DNA from: an uncultured Methylomirabilota bacterium
GTDB taxonomy: Bacteria; Methylomirabilota; Methylomirabilia; Methylomirabilales; 2-02-FULL-66-22
Assembly: GCA_963845565.1 (NCBI GenBank)
Contig: CAWJSJ010000002.1
Coordinates: forward strand, 2,496,001-2,560,000
Direction of reading: 5' to 3'
Length of the DNA: 64,000 nt
Shown here: positions 1 to 64,000 of the stretch, piece after piece
How the letters are laid out: each line of letters starts with the position of its first letter
Position numbering within the stretch: position 1 is the stretch's first letter
The notes under the pieces: generated by a model
The model's input: the letters and a program-made list of their open reading frames with translations, nothing else
What the model was told of the DNA's origin: nothing
Database searches by the model: none
Program-made: the position numbers and the translations under genes

Positions 1-532
1 GCGCCTCACCGCGGAACAGGACCGGAGCCATCAGGGCCGCTCCGAGGAGGACCAGCACGAGATTCACCCGGAGTGCCAGCGCCACGAAGGCCAGAATCAC
101 CAGCAGAACCCCTTGCCACCCGTGGACGGCCACCCGGGTCAGTGAAACGCAGGCGTTCAGGATGATGGCTACCACAATGGCTCCGAGTCCGGTGAACACG
201 GCACGGACCACGGCAAGGTCCCCAAAGGTGAAATAGACCGCGGACAGCCCAGTCATCAGGAGGAACGCCGGCAGGACAAACGCCACTGCTGCGGCCGTCG
301 CTCCGGACACGCCCCGGAGGCGGTACCCGATGTAGGTGGCCATCTGCATCATGGTGGCACCGGGTATGAGTTGGCAGAGGGCCATGCCCTCCTTGAAGTC
401 CTGCTCGGTCAGCCAGTGGCGCCGTCCGACGCACTCCTGGCGCAGGGTGGCCATCATCGCCGGCCCGCCATACGCGGTGGCGCCCAGGCGCACGAAGGCG
501 CCAAGCAAGGTGCGCAACGACACGGGATTCAT
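1..532 (-). CDS. chrA: Chromate efflux transporter (ChrA family), N-terminal part; runs off window edge
   Basis: Own translation from ATG 532: MNPVSLRTLLGAFVRLGATAYGGPAMM...WLTEQDFKEGMALCQLIPGATMMQMATYIGYRLRG, ChrA motifs; ATGA overlap with upstream gene; not in ORF track. Confidence 0.9.
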   Translation of the reverse strand, partial: MNPVSLRTLLGAFVRLGATAYGGPAMMATLRQECVGRRHWLTEQDFKEGMALCQLIPGATMMQMATYIGYRLRGVSGATAAAVAFVLPAFLLMTGLSAVYFTFGDLAVVRAVFTGLGAIVVAIILNACVSLTRVAVHGWQGVLLVILAFVALALRVNLVLVLLGAALMAPVLFRGEA

Positions 533-1029
533 GCGGAGGACCTCCGACCCTGCAGATGTTCTTGGTGGGAACCGGCCGAAGGTTGTTCGACGAACTTCGC
601 CGTCGCAGTGGCCATGACCACGCCGGCTTGACGAAGCTCCGCGGCCAGGTAGTGAATTTGGTGACCGGAGTTCTCGATGCGGGCACGAACGGATACGGTG
701 CGTTCCGTGGCGACCGGGTGGTGAAAGCGCACGCAGAGCTCCCCGGTGAGTGCCGTGCGCCCCTGCGCAAAGAGGCAATTGGTCATCGCGCCGTCCAGGA
801 GCAAGCAGATGATGCCGCCATGAAGCGTGTTGGGGTACCCTTCGAAAAGCCTCCCGCAATCGAATTCGGCCTGCACGCTACCATCCGGAAGGGGGTCGAA
901 ATTGAGATGGAGTCCCGCCGGGTTCTCCGATCCACACAGGATACAATGTGGATGACGGCGTTGCCGGATGTGCGCCAGTTGGTCGGCATGAGGTTCTGGG
1001 AATTCCGTTGGCGTGCACGAGTCTGACAT
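529..1029 (-). CDS. PaaI-family (hotdog) thioesterase
   Basis: CILCGSENPAGL and GYPNTLHGGIICLLLDGAM motifs. Confidence 0.85.
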   Translation of the reverse strand: MSDSCTPTEFPEPHADQLAHIRQRRHPHCILCGSENPAGLHLNFDPLPDGSVQAEFDCGRLFEGYPNTLHGGIICLLLDGAMTNCLFAQGRTALTGELCVRFHHPVATERTVSVRARIENSGHQIHYLAAELRQAGVVMATATAKFVEQPSAGSHQEHLQGRRSSA

Positions 1030-1074
1030 ACATTCTCCTCTGTGTCCACGCACCTTCCGATCAGTCTCCGGCGG

Positions 1075-1722
1075 CTAGGAACGTTTGTACCCCGTCAGGA
1101 TCTTGCTCTTTCCGGGTGGGAGAACCTCCCTGTGAACCCGTGAGAACACTCGGCCGAGCTCGTGCATCTCGCCGCCCAGAAACGCCCGGGCCCCTTCCGC
1201 GCCGATGACCGCCAACCGCAGGGAGAACAGGAATCGGGGGAGGGGTCGGGTTGGCACTTCGTGTTCCATGGCCAGGAATCTTCCCCCGGGCGAGAGCGAC
1301 CGAGCGACCTCCTGGAGCATCGTCCCTCGGGTCGGGCCCTTCAACTCGTACAGGGCATACGCGCACACCACGGCGTCGAACACTCCGTCCTTGAAGGGCA
1401 GGGCCGAAGCGTCGGCCTGTACCCAGCGGATGGCGGACAGTCCCGCCTGCCGCGCCGCGGCCACTCCGCGGGAAAGCATTCCCCGCGAGAAGTCGAGCCC
1501 GACAACGACCGCGTCAGCCGGCGCACTTTCCCTCAGCGCCCGCGTCACGGCGCCCGTCCCGCAGCACAGATCCAGGACGCACCGGACGGTCACGCGCGTC
1601 GCGCGCTCGGCCAGGGCTCGTCGCATAGGGCCGGTCGGCTCTCCCGAGTGCCACGCGACGAAGCGGTCGTAGACCAGAGAGAACAGGTCGTAGTACCGCC
1701 GTCGAGCCGTTCGCGTCCCCAC
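1075..1722 (-). CDS. Class I SAM-dependent methyltransferase (UbiE-like)
   Basis: VLDLCCGTG, GLDFSRGML, DASALPFKDGVFDAV motifs. Confidence 0.85.
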   Translation of the reverse strand: MGTRTARRRYYDLFSLVYDRFVAWHSGEPTGPMRRALAERATRVTVRCVLDLCCGTGAVTRALRESAPADAVVVGLDFSRGMLSRGVAAARQAGLSAIRWVQADASALPFKDGVFDAVVCAYALYELKGPTRGTMLQEVARSLSPGGRFLAMEHEVPTRPLPRFLFSLRLAVIGAEGARAFLGGEMHELGRVFSRVHREVLPPGKSKILTGYKRS

Positions 1723-1729
1723 GCTGTTG

Positions 1730-1927
1730 TCAGATCCGAGCCAGGAGTCCGCGCAAGCGTCGGAGGAACACGGCCCCCTCGATCACCAACCAGGCGAGCT
1801 CGACCAGGAGCGGCTCAGAGTCCCGGCTGACCGAACGCCGCCTGGGCAGCGGGACCAAGGGGGCGACGTCGTCCGTTTTCTCCGTTCCGCGTTCGCGGTC
1901 ATCCACGACGTGCTTTTCATCCTGCAT
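1730..1927 (-). CDS. Small hypothetical protein (65 aa)
   Basis: GGGAGG RBS before ATG 1927; fits operon spacing; no recognised domain. Confidence 0.4.
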   Translation of the reverse strand: MQDEKHVVDDRERGTEKTDDVAPLVPLPRRRSVSRDSEPLLVELAWLVIEGAVFLRRLRGLLARI

Positions 1928-2090
1928 GATGACGACCCTCCCGCCTGTTGCGCCCGGGTCACCGCCGGGTCGTAGCGCACGCGGCCCGCCAGGCAGAACG
2001 TCACGAAAGACTTCGACCAGAAACTGCGCTTGTCGAGTCCGACCTTCATGGCCTCTGGTCTCTTCATCGACCCGACTGACTTGGGCCTTC

Positions 2091-3227
2091 TCACCGGACC
2101 GACACGCTGACCTCGATCGGCGAGAGTAGGCCCTGAGCGAACTGATCCACGTAGGTTTTCCATGCCTCGAAGTCCGCAAACTGCCCACCCTTGTCCCAGC
2201 AGAAACCGGCCCAATACGAGGCCATGTTGTCGGCTGGTACCCGGGTCAACATAAGCAGGTTGCGCTGGTCTTCCGTCTGTTTCTCATAGAGCTTGGGGTC
2301 CACTATGACCACCAGCCCCTGCCTGCCGGCATTCTGCTCCATGGGCTCCCACTTGGCCAGCCAGCCCCGCTCTGTGTTGACCTCCCAGCGCTCTCCACTG
2401 ACCTTCTTGAGCCCGATGCCTGTGAGCAGGGCCGTTGGCTTCTCAGGTTTGTAGAGGCTTCGGAAGTGGCCCACGTTCTGCCCGGCGTCCAGAGAGATCC
2501 GTTTGACCTCGGAGACCATTACGCCGTTGACCTCGAACGGCTCATAGGTCAACTCAAACATTACGCGGATCGGTCCATTGGCCAGGACGCGGGAATTCAC
2601 ATGGTTCTTGGAGACCCACAGCCTGTCTACTGCCCACAGACCATTGCCGCCGCACCCGCGGCTTAGCCCGGCCGAGTAGAGGTCCCCGCCGTCACCCGTG
2701 TCTGCGTGGTAGTTGTCCACCATGTACCAGTCATTGATGACCATGCGGCGCGTGCGCTTGGACCAGATGTCCACCGTGCTGCTGACCAGCAGTTCGCGGA
2801 CATAGGTCTCCAGGGCCTTGCCGTACATCCGATGGGCGATGCGATCATTTTCCCAGCAGAAGTCGTCAAACCGCTCCCGTACAAAGCGGCCATAGGCCCT
2901 GAACTGGTCCTTGGTGTACACCCACTTGTCACCCACGGTGGCCGTGAAGGTCTGGGACTGGCCAGCAGCAAAGTCGGCCTGGAAGATCACTTGGTCCGCG
3001 GTGTAGTCCCCATCGGTGTCGACCGTCTGGCAGAGCAGTTCCTTGCCAGTCGCGTCCTTGATATGGATTCTGGTCAAGTCCTTTTCGCCGAGTGCTGCCA
3101 GATCTTTGACCGAAAGCTCGATCGTCTGATCGGGTCGGGCGATCTGAAGCGTGTTGACGGCCGTTACCGTTCCTAGCCCCGTTCCCGTCCCGCTATCCTG
3201 CGGACCGGGTGAGTCTCCTTTCGGCAT
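2091..3227 (-). CDS. DUF4861-family protein (often found in carbohydrate loci); start uncertain
   Basis: ERFDDFCWENDRIAHRMYG, YHADTGDGGDLY, NGPIRVMFELTY, YWAGFCWDK motifs. Confidence 0.75.
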   Translation of the reverse strand: MPKGDSPGPQDSGTGTGLGTVTAVNTLQIARPDQTIELSVKDLAALGEKDLTRIHIKDATGKELLCQTVDTDGDYTADQVIFQADFAAGQSQTFTATVGDKWVYTKDQFRAYGRFVRERFDDFCWENDRIAHRMYGKALETYVRELLVSSTVDIWSKRTRRMVINDWYMVDNYHADTGDGGDLYSAGLSRGCGGNGLWAVDRLWVSKNHVNSRVLANGPIRVMFELTYEPFEVNGVMVSEVKRISLDAGQNVGHFRSLYKPEKPTALLTGIGLKKVSGERWEVNTERGWLAKWEPMEQNAGRQGLVVIVDPKLYEKQTEDQRNLLMLTRVPADNMASYWAGFCWDKGGQFADFEAWKTYVDQFAQGLLSPIEVSVSVR

Positions 3228-3532
3228 GATCGGGTTTCCCTTTCTTGAAGATTGTTTCTTATTTCCCCTGGTTATCGCGGTCCCGCACTTCGGGCATTTC
3301 CGTCCCATGCAGGAAACTCCACGCTTACTGTGCGGCGCGTAAGACAGGCTACACGTTCGACAGCACGGCACTGAGTTCTGGGCTCGGAGGGTCCGACGGG
3401 CTGCCGCTGCGGGACCGGCGTCCGCTCCGCGGCGCCGTCCGGCGGGACCTTCACAGAACCATCACCCTTGGCGATTCCTGCTGCGTTCTGCATGATAGCC
3501 CTTCCTCCTGCAGCACCACCGCTTGCAGCCTC

Positions 3533-3931
3533 TCAATGCGCGAGTTCGGGACGCTGAGTGAGACGCCCCTCGATGAAGGCCCGCACGGCCTCCTGGATGT
3601 CGTGCAGGTCGGTCAAGACCGGGCGGATGCCCACCTCCTCGAGGTTTCGCTGCATCCCCATTCCCATGCCGCCCGCCAGGACCGCCTGGCAATCCGCGAT
3701 GACGGCCAACATCTGGCCGTGTCGGTTCCGGCTTGCGGGATCGAACCCATGCGGGCCCGAGCTGTGATGGTCGTCCCCACCTTGTGGGGCAAAGGTGTGG
3801 TGGCCCGCCTTGTCGCGCAGCTCCTGCTGGAGAATGCGCCCGTCCTCCACGGTGAACACGAGGTAATGTCGAGCCCGACCGAAATGCTGACTGATCGTCT
3901 TCCCGTCATCGGTGATGGCTGCAATCTTCAC
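3533..3931 (-). CDS. NifB/NifX-family (FeMo-cofactor-binding-like) protein with His-rich insert
   Basis: KIAAITDDGKTISQHFGRARHY...VLAGGMG; GTG start with AGGAG RBS. Confidence 0.85.
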   Translation of the reverse strand: MKIAAITDDGKTISQHFGRARHYLVFTVEDGRILQQELRDKAGHHTFAPQGGDDHHSSGPHGFDPASRNRHGQMLAVIADCQAVLAGGMGMGMQRNLEEVGIRPVLTDLHDIQEAVRAFIEGRLTQRPELAH

Positions 3932-4185
3932 TGGTCTGCTCCTGTCGTTCTCCTGTTGTTTGCCGCTGCCGGGGTCTCTCGCGGTGCGCAGGTTGCGTTG
4001 GTGGAGACCTTGCGCGGGGTGGAGCAGGAGATATCCCCACTTCCGCGTGGAACGCGCAGGTTGAGCTTTCGAACATAGGGAGAGAAGGTCCGAGTGCCGC
4101 CCCCCTCGCTGACTACCCGCACATGCCAGCGGCGCGGGTAGACTCGAATGGTCCTTCCGACCGACTCCAGCGCATGTCACCTCGC

Positions 4186-4650
4186 TCATCGCGCTCGACG
4201 CCAGCCCGCCCAGACAGGGATGCCTGCTGCGTCCCTCAACACGAGCACGCTGTCGCCTTTTCGCAGCTCCACTGCAATCACGGCCGGGAGCCCCTCGGCG
4301 AAGGCCTTCGCTCCCATGACCTCGATTCGATCTCCGAGCTCAATCCGAGCGTCCAGATGTTCAATGTACCACGCTGGGCCGAGTTGAACCGGAATACTCA
4401 CCGCTTTCATGGTCAAGAGCAAAGAGATCCCCTCGGCCATCCCCGGCATCGGGACGGTCGTGCTGATTTCCGTCACTTCCCCTGAAAAACTCGAAATTCT
4501 CGACGGGTTGTAGCAGCGGTTATAGGGCGAGTCCGCTCCCCAACCGCCGCTGCCACGCCATCCCTCCCACCCGTTCGCCCGGGCGGGGAGCGACATGACG
4601 ATGCATCCGGTCACCAGCGCAACTACGCCCAGGACACCCAAGCGCTTCAT
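4186..4650 (-). CDS. Secreted OB-fold-like protein (MamS/MamX-like domain)
   Basis: Signal peptide; VQLGPAWY...GDRIEVMG...LRDAAGIPVW pattern. Confidence 0.6.
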   Translation of the reverse strand: MKRLGVLGVVALVTGCIVMSLPARANGWEGWRGSGGWGADSPYNRCYNPSRISSFSGEVTEISTTVPMPGMAEGISLLLTMKAVSIPVQLGPAWYIEHLDARIELGDRIEVMGAKAFAEGLPAVIAVELRKGDSVLVLRDAAGIPVWAGWRRAR

Positions 4651-4698
4651 GGCAGGCCTCCTTTACTCCGCAGGCTCGCCCCGGTTGCCGGGCGACAA

Positions 4699-5598
4699 TC
4701 ATCGGATTGCCTCGAGCGTGGCGCGCGTTTCCTGCCAGACTCCGCGAAGCGCCTTCGCGGCAGGCCCGTCGGCGATCTCCACGACGCTCTTCCGTTGACC
4801 CTGTGCATGAGTGAACACAGGGTCATAGGGTATCCGCCCGACGATCCGGATTCCACGTGCTTGGCACCATCGCTCGATGGCCGAGGCGACGTCCGGGTTG
4901 AGGTCGGCCTTGTTGATGCACACGGCCATCGGAATCCGAAAATGCGCCGTGAGGGCGGCCAACCGCTCCAGATCGTGCTGACCCGAGAGGGTCGGCTCCG
5001 CCACGCCGAGGACCAGATCCGTTCCGGCGACGGAGGCGATGACGGGGCATCCGATGCCGGGCGAACCATCCACCAGGAGCAGGTCCAGGTCCCGCTCCTT
5101 CGCCACGGCTCGCGCTCCTTCGCGGACAAGCGTCACCAGCTTCCCGGAGTTTTCCCCGCCGGGGTCCAAGCGCGCGTGGACCAGCGGCCCATGGCGCGTC
5201 TCGGAGATATACCACTCGCCGTCGCGCCCGAGGCTGAACTCCACCGCCTGGGTGGGGCAGACGTGCGAACACACGCCGCAGCCCTCGCAGGCGAGGGGAT
5301 CCACGCGATACGTCTTCGCAATGGCCCCGTTACCGGGCCCGTCGAACGCAATGGCTCCGAACCGACAATGTTCGGCGCATGCGCCACAGCCCGCGCACCG
5401 ATCCGCGACGATGTGGGCCCGCCGCCTTCCCTGGAACTCCTGGACCTGCAGCGTCCGCGGCGTGAGGATCAGGTGAAGATCGGCGGCGTCCACATCGCAA
5501 TCGGCCAGCACCTTCCGATCCGCCAGCGCGGCGAACGCGGCGACCAGGCTCGTCTTGCCCGTCCCGCCCTTGCCGCTGAGGACGACCATCTCCTTCAC
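4699..5598 (-). CDS. MinD-superfamily P-loop ATPase with inserted 2x[4Fe-4S] ferredoxin (COG1149)
   Basis: SGKGGTGKT, DCDVDAADL, CAGCGACAEHC, CEGCGVCSHVCP, DGSPGIGCP. Confidence 0.9.
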   Translation of the reverse strand: MKEMVVLSGKGGTGKTSLVAAFAALADRKVLADCDVDAADLHLILTPRTLQVQEFQGRRRAHIVADRCAGCGACAEHCRFGAIAFDGPGNGAIAKTYRVDPLACEGCGVCSHVCPTQAVEFSLGRDGEWYISETRHGPLVHARLDPGGENSGKLVTLVREGARAVAKERDLDLLLVDGSPGIGCPVIASVAGTDLVLGVAEPTLSGQHDLERLAALTAHFRIPMAVCINKADLNPDVASAIERWCQARGIRIVGRIPYDPVFTHAQGQRKSVVEIADGPAAKALRGVWQETRATLEAIR

Positions 5599-6443
5599 GA
5601 GCGCACCGCCGAGCGGAGCCGACCGAAGAGGTCGTTCATCCAGCGGTCGAATCCCGGGAAGCTGCGAGCGGCCAATTCGCCGCGGGAATAGATTTCAGCG
5701 ATACGGCGGTCCTCGGGAATCTGCAGCAGGACCGGGATGTTGGACTGGGCACAGTACCGCTGGACCCCGTCGCCGCCCGGACCCACGCGATTGATCGCGA
5801 CCCCGTGAGGCACGCCCACTTTTCGAATGGCGTCGACGGCCAGTGTGAGATCGTGGAGCCCGAAGACGGTCGGTTCCGCGACGAGGAGGACAAAATCGGC
5901 GCCTCGGACGGTTTCAATCATGGGGCACGACGTCCCCGGTGGCGCGTCCAGGATGGCGATCCCCGCGCGCGGCAGGTGCCTTTTCACGGCCCGGATGATC
6001 GGTGGGGACATCGGCTGGCCGATCTGGAGCCGTCCCTCCACGAACTGTATGGGCCCGGAAGCGCCTCGGGCAACCTCCCCGATCGCTCGCGGGATCTCCC
6101 GGATGGCCTTCTCCGGGCAAACCAAGGCGCAGCCCCCGCAGCCACAACACAACTCGGGAAACGTCAGCACGGCACTCCCCAGGCAGACGATCGCGTGGGA
6201 CTGGCAGAACTCGCCGCAGCGCCCGCACCGTGTGCAGCGGGCCTCATCCACCTCTGGGACGGGGATGGTGACCGCCTCCCGGCTCGTGATGACCGGCTTC
6301 AGGAAGATGTGCCCGTTGGGCGCCTCCACGTCACAGTCGAGGTAGGTCACCGAGTGATCCTGGTCTGCCAGGACGCTGGCCAGATTCGTGGCCAGAATGG
6401 TCTTCCCGGTGCCGCCCTTACCGCTGGCGAAGACGATCCGCAT
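5595..6443 (-). CDS. MinD-superfamily P-loop ATPase with inserted ferredoxin (COG1149), partner subunit
   Basis: SGKGGTGKT, DCDVEAPN, CTRCGRCGEFC, CCGCGGCALVCP, DAPPGTSCP. Confidence 0.9.
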   Translation of the reverse strand: MRIVFASGKGGTGKTILATNLASVLADQDHSVTYLDCDVEAPNGHIFLKPVITSREAVTIPVPEVDEARCTRCGRCGEFCQSHAIVCLGSAVLTFPELCCGCGGCALVCPEKAIREIPRAIGEVARGASGPIQFVEGRLQIGQPMSPPIIRAVKRHLPRAGIAILDAPPGTSCPMIETVRGADFVLLVAEPTVFGLHDLTLAVDAIRKVGVPHGVAINRVGPGGDGVQRYCAQSNIPVLLQIPEDRRIAEIYSRGELAARSFPGFDRWMNDLFGRLRSAVRS

Positions 6444-6582
6444 GCGCGTTCCCTTGGATACTACCGTGCCACACGGCGACTCCGCCGCTACGTTTCAGAC
6501 GCCAACCTTCGGTCCGACAGTTGCTCGAAACGCTTGCGGGTCCATCCGGGGAAGGCATCGCCCTCCCCGGATGTCAATCCTG

Positions 6583-6939
6583 TTATTCAGCCTTCGCGCC
6601 GCTTTCGAGCTTCTGAATGCGCTGTTGCAGCGATTGCAACGTCTGCTCCAGGTACCCGGCCTGGGCCTTCAGCGCATTCACTTCGACCTCTGGGGGCATC
6701 GCCTGCGCAACAGGCGTCGCGTAGGGATAGGGTCCGGCGCCCCAGGCCGGAACGCCCATCCCGGCTCTCGCCCAGCCCGGCAAGCCCGTGGCATGGAACC
6801 AGTGCCGCCACCCCCGGCCGCCACCCCGCCCCCCGGCCGAACTGAGGATTCCCGGTGCCCCAGCCCCGCCGCAATATCCGGCGCCGCGGCCCGTCAGTGG
6901 GCCGCCGCCCATCGGTCCCGTGCGATCTCCTCGTGGCAT
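6583..6939 (-). CDS. DUF5320-family Gly/Arg-rich protein
   Basis: MPRGDRTGPMGGGPLTGRGAGYC N-terminus and C-terminal coiled coil. Confidence 0.85.
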   Translation of the reverse strand: MPRGDRTGPMGGGPLTGRGAGYCGGAGAPGILSSAGGRGGGRGWRHWFHATGLPGWARAGMGVPAWGAGPYPYATPVAQAMPPEVEVNALKAQAGYLEQTLQSLQQRIQKLESGAKAE

Positions 6940-6988
6940 CGTAGTCCCTCCTTTCGTCGCCCGGTCTCGCCGAGAATGTGAGACCGTC

Positions 6989-7351
6989 TTACCAGTGGGG
7001 TTGAACATCGGCCTCCGCAGCCTCCTGCAGGAGACCAGCCTGGAACTGCTTCACGGCGTCCTGGACCGTTCCCTCCGCCACTCCGGTGTAGACGCGAACA
7101 CCGGCAGCATGCAGCGCCCGGTACGCGTTGGGGCCGCAGTGGCCCGTGAGCACTGCGTGAACTCCCTGGTCTGCCATCAACCGCGCTGCCTGGATGCCCG
7201 CGCCTTGCCCGGAGCTGCTCGCTTCCCGGTTGTCGAGCGCTCGAACGGCTCCGGTGTCCGTATCCATGACGACGAACGCTGCCGCCCGGCCGAACCGAGT
7301 GTCCACGGCTGCCTCAAGATCCACTCCCTTTGCAGTGACCGCGATGATCAT
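6989..7351 (-). CDS. NifB/NifX-family protein
   Basis: VDTRFGRA...GAGIQAA...VLTGHCGPNAY. Confidence 0.9.
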   Translation of the reverse strand: MIIAVTAKGVDLEAAVDTRFGRAAAFVVMDTDTGAVRALDNREASSSGQGAGIQAARLMADQGVHAVLTGHCGPNAYRALHAAGVRVYTGVAEGTVQDAVKQFQAGLLQEAAEADVQPHW

Positions 7352-7389
7352 TCTCGGGTCTCCCTCTGGCTCGGTGTTGCTCCGGGGGG

Positions 7390-7785
7390 TCAGGTCTGTC
7401 CGTGGCCCTGGGGACCAGCCGGAGTACAGTGGTGCCGCCAACGGCCCCGACAGCCCGGCATCCTCCAGCGGGAGTCCGACAGGCGCTTCGTCAGGTACGC
7501 CCGCAAGACGCCCTCCACGGGGCCCGACACCCACGGGATCACGACCACTCCCGAGGCAGAAACGATCTCTGCCAACGGTCGGGAGATGGCGCCGCAAATG
7601 AGGACATTCACCTCCAGTTCCGTCAACCGCCGCGCGCGCTGAGTCAGGAAAGAGTCTCCCCCAATCTCGACGACGATACGGGGTCCGCGCTCCGCCCCTT
7701 GCTCCACGTCGACGAGGAGAAGCCGATTCGACGTGTCGAAGACGGGTGAGATGCGATCATTCCAAACCGCGATGGCCACCTGCAT
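7390..7785 (-). CDS. NifB/NifX-family protein
   Basis: RISPVFDTS...VLICGAISRPL...MPGC. Confidence 0.85.
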   Translation of the reverse strand: MQVAIAVWNDRISPVFDTSNRLLLVDVEQGAERGPRIVVEIGGDSFLTQRARRLTELEVNVLICGAISRPLAEIVSASGVVVIPWVSGPVEGVLRAYLTKRLSDSRWRMPGCRGRWRHHCTPAGPQGHGQT

Positions 7786-7813
7786 CGAGTCCCCCATGTT
7801 CACTGGGGTGTAG

Positions 7814-7829
7814 AGCATCTACCGTGCCA
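7814..7829 (-). promoter_or_regulatory. Sigma54 -24/-12 promoter
   Basis: TGGCACGGTAGATGCT (GG-N10-GC) about 30 nt upstream of ATG 7785. Confidence 0.75.
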
Positions 7830-7924
7830 ACGCATTCCTGCGTCGGCCTCCACCGCAATCGGCGATAAGGACTGACGTTTTTAGCCCGTGCGTCGCAGGT
7901 GCGGCCAAGAGCACGTGTCCAGCG

Positions 7925-7972
7925 GTGCAAGGCCGCAATCATCGAAGGGGATCCGTGAATGCATCCGTGCTA
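7925..7972. promoter_or_regulatory. Tandem upstream activator sites (TTGC-N6-GCAA-like)
   Basis: GTGC-AAGGCC-GCAA (7925) and ATGC-ATCCGT-GCTA (7959), 34 bp apart. Confidence 0.55.
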
Positions 7973-8074
7973 CGCGTTCTGGGTGTCGCAGGGAGAGCAG
8001 GGCCGACCCATGAGCCTTCGTGAGCCCGCCGCACCGATCGACCGGTTTGTGGATGAACCAAGGGTCCCGTGCCC

Positions 8075-8275
8075 TCAACTGCAGGCGAATCCTGGAACGG
8101 CGCATCCGCAGGGCTCGCCCTTGGCGCACTCCAACCCGCAGGTGGGGACCAGGGCGCATGCCACCCCCGTCTTGGCGCACTCGGGACACATCGGCGTGCC
8201 CATGGCCTGCGCGTGTTCGCGCGTCAACTCAACGATCAACCCGCACTGCTGGCATTTGTACTTGTAAATCGTCAC
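8075..8275 (-). CDS. FmdB-like zinc-ribbon protein with Cys-rich tail
   Basis: IYKYKCQQCG...CPECA plus CALVPTCGLECAKGEPCGC. Confidence 0.6.
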   Translation of the reverse strand: MTIYKYKCQQCGLIVELTREHAQAMGTPMCPECAKTGVACALVPTCGLECAKGEPCGCAVPGFACS

Positions 8276-8408
8276 TGTCCCGGTCTGGCTGTGTCGCAGC
8301 CCTGCAGGTGTTAGCCGCTCCAACACTGACGAAGGCGGCGATGGAGGCGAAGCACGGTGGGATGATCCGCTGGGCGGTCGATGCCTTCCCTTGAACTTCC
8401 GCCGCACC

Positions 8409-8975
8409 TCATCGCGGCGAGCCAATCACGTCCTCGATGGCCCTTGCCAGATCCTCGTAGGCGCACGATCCGACCTGAACTCCCCGGATCCGGCCGTCAG
8501 GGCCCAGGAGGACGAATGTCGGAACGCCTTCCAGCGCATACACACGCACGGTGTGGTCGTCCCCGAGGAGATAACACCACGAGTGGCCGTGGACCTGGGC
8601 GAAGGCCTTGACTCTCGTGGCACGCCGGTCGAAGGCGACAGTCAGGAAGGAGACCCGGTTTCCGTACACCTCGTGGAGTCGAGTGAGAACGGGGGCCATG
8701 GTCCGGCAGTGCGGACAGTCCGTGGACATAAACTCCAGGAGTACAGGTTTCGAGCCGAGGAACTCGTTCAGGGTCCGGGTTCGTCCGTCCAGGTCCGGAA
8801 GCGAGAGCGGCGGGGCCACAGGTTGGCGCTGGTCGGCCGCCAGTCCAGGGGCAGCGCCGCCCGCCCCAACGAAGGCGAGAACCACGAGTGCCGTTGTGTA
8901 CCCGCCGAGGAGGCGAACCACGGTTCGCGTGATCCGCACACACAGGCATGCCGGAGAAGGCCCGAGGTCACGCAT
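8409..8975 (-). CDS. TlpA/ResA-family thiol-disulfide oxidoreductase
   Basis: LPDLDG, CPHC active site, GVPTFVLLGPDGRI; hydrophobic N-terminus. Confidence 0.85.
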   Translation of the reverse strand: MRDLGPSPACLCVRITRTVVRLLGGYTTALVVLAFVGAGGAAPGLAADQRQPVAPPLSLPDLDGRTRTLNEFLGSKPVLLEFMSTDCPHCRTMAPVLTRLHEVYGNRVSFLTVAFDRRATRVKAFAQVHGHSWCYLLGDDHTVRVYALEGVPTFVLLGPDGRIRGVQVGSCAYEDLARAIEDVIGSPR

Positions 8976-9483
8976 TGTCTGCCTCGGGACGGCTCGATTC
9001 GATCCGCGCATACCTCCAGACCCAGAGGGCCGCAAGGAATGTGGCCGCGAGAAGCCCGAATGCCGCCAGGCAATACGGACACAGGGCTTGGATCACGAAG
9101 ACCTCCACGCCCGTCATTCCCAACTCGAAACACAGCCCGAGCCCGGCAACAAGGACGAGGAGGGTGGGCATCCTGCAGGGCCCCCACCTGGGCACGAAGA
9201 AGCACGCAGCGGCGAGGCCGAAGAGCGCTGCAAATCCGAAGAGGCCAATCAGCGCCACGGGAATGCCGGCGATCTCGGCATACGGGCTCGCCAAGACCTT
9301 GTCGCAGGAGATCGTATCGGTGAAGGTGCAGAGGCCTTTTTTGGGATTACCGGCGATGGCGGCATGGAGCGAAAGCAAGTAGGCGGCAACTCCGATTCCG
9401 GAACCGCTGAAAATGAGGGCGACGCCGAGCGCCCTTCGGTCCACCCCGTGTGGACGCCGAGAAACAAAGAAAGCTTTGGGCAC
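8968..9483 (-). CDS. Vitamin K epoxide reductase (VKOR) family membrane protein
   Basis: C-x7-C (CTFTDTISC) then DKVLASPYA..GIP, CPYC; GGAGGAGG RBS before GTG. Confidence 0.85.
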   Translation of the reverse strand: MPKAFFVSRRPHGVDRRALGVALIFSGSGIGVAAYLLSLHAAIAGNPKKGLCTFTDTISCDKVLASPYAEIAGIPVALIGLFGFAALFGLAAACFFVPRWGPCRMPTLLVLVAGLGLCFELGMTGVEVFVIQALCPYCLAAFGLLAATFLAALWVWRYARIESSRPEADNA

Positions 9484-9539
9484 AGGTCCTCCTCCGTGAT
9501 TCCGTGGGCGAGGCGTCAGTTCGTCATGGCGCCAACGAG

Positions 9540-9680
9540 TCACTCGGCTTTGGCCTCGAATGACTGTAGCGCGAGATAGCTCGGCCCGAAGCGCTTGATG
9601 GTGTCCACCTGCTTGTCGAACGCATCGAAATGGCCTTCCTCGGCGGTCACGAACGCCTCACACATTATCTTTGGAGCAAG
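9540..9680 (-). pseudogene. Bacterioferritin C-terminal remnant
   Basis: EEGHFDAFDKQVDTIKRFGPSYLALQSF resembles ferritin-like helix D with EExH; no N-terminal helices upstream. Confidence 0.6.
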
Positions 9681-9836
9681 AGCAGTGGAACGGCACCCGA
9701 AGCTCGCGTGGATTCCTCGCCCTGCAGACCACGCAGGCGACATTGATACCCCGATGTACTCGGTCCAGGTATGCCTGCGACTCGGCCGGTGTTTCGGCAA
9801 TGCGCATGTTTATCCTGCAGCTGATCGCAGGGTGAG

Positions 9837-10193
9837 CTACCGCGAGTCTTGGCTCTCCAGTTCTCGGATTCGCTGCTGCAGCGCTTCCAGTTGCCGCTCC
9901 AGCGACCGGGCTTGGTCCTGCAACTCCGCCAACGCGGTCTCTCGGTCGCCGGCTCCGATGGCGCGCTGGTCTGGCAACCCCTCGAGCGATGGCGGCGGCT
10001 CAGAGGGCGGCAACGCCGGACCAGTGGAACTCCGCCGGCTCAAGGCTCGCCCACCCCACGTCAGCAGGCCCAGGGCGAGGCTTCCCAAGATCTGCGTGGC
10101 GATTCCCGGCTGGCCGATACCTCTGCAGAAACCGCGGCCGCGGCCAGTCATCGGCCCACGGCCGGTTGGACCCGTTCCATTCTCCCACGGCAT
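9837..10193 (-). CDS. DUF5320-family protein
   Basis: MPWENGTGPTGRGPMTGRGRGFC; C-terminal coiled coil; strong RBS. Confidence 0.8.
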   Translation of the reverse strand: MPWENGTGPTGRGPMTGRGRGFCRGIGQPGIATQILGSLALGLLTWGGRALSRRSSTGPALPPSEPPPSLEGLPDQRAIGAGDRETALAELQDQARSLERQLEALQQRIRELESQDSR

Positions 10194-10255
10194 GGCTGCC
10201 CCTCCTCTTTAGACGAGACGATCAGACACCTCGGGCCGATCACTCACCTGGCTTT

Positions 10256-10271
10256 AGCATCACTCATGCCA
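10256..10271 (-). promoter_or_regulatory. Sigma54 -24/-12 promoter
   Basis: TGGCATGAGTGATGCT (GG-N10-GC). Confidence 0.7.
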
Positions 10272-10334
10272 AGGCCGGCTAGACCGCCAACCCGCGGGAA
10301 AAACGCGCATTCCTGTTTCTCGCTCTCACACACA

Positions 10335-10381
10335 CTGCAGAGCTGCAATCGTGGAGCATGCCGCCGGTTGCACGTTCGCGG
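10335..10381. promoter_or_regulatory. Tandem upstream activator sites
   Basis: CTGC-AGAGCT-GCAA (10335) and TTGC-ACGTTC-GCGG (10368), 33 bp apart. Confidence 0.55.
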
Positions 10382-10492
10382 TCAAACCGGATGTGCTACG
10401 GTAGGGGATCGGCAGTCTCGGGAGTGGAGGCCCAGGGATTATCGGCGGGGTTGGGGCGAAAGGCAGCCCGTCGCCCCCGGCCGGCGGGTCCG

Positions 10493-11776
10493 TTAGATTC
10501 CCGCTTCCGGCGTTTGGATTCCGCCCGCCGCGGAAAGCCGAGCAACGATGTCGCGCATGATGACCGCCGTCGGGGAATCCGTGTAGCTGGCGATGTGCGC
10601 GCGTCCCTCGTCGCAGGATTCGGCGATTTTCGGGTCCATGGGAATGGAACCCAGAAATGGGACACCCATGTCCTCAGCGATGCGCCGTCCGCCCCCGCTG
10701 CGAAACACAGGCGTCACTTCGCCGCAGCGGGGGCAGACGAAGCCGCTCATGTTCTCCACAACGCCCAGCACCGGGACGCCCACCTGGCGGCAGAACGAGA
10801 TGGACTTCCGCACGTCAACCGCCGCGACCTTCTGGGGGGTGGTGACGACCACCGCGCCGTCGACCGTGCCGAGCAACTGGCAGACGGACAGGGGCTCATC
10901 GCCCGTGCCGGGCGGCGAGTCGACGACCAGGACATCCAGATCCCCCCAGGCCACATCCTTGAGGAACTGTTGAATGGCCTTCATCTTCAAGGGTCCCCGC
11001 CAAATCACGGCATCGTCTGGGTTCTTCAGGAAGAAGCCGAGGGACAGTACCTTCAGCCCGCCCGTCTCCACCGGGAGCAGCTTGCCCTCCGCCTCATGCA
11101 GGGTGGCCGCTTCCAGACCCAGCATGGTCGGCACGCTAGGACCGTGAAGGTCCACGTCCAGGAGTCCCACTTTCCGGCCGGCCAGGACAAAGGCCACGGC
11201 CAGGTTGACCGCCACCGTGCTCTTGCCGACGCCCCCCTTGCCCGAGAGCACGAGGATTTTCAGGCCGATCCGGCAGAGGGTGGCCTGCAGTTGCTGGCGC
11301 TCCGCGAATGCCTCCTCGCTCTCCCCGTCCAGGCGCTGGCGTGCCGCGCACGAGGCGTCGGAGCAGCTCCCGCACTCCGGCCTGCCGTCCGATCCCGTCC
11401 GGCGGGCGGTATCCTCGCAGGCGGCCTTGAGGGTGTTGGCCGCCAGCAGGGCGCAGTGTTCGACTTCCGCGGGCAGCCCGCCAAGAGCCGCCAGGATGTC
11501 CCGCTGGCCGATGGCCCTCGCCTTCGACAATCGCGTGCCCTGCGCCAGGCAGGTGGCCATGCTGCCGCAAGCCAGGGAAGGCCCACAGCCATCAGTGACG
11601 AAAGATGCCTTGTGTATCATTCCATCGCGCACCAACACCCAGAACTCCATGGTATCGCCGCACGGTCCGGTAATCCGGGCATGGCCGTCGAAGGTCGCCA
11701 GCGGCCCGGTGTTTCGCGGGTGCTGGGCGTGATCGATCACCGTCGGAGACACGATCTGCGGCTCAGGGGACTCCAT
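10493..11776 (-). CDS. IscU/NifU-N scaffold domain fused to Mrp/ApbC (NBP35) Fe-S carrier ATPase
   Basis: GPCGDTMEF, DGCGPSLAC, EHCALLA; then SGKGGVGKS, AVIWRGP, DSPPGTGD, VENMSGFVCPRC. Confidence 0.9.
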   Translation of the reverse strand: MESPEPQIVSPTVIDHAQHPRNTGPLATFDGHARITGPCGDTMEFWVLVRDGMIHKASFVTDGCGPSLACGSMATCLAQGTRLSKARAIGQRDILAALGGLPAEVEHCALLAANTLKAACEDTARRTGSDGRPECGSCSDASCAARQRLDGESEEAFAERQQLQATLCRIGLKILVLSGKGGVGKSTVAVNLAVAFVLAGRKVGLLDVDLHGPSVPTMLGLEAATLHEAEGKLLPVETGGLKVLSLGFFLKNPDDAVIWRGPLKMKAIQQFLKDVAWGDLDVLVVDSPPGTGDEPLSVCQLLGTVDGAVVVTTPQKVAAVDVRKSISFCRQVGVPVLGVVENMSGFVCPRCGEVTPVFRSGGGRRIAEDMGVPFLGSIPMDPKIAESCDEGRAHIASYTDSPTAVIMRDIVARLSAAGGIQTPEAGI

Positions 11777-12761
11777 GGGTATCCTCCAGACGGGGAGTTT
11801 CGCGCTCCTGATGACGTGTCCGCACGGATTCGAAGAACACGGCCCCGTCCTTGCGGATCGGCGCCACCGCTCCCTGGTCGGTGAGGCGATCAAGTCGTTT
11901 GGTGACCTCGCCAATGTGAAAACCCAGCCCCTCGGCGATCCCTCGGGCCGTGCAGGGTCGCCGCCGGAGCAGGGCGAGGATATCCCCATCCGTTACCGAG
12001 CCGGGCCACGTGGGTGTCCAACGGCCGGTCGGGCCTTCGATGATCGTCTCCGCCTGACCGGGAAACAACCTTGCAAACGCAGCCATCCGGTCAGGAGGAA
12101 CGGGGAGCGCGGACTCTTCACAGGGGGGGCGGCTGACGGTGTTGAGCTGGATTCTGGCCGGGCGGATACGTCGGGTGAGGGTCGCGATCTTCTCTACCTC
12201 GGCCTGGATCCCGGTGACGCCGGCCACGAGCATGACCTCAAGCCAAACCGGCTTGGCGAAGCGCTCTCGGAATGTGATGAGGCCTTCCACCATGGCGTCG
12301 AAACCGATGCTCTCGTGGGGACGGTTGACCAGCTCGAACAGCTCCGCATCTCCGACATCCAGGGACGGAAGGACCAAGTCTGCCTCCATGAGCGCATCCT
12401 GGATGTCGCGCGCTCCGAGGAGTGACCCGTTGGTGAGGACCGCGACGGGAACCGGAGTCAGCCGTTTGATGCCCGCGATCAGCTCGCCGATCCGGGCGTG
12501 CAGCGTCGGTTCCCCCGATCCAGCCAGGCTCACGTAATCCGGCGTGGCGCCCGTTCGAAGCTTCTCCTCGAGCTGGGCCAGGATGTCTTCGACCGGCACG
12601 TAGTCCCGGCAGGCGGTCGTCAGGTCCGTGGTGCGACCCAGTTGACAGTAGATGCAGTCATAGGTGCAGGTCTTGAAGGGCACCAGATCCACCCCCAGCG
12701 AGCGGCCTAGTCGCCGCGACGGCACGGGCCCGTACACATGCCGGCGGTCGCCCTTGGTCAT
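11763..12761 (-). CDS. Radical SAM protein (COG0731/TYW1-like) with C-terminal wHTH-like tail
   Basis: YGPVPSRRLGRSLGVD, CTYDCIYC, GSGEPTL, LRRRPCT. Confidence 0.9.
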   Translation of the reverse strand: MTKGDRRHVYGPVPSRRLGRSLGVDLVPFKTCTYDCIYCQLGRTTDLTTACRDYVPVEDILAQLEEKLRTGATPDYVSLAGSGEPTLHARIGELIAGIKRLTPVPVAVLTNGSLLGARDIQDALMEADLVLPSLDVGDAELFELVNRPHESIGFDAMVEGLITFRERFAKPVWLEVMLVAGVTGIQAEVEKIATLTRRIRPARIQLNTVSRPPCEESALPVPPDRMAAFARLFPGQAETIIEGPTGRWTPTWPGSVTDGDILALLRRRPCTARGIAEGLGFHIGEVTKRLDRLTDQGAVAPIRKDGAVFFESVRTRHQERETPRLEDTHGVP

Positions 12762-13024
12762 CGATCGCCCTCGCAGGGCGGTCGATCGCACCGCTCCGGA
12801 CGACCACAGCACGTGGCGCCATTCTCCCGGAAGCCGCAGCCGCCCCCGTGCCCCTCCCTTTCATGCGCGGCGCCGCCCCGCACGAGGATTCCTGCTCCGC
12901 CGCTGAGGAGCCTGCGCACCTCGCCGCCGCACTCCGGGCAGGCCGTGAGTGGGGGCTCCGTGATGGCCTGCCGTCGCTCGAACTGGCGGCCGCAGTGTTG
13001 GCACTTATACTCGTACGCTAGCAT
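12758..13024 (-). CDS. FmdB-family zinc-ribbon protein
   Basis: YEYKCQHCG...CPECGGEVRRLLS; Cys-rich tail. Confidence 0.85.
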   Translation of the reverse strand: MLAYEYKCQHCGRQFERRQAITEPPLTACPECGGEVRRLLSGGAGILVRGGAAHEREGHGGGCGFRENGATCCGRPERCDRPPCEGDR

Positions 13025-13044
13025 AGCTATCTCCGCCCGGCTCC

Positions 13045-13172
13045 CGCACCGGATGCAGCGGACCGCATCCACCTCCGGGACGGGGATGGTGACCGCCTGC
13101 CGGCTCGTGATGACCGGCGTCAGGAAGATGTGCCCGTTGGGCGCTTCCACGTCACAGTGAGGTAGGTCACCG
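13045..13172 (-). pseudogene. Duplicated internal fragment of the ATPase gene at 5595-6443
   Basis: Near-identical DNA to about 6222-6352 (EAPNGHIFL.PVITSR.AVTIPVPEVD) with a 1-nt deletion. Confidence 0.85.
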
Positions 13173-13190
13173 CTGAGAAGCCCACCGCGA

Positions 13191-13421
13191 TCAGGGCTTT
13201 CGGGTCATGGCGATGCCGCAGTCCGGACACGTCATCTGGAGACAGGGGATCCCGCGCTGGTGCGGCACCGGTTTCCCGCACTTCGGGCACACGCATTCCC
13301 CTTGCGGTCCACCCGCGAATCCGCCCTGGCCGCCCCGACCGCCCTGGCCACCACCTCGCCCCATACCCCGCCCCATGCCCTTACCACCTCCGCCCCGACC
13401 GCCCTGACCTCCGCCTGGCAT
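13191..13421 (-). CDS. Small Gly-rich protein with C-terminal CxCxxC...CxxxxCxxC cluster
   Basis: MPGGGQGGRG...GPQGECVCPKCGKPVPHQRGIPCLQMTCPDCGIAMTR. Confidence 0.8.
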   Translation of the reverse strand: MPGGGQGGRGGGGKGMGRGMGRGGGQGGRGGQGGFAGGPQGECVCPKCGKPVPHQRGIPCLQMTCPDCGIAMTRKP

Positions 13422-13467
13422 ATGGCACCCCTTTCTTAGTTCAGCCGTTGAACGAGACGCTTCCGTT

Positions 13468-13504
13468 CTCGCCCGGGGGAGGGGAATTCTCTCCCCCGGG
13501 CGAG
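13468..13504. terminator. Strong GC stem-loop between genes
   Basis: CTCGCCCGGGGG...CCCCCGGGCGAG inverted repeat; no clear U-tract. Confidence 0.4.
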
Positions 13505-13510
13505 AGTCGG

Positions 13511-13705
13511 CTACTCGGGCTTCGCCGTTCCTTCGAGGTTCTGGATGCGCTGTCGCAGGGAGTGCAGTGTCTGCTCCAGATGCGCGGCGTGGGCCTTCAA
13601 GGCCGCGCTGAGGAATCCCGGTGTGCCAGCCCCGCCGCAATATCCGGCGCCGCGGCCCGTCAGGGGGCCGCCGCCCATCGGTCCCGTGCGATCTCCCCGT
13701 GGCAT
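13511..13705 (-). CDS. DUF5320 paralog with internal in-frame deletion
   Basis: N-terminus identical to 6583-6939; central ~54 aa missing. Confidence 0.7.
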   Translation of the reverse strand: MPRGDRTGPMGGGPLTGRGAGYCGGAGTPGFLSAALKAHAAHLEQTLHSLRQRIQNLEGTAKPE

Positions 13706-13754
13706 CGTCGTTCCTCCTTCCGTCGCCCGGTCTCCGCGACCATCGGAGACCGTT

Positions 13755-13952
13755 TCACCAATGGGGTTGAATATCGACCCCTGCGGCCTCGCGCAGCAGT
13801 CCGGCCTGGTACTTCCTGACGGCGTCCCGGACGGTGCCCTCCGCCAGTCCGGTGTAGACCTGCACCCCGGCGGTCTGGAGCGCCCGGTACGCGTTGGGGC
13901 CGCAGTGGCCCGTGACCACTGCTTGCACTCCCTGGGCTGCTATCAGCCGCAA
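13755..13952 (-). pseudogene. 3' half of a NifB/NifX gene (duplicate of 6989-7351)
   Basis: QGVQAVVTGHCGPNAYRAL...DIQPHW; 5' half deleted. Confidence 0.75.
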
Positions 13953-14311
13953 CCCCTATGCCGTTGGCGTCGCGCGCCACATCCGGGCATTCGCCAGCGG
14001 GGCTCCGAAAGCGTTCCCACCAGGTACGCCCGCAGCACTTCCTCCACGGGACCTGCCACCCAAGGAACGATAGCGATTCCCGCGGCGGACACGCACCCCG
14101 CAAGAGGTCGCGAGATGGCCCCGCACACGAGGACATTCACGCCGAGCTCGGCGAGGCGCTTTGCCCGCTCGGCCGGGGACGATGCCTGTGCGACCTCCAC
14201 CACCTGGCGACCCCGCTCGACGCCATCCGCGAGGTCCAGGAGCAGCAGGCGACCTGCCGTGTCGAAGACCGGGGAGACGCGGTCGTTCCAGACGGAAGCT
14301 GCGAGTCTCAT
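13943..14311 (-). CDS. NifB/NifX-family protein (paralog of 7390-7785)
   Basis: RVSPVFDTA...VLVCGAISRPL...MPGC; GGAGG RBS. Confidence 0.85.
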   Translation of the reverse strand: MRLAASVWNDRVSPVFDTAGRLLLLDLADGVERGRQVVEVAQASSPAERAKRLAELGVNVLVCGAISRPLAGCVSAAGIAIVPWVAGPVEEVLRAYLVGTLSEPRWRMPGCGARRQRHRGCG

Positions 14312-14338
14312 AGCGGACCTCCCACGCCGGAATGAGGA

Positions 14339-14354
14339 AGCATGCGATGTGCCA
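14339..14354 (-). promoter_or_regulatory. Sigma54 -24/-12 promoter
   Basis: TGGCACATCGCATGCT (GG-N10-GC). Confidence 0.75.
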
Positions 14355-14448
14355 ACTCGTGCTGGTTCCCGTTTTGCGCCGAACAGGTCGGAAAGATTGG
14401 TGTTCTTGCGCAGTAGCGTGGCAGGAGTGCGAGGGGGGCCGCCGAGGA

Positions 14449-14496
14449 GTGCAAGATTGCAATTAATAGAAGGCGGCCCGGGTTGCATCTTCGCCG
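14449..14496. promoter_or_regulatory. Tandem upstream activator sites
   Basis: GTGC-AAGATT-GCAA (14449) and TTGC-ATCTTC-GCCG (14483), 34 bp apart. Confidence 0.55.
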
Positions 14497-14790
14497 CGGG
14501 TCACGCGAGGCCCGCCACGGGCGCATCGCGTCCACCGTCCGCTGACCCACAGAGAGAGCGGCCGGAGCGCACTGCGGCACTGCGTTCACGCTAAGGGCGC
14601 GCTTGGGGCAGGAGGTGACGGGCAACGGGCTCGGGAATTGCACTACGCTCCCCAGGCGCAAAGCATGCTGCCGGTTGCCACGCGCGTGAGGCTGATCGGC
14701 TATTGACAGCCCCATTCGCTCCGAGATAACTTGCCCGCGCTCTGGCAAGGCAAACGGCACCCAGGGAAACCATTAACCAAAGGATACCGT

Positions 14791-16071
14791 GTGAACAGGG
14801 CAGCGGAGCAATCGGTCAAGCACCTACCAGCCTTTCTCGGCGATGGCATTGCTTTCCTCGTCCGGCAGCAGCGGGACTGGAGAGTCACCGTCTTACGCAC
14901 CTCGCTCGATAAGCTCGCCTACCAGATGGTCTTTCCCTACCTGTCCATCTACATCGTGGCCCTGGGGGCGACGGGCACCCAACTCGGCATCGTCAACAGC
15001 ATCGGCATGATCGTCGCCGGTGTCTGCGGACCCTTTACCGGGGGGCTCATTGACCGGATCGGGCCGAAGAAGATTTACCTCATCGGCATCGGCTTCATGG
15101 CCATCTCCTACCTGACCTTTGGTCTCGCGCAAGACTGGGAGATTACGATCATCGCCATGGTTGGCTACTGGTTGGGCTATGCCACCAGCATTCACAGTTG
15201 CGCGACCATCTGCGGTAACTGCCTGGTCAACCGAGATAGGGCCACCGGGATGCTGATCTGTGAAACGGTTGCCGCCGGTCTGTTGGGCGTGGCCGGGCCG
15301 ATGTTGGCAACCTGGCTGGTCACCCTGTGCGGTGGGGTGACTACCGGCGGCATACGGCCCCTGTTCATCTCAGGCCTCATCCTCACGATCGTCACGTTCG
15401 TGGTTGTCCTGACGCAGTTGTCGGAGCGCAAGTGGGCGCATGTGGGGAACAGCAGACCTCACCTTTATCGGGACATTGCACAGGTGTTTCGCGGCGGCAA
15501 GAATCTGAAGAAGTGGGTGGTCATCTCCGCGATCACCCAGTTGCCGCTGGGGATGGTCTTTCCCTACACGCAGGTCTTCGCCCATTCGATCAAAGGGGCC
15601 AATGAATTCATCTTGGGGGCAATGGTGACCGGATCGGCGCTCGCATCGATCGTGTGTGCGATTCCGTTGGGTAGGCTGGCCGATAGGATCGGCAGGAAAC
15701 GAGTCTTGTACTTCACCATTCCCCTGTTCTGGATTTCCAACCTGATGCTCATCTTCGCACCATCGCCAGTATTCCTGCTCATTGCGGGCACCCTGCAAGG
15801 CTTCTTCTTCATCGGCGGACCGATCGCGTCTGCGATAGAAAGAGAACTGGTACCTCCGGAGCAGATGGGGCGATGGCTGGGCATCAATCGCTTCTTCAGG
15901 ATGGTGCTGAGCGCCATCCTGGCCCTGACCGCGGGCATCATCTGGGATCAGATCGGGCCGCAGTACATCTTCATCATCTTCGTGGGTATCGACCTGCTGA
16001 TCAGGATGCCCCTGCTGATCGCCATCCCGGAAACCTTGCACACGCACCTGGGATCGAAGGCAGGTGCGTGA
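14791..16071 (+). CDS. MFS transporter
   Basis: About 12 hydrophobic segments; GGLIDRIGPK and GRLADRIGRK motif A copies. Confidence 0.9.
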   Translation: MNRAAEQSVKHLPAFLGDGIAFLVRQQRDWRVTVLRTSLDKLAYQMVFPYLSIYIVALGATGTQLGIVNSIGMIVAGVCGPFTGGLIDRIGPKKIYLIGIGFMAISYLTFGLAQDWEITIIAMVGYWLGYATSIHSCATICGNCLVNRDRATGMLICETVAAGLLGVAGPMLATWLVTLCGGVTTGGIRPLFISGLILTIVTFVVVLTQLSERKWAHVGNSRPHLYRDIAQVFRGGKNLKKWVVISAITQLPLGMVFPYTQVFAHSIKGANEFILGAMVTGSALASIVCAIPLGRLADRIGRKRVLYFTIPLFWISNLMLIFAPSPVFLLIAGTLQGFFFIGGPIASAIERELVPPEQMGRWLGINRFFRMVLSAILALTAGIIWDQIGPQYIFIIFVGIDLLIRMPLLIAIPETLHTHLGSKAGA

Positions 16072-16311
16072 GACCTGGTTTTTGCGCTGGCGCGCAAATA
16101 CCAAACGGGGAACGCAAAGAATTTCGTGCACGAGGCGGCCGACCCGGCTCATCACGGGGGCACGTGATGGGAGGCGCCTCAAGCGATTCGAGGCGTATTC
16201 CGTCCTGCGTACTCCGGCGACTCCGGCCACGGGGCCACCGGTTCCACGCCATCAGCTTTCGGTGTTTCTGGTACGTCTTCGATGACGGCAAGCGGCGATT
16301 CAGCTCTTGCC

Positions 16312-17283
16312 TCAACGCGACCGAGACCCCGTTCTCCCTGCCCGCACGTCCGCAATGAAATCGGCGATCATCGGGTCCAACGGGTACCGGAGTACAAATC
16401 CGAAATCGTCGAACGCTGCCGTGGTGTCCATCTTGTAGCTGAGCGAGCGATTGGCGACCCGCATGGCCTCGCTTCGGTCCCAGTCAAAGTCGATCTGTGC
16501 CTCGGGCAGATGGTGCCGGAGCACGGCAGCCACCTCTTTCAAGGTCGCCGAGAAGCCGTGGATGTTGTACATCCGGCCTCGCAGCCGGGAGGCGTTGGCT
16601 CGCTTGAGGTCCACGAGGCTTTGGACGACGTCCTTGACGTAGATGTGGGCGCACGGGCAATCTGGGTCGGAATGAACCGTGTAGGGCAATCCCTGGGCTG
16701 CGCGCTCGATGACCCCGGACCAGTCCCCAAAGTGATGCGTGATCCGGCGACCGGGGCCGACGACCATGGCATAGCGCGCTCCGCGGAAGTTCACCCCGTA
16801 CTGGCGGTGATACTGCAGTCCGAGCAGTTCGGCGCAGAGCTTGGTGGTGCCGTACATGTTCTCGGGCCGCTGTGGGGTGTCATCGGTGACAGCCCGCGGG
16901 ACGTTGGCCAAGCCGTATGTCGTCCCAGAGCCGACGAACAGGACATCCGGGACATCGAGGAGACGGGCGGCCTCCAGGACGTTCAACGTGCCGCCCACGT
17001 TTGTGCGGAAACCACTGGCGGCGCTTGCCTCGCAGTCAGCGCTGAGGACGGCCGCAGTGTGGTAAATGCAGTCCACCCGATGTCGTCGCACCGCGTCCAA
17101 GACATGCACCCACTCGCCGACGTCGCCGCGGGCGATCTCGACCCGCCCAGCGAGGTCGGTCGCGTGGCGCGGCAGGTCCGCTTGGCGCTGGAAGAGCACG
17201 ACCTCTTCGCCGTCGGCCAGGAGCCGGCGAGCCAGATGGATCCCGACAAGTCCCGTGCCGCCGGTGATCAAATTCCGGCTCAC
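16312..17283 (-). CDS. NAD-dependent epimerase/dehydratase (extended SDR, threonine-dehydrogenase-like)
   Basis: ITGGTGLVG, YHTAAVLS, YGTTK. Confidence 0.85.
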   Translation of the reverse strand: MSRNLITGGTGLVGIHLARRLLADGEEVVLFQRQADLPRHATDLAGRVEIARGDVGEWVHVLDAVRRHRVDCIYHTAAVLSADCEASAASGFRTNVGGTLNVLEAARLLDVPDVLFVGSGTTYGLANVPRAVTDDTPQRPENMYGTTKLCAELLGLQYHRQYGVNFRGARYAMVVGPGRRITHHFGDWSGVIERAAQGLPYTVHSDPDCPCAHIYVKDVVQSLVDLKRANASRLRGRMYNIHGFSATLKEVAAVLRHHLPEAQIDFDWDRSEAMRVANRSLSYKMDTTAAFDDFGFVLRYPLDPMIADFIADVRAGRTGSRSR

Positions 17284-18059
17284 GGGGCGCCCCCTGCATC
17301 CTTCACCAGGGCGACGGCACGAACCCACGCCCCGCCCGCCTGATGGACCTTGACCGGGAAGGCACAGACAAGGAACCCGACGTGGGGGAGACGATCGAGG
17401 TTCGTTAGCCACTCGAGGATGCACATGCCGTATTCCCCCGCGGCCCGATGCCCCTGCATGTACGCGTTCCGGTTCCGGCCCTGGCGCAGATCCGCAAGCT
17501 GCATCTCGACGGGTCGATCCCAGATGCCGGAGTCAATGCCAACGACGCGGATACCTTGCCGGCCCAGCCAGGCGGTCGCCTCTGCCGTCACACCCGGATT
17601 CATCCGGTCGCACCCCGGCTCCCCGTAATGCGCAGCGGTTCCGGTTCGGAGTAACACGATGTCCCCGGGCTTCAGGGTGTACTCGATGGACGCCAAGGCG
17701 CTGCGGAGGTCCGGGACGAGAATGTCGTCACCGGGCTGCTTGCCGCTGAGATCGAGCCAGACGCCGTCTCCCATGCACCAGTCCAGCGGGATCTGGTCAA
17801 TGGTAAGTGCCGGACTCTTGCCTGTCGTGGCGCCATAATGCCACGGGGCATCCATGTGTGTGCCAGTATGGGTGGTGAGGAAGTGGAACTCCTCCATGGC
17901 GTTCGCGCGACCGCCGAGGTCTTCCGGATCCAAACCGGCGCGCTCCGCGACGAGGCGGCCGCGGGTTGCGTGGTCGAGGTAGCTGATCCGGGCGGGCATG
18001 AGAAATCCGCCCCCGTTTTGGAGAGGAAGGCTCAGGTCTACGATCCGGTAGCCGTTCAT
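17280..18059 (-). CDS. Cyclase family protein (kynurenine formamidase-like)
   Basis: THTGTHMDAPWH, VGIDS, ILEWLTNL. Confidence 0.85.
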   Translation of the reverse strand: MNGYRIVDLSLPLQNGGGFLMPARISYLDHATRGRLVAERAGLDPEDLGGRANAMEEFHFLTTHTGTHMDAPWHYGATTGKSPALTIDQIPLDWCMGDGVWLDLSGKQPGDDILVPDLRSALASIEYTLKPGDIVLLRTGTAAHYGEPGCDRMNPGVTAEATAWLGRQGIRVVGIDSGIWDRPVEMQLADLRQGRNRNAYMQGHRAAGEYGMCILEWLTNLDRLPHVGFLVCAFPVKVHQAGGAWVRAVALVKDAGGAP

Positions 18060-18075
18060 GCAGCCCTCCGCGGAT

Positions 18076-18522
18076 TCAGTCATATGCCAGGCGCGTCGTC
18101 TCGTCGCACAGGGTCGGCTCCAAAAGCGGGCGCCATTCCGGTGCACTCCAGGTTCCCAGATTGGTGTGGGTCGTGAAGTATTTCTGCGGGATCGGATGCG
18201 TTCCCACGACCACAGGCACGCCATACTTCTCTTCGATGAAAGCCTGAAACCGGGGCAGATGCTGGCACGGCGGATACCCGACGACGAGCCCGGTGGCCAG
18301 ATGGATGACCGTGGCACCGTTCTTCTTCATCTCCTCGGGGGCATACTCGATGTTGCCGCCGGGACAGCCCGCGCAGGTCGTGTAGCCGACCAGCTCGACG
18401 TCCTGGCCGCGATAGCGGGCGAAGGCACCCTCGCGATTACGCAGCGACCGCAAGCACTTGCCTCCCGCACAGGTGTGGTACCGGTGGCAGATGATGATCC
18501 CGACACGGACAGGCGTTTCCAT
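18076..18522 (-). CDS. CGGC-domain protein
   Basis: GIIIC...CAGGKC...TCAGCPG...IHLATG...YPPC...VVGTH. Confidence 0.85.
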   Translation of the reverse strand: METPVRVGIIICHRYHTCAGGKCLRSLRNREGAFARYRGQDVELVGYTTCAGCPGGNIEYAPEEMKKNGATVIHLATGLVVGYPPCQHLPRFQAFIEEKYGVPVVVGTHPIPQKYFTTHTNLGTWSAPEWRPLLEPTLCDETTRLAYD

Positions 18523-18621
18523 GGCGCTCCCTGTGTTGTGTGCATCAGCAGAATGTGGATGGACGCGAGCCGGGAACCGCGCCGGTTGTCGCGGCCCCGG
18601 CCCCATGATGTTCGACGACGG

Positions 18622-19593
18622 CTACTTCTTCTTCAGCAAGCCCACGGAATCCAATATCGGTTCCAGGCTCTTCTCCATGCCGACCAGGAACTGCTCGAAC
18701 TGCTGGTGGTCCATGTAGGTCCGCGGCAAGGCCAGCTTGTCCATCAGGGCGATATATTCCGGATCCTCCGCGGCTTTCTTGAACCCATCTCGGAGGATCT
18801 GCAGGGCCTCCGGCGGCGTTCCCTTTGCCACGGTGAGGCCCCGCCAGTCGAACACCGGGTTCTCGATGGGGAACCCGGCCTCGGCGAACGTCGGGACGTC
18901 CGGAAACGCCGGATGTCGCGCGGGGCTATTCGCGCCGAGCAGCCGTATCTGCTTGACTTGGTAGAACTGCAGCACTTCGTCCATGCCAGTCGTGGCCACG
19001 CTGACGTGACCCCCGACAAGCGCGGTGCGCGTGGGTGCCGCGCCGTCGAACGGGACGAAGGTGAATTTCAGTCCGTACTTATTCGCCAGTGAGGCGGCAG
19101 CGAGATGCCACGCCTGGCCAGGCCCGGCATGCCCCACGGTCAGGACGCCGGGGTTCGCCTTGGCGTAGTCAACGAGATCTTTCATGGTCTTGAACGGAGA
19201 GTCCATCCGCACTGACAATCCGGCCTGGCTCCGGTTCAACAGCGCGATCAGGTCAAAGTCCCGATAGGAAAGATCGGACATGCCGAGGAGCCGATAGGCG
19301 CTCAGGTGGAAGGTCACAACCGCCACGGTGTACCCGTCCGGCTTGGACATGGCGACCGAGTTCATACCCACGACGCCGGTCCCGCCCACGCGATTGATCA
19401 CGTTCATGTTCACGCCGAAGAACTTCTTGCTGTTCTTGACCAGCGTGCGGGCGAGCGTGTCTGTCCCACCCCCCGCCGCCCAAGGGACGACCAGGGTGAT
19501 ATCCCTCTCGGGGAAAGCGGCGAGGGCAGAGAGGGGGAGTGCAATGGACGCGACTAGAATGGCCACCAGCCCCAACCCACATCTCGATTTCAT
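18622..19593 (-). CDS. Tripartite tricarboxylate transporter substrate-binding protein (Bug/TctC)
   Basis: Signal peptide; VPWAAGGGTD, KPDGYT, FPDVPT. Confidence 0.9.
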   Translation of the reverse strand: MKSRCGLGLVAILVASIALPLSALAAFPERDITLVVPWAAGGGTDTLARTLVKNSKKFFGVNMNVINRVGGTGVVGMNSVAMSKPDGYTVAVVTFHLSAYRLLGMSDLSYRDFDLIALLNRSQAGLSVRMDSPFKTMKDLVDYAKANPGVLTVGHAGPGQAWHLAAASLANKYGLKFTFVPFDGAAPTRTALVGGHVSVATTGMDEVLQFYQVKQIRLLGANSPARHPAFPDVPTFAEAGFPIENPVFDWRGLTVAKGTPPEALQILRDGFKKAAEDPEYIALMDKLALPRTYMDHQQFEQFLVGMEKSLEPILDSVGLLKKK

Positions 19594-19682
19594 GACGGCC
19601 TCCCGTTGGCGAGCCGACGTATGCGGCCCGCGATCGCACGAACGGTTGCGGTGAGCACGGCAGACAGGGATCGCCTCCTTTC

Positions 19683-20720
19683 TCAAGCGAGTGTGCCTTC
19701 GGTGAGGTACCCTGCCCGACGGGCGATCGCCACACCACCGAGAATGGCAAGGCGGTCAACCTCCTCGATGGCCGAGATCTCCCGGATCTCCCGGATCACT
19801 CCGTGGTACCGGCCGAGCAGGTAGCGGAAGAGCCGGCACCGTGCCGGATGGCCGATGAGGACGAAGGGTACGTCCGGGGCGAAGCCGAGCAATGGAAAGT
19901 CGCGAAAGGCTTGGAGGTCTTCAGCGGCAATGGCAGCCTCCAGGAAGAGCCGGCGCAGCGGCGCCGGGACGCCGAGGAGCACCTCCAGGAAGCGGGGCAT
20001 GAGCAGCGCCCGCAAGAACCCGGCGTGGACGACGGCGTCGTAGGCACTCTCGACGACTTCAATGTCCAGAGCGTCGGAGTCGGCCTCCGGCGCCTCGACG
20101 GACTTGCCGATCGAGGTACCCTGGCGGATGGCCTCGAAGACCTGGCCGCTGAGGGTGGTCAGGGACCCGGCGATCTTCCCCTCCATCGTCACCGGAATGT
20201 ACTTGGTGTGCGAGCTGAGTACGACCGCCGTGAATGGCGGCGCCGGAATCCCGGGGAGCGCGAGGAGACCCATGATCTGAGTCTCCTCTCCCCGCATGAA
20301 GTCCACCCGGCGAATGTCGCGGTAGGTGGCCTCGGCAGGGTAGGCGTTCTTGAGGCCTCGAATAAAGACAAGCTGGACATCGACCGGGAACACGGTCTGG
20401 TCCCGCACCGGCAACACACCAGTGGCCAGGTCGTCGAGCCCCGCCGGTGCCGTCAGATGGGGAATCTCCAGGAGCCCGATCTCGGAGGTGATCATCCCCG
20501 AGGTGACCGCGCAGGCGAGATCCCGAACTTGGAGGCCAGCCTCGCGCACCGTGCGCTCGAAGAGCTCCGCGAGTCCATCCCGGAGGGTTTGCCGGGAGCC
20601 ACTGATGGCGGTGTCGCGGACGCCGATCTTCTTCGTCCCCTTGGCGATGACGCCCAGCCGGTCGTTCAACAGATACACGCGGGAGTTCGTCGTCCCGCAG
20701 TCGATCACGGCAAGATGCAT
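19683..20720 (-). CDS. dgoK: 2-dehydro-3-deoxygalactonokinase-like sugar-acid kinase
   Basis: IDCGTTNSR, SGMITSEIG, DFMRGEETQ, SHTKY. Confidence 0.8.
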   Translation of the reverse strand: MHLAVIDCGTTNSRVYLLNDRLGVIAKGTKKIGVRDTAISGSRQTLRDGLAELFERTVREAGLQVRDLACAVTSGMITSEIGLLEIPHLTAPAGLDDLATGVLPVRDQTVFPVDVQLVFIRGLKNAYPAEATYRDIRRVDFMRGEETQIMGLLALPGIPAPPFTAVVLSSHTKYIPVTMEGKIAGSLTTLSGQVFEAIRQGTSIGKSVEAPEADSDALDIEVVESAYDAVVHAGFLRALLMPRFLEVLLGVPAPLRRLFLEAAIAAEDLQAFRDFPLLGFAPDVPFVLIGHPARCRLFRYLLGRYHGVIREIREISAIEEVDRLAILGGVAIARRAGYLTEGTLA

Positions 20721-20757
20721 GGTCGTCTCTCCGGTTCCGATGCCGCGTCGTTCCCGA

Positions 20758-21642
20758 TTAGCCCAGGAACCCCGCCTTCACTAGCTCCTCTCGCATTGCC
20801 GCCGTCTCGCGGTCGCCGAGAGCGATGAAGGGCTCGCGCGGGCAGGCGTCGCAGACACCACGAATCTTCAAGAGGGCATAGACCGCCACGACCGTGGACT
20901 TGGCCAGGTACATGATGTCCCGGAGTTCGTTGACCCTGGCCTGGAGCGTTCGTGCGCGATCCATCTGGAACGTCGTGGCCGCCTCGTGGAGGTCCCGGCA
21001 GATCTCGGGGAAGGCATTCCCGAGTCCCGGGATGAAGGCGCGCACCCCAATCGTGGCCGCGTACAGGAACATCGCCTCGGTGCCAAGGACCACATCGAAA
21101 TCCGGCCGGCGGATCTTCTGCACGAAGTTGGCCAGCGTCATGATGTCGAAGCTGCTGTCCTTGATCCCTGCCACGCCCAGGTCCGCCAGCTCCTGGAGGA
21201 GGGGTACGTCGATCGCGACGCCGGTGAATTTCGGGTTGTTGTACGCATAGACCGGGATCTTCACTGCCTGGACCAGTCGCTCGAAGTAGAGTTTGATGCT
21301 CTCGCGGGTATGATGAAAGTAGTAGGGGACCACCGAAGAGATCGTGACCGCGCCTGCCCCTTCGGCATGCCGAGCCAGCGTCACCGCGTCGCGGACATTG
21401 GTGGCGCCCACATGGACGACGAGTTGGATGGCGGGGGCGATGGTCTTTGCGACAACATCGATCACCCGTTCCTTCTCCTCAATATTCATCAGCGGGCCGT
21501 TGCCGTATGAACCGCAGATGAATAGCCCGTGGACACGCTCGGACAGGAAATGGACCAGCTTCGTCAGGTTGTACTCGTCCAGGCTCCCGTCGGGCGCAAA
21601 CGGAGTGACCATGGGGGGGATAACGCCTTCGAGCTTCTTCAT
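20758..21642 (-). CDS. DHDPS/NAL-family aldolase (KDG-aldolase-like)
   Basis: GVIPPMVTPF, YNNP, GIKDSS. Confidence 0.85.
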   Translation of the reverse strand: MKKLEGVIPPMVTPFAPDGSLDEYNLTKLVHFLSERVHGLFICGSYGNGPLMNIEEKERVIDVVAKTIAPAIQLVVHVGATNVRDAVTLARHAEGAGAVTISSVVPYYFHHTRESIKLYFERLVQAVKIPVYAYNNPKFTGVAIDVPLLQELADLGVAGIKDSSFDIMTLANFVQKIRRPDFDVVLGTEAMFLYAATIGVRAFIPGLGNAFPEICRDLHEAATTFQMDRARTLQARVNELRDIMYLAKSTVVAVYALLKIRGVCDACPREPFIALGDRETAAMREELVKAGFLG

Positions 21643-21834
21643 TGGTGACCTCCGATCGGCGGGCGGTGAGCCCAAGACGATCTTTCCGCGCTTCACGCGT
21701 TCCCTCCAGACATCTACCGCAGGTCCGTCCTCGGGCTGTCGCCGCCGGGCGGTCCGGTTCGTGGCGGGACAGCACTTTCATCATATCATACCGGCGCCGG
21801 CGGGCGACGCGACGACCCTGTGCCAGCGTCTGGG

Positions 21835-22595
21835 TCAGGCGGAACGCACGGGGTTCCGCAGGACACCGATCCCGTCCACGGACACCTCGACGACATCTCC
21901 GGGCTTCATGGCCGCAACCCCGCGTGGCGTGCCTGCGCTGATGATATCCCCGGGGAACAGTGTCATGCACTGGGAGAGGTAGTGCACGAGGAACGGGATG
22001 CTGAAGATCATGTCGCTCAGGGAGGCTTCTTGCATCAGCGTTCCGTTCAGGCGTGTGCGCAGGACCAGCCGAGATGGATCCAGGCCCGTGGCGACGCACG
22101 GACCTACCGGGGCGAACGTATCGAAGCCCTTGGAGCGCGTCAATTGCCCCTGAGCCGCGCTGAGCGGGCGTTCGGTGATGTCGTTCAGGCAGGTGTACCC
22201 CAGGATGGCTTGCGTGGCTTCCTCAAGGGAGACATCTTTGATCTGGCGCTTGATCACCGCGGCCAGCTTCCCCCTCGTAATCCACCTGTTCGGCGACCCG
22301 CGGGAACGACGATGGGGTCGTCGGGACCGATTAGCGTCGTCAGCGGCTTGAGGAAGTGGGCGGGGAATTTCGGCGTGGGCATGCCGATTTCCTCGATGTG
22401 GTCGCGGAAGTTGAGGCCGACACAAAGAATTTTGGTGGGTTCCACCGGGGCCAACAGGCGAACGTCGCCGATCTGGTGAGATGTCGAGCTGATGCGGAAG
22501 TCCCCATAGATGGAACCTGTGACCTCTTTGACGATGTCGTCTTCCCAAACACCGTACCGAACCTGCAGACCTGACTCGAACCGGACAAGCTTCAT
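21835..22595 (-). CDS. Fumarylacetoacetate hydrolase family protein, frameshifted near 22290
   Basis: KILCVGLNF...FLKP in one frame; GYTCLNDIT, KGFDTF, PGDIISAGTP in another. Confidence 0.8.
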
Positions 22596-22709
22596 TTCTC
22601 TCTCCCAATTTTTCAAATGTCTCACGCCCTGCGTCTCGTCGTTCCGCTTACCCGAATTACGTGTGGTATTCAAGATCTCCTCGGGAATCCCGCACCGTAC
22701 GCCAGCCTT

Positions 22710-23993
22710 TCACTCCATGAGGAGCGCGGGGAGCCAGAGGCTGACGGCCGGCACGAAGGTGACCAGGAGTAGGACGATGACGTCGGCGATCAGGAACGGG
22801 ATGGACGCCCGGAAGATCGTGACGATGTCGAGCTTCGTGATCGTCGAAGCGACGTTCAGGCACATCCCCACGGGCGGCGTGACCAGGCCGATGGCCATGC
22901 CGACGATCAGGATGGCGCCGAACTGTATCGGGGAGACGCCGAGCGCCTTCATGGCCGGCATGAAGACCGGCGTGAGGAGGATGATCGCCGGGGCCACATC
23001 CACAAAGAACCCGACGAGCAGGATGATGACATCCAGGACGAGCAGGATGACCCAGAGCGGGAAGATCGAGGCCGATGAGCAAGTGCCGCCACCTGGTCCG
23101 GCACGCGCTCCAGCGCCAGGATCCAGGTGTACAGGGCCGGAGAACGCGGTGATGACCATCACATTGGCGCTGATCAGGATGATGCCGCGGAGCATCGGTG
23201 GGACGTGTCCGACTTCAAGCCGCGGAAGACAAGGTGCCCACGGCGAATGCGTAGAGGACACCCACGCCGGCGGCTTCGGTGGCGGTGGTCAGGCCGATGA
23301 CCACTGACCCGATCACGAAGACGGGCATCAGCAGCGGGAGGATACCGTTGTGCAGTCGGCTCAGGATCGCGGGACGGTGAATTGAATATCGCTTCGACGG
23401 GTAGCGCGCTTCGTCGAGATGATGCCGTTGATCGACATCTGTACCAGGCCGATGAGGATCAGACCGGGGATGGCGCCGGACAGGAAAAGCCGGCCGACCG
23501 ACTCCGAGGCGATGAAGGCGATAGATGACCATCGGGATGCTCGGGCGGGATGATCATTCCCGTTGGTGGACGCGGCCACGGTGATTCCGCCGGCGAATTC
23601 GCGCGAGTAGCCACGCCGCTCCATTTCGGGAATCAGGACGGAGCCGATCGAGGCCGCATCGGCCACGGACGACCCGGAGATGCCGCCAGATGATCATGCT
23701 GGACATGACGCAGACCATGCCCAGCCCACCCCGCAAGCCGCCCGACGAGGAGCATGCTGAAATCGATCAGCCGTGCGGTCAGCCCACCCTGGTTCATCAT
23801 CGCGCCCATGAGCATGAACAGGGGGAGGGCCAGCATGAGTTCCGTGTCCATTCCCGGAGAAGACGCGCTGTGGGAATCACCAGCAGGAGCCCCGGCTGGT
23901 ACGGACGAAGTAGAGCAGGCGGACAGGCCCAGCGCGTACGCGATGGGAGCCCCGCACCACGAGGACGGCCAGACCACCGAGCAGGATGAGCAT
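22710..23993 (-). CDS. dctM: TRAP transporter large permease, multiple frameshifts
   Basis: LLALPLFMLMGAMMNQGG, ADAASIGSVLIPEM, TATEAAGV, IGLVTPPVG spread over several frames. Confidence 0.8.
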
Positions 23994-24005
23994 GGGCGCC
24001 TCTTC

Positions 24006-24485
24006 TCACCGGCCGCGACACTCCTGCCGGGTATCGGCGAATCGCCAGCCAGAGGGCGTACAGGGCGACCAGCCCGCAACCGACGGGTACGCTCAAGAGC
24101 ACAACGCCTTGCGGGATTCGGAGGACGGGCGAGGGAAACTGACCGACCGAACGAATCCAGGGGATGCTCAGGATGACGACCAACCCGTGTCAGGCGCGAC
24201 CACGAGATAGATTGATCCGTCGCATCCAGCGCCGGGCCCGTGGCGGAAAGCGGTCCACGAACAGCGGGATGGCAATGTGCTCCCCCTTGGCAGAGCAACA
24301 CGGCGGCGCCGATGGCGAGGTGTAGATGAAGCAGAGACAGGGCGAATTCCTGTCCGCCGACGATGGTGGTGATGAAGAAAGTACCGCAGGATGACAAGGA
24401 CGATAATCGGCCACCGTGATGACGAGGAACAGATAACCGAGCAGGACCTCCAGAAAACGGGCCAGCTCGCGGCGAGACGACTCAT
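24006..24485 (-). CDS. dctQ: TRAP transporter small permease, frameshifted
   Basis: Between dctP and dctM; VILRYF, GEHIAI, SPVLRIP segments across frames. Confidence 0.7.
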
Positions 24486-24567
24486 GACCTGCACCCTTTC
24501 TCCGAGAGGGCGCTGCGGGGCGGTTGCGAGGCCGCCGCAGCGCCCGTGGCGCTCCGAGGGTGACGAG

Positions 24568-25581
24568 CTAGCGCTTAGCCTGGGCCAGGGCGCCGTCAAT
24601 CTCCGCCCGCGTGAAGAAACCCGCGCTTACATAGTGATCCCACACTGGGGTGACCTTCGCCACAAAGGCCTTGTGGTTCTCCGCCGTGATCCGGTTGGAC
24701 TGCAGCTTCTGGGTCAAGAGCGCCTGGTAGTCCTTCTCGGACGCCAACCACACCTCGTCGCTCTTGGCCATGGCCGCCTTGGCCGCGGCGGTGAAGACCA
24801 CCTTGAGGTCGGTCGGAAGGGCCTCGTACCAGGCGAGGCTGACGTAGAACGGATCGGGGTGGATCTGGTAGTTGACCTCGGTGAAATACTTCTGGACCTC
24901 GTAGAACTTCATCTCCACGATGTTCGAGGAGGGGTTTTCCTGCCCGTCCACCACGCGGGTCTTCAAGGCCATGTAGGTCTCGCCGTACGGCACCTGTTGC
25001 GGGCTGGCCCCCAGCGCGGTCATGGTTCGGATGATGGAGTCGATCGGGGGCGTCCGCATCTTGAGACCCTTCATGTCATCCGGGGAGGCAAGCGGCCGAA
25101 CATTGTTGGTGAATTGCCGGAAGCCTCCGGCAACCCCTGTGACCGGCACGTAGAACCCGTTGGCTCGGGCGCCATTATTGATCTGCTCCCCGAAGTCGCT
25201 GCGGATCACCTTCGTCGCCTGCTCGATGTCTGCGAACAGGAAGGGCAAGGTGTACAGGAGGTACTTCTTGTTTGCCCGCTCGAAGAGGGCGCCACGGGTA
25301 CCCTGGATATTCCCCACCTTCACCATGTCCATGAGTTCGGGCTCTTTCCCGAGAACTCCCGCGGCGTAGAGTTCGACCTTGATCTGGCCCTTGGACGCGG
25401 ATTCAAGCTGCTCCTTGAAAAAGATCATGGATTTGTGCCGGGGGTGCGTGTCCGGCTGCGCGTGGGCGAACTTGAACGCATACGTGGCCGCAGAGACGTC
25501 GCCCACCCACGGCGCCGGCCCCAGCGTGACGGAAAGCAAGACGAAGGCCGGTAGAACTGCCCAGGAAAACGTGTGCTTCAT
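24568..25581 (-). CDS. dctP: TRAP transporter substrate-binding protein
   Basis: Signal peptide; GFRQFTN, GLKMRTP, ALKTRVVDGQEN. Confidence 0.9.
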   Translation of the reverse strand: MKHTFSWAVLPAFVLLSVTLGPAPWVGDVSAATYAFKFAHAQPDTHPRHKSMIFFKEQLESASKGQIKVELYAAGVLGKEPELMDMVKVGNIQGTRGALFERANKKYLLYTLPFLFADIEQATKVIRSDFGEQINNGARANGFYVPVTGVAGGFRQFTNNVRPLASPDDMKGLKMRTPPIDSIIRTMTALGASPQQVPYGETYMALKTRVVDGQENPSSNIVEMKFYEVQKYFTEVNYQIHPDPFYVSLAWYEALPTDLKVVFTAAAKAAMAKSDEVWLASEKDYQALLTQKLQSNRITAENHKAFVAKVTPVWDHYVSAGFFTRAEIDGALAQAKR

Positions 25582-25690
25582 GGTGTCCGCTCCTTCTCGT
25601 GGAATTGTCCTTGACGGAGCCCGGGAGGGTCCACGGACTTCTTGTAGCAGCCCTCCCGGGTCTTGGAACCTGTGCTCGGCGAAGGTGAGG

Positions 25691-26407
25691 CTATTTCTCC
25701 ATGGCCGGCTTCCACACCTTCCAGACGTTGCCAACGAGGTTCGGCCCAGGGGTGAGCGTCAGTTCCCCCGGCATCCAGCCTGCCGGCGTGGCCTCTTTGC
25801 CGCCCGAGGCCCGCACGTGTTGGTACGCTTGGATCTGGCGGACCGACTCGGCGAACTTGCGGCCCACCGGCGGGGTGAGTACTTCCATGGCCTGGATGAC
25901 TCCGTCCGGGTCGATGATGAAGCGACCCCGCAGTTCGATCCCTTGGCCTTCGTCATAGACCCCGAACGCCCGGCCGACATTGCCGGCCTGATCCGATGCC
26001 ATGTGGAAGGGGACGCCGCCGTCCACCATCTTCACCAGTTCGTGGTCGTTCCACATCTTGTGGACGAAATGGCTGTCCACACTGACGGAGATGACCTCCG
26101 CGCCCAGCTTCTGCAGGACAGGATACTTGTCGGCGACCGCCGACACTTCCGTCGCTCAGACAAAGGTGAAATCACCGGGGTAGAAGCACAGCAACACCCA
26201 TTTCCCCAGGTAGTCCGACAGCTTGACCGAGGTGAACCCGCCGCGGTAGTACGCCGGGGCGGAGAAGTCGGGAGCCTTCTGTCCTACGCGCGCAGTCACG
26301 ATTTTCTCCTCCTTCTTCGTCGGGGTCTCGGCGGATTGTGGCCCGCCAGTCTCCTGCCCCGCGACCGTCCCGGTCACGCGAGCGCAGCCTTGCGGTTGCT
26401 CTGCCAT
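25691..26407 (-). CDS. prxU: Selenocysteine-containing peroxiredoxin (AhpC-like PrxU); UGA at 26156-26158
   Basis: [15 protein letters not shown] in frame, at the peroxidatic Cys position of FYPxDFTFVCPTE; hairpin follows. Confidence 0.92.
26128..26145 (-). other. Candidate bacterial SECIS element of prxU
   Basis: TGTCGGC-GGTC-GCCGACA stem-loop starting 11 nt after UGA, G-containing loop. Confidence 0.7.
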
Positions 26408-26528
26408 GTGTCCTCCTTTCCGGGGCGAATGCCCCCGTTTCCTTGGCCGGTTCTGATCGGCATGGTTTCCCGCAGAGTTCCCGCGGGGCCATAACGCATC
26501 GGGCGGACCTCACCAGTACAGTCCGGGA

Positions 26529-26544
26529 GGCATCGCGCGTGCCA
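26529..26544 (-). promoter_or_regulatory. Sigma54 -24/-12 promoter of prxU
   Basis: TGGCACGCGCGATGCC (GG-N10-GC). Confidence 0.75.
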
Positions 26545-26629
26545 GTTGCCCAGCGGAGAGGGAAACGGGATTGCGACAGACGAATGCTGGGCGAGGGGAT
26601 TTAGGGGAGAAGGAAGGGCCTAGAGCGGA

Positions 26630-26676
26630 TTGCGCATTTGCACCTTTGACAGTGGATCATGGTTGCGAGTCTGCAA
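26630..26676. promoter_or_regulatory. Tandem upstream activator sites
   Basis: TTGC-GCATTT-GCAC (26630) and perfect GGTTGC-GAGTCT-GCAACC (26661-26678); cores 33 bp apart. Confidence 0.6.
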
Positions 26677-28033
26677 CCGCGGGGGTACGGGGAATCTGCA
26701 AACGATGCTGCTTCATCTTCCGCCAAAGGGTGGTCTTGTGAATCCCCAGGGCCTTGGCGGCAGCCAGACGGTTCCAACCGTGGTGCCGCAGCGTCTCGAG
26801 GATGACGTGGGCCTCGAGGTCGTGCAGAGTGCTCGGGCCGGCCACCGGTGCGGATTGATCGGCGGGGCGGAGAGATTCCGGAAGGTGCTGCGGATGAATC
26901 ACGCCGCCGGGGCAGAGAATGAACGCGTGCTCGATGATGTTCTCGAGTTCGCGCACGTTTCCCGGATAGTCATGGGTCATCAGAATCCGCATGGTCTCCG
27001 GGGTCAGCCCCTCGATGTCTCTTCCGCGAAGCCGGCCGAACCGGGCGACGAAATGCTCGGCGAGGAGGGGGATATCCTCCCGCCGGTCGCGGAGCGGGGG
27101 AAGGGTGATGCGGACGATATTGATGCGGTAATACAGGTCTTGCCGGAACGTCCCCGCCTTCACGAGATCGGCAAGGCGCTTGTTGGAGGCTGTCACGATC
27201 CGGACGTCCGCTTTCACGGACTCGGTGCCGCCGAGCGGCTCGTAGGTCTTCTGCTCGAGCACGCGGAGGAGCCGCACCTGGAGGGCAGGGGATATGTCGC
27301 CGATCTCGTCGAGGAAAATGGTCCCGCCATCGGCCAGGGCGAAGCGTCCCGGCTTGTCCTTCCGCGCATCCGTGAAGGCGCCGGCCTTGTACCCGAAGAG
27401 CTCCGACTCCAGCAGGGTGTCGGGAAGCGCGCCACAGTTGACCGTCACCAGCGGCCCGGCCCGGCGAGGGCTCAACGCGTGGAGTGCTCGCGCCACCAGT
27501 TCCTTTCCGGTACCGCTTTCGCCCTCGATCAGCACCGTGCTGCTGCTCTCTGCAACGGCCGGCAGCATGGCGAAGATCCGCTGCATCGCCGGGCTCTTGC
27601 TGATGATGTCGGCAAACGTGTACTGGTGGGCGATCTCGGCACGCAGTTGCTCGACCAGCCGCAGGTCGCGAAACGTCTCGACCCCGCCCAGGATTTGGCC
27701 CCCGCGATCCTTGAGTACTGCGGTGCTCACGCTGATGGGCGCCCGATCGCCGTCCGATCGAAGAATATACACCTGGCGGTTCACCACCGGCCGCCCCGTG
27801 TGCATGGTTTCCTTCATGGCGCACTGGGCTTCACAAATGGATGCCCGGAAGACCTCGCAGCACGGCTGGCCTATGGCCTCGTGGCGGGGAACGCCCGTGA
27901 TCTGTTCGGCCGCACGATTGAAGGAGGTAATCCGGAATCCGTCGTCCACGGTGAACACCCCGTCGGCAACCGAATCCAGAATCACGGCCACCTCGTTGGA
28001 TGACAAGGCGGGATCTTTCTTGGTTATTCCCAT
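26657..28033 (-). CDS. Sigma54-dependent enhancer-binding protein (PAS-AAA+-Fis HTH)
   Basis: PAS with PCCEVF...IC...C; GESGTGKE, ESELFG, GAFTDA, FLDEIG, PGNVREL, HTH. Confidence 0.95.
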   Translation of the reverse strand: MGITKKDPALSSNEVAVILDSVADGVFTVDDGFRITSFNRAAEQITGVPRHEAIGQPCCEVFRASICEAQCAMKETMHTGRPVVNRQVYILRSDGDRAPISVSTAVLKDRGGQILGGVETFRDLRLVEQLRAEIAHQYTFADIISKSPAMQRIFAMLPAVAESSSTVLIEGESGTGKELVARALHALSPRRAGPLVTVNCGALPDTLLESELFGYKAGAFTDARKDKPGRFALADGGTIFLDEIGDISPALQVRLLRVLEQKTYEPLGGTESVKADVRIVTASNKRLADLVKAGTFRQDLYYRINIVRITLPPLRDRREDIPLLAEHFVARFGRLRGRDIEGLTPETMRILMTHDYPGNVRELENIIEHAFILCPGGVIHPQHLPESLRPADQSAPVAGPSTLHDLEAHVILETLRHHGWNRLAAAKALGIHKTTLWRKMKQHRLQIPRTPAVADSQP

Positions 28034-28243
28034 ACCAATGCCTCATTGCTAAGGCTGGCGCCGAGACCCGCTACGAGGGCTTCTCGGCCGGCCGGCAACC
28101 GACTGATGCGATTAGGATTCTAGCCGAATCCACCCCTCCGCGCCACAACGCTCTCTAACATACCCTGAGCCGCAGCCCGGACGAATGCTCGATTCTTCGT
28201 AGAGATCATCCACAGGCTCGTAGGGGAGAAACGCTGAGGATCT

Positions 28244-28259
28244 TGGCACCGCCTGTGCA
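28244..28259 (+). promoter_or_regulatory. Sigma54 -24/-12 promoter candidate for the respiratory operon
   Basis: TGGCACCGCCTGTGCA (GG-N10-GC), about 340 nt before ATG 28600. Confidence 0.55.
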
Positions 28260-28599
28260 GCGCGTTTTGCGTGATAACACTTCCTCATAGATGTCTATCG
28301 GCCAGCAAGATGCAGTCCATAAAGCAGCCTCCGAGAATTCTGCGCCGGGGGACGGAAAGGATTGTCGCCAGCCATTGTTCGAAACCTCTTGATGGTGAAT
28401 CCGGTCCAAGCTTTCCTGGTATCGACTGAAAAAGTCGAGACGGGTTGCGTCCGGGTGGCTCGCCGGACCGTTGATGGGCCTGCTGGGTGCGCGGCGCGAC
28501 GCGATCCGGCGCCACTCGGCCGGAACACGAACGGGCGAAGCGGTCGGGAGCGAGCACATTCGGCGCGTGGGGCCGGAAGGACATGAAAGAGGAGAGGGC

Positions 28600-29574
28600 A
28601 TGCATTTGAATCGACGAACGCTGCTGAAACTGGGGATTGCGGCGACGTCGGGGGTTGGCGCTCCCGCCCTGGCGGCCCAAGAAGCCCAGACGGCAAAGGA
28701 GAGACCGGCGTCCTCCCCGGACTATGTGGGCGTCCTGGTGGATACCACGCTCTGCATCGGGTGCCGAAAGTGCGAGGAGGCCTGCAACCGCCGGAACCAT
28801 CTTCCCCGCACGGCCGAATCCTTCTCCGACAGGGATGTCCTCCGCTCCTTCCGTCGGCCTTCCGAAACCGCCTTTACGGTCGTGAACCAGTTCCCGGGGC
28901 GTCCATCCCCGGATCAGGCCGGTTTGCCCCAGACCTACTGCAAGGTCCAGTGCATGCACTGCCTCTACCCGTCCTGCGTTTCGGCGTGCATCGTGGGCGC
29001 GCTGACCAAGTCCGCCGACGGCGCCGTGGTCTACAACCCCACCATCTGCATCGGGTGCCGATACTGCCAGGTTGCCTGTCCCTTCGAGATCCCGGCTTAC
29101 GAATTCCACGTTGCGCTCACCCCTCGAGTGCGCAAGTGCGAATTCTGCGCCGACCAGGCCAAAGGGACCGGCGCCGATCCTGCGTGCGCCGCCTCCTGTC
29201 CCACCGAGGCGCTGGTCTTCGGCCGCCGGGCGGACCTGGTCGCTATGGCGAAGGACCGTCTGAAGCGACGCCCGGACCGTTACGTCAATCACCTCTACGG
29301 CGAAACCGAAGTGGGCGGGACCTCCTGGCTGTACCTGACCGGGAGGCCGGTCCGGGAGGTCGGCCTGCTGGACCTCCCCGACACCCCTCCTCCAAAGTTG
29401 ACCGAAGCCATCCAGCACGGGATTTTCGAGTACGGCATCATCCCCGTGGCATTTTTCGGTCTGCTGGCCGGGATCATGTGGCGCAACCACCGGAAGCATC
29501 CGGACGACACCCCGCACGCGGGGGAAGAGCACGACACCCCTTCCGCGCACACGCCCGAGGGAGGTGGGAAATGA
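28600..29574 (+). CDS. Tat-exported 4x[4Fe-4S] protein (HybA/HmcB/NrfC family) with C-terminal TM anchor
   Basis: NRRTLLK Tat motif; CIGCRKCEEAC, CMHCLYPSCVSAC, CIGCRYCQVACP, KCEFC...CAASCP. Confidence 0.9.
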   Translation: MHLNRRTLLKLGIAATSGVGAPALAAQEAQTAKERPASSPDYVGVLVDTTLCIGCRKCEEACNRRNHLPRTAESFSDRDVLRSFRRPSETAFTVVNQFPGRPSPDQAGLPQTYCKVQCMHCLYPSCVSACIVGALTKSADGAVVYNPTICIGCRYCQVACPFEIPAYEFHVALTPRVRKCEFCADQAKGTGADPACAASCPTEALVFGRRADLVAMAKDRLKRRPDRYVNHLYGETEVGGTSWLYLTGRPVREVGLLDLPDTPPPKLTEAIQHGIFEYGIIPVAFFGLLAGIMWRNHRKHPDDTPHAGEEHDTPSAHTPEGGGK

Positions 29575-32500
29575 CCCCCGCAATCCACAACGACCAGCCG
29601 CATCGGATCGAAAAGCCCTTCTTCACCTTCGGCACCTTGACCCTCTTGATCTTCATGGGCGTTGGCTTCTCTTTCGGCGTCACGCGCGTGCTCCTCGGGC
29701 TGGGCTCGGTGACAAATCTGGACAACCACAATCCCTGGGGTATCTGGATCTCCTTCGACGTGGCGTGCGGCGTCGCCCTGGCGGCCGGCGGGTTCACGAC
29801 CGGCGCCCTGGTCGACATCTTCGGCCGGAAGAAATACCTGCCCCTGCTCCGTCCCGCCCTCCTCACGGCGTTTCTGGGTTATCTCTGGGTCGTCATCGCG
29901 CTGAGCTTCGACCTGGGCCGGTACTGGAATCTCTGGCGTCCGATCTTCAACTGGCAGGGCAACTCCGTACTCTTCGAGGTAGGCATGTGCGTTACGGTCT
30001 ACCTCATCGTCCTGAGCGTGGAAATGAGCCCGTACGTGCTGGAAGGGCTGAAGGCGCGGATCGACGAGGGGGCCTGGGGAGCCATTCTGCTGCGGCGTTT
30101 CGAGAAGCCCCTTCTGGCGTTGGCTGCCGGGGTCCGGATCGTCCTCCCGCTGTTCATCGTCGCCGGCGTGGTGCTCTCTTTCATGCATCAGTCCTCCCTG
30201 GGATCGCTGATGCTCATCGCCCCCACCAAGCTGAGCCCCCTGTGGAACACCCCGATCCTCCCCCTCCTCTTCCTCCTGTCGGCGATCATGGTGGGTTTCC
30301 CGATGGTGATCTTGGAATCCATCTACGCCAACATCAGCTTTGGCCGTAGCCCGGAGATGGAACTCCTCACGCCGTTGGCCCGCATCGTTCCGTGGTTCGT
30401 CGGCACCTACGGCGTGGTGAAGATCGGCGACCTTGTCGTCCGCTACGGTCAGTTGAATTTTCTCGATCACCCCGCGGCCACGACGTCCCTGGTCGTCGAG
30501 ATCCTCTTGGGTATAGTCGCCCCGTTCCTGCTCTTCCTCAACAAGGCGGTTCGCCGGTCCGAGGGATGGCTCTTCTTCACCGTATCCTTGATCATCTTCG
30601 GCGTGGTGCTCAACCGCATCAACGTCTTCCTGGTCGGCTACAACCCGCCGTACTCAGCCAAGGCGTACTTCCCGTCGATCGGCGAGATCGCGATGACGGT
30701 GGCCATCGTCTCCAGCATTCTGTTCTGCTACCGGTTCTTTGTGACGTTCTTCCCCATCCTGCCGGGTTACGTGCCTGCGACGGAAACCCAGCTCGCCCGG
30801 ATGCGCGTGGAGCGGGAGCGGACCGTCAATCCCTTCTGGACCTGGGTGATACGCGGGAACCGCCATCGCCTTCCTCCTGGGTTTCATCGCGTTGTACAAC
30901 CTCGTGCATATCCGAGGCGCACCAAGCGACCGAGAAAACGGTCGAGGAGATCCAGCGCGTCAAGGCGGAGCTGCCGGCTCGTGCCGGACGTCCGTGGCGG
31001 GTACGGCCTACCCTCAGCGGCCCGAAGGCGTACAGGAATTATTACCTGCTGAACAGCACGGTGCTCGGCGCCAAGTCGGACGACTACGAGCCGGTGCGGT
31101 TCTCCCATCGCATCCACGACGAGCTGACCGGGGGGGATTGCGGGGTCTGCCACCATCGCTACGCGATCGGCCGAGGAAGACCGCGTGGGGCTGGATATCA
31201 AGGACCTGCACACGGCGATGGACATCAAGCTGGGCGGCGCCCTGTTCGGCTTGCCATGACGACATGGCGAAGAACCCGCCGCAGAGCTGCGCCCGCTGCC
31301 ATGGGCTGCCCAACGAAGCGGATGCCCCCTCGCGCATCGGCCTCAAAGGGGCCTATCACCGCCAGTGCATCGGGTGCCACGAGCGCCAGCTCAAGCCGGC
31401 GTTCGCGCCCACCGCATGCGCCTCCTGCCACCATCCCTGGACGCCGGACCACTCCACGCTGGTGGACTTCACCGGCAAGCCCAGTCCGCAGGACGTGACC
31501 CGGAACTGCTTGAGCTGCCACCCGAAGGTGGGACAGGACGTGTTGAAGACGGCCCACTGGAACTGGAAGGGATACTCGCCTACGCTGAAGGGATACGAGC
31601 ACCGGATCGACATCAGCCTGACGCATGATGGTCAACAACTCCTGCATCGCCATCGGCCCCAACCTCCAGGAGTGCGCCTCCTGCCACATCGGCTATGGCT
31701 GGGTGGACGCGAAATTCGACTTCACCGACCCGACCAACATCGATTGCCTTGTCTGCCATGACACGACCGGAACGTACCGGAAGGACCCCGGCAAGGGCGG
31801 GCTCCCCGACCCGTCGCTGGATCTGGCCGCGATCGCGAAAAAGGTGGGACGGCCCTCCCGGCAGGCCTGCGGTTCCTGCCACTTTCGCAAGCGGCGGAGC
31901 CCCGTACGCCAAGCATGGGGATCTGGAACCCGCGCTGGCCGACCCGCCGGCGGACTTCGACATGCACATGGGCACGCTCAAGATGCGCTGCCAGGATTGC
32001 CATGCGACCACCGAGCACCGGATTGCGGGGATGTCGATGAGCGCCCCCGCCGTCGAGGGCCGCGTCCGCTGCGAAAAGTGCCACGGGCAAACGCCTCACG
32101 GGGTGGCGGGCATGCTGAGCCGCCATCTGGACGACCACGTCAGGGCCGTGGCGTGCGAGACCTGTCACATTCCCTTCATTGCGAAGGCGGCGCCGACCCT
32201 CTTGCGTCGGGATTATTCGCAAGGCGGGCCAGGACCGTCCGCCAGCGGCTGGACCAGCACGGGATGCCGCAGTACGACAAGAAATTCGGGACCTTGACCT
32301 GGGGCAAGCACCTCGTGCCCACGTACCTCTGGTACGACGGAACCCGCAGCGCCTCGCTGGTGGGCGACACGATCGACCCATCCTCTGCCGTGGTTCTCAA
32401 CGCCCCCGTCGGGGAGAAGCGGAACCCGGCGGCGCGCATCTTTCCGTTCCAGGTCCACGCGGCGGTTCAGCCCTACGACACCGAGAACAAGATCCTCGCC

Positions 32501-32875
32501 CTGCCCAAGCTCTTGGACGGCTATTGGGCCGACTTCGACTGGTCGAAGGCCATTACCAGCGGGATGAAGCAGGTGGGACTCCCCTACTCAGGGAAGTACG
32601 GTTTCGTGGAGACCAAGATGTATTCTTCCATCCACCACGAGGTGGTCCCCGCCACGAAAGCTCTCGGCTGTTCCGATTGCCACAGCCTGGAGGCTATCAC
32701 GTGCACGCGTTGCCACAAGAACGCGAAGGAGATGGACCTTCCCGCGCACCGGCGTGCGGTCTATCCGGAGGCGACAAATCGGATCGATTTCAAAGGCTTG
32801 GGCTACCCCGACGATCCGGCCCACGTAGGCGGCCGGTTCTACATCGGCATCGGTCGAGGCGCGCCGCCGAAATAG
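29571..32875 (+). CDS. Apparent fusion of NrfD/HybB quinol-interacting membrane domain + TM + class III cytochrome c domain + octaheme tetrathionate-reductase-like domain; about 8 indels in this assembly
   Basis: PWGIWISFDVACGVALAAGGF, DLGRYWN, SVLFEV, MHQSSLGS; then PVRFSHRIH, GLKGAYHRQCIGCH; then HWNW, NNSC, KHGDL, PTYLWYDG, IHHEV; 14 CxxCH after frame repair. Confidence 0.7.
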
Positions 32876-33259
32876 CGTCGCGTTCCGGACTTTCGAATTG
32901 GCAATACCTTTAGACGGAGCTCCGACCCAGGAGGCCTTTATCGCTCGCCGGGAAGGTGGAATGAGTCGCTTGATCGCGAAATTTCCTGGACCTTGAAGGA
33001 GTCGGAAATCCTTGGAGAGTGGCGGGGGGGGTAAGCGATCCTATCGCGCGGTCTCCAGGGTCGGCGGCCTCGAGTGTCCGGAGTCGTCCCTCCGCTCAGC
33101 TGGGCGGATCGCCCCATCAAGCCGCTGGCATTGGTTGCTGCTTTAGGCTAACATGCGGATCGCTCGGTCAGGGCAGGCGGGCCGTCGCCCGACCCCAGAG
33201 GGCTTTCATCCGCATCGCCCGACGCTCACGAGAGTTCCTCGGGTCCAGAGGATGCTGGC

Positions 33260-34768
33260 ATGCGAGCCAAGATAAGCTACAAACTCATTGTCGCGGTGGG
33301 CAGCGTGGCGCTGATCATCATCGGGTTTTTCTCCTATGGGATTCTGAGCGCCCATCGACGGCAACTCATCGGCGAGGTCCGACGCAGCGCGCACCAACTG
33401 AGCGAGACGGTGAAAAGCAGCACGCATTACGACATGCTGTTGAATCAGCGGGAGGCGGTTTATCGCATCATCACCACCATCGGCAAGCAGGACGGCATCA
33501 AGAAAGTCCGGATCTTCAACAAGGACGGCGCGATCAGTTTTTCCACGGATCATCTTGATGTCGGCCAGATGGTCGACAAGCGAGCGGAAGCGTGCTATGC
33601 CTGCCATGCGGTGGATCAACCCCTGGAGCGATTGCCCATTCCCGACCGTACGCGCATATTCCAACTCCCCGGTTCCGGGCGCGTTCTCGGCATTATCAGT
33701 CCGATATATAACGAACCGAGCTGCTGGCAAAGCAGCTGTCATGCGCACGAGCCGTCAAAAAAAGTCTTGGGCGTGCTGGATATCTCGATGTCGTTGGATG
33801 ACGTCGATCGCGACATGGAATCCAGCCAAAAGCGCCTACTGCTGTTCGGCATCGTCGCCATTGGCGCCGTGAGTGGCATGATTTTTCTCCTGGTCGATCG
33901 GATCGTGCTCAAGCCGGTGAATGAAATTGCGGCGGCGACGCGCAAGGTAGCTGCCGGCGATCTGCATTACAAGATTGCGTTGACCAAACGGGATGAAATC
34001 GGGATCTTGGCCGACTCCTTCAATCAGATGACGCAAAAACTCTCCGAGGCGCAGCGGCAGATTTATCAATCAGAGAAACTGGCGGCGGTTGGGCAATTGG
34101 CGGCGGGGGTGGCACATGAAATCAATAACCCACTCACCGGAGTGTTGAGCTACGCCAGCTTCCTCCTTAAACGCGCTGAAGACCGGCCCGAGTTCAAGGA
34201 AGACTTGGAAGTGATCGTGCGGGAAACCAAGCGGTGCCGGGAGATCGTGAAAGGCCTGTTGGATTTCGCCCGACAGTTGCCGCCGGAAAAGCAGGCCTGT
34301 GACATCACGGAAATCGTGGAACGCGCGGTTCGTATCGTGCAAATCCAGCTTGCCGCGCATCGCGTGGAGCTGCGGAGGAATCTGCGCACCGACCTACCGA
34401 AGATCCACGTCGACGCGAATCAGCTCCAGCAGGTTCTCGTCAATCTCCTGCTCAACGCCAATGCCGCTATCGGCGACGGTGGGGGCACGATTACCTTAGT
34501 GACCGATTTGGCGGTAGAAGAGGGCGGGGCGCGGAACCAGACCCAAGGCATCGAAGTCAGGGTGAGCGACACCGGCTGCGGCATTCCGCCGGCGAATCTC
34601 CAAAGAATCTTCGATCCGTTCTTCTCCACTAAGGGGGCAAAGGGTACCGGCCTTGGACTGGCGGTCGCGTGGGGCATCGTCGAGAAACACAACGGACGCA
34701 TTGAGGTCGAGAGCGACGTCGGCAAAGGTACAACGTTTCGCGTGCTCTTGCCGATCGGCGAGCAGTAG
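33260..34768 (+). CDS. Sensor histidine kinase with heme c-type periplasmic domain, HAMP, HisKA, HATPase
   Basis: Two TMs; CYACH and CWQSSCH; AHEINNPL; GTGLGL. Confidence 0.92.
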   Translation: MRAKISYKLIVAVGSVALIIIGFFSYGILSAHRRQLIGEVRRSAHQLSETVKSSTHYDMLLNQREAVYRIITTIGKQDGIKKVRIFNKDGAISFSTDHLDVGQMVDKRAEACYACHAVDQPLERLPIPDRTRIFQLPGSGRVLGIISPIYNEPSCWQSSCHAHEPSKKVLGVLDISMSLDDVDRDMESSQKRLLLFGIVAIGAVSGMIFLLVDRIVLKPVNEIAAATRKVAAGDLHYKIALTKRDEIGILADSFNQMTQKLSEAQRQIYQSEKLAAVGQLAAGVAHEINNPLTGVLSYASFLLKRAEDRPEFKEDLEVIVRETKRCREIVKGLLDFARQLPPEKQACDITEIVERAVRIVQIQLAAHRVELRRNLRTDLPKIHVDANQLQQVLVNLLLNANAAIGDGGGTITLVTDLAVEEGGARNQTQGIEVRVSDTGCGIPPANLQRIFDPFFSTKGAKGTGLGLAVAWGIVEKHNGRIEVESDVGKGTTFRVLLPIGEQ

Positions 34769-34926
34769 ACTGCAGTTCAGTGAGACAACGGATGCACGGA
34801 GTATGTCCGTCCTTCGTTGATCGTCGCGCGCCAGGCAGCGTGTTCCGTGTACGCCACGTGTCAGCATCGGAACAGGGGCAACGACGACTGAGTCTCCGGC
34901 GTCGCGCGTGTTGAGGGGAGGCAATT

Positions 34927-36081
34927 ATGGTTCCGATCCTCGTGGTCGTGATGATCGTGGTGTTCGTCGTCATCAACGTGGTGGTTCGGTTGGTGATGGA
35001 TCGGATGCGTGAAGCCAAGGCGCGCAAGGAACGGCTCGAAGCGCTGGATATCGGCCTGCGTTTAGATTTTGCGGATGAAGCGCCATCGCTCAAGCGGGTC
35101 GAGGTGGCCAAGCCGCTCGCGCGTATTCTTGCGGTGGACGACGAAACCATCGTGCTCGACAGTTTCCGGAAGATCCTCGTGGCCGCCGGCTACGCGATCG
35201 ACACGGTGGAAAGCGGGCGCGAGGCGCTGGGCCTCGTGCAGAAGCACACGTACGATTTTGTGTTCACCGACTTGAAAATGCCGGAGATGGATGGGTTGGA
35301 TGTGGTGAAGGGCGTCAAGCACTACAGCGCCGAGTCGGATGTCGTGGTCATCACCGGCTACGCCACCATTGAATCCGCGGTGAATGCGATGAAGTGGGGT
35401 GCCATGGATTATGTGCAAAAACCCTTCACCGAAGACGAACTGGTGGAATTCACCAAGAAGTGCCTGTTTCGCCGGCAAGATCGCGAACACAAACGGCTCT
35501 CCTCCACGGTGCACGTAGCCACGACGGACCGCCCGCCGGCTCACGAATTCGGTCTGCCGGGCGGGGTGTTCTTTTCCCCCGGCCATGTGTGGGCGAATGT
35601 CACCATCCCGGGCATGGTGCGTGTAGGTTTGGACGATTTTGCGCGCAAGATGATCGGGCGCATCGATGCGCTCGAATTGCCCGCCAAGGGCGCGACGATC
35701 AAGAAGGGGGAGTGTCTCTTCAGTATTCGGCAAGGCGGGCGTGCCGCCGTTTTCCATGCGCCGATCTCCGGGACCGTGCATGAGGTGAACGCCGACCTGC
35801 CCAAGCACCTGGAATGGCTGGAAAGCCGTCCCTACGAGCAGGGGTGGGTGTGCTCGATGAAACCCGAGCATCTGGAGGACGAGCTGAGGCAGTTGCATAT
35901 CGGCGAGAAAGCGGCGGAATGGTATCGGGCGGAGATCGCACGCCTCCAGGCGATGCTGGGAGCGGCACATGGCGAAACCGCCGCCCCGCCGGCTCCAACC
36001 GGACGGCTGGTCGAAGGCCAGTTGGAGGCGACCGACGACGCCACGTGGAGCAAGTTCACGCAGGCCTTCTTAGGGGCGTAG
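34927..36081 (+). CDS. Membrane-anchored response-regulator receiver fused to GcvH-like domain
   Basis: N-terminal TM; VDDE, TDLKMPEMDG, KPF; then GHVWA, RVGLDDFA, APISGTVHEVN, PYEQGW. Confidence 0.88.
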   Translation: MVPILVVVMIVVFVVINVVVRLVMDRMREAKARKERLEALDIGLRLDFADEAPSLKRVEVAKPLARILAVDDETIVLDSFRKILVAAGYAIDTVESGREALGLVQKHTYDFVFTDLKMPEMDGLDVVKGVKHYSAESDVVVITGYATIESAVNAMKWGAMDYVQKPFTEDELVEFTKKCLFRRQDREHKRLSSTVHVATTDRPPAHEFGLPGGVFFSPGHVWANVTIPGMVRVGLDDFARKMIGRIDALELPAKGATIKKGECLFSIRQGGRAAVFHAPISGTVHEVNADLPKHLEWLESRPYEQGWVCSMKPEHLEDELRQLHIGEKAAEWYRAEIARLQAMLGAAHGETAAPPAPTGRLVEGQLEATDDATWSKFTQAFLGA

Positions 36082-36407
36082 GTGCGTTTGCGCTCGCGGG
36101 CGGAATCGCCGTTTCGCCCGCCCGCGTTCGCCCCGGACCGTGCCGCATGGAGCGGGCGCTCCGCTGCCTCCCCAATTTTCCGAATCCCCGGGAGTATCCC
36201 CGACGCCTGAAGATCCCGGCCTGTCTTGTGCCCCGCCCTGGTGAGTCGGAGTTATCCTGCGTCCGTGGCCTCGATGCTTCCCGAGCAGCGCCTTCTCCTG
36301 CCTATAGCGGTACCGAGAGGGATCCGTGTGACGAAGGGCCGAATCCTTTCCCGCGGTTCGGGATCATAACTGCAAAGAGGCGTCCGAATTCACGGGAGGA
36401 ATCGCCC

Positions 36408-36605
36408 ATGCCGATCTTCGAGTACCAGTGCACCCAATGCGGGACAACGTTCGAGCAGTTCACGCAGCGCGCCAAGGACGGGCAGGTTCCTGCGTGTCCG
36501 AGATGCGGTGCCGACCGGGCGGAGCGGGTTCTCTCGGGCTTCGCCAGGCAGGCAGCGACGGGGAGCGGATGCGGATCGTCATCCGGCGGCGGGTGAGGGG
36601 TCTAA
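36408..36605 (+). CDS. FmdB-family zinc-ribbon protein; ends at 36596 (TGA), or at 36605 if UGA is Sec
   Basis: MPIFEYQCTQCG...CPRCG...VLSGF...CGSSSGGG-TGA-GGG-GTC-TAA; GGAGG RBS. Confidence 0.85.
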
Positions 36606-36831
36606 TTCCGGGGCCGGGAGCCCCGAGGCGCGAGATGGAACCCCTATTCGGTAGAGTGCGACCTGTTGAGGACGAGGAGACCCCTTTGGCTCGACGGAAT
36701 GAGGCACGACGCCGCCCGCGTCCAGACCGTGGCATCGTCGCTCTTTCCTGACCAACGGAGGCGCTGCATTGACTTTTGTCGGCCGTTCGCACTAGGCTAG
36801 CAGCAACTATTCGCTTCGAGGAGGTGCCTTC

Positions 36832-38199
36832 ATGCTGCGACGGCTCTCGCCGGTGGTGTTGCTGCTGTGTGGTCTGCTCGTCCCGACGCCATCCTGGACC
36901 GGTACCGATCACAAGGACCTCGTGTCCGGGCCGTTCAGGACGGGGCCGGAGGTGACCGAGACGTGTCTCGGCTGCCACGAGCAGCAGGCCAAGGACTTCA
37001 TGAAGACGGTCCACTGGACCTGGCAGGAGAAGCAACAGGTGCCCGGCAGAGGGCAGATGAGCATCGGAAAGCTCAACCTGATCAACAATTTCTGCATTGC
37101 GCTGCCCGCCAACTGGCCGCGCTGTACCAGTTGTCACGCCGGCTACGGCTGGAAGGACGCGTCGTTCAAGTTCGATGACCCGAAGAACGTGGATTGCCTG
37201 GTGTGCCACGACACCACCGGGACCTACGCGAAGTCCCCGGCCGGTGCGGGGAATCCGGATCCCAAGGTGGATCTCGTCAAGGTGGCGCAGAGTGTCGGAA
37301 AGCCCACCCGACAGAATTGCGGCACATGCCACTTCTTCGGCGGGGGCGGCGATCACGTCAAGCACGGGGACCTGGACAGCTCGCTCCTGAAGCCGAGCCG
37401 CGCGGTGGACGTGCACATGGCGGACCCGGCCCCGGGCATGACCTGCCAGGACTGCCACAAGACGAAAGAGCACCAGATTCCCGGGGAGTCGATGGCGGTG
37501 TCCCTCGGGAAGGGGGCGCGGGTCTCCTGTCTCGACTGCCACGGCGAGACCCCGCACAAGATCCCGACCTACAACCGGCACACCAAGCGGGTGGCCTGTG
37601 AGACCTGCCACGTCCCCGTGTTCGCCAAGGGGCTGCCGACCAAGGTCTGGTGGGACTGGTCGAAGGCGGGGCAGGACCGGCCGCCGGCCAAGGACAAGCA
37701 CGGCCTCGAGACCTACGTCAAGATCAAGGGGGAGTTCAAGTGGGAGAAGGACGTCCCGCCGACCTATCTCTGGTACAACGGCGAGACGGCGCGTTACCTG
37801 CTGGGGGATACGATCGATCCGTCGAAGGTGGTTGCGCTGAATCGGCCGCTGGGCGACCGGAAGGATGTCAAGGCCCGGATCATGCCGTTCAAGGTCATGC
37901 GCGGGAAGCAGCCGTATGACAAGCAGTTGAAGACGATCGCGGTCCCACACCTGTTCGGCGGCTACTGGAATCACTTCGACTGGAACCGGGCCATCGCCGA
38001 CGGCAACAAGGCGGCAGGCATCCCCTACAGCGGCCAGTTCGACTGGGCCGAGACGGTGATGTACTGGAAGGTGAACCACATGGTGGCGCCGAAGCAGGCG
38101 GCTTTTCGGTGCACTGCATGCCATCGCGACAAAGGGGGCATCTTGAACTGGAAGGCGCTGGGATATGCCGGCGACCCGGCGCAGGAGCCAGGCAAGTAA
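36832..38199 (+). CDS. otr: Octaheme c-type cytochrome, tetrathionate reductase (OTR) family
   Basis: Signal peptide; 8 CxxCH; HWTW, GK...INNFC, GGGGDHVKHGD, PTYLWYNG, NHMVAP. Confidence 0.92.
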   Translation: MLRRLSPVVLLLCGLLVPTPSWTGTDHKDLVSGPFRTGPEVTETCLGCHEQQAKDFMKTVHWTWQEKQQVPGRGQMSIGKLNLINNFCIALPANWPRCTSCHAGYGWKDASFKFDDPKNVDCLVCHDTTGTYAKSPAGAGNPDPKVDLVKVAQSVGKPTRQNCGTCHFFGGGGDHVKHGDLDSSLLKPSRAVDVHMADPAPGMTCQDCHKTKEHQIPGESMAVSLGKGARVSCLDCHGETPHKIPTYNRHTKRVACETCHVPVFAKGLPTKVWWDWSKAGQDRPPAKDKHGLETYVKIKGEFKWEKDVPPTYLWYNGETARYLLGDTIDPSKVVALNRPLGDRKDVKARIMPFKVMRGKQPYDKQLKTIAVPHLFGGYWNHFDWNRAIADGNKAAGIPYSGQFDWAETVMYWKVNHMVAPKQAAFRCTACHRDKGGILNWKALGYAGDPAQEPGK

Positions 38200-38279
38200 G
38201 ACCTGTCCGGCTGTTCGGCGCAGAACGGATCATCAGACCGTGGGGATGCCCGGACGCCGAACACATAGGGTCCAGATGA

Positions 38280-38317
38280 CCGACCGTCGTCGCGGGTTGA
38301 CGACGGTCGGCTTTTTT
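38280..38317 (+). terminator. Rho-independent terminator
   Basis: CCGACCGTCGTC-loop-GACGACGGTCGG followed by CTTTTTT. Confidence 0.85.
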
Positions 38318-38510
38318 GGATCTGGCGCATCGAGGCGAAGCCGGCACGAGGAGTACGCGCCCTGCGTCAGCGCAGCCTCGACCCTCATCCGGCTTGACAG
38401 GCTTTCGGCGCGGATGCTAGGGTCGCCGACACTTCGTGACGCTGCGACCGGGGCCGGCGCCAAAGGAGTCGGGACGGGCGCGCGATCGGTCTCGATGAAA
38501 GGGGCATTCC

Positions 38511-39332
38511 ATGTCACAGTACGCCGAACGGGCAGCCCATAACCTCGCCCTCGTACGCGAGAAGCGCCCGCTGATTCACAACATCACGAACTACGTCGTC
38601 ATGCAGTACACGGCCAACGCCTTGCTGGCGTTGGGCGCCTCGCCGGTCATGGCCCACGCGGTCGAGGAGATGGAGGAGATGGCCTCTCTGGCCGATGCCC
38701 TGGTCCTCAACATCGGCACGCTCTCCGGGCCGTGGATCGAGGGCATGCTCGTCGCGGGCCGCACGGCCTCCCGGCGGAAGATCCCCATCATCCTGGACCC
38801 GGTCGGCGCCGGCGCCACCCGGTTGCGGACGACGACGGCGGTGCGTCTGCTCGACGAGTGCCGGGTGACGGTCCTGCGCGGCAACGCCTCGGAGGTGCTG
38901 GCCGTCGCCCAGGGAGCCGGCGGCACCCGCGGCGTGGACGCGGCGCACAAGGTCGAGGACGCGGTGGAGGCGGCCCGGGAGTGGGCGCGCCGGCGATCTA
39001 TCATCGTGGCAATCACCGGAGCGGTGGATCACGTGACGGATGGGGGCGCGGTGCGCCGGGTGCACAACGGTCACCCGCTGATGGGGCGGATCACCGGGTC
39101 GGGATGCACCGCGACGACGGTCATCGGCGCCTTCTGCGCCGTCAACACCGATGCGGTAGAGGCGACGGCGAGTGCGCTGGCGTTCTACGGCCTGGCGGGC
39201 GAGTATGCGGCACGCGCGGGGAACCTGCCGGGGACATTCGCCGTCGGCCTGATCGATATGCTGCAGGCCGTGACGCCGGATCAGGTCACCCGTGAGGCTC
39301 GGATCGAGGGTGAAGGGGAGAGGCAGGCGTGA
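38511..39332 (+). CDS. thiM: Hydroxyethylthiazole kinase
   Basis: PLIHNITNYV, GASPVMA, NIGTL, LDPVGAGAT, RGNASE, TGSGC. Confidence 0.95.
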   Translation: MSQYAERAAHNLALVREKRPLIHNITNYVVMQYTANALLALGASPVMAHAVEEMEEMASLADALVLNIGTLSGPWIEGMLVAGRTASRRKIPIILDPVGAGATRLRTTTAVRLLDECRVTVLRGNASEVLAVAQGAGGTRGVDAAHKVEDAVEAAREWARRRSIIVAITGAVDHVTDGGAVRRVHNGHPLMGRITGSGCTATTVIGAFCAVNTDAVEATASALAFYGLAGEYAARAGNLPGTFAVGLIDMLQAVTPDQVTREARIEGEGERQA

Positions 39333-39338
39333 GGACGA

Positions 39339-40001
39339 TTGCGTCCCCCAAAGGCCGGCCGACCGGCACCGGATTACTCGCTGTACCTGGTGACCGATCC
39401 CGATCTGTCGAGGGGCCGGTCGCTGCTGGACGTGATCCGTGCCGCCGTTGACGGCGGCGTCACCTGCGTGCAGGTGCGGGAGAAGACGGCGTCGTCGCGG
39501 GACTACCTCGAGCGGTTGTCGGCCGTCCGAGGGCTGCTCCGCGAACGCAGCGTCCCGCTCTTCGTCAATGACCGGGTGGACATCGCGCTGGCCGTGGACG
39601 CCGACGGCATCCACCTCGGCCAGACGGACATGCCGCTGGCCCTGGCCAAGCGCGTCGCGGGTGACCGGCTGATCATCGGGATCTCGTGCGAGGCCCCACA
39701 GGATGCGGTCGAGGCGGAACGTGGGGGGGCCGATTACGTGAGCGTGAGCCCGGTGTTCGCGACACCGACCAAGACCGACACGGTGCCGGCGCTGGGACTC
39801 GACGGCGTGCGCGCGATCCGGGCCGCCGTCCGTCTGCCGGTGGTGACCATCGGCGGGATCAACGCGACCAACGCCGCCGGCGTCATCCGGGCGGGGGCGG
39901 ACGGGATCTGCGTCGTGTCGGCGATCGTCGCCGCGCCCGACCCGTGCGCGGCGGCCGCCTCGCTCCGTCGCATCGTCGAAGAGGCACGCCATGGAGCTTA
40001 A
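39339..40001 (+). CDS. thiE: Thiamine-phosphate synthase
   Basis: LYLVTD, QVREK, NDRVD, HLGQTD, TPTK, IGGI. Confidence 0.95.
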   Translation: MRPPKAGRPAPDYSLYLVTDPDLSRGRSLLDVIRAAVDGGVTCVQVREKTASSRDYLERLSAVRGLLRERSVPLFVNDRVDIALAVDADGIHLGQTDMPLALAKRVAGDRLIIGISCEAPQDAVEAERGGADYVSVSPVFATPTKTDTVPALGLDGVRAIRAAVRLPVVTIGGINATNAAGVIRAGADGICVVSAIVAAPDPCAAAASLRRIVEEARHGA

Positions 40002-41007
40002 AGAGATCGGCGAGTTCGGCTTCATCCGACGCGTGAGTCGGGGATGTCTGGTCCGACCGGAAGGCGTCGAGCGGGCCATCGGCGACGACGCCGCCGCCTT
40101 TGTCGTGCCGCCCGACCGATTGACGTTGGTGACGACGGACTTGCTGGTCGAACGGGTCCACTTCCTGCGGGACGCAACCACGCCGTTCAACCTGGGCCAC
40201 AAGGCCATGGCCGTCAACCTGAGCGACATCGCGGCCATGGGCGGCATTCCGCGCGAGGCGTTCGTCAGCACCGCCATCCCCGCCGGCTGCCCCGTGGAGT
40301 ATCTGGACGCACTGTACGACGGGATGAAGAGCCTGGCGGCTCGTCACGGGGTCAACATCTTGGGCGGCGACACGACGGGTTCTGTGGTCGACCTAGTCCT
40401 CAACGTGACCGTCGTTGGCCATGTCCGCCGTGATGAGGTGCTGTATCGCTCCGGGGCCAGACCAGGCGATATCGTGTGCCTCACCGGCACGGTCGGAGAC
40501 AGCCGCGCCGGCCTGCATTTCGTGCTGGAGAAGCTCTACCCCTCGGAAGCGGCCATGCGGACGCTGTTCGACGCCCACATCCTGCCCCGCCCGCACCTCG
40601 AAGAGGGGCGATTTCTGGCAGGGACGAGGGCGGCGACCGCGGCGTTGGATCTCAGCGACGGCCTGAGCTCGGATTTGATACACATCGTCGAGGAGAGCGG
40701 GGTGGGAATCCGCATTCACGCCGACCGGATTCCGATCTCCGCTGAGCTGCGGGAGTTCTGCGCAGCGCGTAATCGGGACCCCTTCCGTTTTGCCCTTGCG
40801 GGGGGCGAGGATTACGTGCTGGCCGTCACCGTGCGTCCGGATCGGATCGGCGAGGTGGGGCGGGACTTCGCCGCGCGCTTCGGCCGTCCGTTGTACTGCA
40901 TCGGCGAGGCGACCGACTCGGGACACCTAGAATTTGTCACACCGGACGGTCAGACCGAAACCGTGCGCCCCACCGGGTGGGACCATTTCGGCGAGCACGG
41001 GGTCTGA
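39991..41007 (+). CDS. thiL: Thiamine-monophosphate kinase
   Basis: GEFGFI, IGDDAA, VHF, NLSDIAAMG, GGDT, DLSDGL, GGEDY. Confidence 0.95.
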   Translation: MELKEIGEFGFIRRVSRGCLVRPEGVERAIGDDAAAFVVPPDRLTLVTTDLLVERVHFLRDATTPFNLGHKAMAVNLSDIAAMGGIPREAFVSTAIPAGCPVEYLDALYDGMKSLAARHGVNILGGDTTGSVVDLVLNVTVVGHVRRDEVLYRSGARPGDIVCLTGTVGDSRAGLHFVLEKLYPSEAAMRTLFDAHILPRPHLEEGRFLAGTRAATAALDLSDGLSSDLIHIVEESGVGIRIHADRIPISAELREFCAARNRDPFRFALAGGEDYVLAVTVRPDRIGEVGRDFAARFGRPLYCIGEATDSGHLEFVTPDGQTETVRPTGWDHFGEHGV

Positions 41008-41132
41008 CAGGCTGCTGAAAAAGGCCCATCTGCAGCGTTGGCCCGCCTCGCCACTCGCTGCGGCGTACCTGGAGTACGCCTCGCTCGGGCTACGGCGTTC
41101 CGCCTTGCATCTGGGCCTTTTTGAGCAGCCTG
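41008..41132. repeat. ~125 bp palindromic interspersed repeat (MITE/REP-like), copy 1
   Basis: CAGGCTGCTGAAAAAGGCCCA...TGGGCCTTTTTGAGCAGCCTG terminal inverted repeat; internal GGCGTAC-CTGGA-GTACGCC; second copy at 62845. Confidence 0.85.
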
Positions 41133-41168
41133 GGCGAAAGCAATGCTTCGGGCAGACCGTGCGAAGCT

Positions 41169-41453
41169 TTACCTCGGACGGGGCAGGTGGTCCGAGAGGA
41201 AGCGGTGCAAGTCGGCAGCCACCGCGGGCGGGATCGGCTGCGAAGGAAGTCGCCGGCAGAGGTTTGCCGTTGTCTTCAGGGTTTTGGCGAAATTGACGCA
41301 GGGGTCGCAGCCGTCCAGGTGCTTCCGGATCTCCTCGCAGATCTCCTGCGAGAGTTCTCCGTCCACGTATTCCGACAGCCGCTCGAACAGTTCCCGGCAG
41401 GTCATGGACATCCCGTCGTGCGTGTGATCGAAGGGTCGCTGCGCGTCACTCAT
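41169..41453 (-). CDS. Zinc-finger (zf-HC2) anti-sigma factor
   Basis: CRELFERLSEYVDGEL...HLDGCDPC (HxxxCxxC). Confidence 0.88.
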   Translation of the reverse strand: MSDAQRPFDHTHDGMSMTCRELFERLSEYVDGELSQEICEEIRKHLDGCDPCVNFAKTLKTTANLCRRLPSQPIPPAVAADLHRFLSDHLPRPR

Positions 41454-41492
41454 CAGATGTGATCCAGACCACGCGGTTTGGGTTCGCGCGCT

Positions 41493-42092
41493 CTACCGGG
41501 TCTGTGGCCCGGCCAAGTAGTCGGCAAGTTCCCGCCGGATGAACACCCGGGCGCGGTGCAGGCGGGACTTGACGGCAGGGACGGAAAGTCCCACGGCCTG
41601 GGCCGTCTCCTCGGCAGACAGCCCCTCCACGTCTCGGAGGACGAGGACGATCTTGTAGTCCTTGGGTAACTTGTCGATGGCGTTCTCCATCCGCGCAGAC
41701 AGCTCGCCGTGGAGCAATGCCCGCTCCGCATCCCCGGACCAATCGGCTATCTCCGGCCTGCGGCCCTCGGCATCCGGCCGAGGCATCAGGTCGTCCAGTG
41801 AGAACTCCTGTTCGGGGGTCGGTTCGTGGACGCCCCGCCGCCGTTTCTTGAGGCAGGCGTTAGAGGCGATCCGGTAGAGCCAGGTGCTGAACTTGCTCTC
41901 CTCCCGGAACTCCCGGATCGAGCGGATCACGCCGAGGAAGGTCTCCTGCAGGATATCCTTGGCATCCTCGACGTTCCGACACATCCGCATCGCAAAGCTG
42001 TACACGCGGTCCTGGTGGGTCCGGACCAGCGCGTCCAATGCGGCGGAATCCCCGCTCTTGGAGGCGGCGATGAGGGCTCGCTCATCCGTCAT
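41493..42092 (-). CDS. ECF sigma-70 factor
   Basis: DAKDILQETF, FSTWLYRIASN, LRDVEGLS, VKSRLHRAR. Confidence 0.92.
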   Translation of the reverse strand: MTDERALIAASKSGDSAALDALVRTHQDRVYSFAMRMCRNVEDAKDILQETFLGVIRSIREFREESKFSTWLYRIASNACLKKRRRGVHEPTPEQEFSLDDLMPRPDAEGRRPEIADWSGDAERALLHGELSARMENAIDKLPKDYKIVLVLRDVEGLSAEETAQAVGLSVPAVKSRLHRARVFIRRELADYLAGPQTR

Positions 42093-42588
42093 GGCGTCTC
42101 CGCTGCGGGGGGCCGCCGGACCCGGCCGGATCGCCGAGCGGCGCCACCGTCCCGCGGGTCACACGGATCAGATCCTGGGGGGCGAGGAGGATCTGCATCC
42201 CGCGCATCCCCGCGCTGATGCTGATGGTCGGCTGTTCCAGGGCGCGGCCGTCCAGGTACACAGGGTACACCTTTTTGCCGCCAAGGGGGGAGACGCCGCC
42301 CCGGATGTACCCGGTCAGCCGCAGGATCTCGTCCGTCTCGACGAGCGCCACCTGCTTGTCGCCGGAGGCGCGGGCCAATGATTTCAACGAGAGCGTGGTG
42401 GTTCCCGGCAGGCATACCAGGATCACGCCGGTCCGATCCCCCCGCGCGACCAGCGTCTTGAAGACCTGATCGAGGGGGATGTCGAGCTTCTCGGCGACCT
42501 CCTCGGCGCCGAGCTCCGTCTCCTGGAATTCGCGGACCGTGTAGGAGACACCGGCTCGGTCCAGGGCCTGCATCGCACGTGTCTTCAT
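42082..42588 (-). CDS. ybaK: Cys-tRNA(Pro) deacylase
   Basis: KTRAM, VFKTLV, TGYIRGGVSPLG, SAGMRG. Confidence 0.9.
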   Translation of the reverse strand: MKTRAMQALDRAGVSYTVREFQETELGAEEVAEKLDIPLDQVFKTLVARGDRTGVILVCLPGTTTLSLKSLARASGDKQVALVETDEILRLTGYIRGGVSPLGGKKVYPVYLDGRALEQPTISISAGMRGMQILLAPQDLIRVTRGTVAPLGDPAGSGGPPQRRRHDG

Positions 42589-42836
42589 CGGTGCGGAAGG
42601 CTAGCACCGACTCCGGCAGGGCGTCAAGGCATGCCTGCGCGCCTGCGGGACGGACGATGCCGGCGGCGACCTGTGGGGCGAGGTGAGACCGCGAAATCCG
42701 CTTGACATGCTCCCGGAGCCCGCGGATATTCACACAGGGAGCGCCGGAGGGCGGCTTGCGCGGTGGATCGAACGCGGTCTCGTTCTGACGACCGAGCGGC
42801 ATCGGGCGGACGGGGACGGGCGCAGGGGAGGCAGCC

Positions 42837-43286
42837 ATGGCGACATCGGAGGTCCGGAAGCTGCGGCATCAGCTCGCGGGGATGGTGCGGGAGTATGAAG
42901 GGCATCTCTTGCGATTGGAGGGGCAGCTCCTCGTCCTGCGCGCCAAGGCTGCGCGCGCCGGCGAGGACGCCGGGGCCCGGTTCGCCGGTCTGCTGACGCA
43001 GGTCGAGCGGGAGGTCGAGGCGGCCAAGGAGCTGGGTCGGTCGGCCCTGGCCGGCGTGGAGCGGGCCGCCGACGCCGCGAAGACGTGCCTGGCCGATCTC
43101 CAGAATCGCATCGAGGACGCGAAGCCCAAGACGGCGACGGTGGCGGCGAAAGGGAAGGCTGTGGTGCGGCGGGCCACCATCGAGGCCAAGGCGCTCCGGC
43201 ACGGGGTGCGTGTCGGCCTGCGCGTCGCACGGCGAGTGTCGAGGCGCACGAAGACCGCGAAGGGGGGAGCCGCTGCCAAAGAATGA
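42837..43286 (+). CDS. Hypothetical helical/coiled-coil protein with basic C-terminus
   Basis: GGGAGG RBS; GC3-rich codons; upstream TTGACA-N17-GATATT at 42702. Confidence 0.7.
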   Translation: MATSEVRKLRHQLAGMVREYEGHLLRLEGQLLVLRAKAARAGEDAGARFAGLLTQVEREVEAAKELGRSALAGVERAADAAKTCLADLQNRIEDAKPKTATVAAKGKAVVRRATIEAKALRHGVRVGLRVARRVSRRTKTAKGGAAAKE

Positions 43287-43371
43287 ACTACGCACCGGAA
43301 ATCCCGTAACGGCTCCTACGGCGCCGCGCGGTGCGGATGCGGGCTGAGGCATACTTGGGGAAGGACGGGAG

Positions 43372-43758
43372 ATGAGGACAGCGCTCGTAGTGTTCGCGGT
43401 GGCGATGTGGGCGTCGGTGGTCTTCGCGGGAGCGGCGCAGTGGAAGGCGCCGGCGTCCGTCACAGCGACCAAGAATCCCCTGGATCAGGCGACCGGCCTC
43501 AAGCTGGGGGGGCCGCTGTTCCAGGAGAACTGCGCGATTTGTCACGGCAAAGCGGGCAAGGGTGACGGCGAGGCCGCCGCCGCCATGAACCCCCGGCCCA
43601 AGCCGCTCGGCGACAAGGCCGTCCAGGCCCAAACGGATGGCGAGCTCTTCTGGAAGATCTCCGAGGGGCGCGAGGCCATGCCGGGCTGGAAGAGCATTTC
43701 CGAGAAGGAACGGTGGGCGCTCGTCCACCACATTCGCAGCCTGGCCGGGAAGAAGTGA
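43372..43758 (+). CDS. Monoheme cytochrome c
   Basis: Signal peptide; NCAICHG, DGELFWKI, MPGW. Confidence 0.9.
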   Translation: MRTALVVFAVAMWASVVFAGAAQWKAPASVTATKNPLDQATGLKLGGPLFQENCAICHGKAGKGDGEAAAAMNPRPKPLGDKAVQAQTDGELFWKISEGREAMPGWKSISEKERWALVHHIRSLAGKK

Positions 43759-43789
43759 GCCGTTGCGGTCGATTCCCACCGTCCGTCGC

Positions 43790-43803
43790 TTGATCCAGGT
43801 CAA
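43790..43803. promoter_or_regulatory. FNR/CRP-family box candidate
   Basis: TTGAT-CCAG-GTCAA, one mismatch to TTGAT-N4-ATCAA, upstream of ywiC-like gene. Confidence 0.5.
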
Positions 43804-43947
43804 GGGCTGTGCCGACGTTTCGCGGTCGCGTGAACCTGCGCCGCGCCCCCCCGCGCATCCGAAGGCTCCCGCGCGCGGGATGCGGTGTCCCGCACGACTC
43901 GGTAAGGAGAGATGTTTCGGGCAAGCGTGAAGACTCCGAGGAATCCC

Positions 43948-44760
43948 ATGGGCGACGGAGCCATCGGCCGGCCAATCGTTCCGAAAGAGCACGGCGCGTG
44001 GGCGGTGCTCTATGGCGCGTTTCTGGCGGGTGTCGGCGTCGCCGGCCGGCTGACCGTGCCCGGGATGCTGCTCCTGGGGGCGGTGACGCTGCTGGCCTTC
44101 GCGAACGGTCCGCTGGCTCTGCTCCTCCGGCCGGCGGCTGGCCCCTTGCCTTCCACGGAACGCCGGCGTGCGTTGGTGTGGATCGCGATCTACGCGGCCG
44201 GCGCGGCGGCGTGCCTCGCGCCGCTGGTGGCAGTGTACCGGATGACCTTCCTGTTCCCCTTTGCCATGGTGGCGGCGTGCGCCTTCCTCTTGCGGGGGTT
44301 TTTCGTCCGGCAGGGAGACGACCGCAGTCTCCCGGGTGAACTTGTGGGCGTGGCCGCTTTGACGCTGGTCGGCCCCATGGCGCATGCCGTCGCGGTCGAT
44401 GGCGCGCAGCCGGTTGGCGCCGTGCTGTGGCTTCTCCTGGTCCTCTTCTTTGCCAGCGGGGTGTTCTACGTGCGGATGCGGATCCGCGTCATGCTGGCCC
44501 AGCGACGGGGTATCCCGGCCGTGTCGAGCCGCGCGCGATGGTCGTGCGTCGTCTTCCACGCCTTCTTGCTCTTGCTCATCCCCGGCCTGGCTGTGGGGCA
44601 TCTCATCCCCTGGGCGGTCCTCCTGGCGTTCGCCCCCGCGCTCTGGCGGGCGGCCACCGGTCTGCGGCGGCGGGACGCCACGCTCAACCTCAAGCGGTTG
44701 GGTTGGTCCGAGGTCGGGCTCACGGCCGTCTTCGTCCTACTCCTCATCGCCTCCCTCTGA
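43948..44760 (+). CDS. YwiC-like membrane protein
   Basis: PKEHGAWAVL N-terminal motif; KRLGWSE C-terminal motif; multiple TMs. Confidence 0.8.
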   Translation: MGDGAIGRPIVPKEHGAWAVLYGAFLAGVGVAGRLTVPGMLLLGAVTLLAFANGPLALLLRPAAGPLPSTERRRALVWIAIYAAGAAACLAPLVAVYRMTFLFPFAMVAACAFLLRGFFVRQGDDRSLPGELVGVAALTLVGPMAHAVAVDGAQPVGAVLWLLLVLFFASGVFYVRMRIRVMLAQRRGIPAVSSRARWSCVVFHAFLLLLIPGLAVGHLIPWAVLLAFAPALWRAATGLRRRDATLNLKRLGWSEVGLTAVFVLLLIASL

Positions 44761-44872
44761 TCGCCGAGAGCAGTCAGTGGCGGCGCGGCGCGCGATCCGG
44801 CCGGATTCCTTGCGCTATGAGGTTGGTGGCGCGGTCTTTCTATGGTAAAAATCTAGGCGAGAGGATACCCCT

Positions 44873-46186
44873 ATGGCAGTGCCCATCATTGCGATCGTTG
44901 GCCGACCGAACGTCGGCAAGTCCACGCTCTTCAACCGCCTGGCGGGTGGGCGGCGGGCCATCGTGGACGACATGCCTGGCGTGACCCGTGACCGCCTGTA
45001 CGCCGAGGTGGAATGGGGTGGGCGGCGGTTTACCCTGGTGGATACCGGCGGCTACGAGCCGGAGGGGACAGGTATCCTCGCGCAGGTGCGCGCGCAAGCG
45101 GCACAGGCGGTCGCCGAGGCGGATGCGATCCTCTTCCTGGTGGACGCAAAGGAGGGCCTCACCCCGACCGACACCGAAGTGGCGCGTCTGTTACGCATCG
45201 GCGCGACGAAACCGATCCTCCTCGTTGCCAACAAAGTGGACTCCGTGAGTCAAACGGCGCTTACCGCCGATTTCTACCGCCTCGGCTTCGATCCCATCCA
45301 CCCCGTGTCCGCGGAGCAGGGGCAGGGGACGGGCGACCTGTTGGACGCCGTGGCCGCGGCGGTGCCGGAGCGCGAGACCCCTGCGGACGCCGCCGGCGCG
45401 ATCACGGTGGCGGTGGTCGGGCGCCCGAATGTCGGGAAGTCGTCGCTGGTCAACCGGATCCTGGGCGCCGAGCGCGTCGTGGTGAGCGACGAACCGGGGA
45501 CGACCCGCGACGCCATCGACACGCGGTTCACCTACCAGGGGACGGACTACATCCTGGTGGACACCGCCGGGATCCGGGCCAAGGGTCGCCTCGGGCGGTC
45601 GGTGGAACGCTACAGCGTCTCGCGAGCGCTGGCGGCCGTGCGCCGCGCCGACGTGGTCCTGACCCTGATCGATGGGGTGGAGGGCGTCACGGCCCAAGAC
45701 GCCAACGTCGGCGGCGAGGCCCACGAGGCGGGCTGTGCCAGCATTCTGGTGGTGAACAAGTGGGATCTCCGGAAAGGCGATGCCGAGGCGGCGGATGCAT
45801 TCCGGCTGGCCCTAGAGGACAAATTCAAATACCTCGCCTATGCGCCGATCGCGTTCATCTCCGCCCTCACCGGACAGAAGGTCCTCTCGCTTTTCGAGTT
45901 GATCGACGCCGTGGCGGCGGAGCGGGCACGCCGGATCCCGACGGCGGAACTCAACGCGGTGATCCTCGAGGCGGTGGAGCGCCGCCCACCGCCCGCCGAG
46001 CGAGGCCGCGCCGTTCGTATCCGGTACGTGACCCAGACCGGCGTCAAGCCGCCGACCTTTGTCTGTTTTGCGACGAACCGGAGCGATCTGCACTTCTCGT
46101 ATATGCGCTACCTCGAAAACTGCCTGCGCCAGCGCTACGGATTTCGAGGAACGCCAATCCGGCTGGCCATCCGGGGCCGGGAATGA
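44873..46186 (+). CDS. der: Ribosome biogenesis GTPase Der (EngA)
   Basis: Two GRPNVGKS domains, DTGG/DTAG, NKVD/NKWD, KH-like C-terminus. Confidence 0.97.
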   Translation: MAVPIIAIVGRPNVGKSTLFNRLAGGRRAIVDDMPGVTRDRLYAEVEWGGRRFTLVDTGGYEPEGTGILAQVRAQAAQAVAEADAILFLVDAKEGLTPTDTEVARLLRIGATKPILLVANKVDSVSQTALTADFYRLGFDPIHPVSAEQGQGTGDLLDAVAAAVPERETPADAAGAITVAVVGRPNVGKSSLVNRILGAERVVVSDEPGTTRDAIDTRFTYQGTDYILVDTAGIRAKGRLGRSVERYSVSRALAAVRRADVVLTLIDGVEGVTAQDANVGGEAHEAGCASILVVNKWDLRKGDAEAADAFRLALEDKFKYLAYAPIAFISALTGQKVLSLFELIDAVAAERARRIPTAELNAVILEAVERRPPPAERGRAVRIRYVTQTGVKPPTFVCFATNRSDLHFSYMRYLENCLRQRYGFRGTPIRLAIRGRE

Positions 46187-47826
46187 GGTCTGAAGCCGAG
46201 AAGTCGAGCCAAGAGCCGCGAGCCGCGAGCCACGAGTCCGCGACGACACCGGAGGGTGGCGCGGGCGTCGCGCCGTCGGACCTGCCGGCGCCCACCCGGT
46301 CTGAGGCTGCGACGGACCAACCGGCGGGCGATACTCCCGCTCGCCGCTGGGATGTCGTGGTTGTCGGGGGTGGAATTGGCGGGCTGGCCGCCGCGGGCCT
46401 GTTGGCCAAAGCCGGTCGAAGCGTGCTGCTCCTGGAGCGGTCGCTGCGAGTGGGCGGGGCGTGCGTTGGCGTCCTGCAGGACGGGCACCGGTACGATCTC
46501 GGCGTCAGTCTGATTACCGGCGTTGGCCCCCAGGGGGCAGTAACCGGGTTGTGCGAACGGCTCGGACTCAACCTGCCGACGGCCGCCTGTGACCCGACGG
46601 TTCAAGTGGCGCTGCCGCGGCATCGGCTGAGTTTGCCGCTGACGGTGGATGGCTGGTGGCCGGAGATTCATCGAGAATTTCCCGACGACGAGGCTGGGTG
46701 GCATACCCTGCTCTCCGATCTGGCCGTGCTGGCGGGCGACCGGGATCGGCTGGCACGGAGCCTCCCACCGCTCCCGCCCCGGGGTTGGCGTTCGCGGCTG
46801 CGGTGGTGGCGTGCGCTCCGCCTGCCGGGGCCGTCCGCACCGCCACGCCACGCGATCCGGCAGTTGCGGAAGGCCGCCGCCACACCGTTCCACGATACGC
46901 TGAAGGAGCATGGTCTGGGCGCCACGAGTCGGCAGGCGCTGGAGGCGTGTCTCTGGTATCTGCTGCTGCGGGGCGCCGACGAATGTTCGACGCTGGAGGC
47001 CGCCGTCGGCCTCCAGCGGTTGCGGGAGGGGGTCGCGGTCCTGCCGTCCGGTCCCACGGCCCTGGCCGAAGCGCTCGCCGGGCAGATCCGAGCGCACGGC
47101 GGTGAGATCCGTCTGGGAACGGAGGCTGCGGCGTGTGTGGCCGACCGAGGGCGGATCGTGGGGGTGAAGACGACGACCGGCGAGATGCTCCGCGCCCGCT
47201 GGGTCGTGACGGACATTCCACCCGACACCCTGGCGCAGCGCCTGCTTCCGACAGCCCGTGGCTGGTTCCAGCGACGCTCCGTCCCGTCGGGCCCCTGGCA
47301 GCCCCGCTACGTCGCCCAGGTCATGGGGGTGACGATCCCCAAGGCGTTCCTGCCGTCGGAGCTGGGATTCCACTGTGTCATTGTCCGGGACGCCGGGCGG
47401 CCGGCGCAGGCCGAGAACCTGGTCTTTGTCCGCAGGGCCCAAGACGACGCTGGCGCGGAAGGGGCCGGCCGGTTCGCCCGTTTGAGCATCGGCCGGTTCG
47501 TGCCGCCCGTGGCGCCGATGGAGGACGCGGTCGTGACGGCCGCGCTTCTGGGGGCGTTGGATCAAATCCTTCCCGGAGCCGCGGATGTAATCGTGCATCG
47601 CGCGCTGCTTCCGTCGTCCCTTCTCGGGGAGGTGTGGGGCAGGCCCTCAGCCGTGGTGCGTTATGAGGTCGACTCCCGCGAGTGGCTGGGGCGACGGGGA
47701 TTCCCCCACGAGGTCGGCTGGCCCGGCCTCTTGGCGGTCGGCGAGTGGACGCATCCGGGGCGCTTGGTTTCGGATGTGGTGGAAGGTGCCATGTCCGTGG
47801 CGGACGTGATCGCCGCCGCCGGGTAA
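46183..47826 (+). CDS. FAD-dependent oxidoreductase, phytoene desaturase-like
   Basis: DVVVVGGGIGGLAAA...LLE; GLLAVGEWTHPG; ATGA overlap with der. Confidence 0.75.
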   Translation: MRSEAEKSSQEPRAASHESATTPEGGAGVAPSDLPAPTRSEAATDQPAGDTPARRWDVVVVGGGIGGLAAAGLLAKAGRSVLLLERSLRVGGACVGVLQDGHRYDLGVSLITGVGPQGAVTGLCERLGLNLPTAACDPTVQVALPRHRLSLPLTVDGWWPEIHREFPDDEAGWHTLLSDLAVLAGDRDRLARSLPPLPPRGWRSRLRWWRALRLPGPSAPPRHAIRQLRKAAATPFHDTLKEHGLGATSRQALEACLWYLLLRGADECSTLEAAVGLQRLREGVAVLPSGPTALAEALAGQIRAHGGEIRLGTEAAACVADRGRIVGVKTTTGEMLRARWVVTDIPPDTLAQRLLPTARGWFQRRSVPSGPWQPRYVAQVMGVTIPKAFLPSELGFHCVIVRDAGRPAQAENLVFVRRAQDDAGAEGAGRFARLSIGRFVPPVAPMEDAVVTAALLGALDQILPGAADVIVHRALLPSSLLGEVWGRPSAVVRYEVDSREWLGRRGFPHEVGWPGLLAVGEWTHPGRLVSDVVEGAMSVADVIAAAG

Positions 47827-48037
47827 GTCAGCACGGAGCGGCATAGCGAGGACCAGACGGCCAGAAGGGCCGGAAAGGACCTTGACACCTCCGGACCCCT
47901 GTGTTACGAGAATCGGACCGCGCGGCTCCACTATCCGTGAGAATGTTGCCGGGCTGAGAGAGGGGGTCCGCGAGATGATGCGGGGCACCTTGGCCCCGGG
48001 CATCATTGTGCGCAGGTAGCGTCCCGTTCTCTGGTGA

Positions 48038-48994
<957 letters not shown>

Positions 48995-49065
48995 TTAGGG
49001 TTGGGGGTCGCTTTTCCCGGGGGGGTTTCTTCGCTCCGGGGGCATTGGGGGGAGGTACGGTCGGC

Positions 49066-49371
49066 ATGCGAACGCGGCTTGCGAAACTCGGAACTGCGCT
49101 GCTCGTGACCTTGGCGGTCACGGGGTGCGGACCGGACGTCAAGAAGGAAAATGACCAGCTCAAAGCCCAGGTGGAGACGCTGCAAAAAGAGAATCTGGCC
49201 CTGAAAGGGGAGGCCACGTCGCTCAAAGCGGACGCCGAAGCGATGAGGAAACGCGTCGAGGCGATGAACCAGGAGAAGCAAGCGCTCGAGTCGCAACTCA
49301 AAGACGCCGAAGCCAAGATAGCCATCAAGCCGGGGACCAAGCCCCCGCTCAAGCCGAAGAAAACGTCCTGA
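49066..49371 (+). CDS. Coiled-coil lipoprotein
   Basis: Lipobox VTGC; heptad-rich body; GGAGG RBS. Confidence 0.75.
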   Translation: MRTRLAKLGTALLVTLAVTGCGPDVKKENDQLKAQVETLQKENLALKGEATSLKADAEAMRKRVEAMNQEKQALESQLKDAEAKIAIKPGTKPPLKPKKTS

Positions 49372-49488
49372 CGAACAGGAGGCCATGGTATTGTTTACGC
49401 TCCTGGTGCATGATACCACCGAGCGCGCGGCCGGGATTCGTCGATAGAGGTCGTGGGTCGCCGAGGGGCCGAGGGAGGGGCGCGCAAG

Positions 49489-50112
49489 GTGACGACCGAC
49501 ATCCAGCACTACTACCTGCGCCGACTGCACTCCGCGACCGGCATCTTTCCTCTGGGCGTCTTTCTGCTCCAGCACTTCTTCGGCAACGCCTACGCGATCC
49601 GGGGGCCGGAGGCGTTCAACCGTCACGCGGAGTTCTTGCTGGAGCTGCCCTACCTGCCGGTGTTGGAGATCGGCATGGTGTTCGGGCCGCTCCTGTTCCA
49701 TAGTATCTACGGCCTGGTGATCACGGCGGAGGGGGATCTGGCGCATCCCGGGCAGGGCCTCGGCCTGCGTTATCACAACCTGGCCTACCTGTTCCAGCGT
49801 GTCAGCGGGATCTTCCTCATGCTGTTCATCGGCTACCATGTGTGGAACACCAGGGTGCAGGGCGTCTTCTTCGGCCAGACGGTGGATTACGCTTACCTGG
49901 CCCGCTACTTTGCGCCGGTGTACGAGAAGGCGATCTACAGCGTCGGCATCCTGTGCGCGTGCTACCACTTCGCACACGGGCTGTTCAACGTGACCTACAA
50001 GTGGGGGATCACGATCAACGCCCGGGCGCAGCAGGGGATGATCTACCTCAGCTATGTCGTCTTCGTCGCCATGAGCGCCGTGGGGATTCACATTCTGTAT
50101 TCGTTCAAGTGA
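49489..50112 (+). CDS. sdhC: Succinate dehydrogenase cytochrome b558 subunit (Bacillus-type)
   Basis: RRLHSATG, FHSIYG, QRVSG, YHFAHGL, WGIT. Confidence 0.92.
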   Translation: MTTDIQHYYLRRLHSATGIFPLGVFLLQHFFGNAYAIRGPEAFNRHAEFLLELPYLPVLEIGMVFGPLLFHSIYGLVITAEGDLAHPGQGLGLRYHNLAYLFQRVSGIFLMLFIGYHVWNTRVQGVFFGQTVDYAYLARYFAPVYEKAIYSVGILCACYHFAHGLFNVTYKWGITINARAQQGMIYLSYVVFVAMSAVGIHILYSFK

Positions 50113-50123
50113 CGGAGGGCATC

Positions 50124-51902
50124 ATGGCTGCGCGGCCCAGAGCGATCGTCGTCGGGGGCGGCCTGGCCGGCCTGATGACGGTCATCAAGCTGGCGGAGGC
50201 CGGACTCTCCAGTCAGCTTTTCTCCTTCGTGCCGGTCAAGCGATCCCACTCGGTCTGCGCGCAAGGCGGGATCAACGCCTCCGTCAACACCAAAGGGGAA
50301 GGGGACAGTCCGCAGATCCATTTCTATGAGACGGTCAAGGGCGGGGACTTTCTGGCCAACCAGCCCCTGGCCAGGGGGATGTGCGAGGCGGCCCCCGGGA
50401 TCGTGTATCTCTTGGACCGGATGGGGGTGCCGTTCAATCGGACACCGGAGGGCCTGCTGGACTTCCGGGGGTTCGGCGGGACGCTGTACAGCCGGACGGC
50501 ATTCGCCGGGGCGACGACGGGCCAGCAGCTTCTGTACGCACTGGACGAACAGGTGCGGAAGTACGAGGCGGCGGGGCTGGTAGAGAAGTTCGAATTCTGG
50601 GAGTTTCTGGCGGCGATTCGGGACGAGGAAGGGCTCTGCCGGGGGATTGTGGGCCAGGACCTCCGCAGCATGGCGGTCCGCGCGTTTCCCGCCGATGCCG
50701 TCTGCCTCGCCACGGGCGGTCTGGGGATGATTTTCGGGAAGAGCACGAACTCGGTAGTCTGTACCGGTTCGGCAGCCTCGGCGGTCTACCAGCAAGGGGC
50801 GCTCTTCGCCAACGGCGAGTTCATCCAGGTGCACCCCACCGCCATTCCGGGCGAGGACAAGGTGCGGCTCATGAGCGAGTCGGCCCGGGCGGAGGGCGGC
50901 CGCGTCTGGGTTCCCAAGGACGGCACGCCGTGGTACTTCCTGGAAGAGAAGTATCCGAAATACAAGAATCTCGTCCCGCGTGATATTGCGACGCGCGAGA
51001 TCTTCGATGTGTGCCGGGTTCGCAAGATGGGGATCGACGGCCAGGACATGGTCTATCTGGACGTCAGCCACATCCCCAAAGAGACGCTGGATCGGAAGCT
51101 GGGCGGGATACTCGAGATCTATGAGAAGTTCATCGGCGACGATCCCCGGAAGGTCCCCATGCGGGTCTTCCCCGGGATGCATTACTCCATGGGCGGCCTG
51201 TGGATCGACTACGAGGCCGACCATCATGGCAACCCCGTGATGGGGAGCCCGCGGAACCAGCACACCAATATCCCCGGCCTCTTCGCCGCCGGCGAAGCGG
51301 AATACGAGTATCATGGCGCCAACCGCCTGGGGGCAAACTCGCTCCTGTCCTGCTGCTACGGGGGCATGCTGGCGGGGCCGGCCATGGCGGGCTACATCAA
51401 GGGGCTGGACCGGTCGGCGGAGGCGCTGCCCTCCTCGGTCTTCGAGACCGCGACGCGCCGGCAGGACGCGGCATACGCCCGCATCCGCGGTCTCCGCGGG
51501 TCGGAGAACCCCTACGTGATCCACCACGAGCTCGGCAAGATCATGACGGAGAATGTCACCGTGGTCCGGCACAACGACAAGCTCCAGGGCGCCGACCATG
51601 CCCTCCAGGGATTGATGGAGCGCTGGCACCGGATCGACGTCAACGACACATCGCGCTGGTCGAACCAGGCCGCCTCCTTCACGCGACAGCTCTGGAACAT
51701 GCTCGAGTTGGCGCGGGTCATCACGCTGGGGGCTCTGCAGCGGGACGAGAGCCGCGGCGCGCACTACAAGCCGGAGTTTCCGGACCGGAACGACGCCCAG
51801 TGGTTGAAGACGACCCTGGCCACCTGGACGTCGGACGGGCCGCGGTTCACGTACGCACCCGTGGACACGTCGCTGCTCACCCCCGAGGCGCGAAAGTACT
51901 GA
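50124..51902 (+). CDS. sdhA: Succinate dehydrogenase flavoprotein
   Basis: VGGGLAG, RSHSVCAQGGIN, QVHPT, HYSMGG, HGANRLG. Confidence 0.96.
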   Translation: MAARPRAIVVGGGLAGLMTVIKLAEAGLSSQLFSFVPVKRSHSVCAQGGINASVNTKGEGDSPQIHFYETVKGGDFLANQPLARGMCEAAPGIVYLLDRMGVPFNRTPEGLLDFRGFGGTLYSRTAFAGATTGQQLLYALDEQVRKYEAAGLVEKFEFWEFLAAIRDEEGLCRGIVGQDLRSMAVRAFPADAVCLATGGLGMIFGKSTNSVVCTGSAASAVYQQGALFANGEFIQVHPTAIPGEDKVRLMSESARAEGGRVWVPKDGTPWYFLEEKYPKYKNLVPRDIATREIFDVCRVRKMGIDGQDMVYLDVSHIPKETLDRKLGGILEIYEKFIGDDPRKVPMRVFPGMHYSMGGLWIDYEADHHGNPVMGSPRNQHTNIPGLFAAGEAEYEYHGANRLGANSLLSCCYGGMLAGPAMAGYIKGLDRSAEALPSSVFETATRRQDAAYARIRGLRGSENPYVIHHELGKIMTENVTVVRHNDKLQGADHALQGLMERWHRIDVNDTSRWSNQAASFTRQLWNMLELARVITLGALQRDESRGAHYKPEFPDRNDAQWLKTTLATWTSDGPRFTYAPVDTSLLTPEARKY

Positions 51903-52651
51903 TGGACGGCAAGACGATCACGCTCAAGGTGAAGCGGCAGGATGGGCCGAGCGCACCCCCTCGTTGGGAGGAGTTTCGGATCCCGTCCAAGGCGAACATG
52001 AACGTCATCGGCGCCTTGATGGAGGTCCAGCGGAACCCGGTCACCGTGGACGGCGTCAAGACCACACCGCCGGTCTGGGAGGCGAGCTGTCTCGAGGAGG
52101 TCTGCGGCTCCTGTACCATGATCATCAACGGCAGGGTGCGCCAGGCCTGCAGTGCCCTCATCGACACGCTGGAGCAGCCCATCGTCCTGCAGCCCATGCG
52201 CAAATTCCCGCTGATCCGCGACCTGGCAGTGGACCGAACGCGCATGTTCGACGCCCTGCGGCGCGTGCGGGCATGGATTCACCTGGACGGGACCTACAAT
52301 CTGGGTCCGGGGCCGCGAGTCGACCCGGAGACCGGCGCAGTCGCGTACAGCCTGTCGAGGTGCATGACGTGCGGTTGCTGCTTGGAGGTGTGCCCGCAGG
52401 TCACGCTGACCTCGTCCTTCATCGGCGCGGCCGCCATCTCCCAGGTCCGGTTCTTCAACATGCACCCCACCGGAAAGATGCACGCGCGGGAGCGGCTCGA
52501 CTCCCTGATGGGCGAGGGTGGTCTGGCGGACTGCGGCAACGCGCAGAACTGCGTGCACGCGTGTCCCAAAGAGATCCCCCTCACGGAATCCATCGCGTCC
52601 GTGGGGCGGGACATGACGCGGCACATGCTGAAGCGGCTGCTGGGCGGATGA
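51902..52651 (+). CDS. sdhB: Succinate dehydrogenase Fe-S subunit
   Basis: CLEEVCGSC, CMTCGCCLEVCP, CGNAQNCVHACP. Confidence 0.96.
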   Translation: MDGKTITLKVKRQDGPSAPPRWEEFRIPSKANMNVIGALMEVQRNPVTVDGVKTTPPVWEASCLEEVCGSCTMIINGRVRQACSALIDTLEQPIVLQPMRKFPLIRDLAVDRTRMFDALRRVRAWIHLDGTYNLGPGPRVDPETGAVAYSLSRCMTCGCCLEVCPQVTLTSSFIGAAAISQVRFFNMHPTGKMHARERLDSLMGEGGLADCGNAQNCVHACPKEIPLTESIASVGRDMTRHMLKRLLGG

Positions 52652-52685
52652 GGGGTGCGCGCCCCACCACGAGAATGGAGCGAGC

Positions 52686-53849
52686 ATGAAAATCCATGAG
52701 TATCAGGCGAAAGCGATCCTGGCGGAGTTTGGCGTTCCGGTCCCCCGCGGGCGGGTGGCTACGACTCCCACCGAGGCCCGGGGCATTGCCCAAGAACTCG
52801 GCGGGCCGGTCGTCGTGAAGGCCCAGATCCACGCCGGTGGCCGCGGCAAGGGGGGCGGCGTGAGACCGGCGCAAACTCCCGACGCAGCGGAGCGGGTCGC
52901 CGCCCAGATCCTGGGGATGATGCTCCGGACGCATCAGACCGGCCCCGAGGGGCAGCGGGTGCGGCGTGTCCTGGTGGAAGAGGCGATGGCCATCCAGCAG
53001 GAGCTGTATCTCGGGATCGTGATCGATCGCGCTACGGGGCTGCCGGCCTGCATGGCGTCGGCGGCGGGCGGCATGGACATCGAGGAAGTCGCCCGGACCC
53101 GGCCCGATGCCATCAGCACGGTTCGCGTGGATCCGGCCACGGGACTCCGCCCCTTCCACGCGCGCACGCTGGCCTTTGCCTTGGGCCTCAGGGGCGAACC
53201 GGTCAAGGCGGCCGCGGCCGTCATCGCCAACCTCTACCGCGCCTTCGAGGTCAAGGACTGCTCGCTGGCCGAGATCAACCCCCTGGTGGTGACCGGCGAC
53301 GGGCGGATCCTGGCGTTGGACGCCAAGCTGACCTTCGACGACAACGCCCTGTTTCGCCATCCGGAGGTCCAGGCCCTCCGCGACCGGGACGAGGAGTCTC
53401 CGCTGGAGGTCGAAGCGTCCCAATACAGCTTGAACTATATCAAGCTGGACGGGACGGTCGGCTGCATGGTCAATGGGGCGGGCCTCGCCATGGCCACCAT
53501 GGACATCATCAAGCTTGCGGGCGGCGAGCCGGCCAACTTCCTGGATGTCGGCGGCGGGGCCAGCGCCGAGCAGATCGAGAACGCCTTCCGCATCCTCATC
53601 TCGGATCCGAGCGTCAAGGCGGTCCTCATCAACATCTTCGGCGGCATCTTGCGGTGCGACCGGCTGGCGGAAGGGGTCATCAGGGCGGTCCGATCCCTCG
53701 GGGTCACGCTGCCCATCGTGATCCGCATGGAAGGAACCAACGTGGAGCTTGGGCAGCAGATGCTCCGAGAGTCCGGTCTCAATTTCATCGCGGCGCAGGG
53801 CATGCAGGACGGCGCCCAGAAGGCGGTCCGGGCCGCGCGCGCGGTCTGA
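52686..53849 (+). CDS. sucC: Succinyl-CoA synthetase beta subunit
   Basis: [33 protein letters not shown]. Confidence 0.97.
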
Positions 53850-53878
53850 GCGGGCACCCCGCGGCAAGTGGAGGCGTT

Positions 53879-54922
53879 ATGAGCATTCTGGTGGATCAAG
53901 AAACGCGCCTGGTGGTTCAGGGGCTGACCGGCAAGGAGGGAACCTTCCACGCGCTGGCGTGTCGGGAGTACGGCACCAGGGTCGTGGCGGGCGTGACACC
54001 GGGCAAGGGAGGGATCCTCCACGAGGGGATCCCCGTCTTCGATATCGTGGCGCAGGCCGTGACGCAGGAGGGCGCCAACACGGCGCTGATCTTCGTGCCG
54101 CCCGCCGCGGCCGCCGACGCCATCCTGGAAGCGGCCGAGGCCGGGATCGGGGTGATCGTCTGCATCACCGAGGGCGTGCCCACGCTGGACATGGTGCGAG
54201 TCCACCGCGCCCTTGAGGGGCGCCCGTGCCGCCTGATCGGGCCCAACTGCCCGGGGTTGATCTCTCCCGGCAAGGCGAAGGTCGGGATCATGCCCGGCCG
54301 GATCCACCGGCCGGGGCGAGTGGGTGTGATCTCGCGGAGCGGCACGCTCACCTACGAGGCGGTGGGGCAGCTCACGGCGCGAGGCATCGGCCAGTCCACC
54401 TGCATCGGCATCGGCGGCGATCCGATCATCGGGACGACCTTCGTGGATGCCTTGAGGCTCTTCCAGGCCGATGCCGAAACGGATGCGATCCTGATGATCG
54501 GGGAGATCGGCGGCTCGGCGGAGGAGGACGCCGCGGCCTTTGTCGGCGCCCATCTGACCAAGCCCGTAGCGGGGTTCATCTGTGGGCAAACCGCCCCGCC
54601 GGGGCGGCGCATGGGCCACGCGGGGGCCATCATCTCGGGCGGGAGCGGGACGGCGGCGGCCAAGATGGCGGCCATGGAGAAGGCGGGCATCACGGTCGTG
54701 GCGAGCCCCGCCGAGATGGGGGCCGCGGTCGCCCGGGTGCTGGCGGCATCCCGCCCCGCCCGGTCCCGTCCGCGGCCCGCCGCGAAGCGGTCGGCGCACC
54801 AAGGCTCGGATGCGACACCGGCACGAAAGACCGGCACCTCCGGGGCGGCCACGCCCCGCCGGGCGTCTGCGGCGCGCACGCGCGGGACCGGCACGGCGTC
54901 GCGGAAAGCCGCGAAACGGTGA
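53879..54922 (+). CDS. sucD: Succinyl-CoA synthetase alpha subunit with basic C-terminal extension
   Basis: [27 protein letters not shown]. Confidence 0.96.
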
Positions 54923-55055
54923 CCGGGTCCGCAGGTTGCGGGGGTGACCCGAACTTGACACGGGGCGACCGGGAGGACGGCCGGTCGCCTGGTGATTTTT
55001 CTACGCGAGGGCCAGGCGGTGGTTTCGCGGTCCGACACGACAGCGAGGAGCGGAG

Positions 55056-55493
55056 ATGACGGAGCGAACGTTGGTGATGGTGAAGCCGGATGCGGTTCGC
55101 GGAGGGCACATCGGGGACGTGCTGAGCCGGTTCGAGGCGGCGGGCCTGACGGTGCGGGCGCTGAAGATGGTGTGGCTGGACCGGCGGGAAGCGGAGGGAT
55201 TCTACCAGGTCCATCGCGAACGGCCGTTCTTCGCGGGCCTCACGCAGTTCATGTCCTCCGGGCCGATCGTGGCCGTGGTCCTGGAGGGGCCGGGAGCGAT
55301 TGCGACGGCGCGGACGCTCATGGGAGCCACCGATCCGGCCAAGGCTGATCCGGGAACCATTCGCAAGGCGTTCGCCTCCAGCATCGAGCAGAACGCGGTC
55401 CACGGTTCGGACTCCCCGGAGTCCGCGGCCTATGAGATCCCGTATTTCTTCGGGGCGCTGGAGCAGCACGCCTACCCGCGGGGGAAGGGCTAG
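55056..55493 (+). CDS. ndk: Nucleoside diphosphate kinase
   Basis: [23 protein letters not shown]. Confidence 0.97.
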
Positions 55494-55603
55494 GGCTTCG
55501 GCCCCGGAACGGGGGGTGTCGGCTTGAAGAAAGGTGGGCGCAACCCATTGTCATTCTTGGAGTTTCCGGGTTGTATGGCCTCGCCCAGAGCGGGGGTTTT
55601 TCC

Positions 55604-55632
55604 TTGACACCCCTGGGGGTCGTCAGTATACT
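55604..55632 (+). promoter_or_regulatory. Sigma70 promoter of yceD-rpmF-plsX-fab operon
   Basis: TTGACA-N17-TATACT. Confidence 0.8.
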
Positions 55633-55667
55633 ACGCCCGCTTTTTGTCAGAGGTTACAGGTATTTCT

Positions 55668-56180
55668 ATGCTGATTGACGTGTCGCAGATCCCGCCTGAG
55701 GGGCTGGATGTTTCCCTGCCGGCGGAGCCGTTGGATTTGGGGGATTCCGCAGGGGTGTGGGAGGGGCCGGCGTCGGTTCGAGCCGATATGCATCTCGGTC
55801 GATCCGGACGCGGGATTGTCATTGGCGGGACGTTCGCCGGAGAGGTGGCGCTGGTCTGCAGCCGGTGCCTCGAGGCGTTTCGGTTCGAGGCGGAAGACCG
55901 GTTCGAGGTATATTGCGTTGCTGGCCTCCCGCCCAAACCGGGGGAGGAGCGGGAACTTGATCCGGACGAACTGGACGTGACCTATCTCGAGGAGGGCCGG
56001 TTCAACACGGATCATCTCTTGCGCGAGAATATCCTGCTCAGCCTGCCCGTTCAACCACTCTGCCGTGAGGACTGCCGGGGCCTGTGCCCGCAGTGCGGCG
56101 CGAACCAGAATCTCGGATCGTGCGGCTGCCAGGTTCCCCGCGTGGATCCGCGGCTGCAGGTCCTACGGAAGGTGCGGTAG
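55668..56180 (+). CDS. yceD: YceD/DUF177 family protein
   Basis: CSRCL, LCREDCRGLCPQCG, DPRL; upstream of rpmF. Confidence 0.9.
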   Translation: MLIDVSQIPPEGLDVSLPAEPLDLGDSAGVWEGPASVRADMHLGRSGRGIVIGGTFAGEVALVCSRCLEAFRFEAEDRFEVYCVAGLPPKPGEERELDPDELDVTYLEEGRFNTDHLLRENILLSLPVQPLCREDCRGLCPQCGANQNLGSCGCQVPRVDPRLQVLRKVR

Positions 56181-56242
56181 GCTCCGACCGCCGCACGCCG
56201 CGCGCTCTGTTCACCGAACGACGTTCCTAGCGAGGTCATGCG

Positions 56243-56425
56243 ATGCCACTTCCGAAGCGACGTCACAGCAATACCCGAACGGCCACGCGCCGGGCGCACG
56301 ACGCGATCAAGGCGGCGGGACTCTCCCGTTGCCCCCACTGCCAAGCGATGACGCTTCCCCATCGGGCGTGTCGAAGTTGCGGATATTACCGCGGGCGCCA
56401 GGTGGTGAAACAGGCCGAAGAGTAA
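56243..56425 (+). CDS. rpmF: 50S ribosomal protein L32 (Zn-binding type)
   Basis: PKRRHS...CPHC...PHRACRSCGYY. Confidence 0.95.
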   Translation: MPLPKRRHSNTRTATRRAHDAIKAAGLSRCPHCQAMTLPHRACRSCGYYRGRQVVKQAEE

Positions 56426-56445
56426 GCGTTCGCGGGCCGATACAC

Positions 56446-57456
56446 ATGCCGCCAGAACGCAAGATCCGGGTCGCCCTGGATGCCATGGGCGGGGATCGCG
56501 GACCCGAGGTCACCGTGGAGGGGGCCGTATCCGCCGCCCGCGAGCTGGGCTCGACGGTCATCCTGGTGGGGGATGAGCAGGTCCTCCGGACGCATCTGGC
56601 CCGCCACGAGGTGGGGGGGCTGGATCTGACCGTGCGACACGCGCCGGAGTCGGTCGACATGGGGGAGAGCCCCATGGCCGCACTCCGGAAGAAGAAGCAT
56701 TCCTCCATCCGCATCGGCCTGGATCTGGTGAAGCGGGGCGAGGCCGAGGCGTTCGTCAGCGCGGGGAACACCGGCGCGGTCATGGCGACCGCCGTGGTGG
56801 TGTTGGGACCGTTGCCCGGCGTGGAGCGTCCCGCCATTGCCGTGGTGGTGCCGACGCTCACCCACCAGGCGGTCCTGTTGGACGTCGGGGCCAACGTCGA
56901 CTGCAAGGCGCGGCACCTGCTGCAATTCGCCATCATGGGGAACGTCTACGCCCGGGACATCCTGGGGCAGACGCAGCCGCGGGTGGGGCTCCTCAGCATC
57001 GGCGAAGAGGAGATCAAGGGGAACGAGCTGACCCGCGAGGCGTTCAAGGAGATGGAGGACGAGTCCTCCCTGAACTTCATCGGGAACGTCGAGGGGCGCG
57101 ACGTCTTCAACGGCGCGGCCGACGTGATCGTCTGCGACGGGTTCACCGGTAATGTGGCGCTCAAGATCTCGGAAGGTCTGGTGGAGACCATGTTTCACCT
57201 CTTGCGGGAGGAACTGAAGAAGGATCTCCGCGGACGGGTGGGCTCCCTGCTGCTGATCCCCGCCTTCCGGCGATTCAAGCGCCGTATCGACTCCTCGGAG
57301 TTCGGTGGGGCCCCGCTCTTGGGGGTGAATGGGGTGTGCATGATCAGCCACGGCCGCTCCACGGGAAAAGCGATTCGGAACGCGATCCGGGCGGCCGAGG
57401 GGTGCGTGAGCAACACGGTGATCGCCCATATCCGCGAGGGCATCGCCCGTGGCTAG
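56446..57456 (+). CDS. plsX: Phosphate acyltransferase
   Basis: DAMGGD, SAGNTGA, DVGAN, CDGFTGN, HGRS. Confidence 0.96.
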   Translation: MPPERKIRVALDAMGGDRGPEVTVEGAVSAARELGSTVILVGDEQVLRTHLARHEVGGLDLTVRHAPESVDMGESPMAALRKKKHSSIRIGLDLVKRGEAEAFVSAGNTGAVMATAVVVLGPLPGVERPAIAVVVPTLTHQAVLLDVGANVDCKARHLLQFAIMGNVYARDILGQTQPRVGLLSIGEEEIKGNELTREAFKEMEDESSLNFIGNVEGRDVFNGAADVIVCDGFTGNVALKISEGLVETMFHLLREELKKDLRGRVGSLLLIPAFRRFKRRIDSSEFGGAPLLGVNGVCMISHGRSTGKAIRNAIRAAEGCVSNTVIAHIREGIARG

Positions 57457-57503
57457 GCCGACGCGAGGCGCCAGCCGTCCGCGTCACGAGGGATGACCAG
57501 TTG

Positions 57504-58487
57504 ATGCCGAGGGCGAGGATCATCGGAACGGGGGCGTATGTTCCCGAACGGGTGCTGACGAACGCCGATCTCGAGACGCTGGTGGACACCAGCGACGAAT
57601 GGATCGTGACGCGCACCGGAATCTCCGAACGGCACATCGCCTCGGATGAGCAGGCGACGTCGGATCTGTCCTATCACGCCAGCCGCGCCGCGCTGGAGGC
57701 GGCGAACCTCGATGTCGCCGACCTAGACCTGATTCTGGTGGCGACTGCCACGCCCGACATGGTCTTTCCTTCCACGGCCTGCGTGCTGCAGGACCGTTTG
57801 GGGGCACGAAGGGCCGGGGCGCTGGATATCTCAGCCGCCTGCTCGGGGTTCATCTACGGTTTGAGCATGGCCAACGGCCTGATCCGCTCGGGCGCCGCCC
57901 GCACCGTGCTCCTGCTAGGCGCCGAGACGTTGACGAAGGTGGTGAACTGGCAGGACCGGAACACCTGCGTCCTCTTCGGGGACGGGGCGGGCGCCGTGGT
58001 GCTCCGGGCCGACGACGGAGAACGAGGCGTGCTCTCCGTGCACCTCTACGCGGATGGGAGCAAGGCGCCGCTCCTGATTCTGCCGGGCGGCGGCTCGCGG
58101 CATCCGTTGTCCCAAGCGGTGCTGGACGCCGGCCTCAACAAGATCCAGATGAACAGCGGCAACGAAGTGTTCAAGCTGGCAGTGCGGGCCATGGAGGACG
58201 CGGCGCTGACGGCGCTGAAGCAGAACGGGTACGAGATCGGCGAGGTGGACTTCATCATCTCGCATCAAGCGAACCTGCGAATCATCAGCGCGTTGGGTCA
58301 GCGGCTCGGCCTCTCCAGCGACAAGGTCGTGGTGAACGTGGACAAGGTCGGCAACACCTCGGCAGCCTCCATCCCGCTGGCGCTGGACGAGGCGGTGCGC
58401 GACGGACGGATTCAGCCGGGGCACCTCGTGCTCCTGTGTGCGTTCGGGGGGGGACTTACCTGGGCGTCGTCCCTGATTCGATGGTGA
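57504..58487 (+). CDS. fabH: 3-oxoacyl-ACP synthase III
   Basis: AACSGF, FGDGAGA, HQAN, GNTSAAS. Confidence 0.96.
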   Translation: MPRARIIGTGAYVPERVLTNADLETLVDTSDEWIVTRTGISERHIASDEQATSDLSYHASRAALEAANLDVADLDLILVATATPDMVFPSTACVLQDRLGARRAGALDISAACSGFIYGLSMANGLIRSGAARTVLLLGAETLTKVVNWQDRNTCVLFGDGAGAVVLRADDGERGVLSVHLYADGSKAPLLILPGGGSRHPLSQAVLDAGLNKIQMNSGNEVFKLAVRAMEDAALTALKQNGYEIGEVDFIISHQANLRIISALGQRLGLSSDKVVVNVDKVGNTSAASIPLALDEAVRDGRIQPGHLVLLCAFGGGLTWASSLIRW

Positions 58488-58494
58488 ACGCTCT

Positions 58495-59415
58495 ATGACG
58501 CGCATTGCGTTTGTGTTTCCGGGGCAGGGCTCGCAGGCGGTCGGCATGGGCCGAGAATTGGGCGAGGGCTCGCCGCGCTGGGCCGAGGCGAACGACGCGG
58601 TGGGCTTCGATCTCCGGCGGCTCGTCTTCGAGGGACCGGAGGCGGAACTGACGCTCACCACCAATACCCAGCCTGCCATCTTGGCTACCAGTATCGTGGC
58701 GTTGGACGCCTTGACCGCGGCCGGGGTGCGGTGCGACCTGGTGGCCGGCCATTCGCTGGGGGAGTATTCCGCGCTGGTCGCGGCGGGTGCGCTGGATTTC
58801 ACCGACGCCGTGCGAACGGTGCGGTCCCGCGGCCAGTTCATGCAAGAGGCCGTGCCCTCCGGTGAGGGGGCGATGGCGGCCATTCTCGGCCTGGATCGTG
58901 CGCTGGTGGCGCAGGCGTGCGACGAGGCTGCCGATGTTGGGCCGGTGCAGGTGGCCAACCTCAACGGACCGGGCCAGACAGTCATCGCCGGCGCTACGGG
59001 CGCCGTGAAGAAGGCGACGGACCTCGCGAAGGCGAAAGGGGCGCGGCGCGCGGTCCTCCTGCCGGTGAGCGCACCCTTCCATTCCGCCCTGCTCAAACCG
59101 GCGGCGACGCGGTTGGGGGAGGTGCTCGGGGGCATCCGGTTCCGAGATCTGACCGTGCCCCTGGTGACCAATGTGGACGCCGATCTGCTGACCGAAGGAG
59201 CCCGTGTGATGGACGCCCTCGTGCGCCAGGTGACCGCCCCAGTGCGCTGGGAAGAGGTGGTGCTCCGGCTGGCGCGGGACGGGGTGACGACGTGTGTGGA
59301 AGTGGGGCCGGGGAAGGTCCTGTCGGGGCTGATCCGCCGGATCGTTCCCCAGATCCAGGTCCTAAACGTGGAAGACCGCGCCTCGCTGCAGACGACCGTG
59401 GAGGCGTTGCGATGA
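58495..59415 (+). CDS. fabD: Malonyl-CoA:ACP transacylase
   Basis: FPGQGSQ, GHSLGEY, SAPFHS. Confidence 0.96.
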   Translation: MTRIAFVFPGQGSQAVGMGRELGEGSPRWAEANDAVGFDLRRLVFEGPEAELTLTTNTQPAILATSIVALDALTAAGVRCDLVAGHSLGEYSALVAAGALDFTDAVRTVRSRGQFMQEAVPSGEGAMAAILGLDRALVAQACDEAADVGPVQVANLNGPGQTVIAGATGAVKKATDLAKAKGARRAVLLPVSAPFHSALLKPAATRLGEVLGGIRFRDLTVPLVTNVDADLLTEGARVMDALVRQVTAPVRWEEVVLRLARDGVTTCVEVGPGKVLSGLIRRIVPQIQVLNVEDRASLQTTVEALR

Positions 59416-60158
59416 GGCTGCAGGGACGGGTCGCCTTGGTGACCGGGGGGTCCCGCGGCATCGGTGCGGCCGCGGCGCGGGCGCTGGCCGCGGCGGGGGC
59501 GGCGGTGGCGGTGTGCGCCCGAAACGGGGAGGCGGCGGCCGCAACGGCTGCCGCCATCGGGGCGGAGGGCGGGCAGGCGTTCGGGATGGCGGCGGACGTG
59601 AGCCGGGCCGCGGACGCCGAACGCGTGGTGGCCGCCTGCATCGAGCGGTTTGGGCGGCTGGATATCCTGGTGAACAACGCGGGGATCACGCGGGACGGCC
59701 TGGCCATGCGCATGAAGGACGCGGATTGGAGCGACGTCCTGGCCGTGAATCTCAATGGCCCGTTTTACTGCGCCCGGGCGGCGCTGCGCGCCATCCTCAA
59801 GCAAAAACAGAGCGGGCGGATCATCAACATCGGGTCGGTGGTGGGGAGCATGGGGAATGCCGGCCAGGCGAACTACGCGACATCCAAGGCAGGGCTCATC
59901 GGGCTCACCCGCTCCCTGGCGAAGGAGGTCGCCTCGCGCGGCGTCACGGTCAACCTGGTGGCCCCCGGCTTCATCGAGACCGATATGACGGTGAGCCTGC
60001 CCGAGGCCGCGAAAGAGGCGTACCGGGCCCAGATCCCGCTGGGCCGGTTCGGGACGGCCGCCGAGGTGGCGGCGGCGGTGGAATTTCTGGCCTCGGATGC
60101 GGCCGCATACATCACGGGCCAGGTCCTTCATATCAACGGCGGTATGTGGTCCTCGTAA
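59412..60158 (+). CDS. fabG: 3-oxoacyl-ACP reductase
   Basis: [25 protein letters not shown]. Confidence 0.95.
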
Positions 60159-60210
60159 TGGGTTTATCGACGACAGGGAATTGTGCATTTACCGGAAGAA
60201 GGAGGCCATC

Positions 60211-60453
60211 GTGAGCGCGAGCATCGAAGAGAAGGTCAAGAAGATCATCGTGGATCAGTTGGGCGTGGACGAGGCGGAGGTGACCCCCGAGGCGAAATTC
60301 ATCGACGACTTGGGTGCCGATTCCCTGGATACCGTCGAGTTGGTGATGGCGCTGGAGGAGGAGTTCGGCCTCGAGATTCCGGACGAGGACGCGGAGAAGA
60401 TCACCACCGTGAAGGACGCCACCGGCTACATCGTGGGTCACAAGAAGGATTAG
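60211..60453 (+). CDS. acpP: Acyl carrier protein
   Basis: [24 protein letters not shown] before GTG. Confidence 0.97.
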
Positions 60454-60503
60454 GAGCCGGTACGAAATTACGTGTCCATATTTGTAATTTCGTTACGGCT
60501 CCT
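60452..60503. terminator. Long intergenic hairpin between acpP and fabF
   Basis: AGGAGCCG..ACGAAATTAC-loop-GTAATTTCGT..CGGCTCCT. Confidence 0.55.
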
Positions 60504-60634
60504 TCTGCCGTTTCTGCATTTCTCCGGTCGAGTTATTCTTTGATACCGGCTTAGGGATCCGGTACGTGGTGTGGTAGGGACGGCTGCCAAGGGAGTATCG
60601 CCGCAGCGCGGCAGAAAGAGTCAGGGACGCGCAC

Positions 60635-61867
60635 ATGGCACGTGTCGTCGTTACGGGCGTGGGGGCGGTGGCTCCCAATGGGATCGGGATCGACCGGTTC
60701 TGGGACAATCTCGTCCACGGGGTCTCGGGCGTCGCGACCATCACGCGGTTCGATGCGAGCAAGCACGACGTCCAGATCGCGGGCGAGGTCAAGGAGTTTG
60801 ATCCGCTCCAGTGGATCGAGAAGAAAGAGGTCCGAAAGATGGACCTCTTCATCCGGTACGCCATCGCCGCCGCCCAGATGGCGTTCGACGATGCGGGCTT
60901 GAAGGTCACCGACGACAATCGCGAGCGCATGGGTGTCTTCGTCGGGACCGGCATGGGTGGGATTCCGGCCCTGGAGGAGTCGCATCGGATCCTGCTGGAG
61001 CGCGGCCCCAGTCGGGTCAGCGCCTTCTTCATCCCGTCCATCATCACCAACCTCGGTTCGGGCCAGATCTCGATGCGGTTCGGCATGAAGGGGCCGAATT
61101 CCTGCGTGTGCACCGCCTGCGCCACCGGGAATCATGCCATCGGAGATTCCTTCCGGATCATCCAGCGCGGCGAGGCGGATGTCATGATCGCCGGCGGGAG
61201 CGAGGCCGTCATCACGCCGCTGACCATCGCCGGTTTCTCGTCCATGCGCGCCCTGTCCACCCGCAATGATGAGCCGACGCGGGCCAGTCGGCCCTTCGAC
61301 AAGCACCGCGACGGGTTCGTGATGGGTGAAGGCAGCGGGATCATGGTGCTGGAGACTCTCGATCACGCCCAGCGGCGCGGGGCCCGGATCTACGCCGAAC
61401 TGGTGGGGTACGGCATGTCGGCGGATGCCCATCACATCACGTTGCCGGCCCTGGATGGCGCGGTACGCTCCATGCGGTTGTCGCTGAAGGATGCCGCCGT
61501 GGCTCCCGCGGAGGTCGACTACGTCAACGCCCATGGGACGTCCACCCCGGTGGGCGACGCGAACGAGACGCAAGCCCTCAAAGAGGTGTTCGGCGAGCAC
61601 GCCAAGGGGTTGCCGGTGAGTTCGACCAAGTCCATGACCGGACACCTCCTGGGCGCGGCCGGCGGGATCGAGTCGGTCATCACGGTGCTGGCGATCGTCA
61701 AGGGACTGCTGCCGCCCACGATCAACTACGAGACGCCGGACCCGGAATGCGACCTGGACTACGTGCCCAACATCGCCCGCGAGACCCAGGTGCGGGTGGC
61801 CATGACCAACAGCTTCGGATTCGGCGGCACCAACGCTACGCTGGTTTTCCGGCGGTTCGAGGGGTAA
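60635..61867 (+). CDS. fabF: 3-oxoacyl-ACP synthase II
   Basis: TACATG, NAHGTST, KSMTGHLLG, NSFGFGG. Confidence 0.97.
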   Translation: MARVVVTGVGAVAPNGIGIDRFWDNLVHGVSGVATITRFDASKHDVQIAGEVKEFDPLQWIEKKEVRKMDLFIRYAIAAAQMAFDDAGLKVTDDNRERMGVFVGTGMGGIPALEESHRILLERGPSRVSAFFIPSIITNLGSGQISMRFGMKGPNSCVCTACATGNHAIGDSFRIIQRGEADVMIAGGSEAVITPLTIAGFSSMRALSTRNDEPTRASRPFDKHRDGFVMGEGSGIMVLETLDHAQRRGARIYAELVGYGMSADAHHITLPALDGAVRSMRLSLKDAAVAPAEVDYVNAHGTSTPVGDANETQALKEVFGEHAKGLPVSSTKSMTGHLLGAAGGIESVITVLAIVKGLLPPTINYETPDPECDLDYVPNIARETQVRVAMTNSFGFGGTNATLVFRRFEG

Positions 61868-62052
61868 CGCAGGTCTGCGGGGACGGGTTGCGGGGGAGGG
61901 GTGGGGACCCGGGTGCCCCGATCTTGCGGCCCGTTTCGTTTGTGTGCTTCGGGGGCCCTGATTCGGCCCGCGGGGTCGTATCCGGTCTTCCGAGACGTCC
62001 AGGCGTCCGGAGGGGTCGTTTCATCATTGGCGATACACAGGAGGAGTTGACC

Positions 62053-62844
62053 ATGCCGAAACTTGCTGCCAACTTGACCATGCTGTTCAACGACAAGCCG
62101 TTCCTGGAGCGCTTCGCCCTGGCGAAGCAGGCCGGCTTCAAGTACGTGGAGTTCCTGCACCCGTACGAGGCGCCGGCCGAGAAGGTCAAGGAGGCGCTGG
62201 ATACGAACGGCCTCCAGGTCATCAACTTCAACCTGCCCAGCGGCAACAACTGGGCCGGCGGCGACCGCGGCATCGGAGCCAGCCCGAACCGGGTGGAGGA
62301 GTTCCGGGCCGGCATCAAGGCGGCCGTCGAGTACGCCAAGATCCTGAAGACCCCGCGCGTGAACTGCCTGGTGGGGAAGATGGTCCCCGGCTTCTCCCGC
62401 GAGCAGCACATCAAGACGGCGGTGGAGAACCTGAAGATGTCCGCGGATGCGCTGGGGGCGATCGGCGTCAAGCAGATCATCGAGCACATCAACCCCTTCG
62501 ACATCCCGGGCTTCGTGCTCAATCGCGTCTCCGAGGTCCTCGACGTCATCGCCCAGGTGGGCCGGTCCAACGTCTTCGTCCAGTACGACATCTACCATGC
62601 GGCGCGGACCGAGGGGAACCTCACGCTGACGCTCCGCGAGCAGTTCGCCAAGATCGACCACATCCAGGTCGCGGACACCCCCGGGCGGAACCAGCCGGGT
62701 ACGGGCGAGATCAATTTCCCGTTCCTGTTCGCCGAGATGGACAAGCTGGGTTACCAGGGGTACGTCGGGCTGGAATACGTTCCGAAGCCGGACACGCTGA
62801 GCTCGTTTGGGTGGATCAAGCAGATGGGTTGCCAGTTGGCCTGA
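62053..62844 (+). CDS. hyi: Hydroxypyruvate isomerase
   Basis: AANLTMLF, YDIYH, HIQVADTPGR..PGTGEIN, GLEYVP. Confidence 0.92.
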   Translation: MPKLAANLTMLFNDKPFLERFALAKQAGFKYVEFLHPYEAPAEKVKEALDTNGLQVINFNLPSGNNWAGGDRGIGASPNRVEEFRAGIKAAVEYAKILKTPRVNCLVGKMVPGFSREQHIKTAVENLKMSADALGAIGVKQIIEHINPFDIPGFVLNRVSEVLDVIAQVGRSNVFVQYDIYHAARTEGNLTLTLREQFAKIDHIQVADTPGRNQPGTGEINFPFLFAEMDKLGYQGYVGLEYVPKPDTLSSFGWIKQMGCQLA

Positions 62845-62968
62845 CGGCTGCCGAAAAAGGCCCATCTGCGGCGTTGGCGTGCTTGCGCGCTCGTTGCGGC
62901 GTACCTGGAGTACGCCTCACTCGGCGCATCGCGCGCCGCCTTGCATCTGGGCCTTTTTGAGCAGCCTG
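62845..62968. repeat. ~125 bp palindromic interspersed repeat, copy 2
   Basis: Same termini and core as 41008-41132. Confidence 0.85.
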
Positions 62969-63032
62969 GGTGAGGGCGTGTTCTTGAGGAACCTGTTAAC
63001 GTATGAACCGCAAAAACGAAGGAGTGAGAGAC

Positions 63033-63926
63033 ATGGCAAAGATCGGATTCATCGGATTGGGGATCATGGGCAAGCCCATGGTCAAGAACTTGCTGAAGGC
63101 CGGACACGAGGTGGTGGTGTATGACGTCGTGCCCGCCGGCGTGCAAGAGGTCGTGGCGGCCGGCGCAAAGGCCGCGGCCTCGTCGAAGGCAGTCGCCGAG
63201 CAGTGCGCGCTCATCATCACCATGGTGCCGAACTCGCCGCACGTGAAGGCGGCCATCCTCGGTCCCAACGGCGTGCTGGAAGGGGCCAAGGCCGGCTCCC
63301 TGGTGGTGGACATGTCGTCCATCGATCCCACCGTGTCGAAGGAGGTCGGCGCCGAGCTGGCCAAGAAGAAGATCCGGTTCGTGGACGCGCCGGTCTCCGG
63401 CGGCGAGCCCAAGGCGGTCGACGGGACCCTGTCCATCATGTGCGGTGGGGCCAAGGCGGACTTCGACGAGGCCTTCCCGATCATGAAGTGCATGGGCGCC
63501 AGCGTGGTTCTGTGCGGCGCGGTGGGTGCCGGCAACGTCACCAAGCTGGCCAACCAGATCGTGGTGGCCTTGAACATCGCCGCCCTGTCCGAGGCGATGG
63601 TTCTGGCCACCAAGGCCGGGGTGGATCCGCAGCTGGTGTTCGACGCCATCAAGGGCGGTCTGGCGGGCAGCACGGTGATGAACGCCAAGGCCCCCATGAT
63701 GCTGGATCGCAACATCAAGCCGGGGTTCCGGATCAACCTCCACATCAAGGACCTGGACAACGCCATGGCGGCCGGCCACGCGGTCGGAGTGCCCCTGCCC
63801 CTCACCGGTCAGGCGCGCGAGATCATGGAGGCCCTCAAGATCGACGGGATGGGTGATGCGGACCACTCCGCCATCGTCCGCTACTACGAGAAGCTGGCCA
63901 AGGCCGAGGTGAAGAAGCAGGGGTAG
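63033..63926 (+). CDS. garR: 2-hydroxy-3-oxopropionate (tartronate semialdehyde) reductase
   Basis: GFIGLGIMG, DAPVSGG, KLANQI, GFRINLHIKDL. Confidence 0.92.
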   Translation: MAKIGFIGLGIMGKPMVKNLLKAGHEVVVYDVVPAGVQEVVAAGAKAAASSKAVAEQCALIITMVPNSPHVKAAILGPNGVLEGAKAGSLVVDMSSIDPTVSKEVGAELAKKKIRFVDAPVSGGEPKAVDGTLSIMCGGAKADFDEAFPIMKCMGASVVLCGAVGAGNVTKLANQIVVALNIAALSEAMVLATKAGVDPQLVFDAIKGGLAGSTVMNAKAPMMLDRNIKPGFRINLHIKDLDNAMAAGHAVGVPLPLTGQAREIMEALKIDGMGDADHSAIVRYYEKLAKAEVKKQG

Positions 63927-63949
63927 TCGGCTCGGCTCGCGCGATACCG

Positions 63950-63982
63950 AACGGGCGGGGCACGGAGTGCCTCGCCCGTTTT
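63950..63982 (+). terminator. Rho-independent terminator
   Basis: AACGGGCGGGGCAC-GGA-GTGCCTCGCCCGTT-TT. Confidence 0.7.
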
Positions 63983-64000
63983 GTCATTGGGGGTTGGAGG

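Follow-up and report, generated by a model that had tools for sequence, protein, structure and literature searches.

The fusion gene and its neighbours

The window, a stretch of 64 kb of DNA, contains a gene for an iron-sulfur protein followed by a gene, interrupted by frame breaks, in which an NrfD-type membrane domain is joined to two multiheme domains (Table 1). The frame of the membrane domain starts at 29571, has no stop at the usual NrfD end, as the first-pass annotation had noted, and runs on out of frame to 31052. Fourteen CxxCH motifs follow on the + strand (31139-32716), all in the order given by that annotation and spread over three frames. This cluster is not due to chance: elsewhere in the window, CxxCH motifs are clustered only in a second gene, the stand-alone OTR.

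Table 1. Features of the locus (positions in the window).
Feature	Position	Strand	Remarks
HybA/HmcB-like iron-sulfur protein	28600..29574	+	Pfam Fer4 families; stop overlaps the fusion start codon
Fusion gene	29571..32875	+	intact in relatives (1097 codons); here 10 insertions add 11 bases, 30855-32242
NrfD-family domain, HybB/HmcC type	29613..30770	+	PF03916; 10 predicted helices
Eleventh predicted helix, internal anchor	30849..30906	+	residues 427-445
Class III (c3-like) domain, five CxxCH	31073..31443	+	PF02085
OTR-like octaheme domain, eight CxxCH	31444..32692	+	1SP3, E 2e-109
Altered catalytic site	31618..31687	+	Leu681 (codon 31618) replaces OTR Lys56 (1SP3 alignment)
C-terminal extension, 14th CxxCH	32693..32875	+
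Stand-alone OTR	36832..38199	+	signal peptide, intact Gly-Lys ligand motif; internal control

A frameshift-aware alignment, as had been advised, was made with the intact homolog P0001. This protein (1097 aa) aligns from end to end with 29571-32875 (1040 identities, 47 substitutions and no in-frame stop), in keeping with the hidden fusion of about 1100 aa first proposed. Intact fusions occur in more than 100 relatives, mostly from uncultured bacteria. Among the best 120 long homologs, 115 are full-length fusions, which form the set used below and dispose of the objection that the homologs might always be encoded by separate genes; in addition, all parts lie in one open frame at 38 of the 51 genome loci. 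The fusion is confirmed as real and as one polypeptide. One locus (L050) carries a split form in two genes, which indicates that fusion is not obligatory for the module. We found no prior description of the fusion in the literature searched, and its homologs bear database names such as 'tetrathionate reductase' and 'hydrogenase cytochrome b'.

Compared with P0001, the frame is broken ten times, every time by an insertion: by one base at about 30855, 30916, 31030, 31166, 31242, 31624, 31883, 32223 and 32242, and by two bases at about 30986. The eight indels listed in the first-pass annotation were placed correctly within a few bases, but the pair at 30986 and 31030, whose effects cancel each other, had been missed. 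The identical ten breaks appear against all ten aligned intact members of the 90% cluster of P0001. The extra letters are absent from short-read contigs of related strains (three studies), and contig C2 shows 411 apparent +1 shifts compared to 164 others, with up to 10 per 2 kb elsewhere in the same patchy pattern; hence, the ten insertions are likely errors of assembly. Each of them might be two strain alleles written side by side, which is suggestive only: all ten sites allow at least two plausible readings, compared to 69-71% for random insertions. That the gene is a real pseudogene with ten chromosomal breaks is very improbable, since there are insertions only, with no stop codon or deletion and all heme motifs intact, even though the comparison contigs come from related strains 93-99.5% alike, none of them the same strain, and the differences from P0001 number 44 in the 669 residues of the heme half and 3 in the 428 of the NrfD half. 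As for expression, one RNA run gave a share of 0.09, with only short and mostly divergent pieces.

The upstream protein has a twin-arginine signal, four ferredoxin groups of four cysteines each and a C-terminal membrane tail, and is thus an adjacent four-cluster partner of the NrfC/HybA type (HmcB 316 bits, HybA 263 bits; 33% identical to E. coli HybA). A homolog is present in 48 of the 51 loci, in 47 of them directly upstream of the fusion. As for other neighbours, a second close OTR occurs in only 10 of 45 fusion genomes, so an obligate feeding of the stand-alone OTR is not supported, and neither is an obligate MtrAB link (MtrB-type porin match in 9 of 45 genomes, some incomplete, with one match over the cut-off); in the taxonomic order of the window, a porin match is found in 21 of 41, whether the fusion is present or not. 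Next to a divergent activator, position 28244 has a sigma-54-like element, which was discarded, the window's 52 such matches being at chance level (62.6 expected); no such element lies upstream in relatives (0 of 46).

The membrane domain and the heme domains

The membrane domain scores 60.1 bits with PF03916 (cut-off 25.8) and stays below the equivalog cut-offs for HybB (316.7 against 450), HmcC (277.7 against 550) and QrcD. Of the 14 flanking and internal frames scanned, none encodes a hydrogenase or another Hmc subunit. A sequence search of the PDB with the NrfD part alone gave no match, and an NrfD profile search returned only ActC, weakly. Hydropathy, together with alternating Lys/Arg loop counts over the 115 homologs, predicts ten helices and then one further helix, in agreement with the extra membrane segment of the first-pass annotation, where a topology check had been recommended. 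This eleventh helix would place the heme domains in the periplasm and would suffice without a separate signal peptide, none of which had been seen. In an alignment with E. coli HybB, all seven quinone-site and proton-path residues, including the quinone-site Ser and the gate Arg, have counterparts: Asp63, Arg94, Tyr104, Ser132, Glu151, His206 and Arg349 correspond to HybB D58, R89, Y99, S129, E148, H184 and R329, and each is kept in 112-115 of the 115 fusions. The earlier claim of a quinol site within the chain accords with this, given the roles assigned to such residues in NrfD proteins (available portions of PMC8076601 and PMC13059093).

The class III domain recognised earlier is c3-like, with the initial His-x-x-His and the four-heme core (PF02085, 31 bits; cut-off 22.9); all five motifs, one more than in that core, are present in 115 of 115 fusions. 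Among solved structures, it is matched best by the C-terminal domains of HmcA and of the nine-heme cytochrome. In the OTR-like domain, the eight motifs are in register with 1SP3, and P0001 reaches 469 bits with TIGR04315 (cut-off 375). The extra CTRCH motif singled out in the first-pass annotation is the 14th CxxCH, which 115/115 fusions have but 76 of the 82 shorter OTR-family proteins lack. A new invariant histidine, His849 (115/115), is the likely distal ligand of this 14th heme, as far as can be judged from the sequences.

Loss of the catalytic lysine

The OTR homology proposed earlier holds, but the absence of the catalytic lysine had gone unnoticed. In OTR, Lys56 is the axial ligand of heme II, according to the accessible text of PMC3769277 and bioRxiv 10.1101/2023.04.20.537704. 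The Leu681 codon that replaces it lies upstream of the 31624 break, and Leu is found in 99 of the 115 intact fusions; Arg, Met, Phe, Val and Ala also occur at this position, and Lys in only 3/115, compared to 82/82 of the shorter OTR-family proteins. In the window copy, the equivalent of Cys64 is retained, as is the CxxCH of heme II. Across the fusions, the Cys64 equivalent is present in 86/115 and the heme II motif in 94/115, both heme II cysteines being lost in the other 21, whereas the remaining 13 motifs are kept in 114-115. As these 21 forms have their other motifs intact, the complex persists where that heme attachment is gone. Of the positions that are conserved among canonical OTRs, 11 of 15 near the site and 86 of 96 elsewhere are retained, a modest difference.

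In the trees of the OTR domain and of the NrfD domain alike, the fusions that keep Lys form the sister group of the Lys-less clade, with seven changes of K on the OTR tree and four on the NrfD tree. The heme II motif was lost at least twice, and the ancestral forms keep the reductase site. Since the OTR-like part lacks the catalytic lysine, its homology to OTR is not to be taken for OTR activity.

Proposed function

Judging by these sequence features, we find it somewhat probable that the fusion is a conduit for electrons between quinone and periplasm, its head likely being disarmed, and not a tetrathionate reductase. With the upstream iron-sulfur protein, it would form a two-subunit complex that links the quinone pool of the membrane to partners in the periplasm. 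The menaquinol site would lie on the periplasm side of the NrfD domain, from which electrons would pass through the four iron-sulfur clusters of the partner to the five c3-type hemes, and then, by way of the OTR-type hemes and the extra heme at the end, to a diffusible or docked periplasmic acceptor; the conserved proton path on the cytoplasm side would couple this transfer to the proton motive force in the manner of QrcCD and Hyd-2. The head is likely non-catalytic because the heme-holding lysine is replaced. Consistent with a conduit, no catalytic hydrogenase or molybdoenzyme subunit was found among the flanking genes scanned. A precedent is MmcA, which acts as a conduit without the lysine and heme II (bioRxiv 10.1101/2023.04.20.537704, available part).

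A tentative alternative is that the head is a terminal reductase for nitrite, hydroxylamine or sulfite, in which the place of the lysine is taken by His703 from the heme II motif; the module would then be a complete quinol-to-substrate chain, like NrfABCD or MccACD in two genes. We assume Asp150, Lys153 and His154 to be distal-pocket residues of OTR (numbering counted on the 1SP3 chain), and found no paper naming such residues in the literature searched. In the window's group (100 non-redundant rows that lack the lysine but keep the heme II motif), the rest of the site remains conserved, which counts against a conduit: Cys64 is kept in 88%, Asn61 in 89%, Asn62 in 92%, Lys153 in 88% and His154 in 94%, and Cys64 is lost together with the heme motif (0 of 21 forms without it). 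The lack of a consistently co-occurring downstream partner (the second OTR and the porin noted above) points the same way, as do NrfAs that are still active with CxxCH in place of the Lys motif (PMC12285233, in part) and the in vitro activities of OTR, mainly nitrite and hydroxylamine reduction in the portion of PMC12949373 available. However, position 681 tolerates six different residues other than Lys, and the repeated loss of the heme II motif also argues against a reductase. The Lys153 and His154 equivalents are kept in 90% and 81% of the forms without that motif and so are no mark of catalysis; His703, kept in 115/115 whether or not the cysteines are present, may be structural.

A rather doubtful extension is that the family is a natural series, an enzyme turned wire inside a single-chain respiratory module, running from unfused forms with Lys to fused forms with Lys, then to forms in which Lys is replaced and heme II is re-ligated by its own His (the stage of the window protein, whose chemistry might be new), and finally to forms without the cysteines, in which the invariant His would hold a non-covalent heme. 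If true, this would mean a proton-coupled chain from quinol to substrate, encoded by two genes, whose active site is of a new kind and which is widespread among Acidobacteriota and NC10 bacteria.

For the conduit, outward electron flow is slightly favoured, since the ancestors kept the reductase site. Among characterised membrane subunits, the closest ones (HybB, HmcC and QrcD) reduce quinone (PMC8076601, in the part available), and the module may therefore be reversible. An electron-uptake module like Nhc, Hmc and Qrc, which differs from the conduit in direction alone, would pass electrons from low-potential periplasmic donors through the hemes to menaquinone, with cytoplasmic protons taken up and proton motive force gained, the OTR-like part being an antenna or charge store. 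The membership of these closest families in quinone-reducing complexes, the matches of the c3-like domain and the fully conserved proton path agree with uptake, but we regard it as unlikely: the ancestral site speaks against it, the flanking genes scanned include none for a periplasmic donor enzyme, the hydrogenase-family matches of the genome are short terminal pieces, and there is no DsrA match, for which reason sulfate reduction in the host was also rejected.

Comparison with known systems

The fusion is a variant of a published unfused module that consists of a Tat tail-anchored iron-sulfur protein, a HybB-like quinol oxidase and an OTR-family octaheme cytochrome (PMC10924467, Fig. 3). As far as the available part of that source goes, the two share the three functions, the order of iron-sulfur before membrane gene, the lack of conserved flanking genes and their uncharacterised state. 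They differ in that here the eleventh helix joins the membrane subunit and the cytochrome into one chain, which further includes a five-heme c3-like domain and a 14th heme, and in that most members have lost the catalytic lysine. With the Shewanella oneidensis OTR (1SP3, TIGR04315), the fusion shares the eight in-register motifs and Cys64, whereas Lys56 is Leu, the protein is membrane-tethered instead of soluble, and there are an extra heme and an extra His.

MmcA of Methanosarcina acetivorans is likewise, in the accessible account, OTR-related, without the catalytic lysine and a conduit beside a membrane complex, but it is archaeal, Rnf-linked and, unlike the window copy, devoid of the heme II motif. 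P0001 has no match to the MmcA family TIGR04314 at E 0.001, and the bacterial loss of lysine looks independent of MmcA, which was not in the trees. Hyd-2 HybAB, HmcABC, NhcABCD, QrcABCD and MccACD, as described in the partial sources, have in common with the window's module the iron-sulfur and NrfD-type subunits, the same quinone-site Ser and the proton path; they also join a multiheme or catalytic periplasmic part, and here the cytochrome is fused.

Because of the database names, genome surveys will ascribe to many uncultured members of the Acidobacteriota and NC10 a metabolism of sulfur or hydrogen for which the sequence gives no support. What OTR does physiologically is still open, according to the available part of PMC12949373. 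Variants that carry Lys, that carry Leu or that lack the heme II motif, each hard-wired to a quinone module, offer a comparison set for the role of the lysine ligand. The two-subunit quinone-to-multiheme complex is also a small system for proton coupling in the NrfD family.

A triple fusion gene interrupted by apparent insertions

Six-frame translation of the window revealed an NrfD-type frame lacking a stop where NrfD proteins usually end and, downstream of it, 14 CxxCH motifs distributed over three frames. The first-pass annotation had read this region as a triple fusion of an NrfD/HybB-type membrane domain, a c3-like domain and an octaheme domain of the octaheme tetrathionate reductase (OTR) family, split by single-base indels. 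This fusion is real, as the top-ranking relative P0001 (1097 aa) is intact end to end and 115 of the best 120 listed long matches have 1020-1120 residues. In a frameshift-aware alignment, P0001 matched the gene over its whole length (1040 identities, 47 substitutions, 0 stops) with ten frame breaks, every one an insertion, and identical breaks were obtained against 10 intact members of the P0001 cluster. The indel repair proposed earlier was correct overall but had overlooked one compensating pair.

The ten breaks are probably not real. In short-read contigs from three studies of related strains, which differ from that of the window, the insertion letters are absent at nine of the ten breaks in the listed table, and one such contig spans the first eight breaks with exactly nine gap letters, the expected number. 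A codon-model scan of the host contig C2, noisy and with gene junctions only partly filtered, gave 575 apparent shifts, of which 411 were +1; they were patchy, reaching ten per 2 kb in places. Similar breakage of the fusion was found in 4 of 51 related genome loci, and a test of the insertions as merged strain alleles gave a weak result.

Features in the window and in other sequences (window positions unless a contig or locus is named)
Feature	Location	Strand	Observation
Fusion gene	29571-32875	+	NrfD-type frame starts at 29571
CxxCH cluster	31139-32716	+	
Stand-alone OTR	36832-38199	+	Lysine intact; 4 kb from the Lys-less fusion
Sensor kinase and receiver	33260-36081	+	Kinase with periplasmic CxxCH, then receiver domain fused to glycine-cleavage-H-like domain
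Sigma-54 activator	26657-28033	-	PAS domain; divergent from the operon
Peroxiredoxin frame	25691-26407	-	Single in-frame TGA at the catalytic-cysteine place, open again beyond
TRAP transporter large permease	22710-24397	-	Seemingly split across several frames
Dense apparent +1 frameshifts	G000:C2 ~492000-504000 and 998000-1002000	-	7-10 per 2 kb
13-heme cytochrome fused to cytochrome b domain	L063:5561-15018 (G000:C2 ~715500-725000)		Decaheme gene and MtrB-type porin nearby
NrfD-multiheme fusion	G014:C1:2550662-2552428		Belongs to a set without OTR part

Gene calls in the two dense patches of C2 will be unreliable, and the split TRAP permease frames are probably more assembly errors.

Domain organization and the FeS partner

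Averaged hydropathy gives eleven membrane helices, and the Lys/Arg counts of successive loops alternate in the pattern predicted when the N-terminus is cytoplasmic and the heme region periplasmic. The fusion has identical residues at seven E. coli HybB positions of the quinone site, gate or proton path, whose roles are discussed in PMC8076601 and PMC13059093, and each is retained in 112-115 of the 115 fusions. The c3-like domain has five CxxCH motifs and best matches HmcA and the nine-heme cytochrome, and the domain after it matches Shewanella OTR (E 2e-109). The 14th CxxCH and a new His849 are both present in all 115 fusions. Upstream lies a gene, its stop overlapping the start of the fusion gene, for a twin-arginine, four-cluster, tail-anchored HybA/HmcB-like protein; homologs occur in 48 of the 51 loci, immediately upstream of the fusion in 47, the remaining four starting at or within the fusion gene.

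Distribution

A search with the NrfD part against long proteins gave 481 matches among 8000 scored candidates; the 115 fusions carry 14 CxxCH motifs (93) or 13 (22). The 51 loci are mostly from Acidobacteriota, together with Myxococcota, Binatia, Aminicenantes, Planctomycetia, Victivallales and others, and a single open frame carries all parts in 38. One Desulfobulbia locus (L050) has separate genes for the membrane subunit and an anchored cytochrome. The host is likely an NC10 bacterium (Methylomirabilota), judging from a named member of the 90% cluster of the upstream gene. Of 20 genomes from the same genus, two have an intact fusion and one has it in pieces. A profile search of 50% representatives found both two-part fusions of NrfD with a six-heme domain and c3-plus-OTR proteins without NrfD; the parts are therefore modular. 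P0361, P0373, P0375, P0379 and P0387, with six CxxCH each, and one G014 protein form a distinct set of ~620-670 residues, in which NrfD is fused to a multiheme domain.

The fusion is a variant of a published but uncharacterised module of unfused FeS protein, HybB-like subunit and OTR-family octaheme protein (PMC10924467). In the literature searched, which covered few subscription papers, we found neither the triple fusion nor the loss of its lysine described; Table S3 of PMC10924467 may list fused forms.

Loss of the catalytic lysine

The fusion is a homolog of OTR, yet the heme II ligand Lys56 (PMC3769277; Shewanella numbering, PDB 1SP3) corresponds to Leu681 in both the window and P0001. Of the 115 fusions, 99 have Leu at this position and 3 have Lys. 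Lys occupies it in all 82 shorter OTR-family proteins (440-602 residues), a set that includes the window's own stand-alone OTR and about seven fragments derived from Lys-keeping fusions or from c3-OTR proteins, and in 131 of 134 OTR-domain-only proteins. Both heme II cysteines are lost, with the His retained, in 21 of the 115 fusions. The equivalents of Cys64, Asn61, Asn62, Lys153 and His154 are retained at 88-94% in the window's group, and that of Cys64 is missing solely where the heme motif is missing too, which counts against a simple dead site.

Evolutionary history

FastTree trees, whose supports need caution, were built from 134 de-duplicated OTR domains (of 341) and 93 NrfD domains, with stand-alone OTRs or distant NrfDs as the root. 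The fusions of Myxococcota and Planctomycetia that keep the lysine form the sister group of a clade mostly without it, with support values of 98-99 (OTR trees) and 97 (NrfD tree); removing the catalytic-site columns gave the same placement. Three Lys-bearing rows lie inside the latter clade, and hence lysine loss was repeated or reversed. The fusion originated once or twice. The OTR tree groups fusions without the heme II motif into one clade plus one stray, whereas the NrfD tree scatters them and places the window's group in their midst. This conflict, together with the 99% and 93% match of the two halves of the window fusion to P0001, suggests that halves were exchanged between lineages.

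Proposed function

We lean towards a conduit with a disarmed OTR-like head, because MmcA offers a precedent (bioRxiv 10.1101/2023.04.20.537704) and heme II has been lost repeatedly. The NrfD domain would provide the quinone site and proton path, an FeS relay would be the next carrier, followed by the c3 hemes and the OTR-type chain, and electrons could exit at the extra heme. The fusion would work like NrfCD-type modules, but with the cytochrome built in; it is none of Hyd-2, Hmc or MmcA. That the head is instead a re-ligated reductase is a weaker possibility, to which the still conserved catalytic pocket and the functional CxxCH-type NrfAs (PMC12285233) lend weight. A mainly inward, quinone-reducing role seems unlikely, and a real pseudogene in the window's organism very improbable.

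Possible partners and neighbors

No consistently co-occurring partner was found among the fusion genomes compared. The host genome also encodes an MtrAB-like pair, a 13-heme cytochrome b fusion and an ACIII-like locus, so periplasmic partners exist, with none singled out. The L063 region is a candidate extracellular electron transfer locus of this likely NC10 genome.

The sensor kinase/receiver pair, possibly a heme-based redox regulator, adjoins the fusion on either side at >60% identity in ~11 of the 51 loci, and a homolog of the sigma-54 activator is adjacent in just two other loci (L012 and L051). The peroxiredoxin frame is likely that of a selenocysteine peroxiredoxin.

Follow-up and report, generated by a model that had tools for sequence, protein, structure and literature searches.

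The FeS gene and the fusion gene behind it, which lie in the window (the whole 64-kb stretch of DNA analysed here), likely encode, at a probability of about 0.55, a two-subunit Hmc/Nhc-like electron conduit between quinone and periplasm that contains a de-catalysed OTR fold. The electron path between menaquinone and partners in the periplasm would run over a predicted chain of four [4Fe-4S] clusters and 14 hemes. The OTR-fold end, without the catalytic lysine, would likely act as a wire or store and not as a terminal enzyme. A conduit is suggested by a core that is conserved without a fixed catalytic partner: the FeS gene stands directly upstream of the fusion gene in 47 of 51 loci (three of the four misses are cut by contig ends), and the OTR fold is fused in 46. 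The partners may vary by host; in this genome the candidates are MtrAB, a porin-cytochrome conduit, and the intact OTR next to the cassette.

Table 1. Features of the locus, numbered from the first base of the window.
Feature	Position	Strand	Description
Divergent PAS + sigma-54 activator	26657..28033	-	Pfam; resident at this site
Four-gene cassette, approximate extent	28156..36210	+	Absent at this site in two congeners
Sigma-54-like promoter motif	28244..28259	+	Upstream of FeS gene; weak lead
FeS gene	28600..29574	+	Tat-exported, tail-anchored 4x[4Fe-4S] protein, HmcB/HybA-like, 324 aa
Fusion gene, ~1,097 aa	29571..32875	+	NrfD/HybB-type + TM helix + c3-like + OTR-fold
Leu codon at position of OTR catalytic heme ligand Lys56	31618..31620	+	Sequence; alignment to 1SP3
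Cys64-equivalent, retained	31643-31645	+	Sequence
Heme II motif CASCH	31673-31687	+	Sequence
Histidine kinase gene	33260..34768	+	Pfam domains
Receiver-GcvH gene	34927..36081	+	PF00072 + PF01597
FmdB-family zinc ribbon gene	36408..36596	+	TIGR02605, 60.8 bits vs cut-off 31.3
Stand-alone OTR gene	36832..38199	+	TIGR04315, 608.7 bits vs cut-off 375
Intrinsic-terminator-like hairpin + T run	38280..38317	+	13 pairs, 9 GC

Layout and conservation of the locus

The six co-directional genes and the terminator described in an earlier note on this DNA are all present (Table 1); the terminator stem spans 38280-38310 and is followed by a T6 tail. From the fusion gene through kinase, receiver-GcvH and zinc ribbon to the stand-alone OTR, the intergenic gaps measure 384, 158, 326 and 235 nt, and therefore a single operon is not demonstrated for the six genes. 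No sigma-70 promoters were found. The sigma-54-like motif agrees at 10 of 12 positions with the sigma-54 consensus, a score equalled in 6 of 500 shuffles. The motif was not found upstream of the FeS gene in three congeners, and a score of 10 was reached in 4 of 48 related upstream regions, so that a conserved sigma-54 promoter before this gene is not general. RNA run X20 gives only contigs over parts of the stretch and does not demonstrate expression. One contig, at a depth of 2.4, links 28324 to 33249, omitting the FeS and fusion genes, and is too weak for use.

Comparison with congeners revealed that the locus is composite, consisting of a four-gene cassette and a separate intact OTR unit. 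One congener (L095) aligns to 26715-28155 and then to 36339-36622, with 218 nt between and no cassette, and another (L063) carries regulator, zinc ribbon, OTR and thiM without the cassette. The FmdB zinc ribbon accompanies the stand-alone OTR and not the cassette. In two congeners the OTR unit and the fusion are on different contigs. Moreover, four congeners carry the FeS-fusion pair, in some cases with kinase and receiver-GcvH, each at a site of its own. In one of them, G059, the cassette follows mtrA-mtrB after 178 nt and in the same orientation. Around the cassette no target duplication, IS ends or mobile-element ends were found.

A gene-neighbourhood search across metagenome-assembled genomes (MAGs) had been proposed earlier as a check on the locus. 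The genomes compared are incomplete MAGs and the related ones among them are not independent, and within these bounds the FeS-fusion core held but the six-gene unit did not: a stand-alone OTR neighbours the related cassette in 1 of the 51 loci, a kinase is near in 9 and a receiver-GcvH gene in 11. The six genes were therefore rejected as one conserved unit, the OTR unit also being cassette-free in congeners. Besides kinase and receiver, no further gene family is common across the 51 loci. For 26 of 47 fusion genomes the single OTR-family match is the fused domain itself, and a full-length stand-alone OTR at 46% identity or more is found in only nine of the 47. An MtrB match above cut-off was obtained in only 11 of 50 fusion genomes, and the link to the MtrAB conduit is therefore not general.

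The stand-alone gene is a predicted intact OTR-family octaheme cytochrome. It is a full member of the family by sequence, with eight CxxCH motifs, matches 1SP3 over its full length (E 9.5e-166) and keeps Lys56 (37069-37071), Cys64, Asp150 and Lys153. It falls in a different clade from the fused domain, with about 43-47% identity between the two, and was rejected as a duplicate of it.

The membrane pair and its relatives

The FeS protein has a twin-arginine leader, 17 cysteines and a C-terminal TM helix (275-293). It scores 316 bits against the HmcB profile NF045715 (cut-off 420) and a borderline 262.8 against the HybA profile NF008134 (cut-off 263). The NrfD part of the fusion has 10 TM helices, followed by an 11th that links it to the heme domains, and scores 320 against HybB (cut-off 450) and 281 against HmcC (cut-off 550). 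Its residues D63, D114, S132, E136, H206, S208 and R349 are invariant or nearly so in relatives. They match the quinone and proton-path set of HybB/NhcC/QrcD (PMC8076601, Table 2), a correspondence made by motif and not by direct alignment. The membrane pair is placed in the HybB/HmcC/QrcD branch.

The earlier note had taken the locus as running from quinol to octaheme cytochrome. As a default direction this is not supported by what is reported of the branch, which is preferably a quinone reductase and probably electrogenic, and in which quinol oxidation reportedly requires proton-motive force (PMC6303296). By analogy with QrcD/HybB/HmcC, the balance tips slightly toward flow from cytochrome to menaquinone, which would take up protons from the cytoplasm and conserve energy; flow would be reversible at the cost of proton-motive force.

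The same note's observation of a HybA/HybB-type pair with multiheme cytochromes and without Mo-enzyme or hydrogenase was confirmed, and the arrangement is conserved. No Mo-enzyme or hydrogenase genes lie within the 64-kb stretch. The suspicion that the pair belongs to a hydrogenase-2 whose catalytic genes lie elsewhere was also followed up. The group-1 hydrogenase small subunit (PF14720) has no match in this genome, whose completeness is 98.7%, and none in 33 of 50 fusion genomes; orphan HybA/HybB subunits were rejected on this basis. The hydrogenase large subunits that were found look like group 3/4, judged by neighbours and family matches. It counts against the conduit that this genome yielded no periplasmic donor: no group-1 hydrogenase was found and the inspected Mo-enzymes look cytoplasmic.

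The 10-TM NrfD with quinone and proton residues (by motif match) and the four-cluster FeS partner are shared with Hmc (HmcABC core) and Nhc (NhcABCD) of Desulfovibrio, Qrc and hydrogenase-2 HybAB. The c3-type hemes most resemble HmcA domain IV and NhcA. Unlike these systems, the window's pair falls below the HmcB, HmcC and HybB cut-offs, has no hydrogenase, carries an OTR-fold extension and belongs to a host without Dsr. HmcD/E/F, NhcD and a separate 16-heme HmcA or 9-heme NhcA were not found recurring in the 51 loci.

The complex had been described as not recognised among characterised ones. However, an unfused module with the same components in the same order, namely a Tat tail-anchored FeS protein, a HybB-like quinol oxidase and an OTR-family octahaem cytochrome, had already appeared in 2024, though uncharacterised (Gallego-Parrilla et al., 2024; PMC10924467). 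The accessible part of that report likewise gives no conserved flanking genes and no biochemical characterisation. Here too, the gene for a tail-anchored FeS protein with a Tat leader immediately precedes a HybB-like one and is accompanied by an OTR-family cytochrome, and as far as that part describes the module, the fusion is a variant of it. The window's cytochrome differs in being joined to the membrane subunit by the 11th helix; in addition it has a 5-heme c3 domain, bears a ninth heme and lacks Lys56.

The kinase and receiver-GcvH pair

The kinase is a membrane histidine kinase with a periplasmic single-Cache domain, HAMP, HisKA and HATPase. Its Cache domain contains two c-heme-type motifs, CYACH at 112 and CWQSSCH at 155, both present in 18 of 18 homolog matches. 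It had been called heme-sensing; it is indeed predicted to contain heme, but "sensing" is less apt. The model (pLDDT 84.5) best matches the WalK sensor (Z 15.5) and also GSU0935 (E 2.8e-4). Among profiles, PF21563 gives 22.7 bits (cut-off 27) and PF09984 gives 22.5 (cut-off 22.1); the atlas leads to PF21563 (15-24% of members). A PDB sequence search with the sensor domain returned nothing significant. The sCache_heme sensors (DUF3365/Tll0287, GSU0582/GSU0935; PMC12889525) likewise combine HAMP and kinase with a periplasmic single-Cache fold whose last strand is preceded by a c-heme-type motif. Unlike in those sensors, the motif here is CX3-4CH, a second CxxCH occurs earlier in the domain and there is no match to PF11845 (DUF3365/Tll0287).

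The receiver-GcvH protein is membrane-anchored by a TM helix at 2-20. The phospho-Asp of its receiver is kept in 120 of 120 homologs. At the lipoyl position of the GcvH fold Gly270 is found; among the 112 readable of these 120 homologs, 106 have Gly and none has Lys. A role as lipoyl carrier was rejected on this ground, and the genome's true GcvH (L061) carries the lipoyl lysine. The di-heme kinase would likely respond to a gas such as NO or to the redox state of the periplasm, and phosphorylate the tethered receiver-GcvH protein. As it lacks a DNA-binding domain, the receiver-GcvH protein would act on proteins. In the literature searched, no description was found of a membrane-tethered receiver with a lipoyl-less H fold as an output module.

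Fused heme domains and alternative readings

The NrfD-c3-OTR fusion seen earlier was borne out by intact relatives of ~1,097 aa with 14 CxxCH motifs, which are common, although here it is not one ORF. Five hemes belong to the c3-like domain and nine to the OTR-fold domain. Of 114 full-length relatives, 92 have 14 CxxCH motifs and 22 have 13. An AlphaFold model, which contains no hemes and is of low confidence in the c3 part, matches the OTR structure 1SP3 with TM 0.88 and also matches ActC. The c3 part most resembles HmcA and nine-heme cytochrome (the HmcA profile scores 57 on the fusion, cut-off 400). The fold and eight matching motifs are shared with Shewanella oneidensis OTR (PDB 1SP3, TIGR04315), from which the fused domain differs in being membrane-bound, in its ninth heme and in lacking Lys56 and Asp150.

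Lys56 is the axial ligand of the catalytic heme, heme II, in OTR (PMC3769277), and Cys64 lies at that heme according to a legend of a preprint on MmcA (bioRxiv 2023.04.20.537704). Its position holds Leu in 99 of 115 fusions and Lys in three, as against Lys in 103 of 116 non-fusion OTR domains. Heme II is missing altogether in 21 of the 115, with the remaining heme motifs kept, and all 115 carry His849 and the ninth heme motif. In a tree built with FastTree (midpoint root, no bootstrap), Lys-bearing fusions from Myxococcota, Planctomycetota and Desulfobulbia are basal, a nested clade shows many different replacements, and the heme-II-less clade is the sister of the window protein's clade. A parallel for the conduit is MmcA of Methanosarcina acetivorans, an OTR-derived protein which, in the part of the preprint available, has lost heme II and the Lys and serves as a conduit on a membrane complex (bioRxiv 2023.04.20.537704). 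MmcA is archaeal, heptaheme and Rnf-tied, and in contrast to it the window protein keeps the heme II motif and Cys64; the heme-II-less sister clade is the closer parallel.

It is less probable, though the first alternative to weigh, that the fused domain is still an enzyme, with heme II bound by its motif His and Cys64 and carrying out quinone-coupled TsdA/SoxA-like sulfur chemistry, or with a His-ligated nitrite/sulfite site. Retention of heme II, Cys64 and Lys/Arg153 (84 of 85 in the window's group) counts against the conduit and fits a remodelled active site. Cys64, the only conserved non-motif Cys in the domain, tracks heme II: of the Lys-less proteins, 82 of the 85 that have this heme retain the Cys, and 0 of the 21 that do not. 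His/Cys hemes form the TsdA active site (PMC5146829), and CxxCH-type NrfA variants that lack the Lys ligand show activity (PMC12285233). Against this, Cys64 is not constant among the basal proteins of the same clade, variation is also seen at pocket positions 63, 150 and 153, and the sister clade does without the heme. A bolder form of the idea is somewhat more doubtful: the OTR scaffold would have become a His/Cys-ligated, TsdA-like site for sulfur transfer fused to NrfD, giving a Mo-free sulfur oxidoreductase coupled to quinone within one polypeptide. It would be widespread among Acidobacteriota of soil and sediment and be switched post-translationally by the di-heme Cache kinase through the membrane-tethered, lipoyl-less H-fold protein. 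If a Cys-type enzyme exists, the family would record a path from Lys-ligated enzyme through Cys-type enzyme to pure wire.

The complex might instead oxidise quinol as the dedicated electron source for the intact OTR beside it, which would reduce nitrite, hydroxylamine, sulfite or tetrathionate. The retained site residues of that OTR, the lack of any NrfA or Dsr match in this genome and the unfused module, which often includes OTR in the accessible part of its report (PMC10924467), speak for such a pairing. So do the related PAS-sigma-54 activators, found beside OTR in congeners and beside the FeS gene in L012 and L051, with L012 also carrying an intact OTR within 7 kb. The pairing is nevertheless rather unlikely given the rarity of OTR as a neighbour and in fusion genomes, its separation from the fusion in two congeners and the proton-motive force that quinol oxidation would need. 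Moreover, OTR gave no support to tetrathionate respiration in vivo, and its physiological substrate is unsettled (PMC12949373).

That the fused domain is a canonical OTR and, as the earlier note proposed, a terminal catalytic module is very improbable because Lys56 is absent, Asp150 is Pro and K153 is the only conserved nearby lysine, despite the kept fold and a TIGR04315 score of 469 for the intact relative P0001 (cut-off 375), although it may hold for the basal Lys-bearing fusions.

The conduit reading bears on annotation. Database names of these fusion proteins are "tetrathionate reductase family" or "hydrogenase cytochrome b", and MAG studies may thus infer sulfur, nitrogen or hydrogen respiration from a Lys-less, hydrogenase-free protein. 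The fusion family is frequent among uncultured bacteria of soils, wetlands and sediments. Its graded natural series (Lys-bearing, Lys-less, heme-II-less) offers a test of how a multiheme enzyme becomes a wire, and of the role of the OTR fold in vivo.

In this assembly the fusion gene is split by about 11 single-base insertions into ten register segments relative to P0001, which is 99% identical in the NrfD part. A decaying pseudogene, with a locus non-functional in this strain, would account for so many breaks in 1.4 kb, and for the broken part being less like short-read contigs (about 90-93%) than its flanks (over 99%). It is strongly disfavoured: every net shift is positive, with +11 nt overall between 30.85 and 32.25 kb, the correct coding path has no stop and all 14 heme motifs intact, and identity to P0001 is 94-100% in all segments but one, which has 68%. 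A search for the reads behind this assembly did not find them (best share 0.42). The extra bases are probably assembly errors; short-read contigs of relatives lack them at 31238, 31623-5, 32222-4 and 32241. Similar frame breaks occur at other places in the long-read MAGs L037, L041 and L049, and in a transporter operon at 22.6-24.4 kb of the window.

The conserved gene pair and its quinone side

A two-gene core is real and conserved. Among 51 loci from other species (many short, 26 of at least 20 kb), the gene for the FeS protein, with four [4Fe-4S] clusters, lies directly upstream of the NrfD fusion in 47, and 46 have a fused OTR fold. The FeS protein begins with a twin-arginine leader, shows the cysteine pattern of four clusters and ends in a C-terminal helix; its best profile scores, for HmcB and HybA, are below or at cut-off. 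In the fusion, NrfD is followed by a five-heme part, nearest to HmcA and nine-heme cytochrome c, and by an OTR-fold domain. The AlphaFold model of an intact relative, P0001 (mean pLDDT 71.8; below 50 in the c3 part), resembles the OTR structure 1SP3 (TM 0.88) and ActC, and predicts ten membrane helices and an eleventh running to the cytochrome. Residues D63, D114, S132, E136, H206, S208 and R349 of NrfD are present, vary little or not at all across 102 aligned fusions, and correspond, matched by motif, to those tabulated for HybB, NhcC and QrcD (PMC8076601; this and the other papers are cited from their accessible parts).

We read the two proteins as a two-subunit conduit between quinone and periplasm, with a probability of about 0.55. 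QrcD reduces menaquinone with cytoplasmic protons, its proton residues are common to HybB and HmcC, and the reverse reaction needs the proton-motive force (PMC6303296). The hemes of MmcA span -100 to -450 mV, a range its authors call similar to that of OTR (bioRxiv 2023.04.20.537704). Given potentials of this kind, electron flow from cytochrome to quinone would be the downhill direction.

The fusion is one form of a module already known, though uncharacterised; its unfused three-gene form has been described bioinformatically (PMC10924467). In a search mostly outside subscription journals, neither the fusion nor the receiver-GcvH protein turned up in a paper; Table S3 of PMC10924467 may list fused cases, and the accessible parts of PMC8840924, PMC11492766, PMC10564751 and bioRxiv 2022.02.24.481543 hold nothing on the fusion. 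In L099, L106 and L043-L045, NrfD is fused to c3-type hemes only, likely an intermediate toward the 14-heme fusion; such proteins adjoin dsrMKJOP-like genes in two congeners.

The earlier note had described a respiratory locus with no hydrogenase, and the membrane pair does not prove to be orphaned hydrogenase-2 subunits. The host genome (98.7% complete, 6.4% contaminated) gave zero matches to the group-1 hydrogenase small subunit, NrfA and Dsr/Sir families, and the small subunit (PF14720) was not found in 33 of 50 fusion genomes, so this objection to the model fails. The host, by a protein name probably one of the Methylomirabilota, does encode hydrogenases of group 3/4 type, complex I, ACIII with a heme-copper oxidase, the machinery of cytochrome c maturation, and MtrAB together with several further multiheme proteins.

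Heme II and its ligand in the fused domain

Lys56 is the ligand of the OTR catalytic heme II (PMC3769277). In the fused domain this residue is Leu, as it is in 99 of 115 listed fusions (R in 6, K in 3, others in 7). As a control, 50%-identity representatives of OTR-family proteins without NrfD were aligned (149 proteins, 119 alignable domains, 3 fusion-like ones set apart), and 103 of 116 have Lys. Both heme II cysteines are gone in 21 of the 115 fusions, and all 115 have a ninth heme motif and an extra invariant His849. Cys64 co-varies with heme II, which is new from the window: among the Lys-less proteins, 82 of 85 that have heme II retain it, versus 0 of 21 that lack heme II. This pattern argues against a pure wire, as do the active Lys-less variants of NrfA (PMC12285233), and it leaves some room for a rebuilt His/Cys enzyme with TsdA chemistry as its model (PMC5146829), a reading we consider unlikely beside the conduit.

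In a FastTree phylogeny (68 rows, midpoint root, local supports only), a 40-row fusion group has Lys-bearing fusions from Myxococcota and Planctomycetota at its base and includes a 36-row clade with many different Lys56 replacements; the Leu/Cys/heme-II group of the window is sister to the heme-II-less group. Lys56 is kept in the NrfD-cytochrome fusions P0248, L050, L028-L030, L042 and L051. P0248 and L050 cluster with OTRs that stand alone, a hint that fusion may have occurred a second time, independently. The heme-II-less fusions of L015 and L020 adjoin multiheme cytochromes with a cytochrome b domain, neighbours that are electron-transfer rather than catalytic.

A composite locus and its regulators

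The six genes and their terminator lie where they had been placed, and the claim that they form one unit was not borne out: an intact stand-alone OTR occurs in one of the 51 loci (L012), and the four-gene cassette (FeS-fusion-kinase-receiver/GcvH) occurs at other sites. A close kinase is found in 9 loci and a close receiver-GcvH in 11; in the 26 loci of at least 20 kb these become 6 with the kinase and 0 with the OTR. By genome, 13 of 50 have a close kinase (66% or more), 26 of 47 have exactly one OTR-family match, and 9 of 47 have a second, full-length OTR (46-81% identity), with Lys56 kept in 8 of 8 inspected. Of 21 genomes in the genus, 4 have the fusion, no two of them at the same site. 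Congeners G056 and G008/G051 hold a PAS-sigma-54 gene, zinc ribbon, OTR and thiM together without the cassette. In G056 the FeS-fusion pair sits at a position matching an empty site in the window's genome; kinase and receiver of that congener lie within a few kb of mtrAB. In G059 mtrA-mtrB are followed, 178 nt on and in the same orientation, by the complete cassette. The composite locus is new from the window, with the cassette at four positions in one genus, once behind mtrAB.

That the complex donates specifically to the adjacent OTR is accordingly doubtful, somewhat more so than the rebuilt enzyme. A link may exist, since in L012 and L051 a member of the PAS-sigma-54 family of the locus lies beside the FeS gene. 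Evidence on the role of OTR itself points both ways: an otr deletion left tetrathionate respiration of Shewanella ANA-3 unaffected (PMC12949373), sediment Acidobacteriota raised otr transcripts with tetrathionate (PMC8528874), and a Beggiatoaceae homolog reduced tetrathionate in vitro (PMC6449678).

The stand-alone OTR keeps K56, C64, D150 and K153, the last two of which we take to be active-site residues. Asp at the D150 position occurs in none of the 115 fusions, and only in 64 control domains, which makes it a weaker marker than Lys56. That the fused domain is a canonical OTR is very improbable.

The kinase is predicted to have a single periplasmic Cache domain, its model being close to WalK (Z 15.5, rmsd 2.1 over 136 residues). 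Both of its heme-type motifs are present in all 18 homolog matches, and the second sits where the motif of sCache_heme sensors is placed, of which one signalling member bound NO (PMC12889525). An N-terminal helix is present in the receiver, whose phospho-Asp is shared by 120 of 120 homologs; its GcvH fold lacks the lipoyl lysine, and no DNA-binding domain was found in the protein. Of eight other relatives inspected, 7 have a similar kinase and 8 a GcvH-fold gene, together with a sigma-54 regulator and unfused FeS and NrfD genes (a small triheme cytochrome gene is shown in two); therefore it is the quinone module, rather than the OTR, that the regulators go with. Cassettes in L096-L098 and L100-L105 comprise a di-heme Cache kinase, sigma-54 regulator, small Cys-rich protein, membrane-anchored GcvH-fold protein, triheme c7 cytochrome, FeS protein and unfused NrfD. 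A second kinase of the window's genome (L059) adjoins a 13-heme cytochrome b/c gene and MtrAB.

Positions of the fusion gene and of features noted beside it
Sequence	Position	Strand	Feature
Window	29571-32875	+	NrfD fusion gene
Window	22600-24400	-	Transporter membrane-subunit genes in several broken frames; TRAP-like by eye
Window	25691-26407	-	Peroxiredoxin split by in-frame TGA at active-site position (…DFTFV-stop-ATEV…)
Window	41008-41140		Intergenic repeat, ~130-150 nt
Window	62838-62973		Intergenic repeat, ~130-150 nt
L015	6885-8837		Heme-II-less fusion next to multiheme cytochrome
L020	13443-17723		Heme-II-less fusion next to multiheme cytochrome
L059	14025-15614		Second kinase, one CxxCH, weak PF21563 match (G000:C2 ~718-719.6 kb)
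L093 (G059, C42)	13630-17000		MtrA-like cytochrome and MtrB porin genes; MtrB match in three pieces
L099	8609-10444		NrfD with c3-type hemes only, 6 motifs
L106	8805-10679		NrfD with c3-type hemes only, 6 motifs

The fusion gene in the assembly

The fusion described in the earlier note stands in so far as intact relatives are common; it is no single ORF in the present assembly. A search for longer proteins related to the NrfD part gave 456, and among the 120 listed, 115 have 1,000-1,120 aa; those of 1,050-1,120 aa (n=114) carry 14 CxxCH motifs in 92 cases and 13 in 22. Against P0001 (1,097 aa), the gene falls into ten register segments over ~30.85-32.25 kb with a net +11 bases. Its coding path has zero stops and is 94-100% identical to P0001 in 9 of 10 segments. 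Short-read contigs of relatives lack the extra base at the sites compared (9 gaps over 30741-31983 in one contig). The broken part is ~90-93% like these contigs and the flanks >99%, so the stretch is possibly poorly polished or mosaic. We infer that the frame breaks are assembly errors, and a pseudogene is scarcely credible. The broken transporter genes are likely another cluster of assembly indels.

The intergenic repeat recurs at many sites of the genome and in congeners. The split peroxiredoxin is likely a selenoprotein, PrxU; in Desulfosarcina ovata, prxU and a sigma-54 regulator lie beside the unfused module (PMC10924467).
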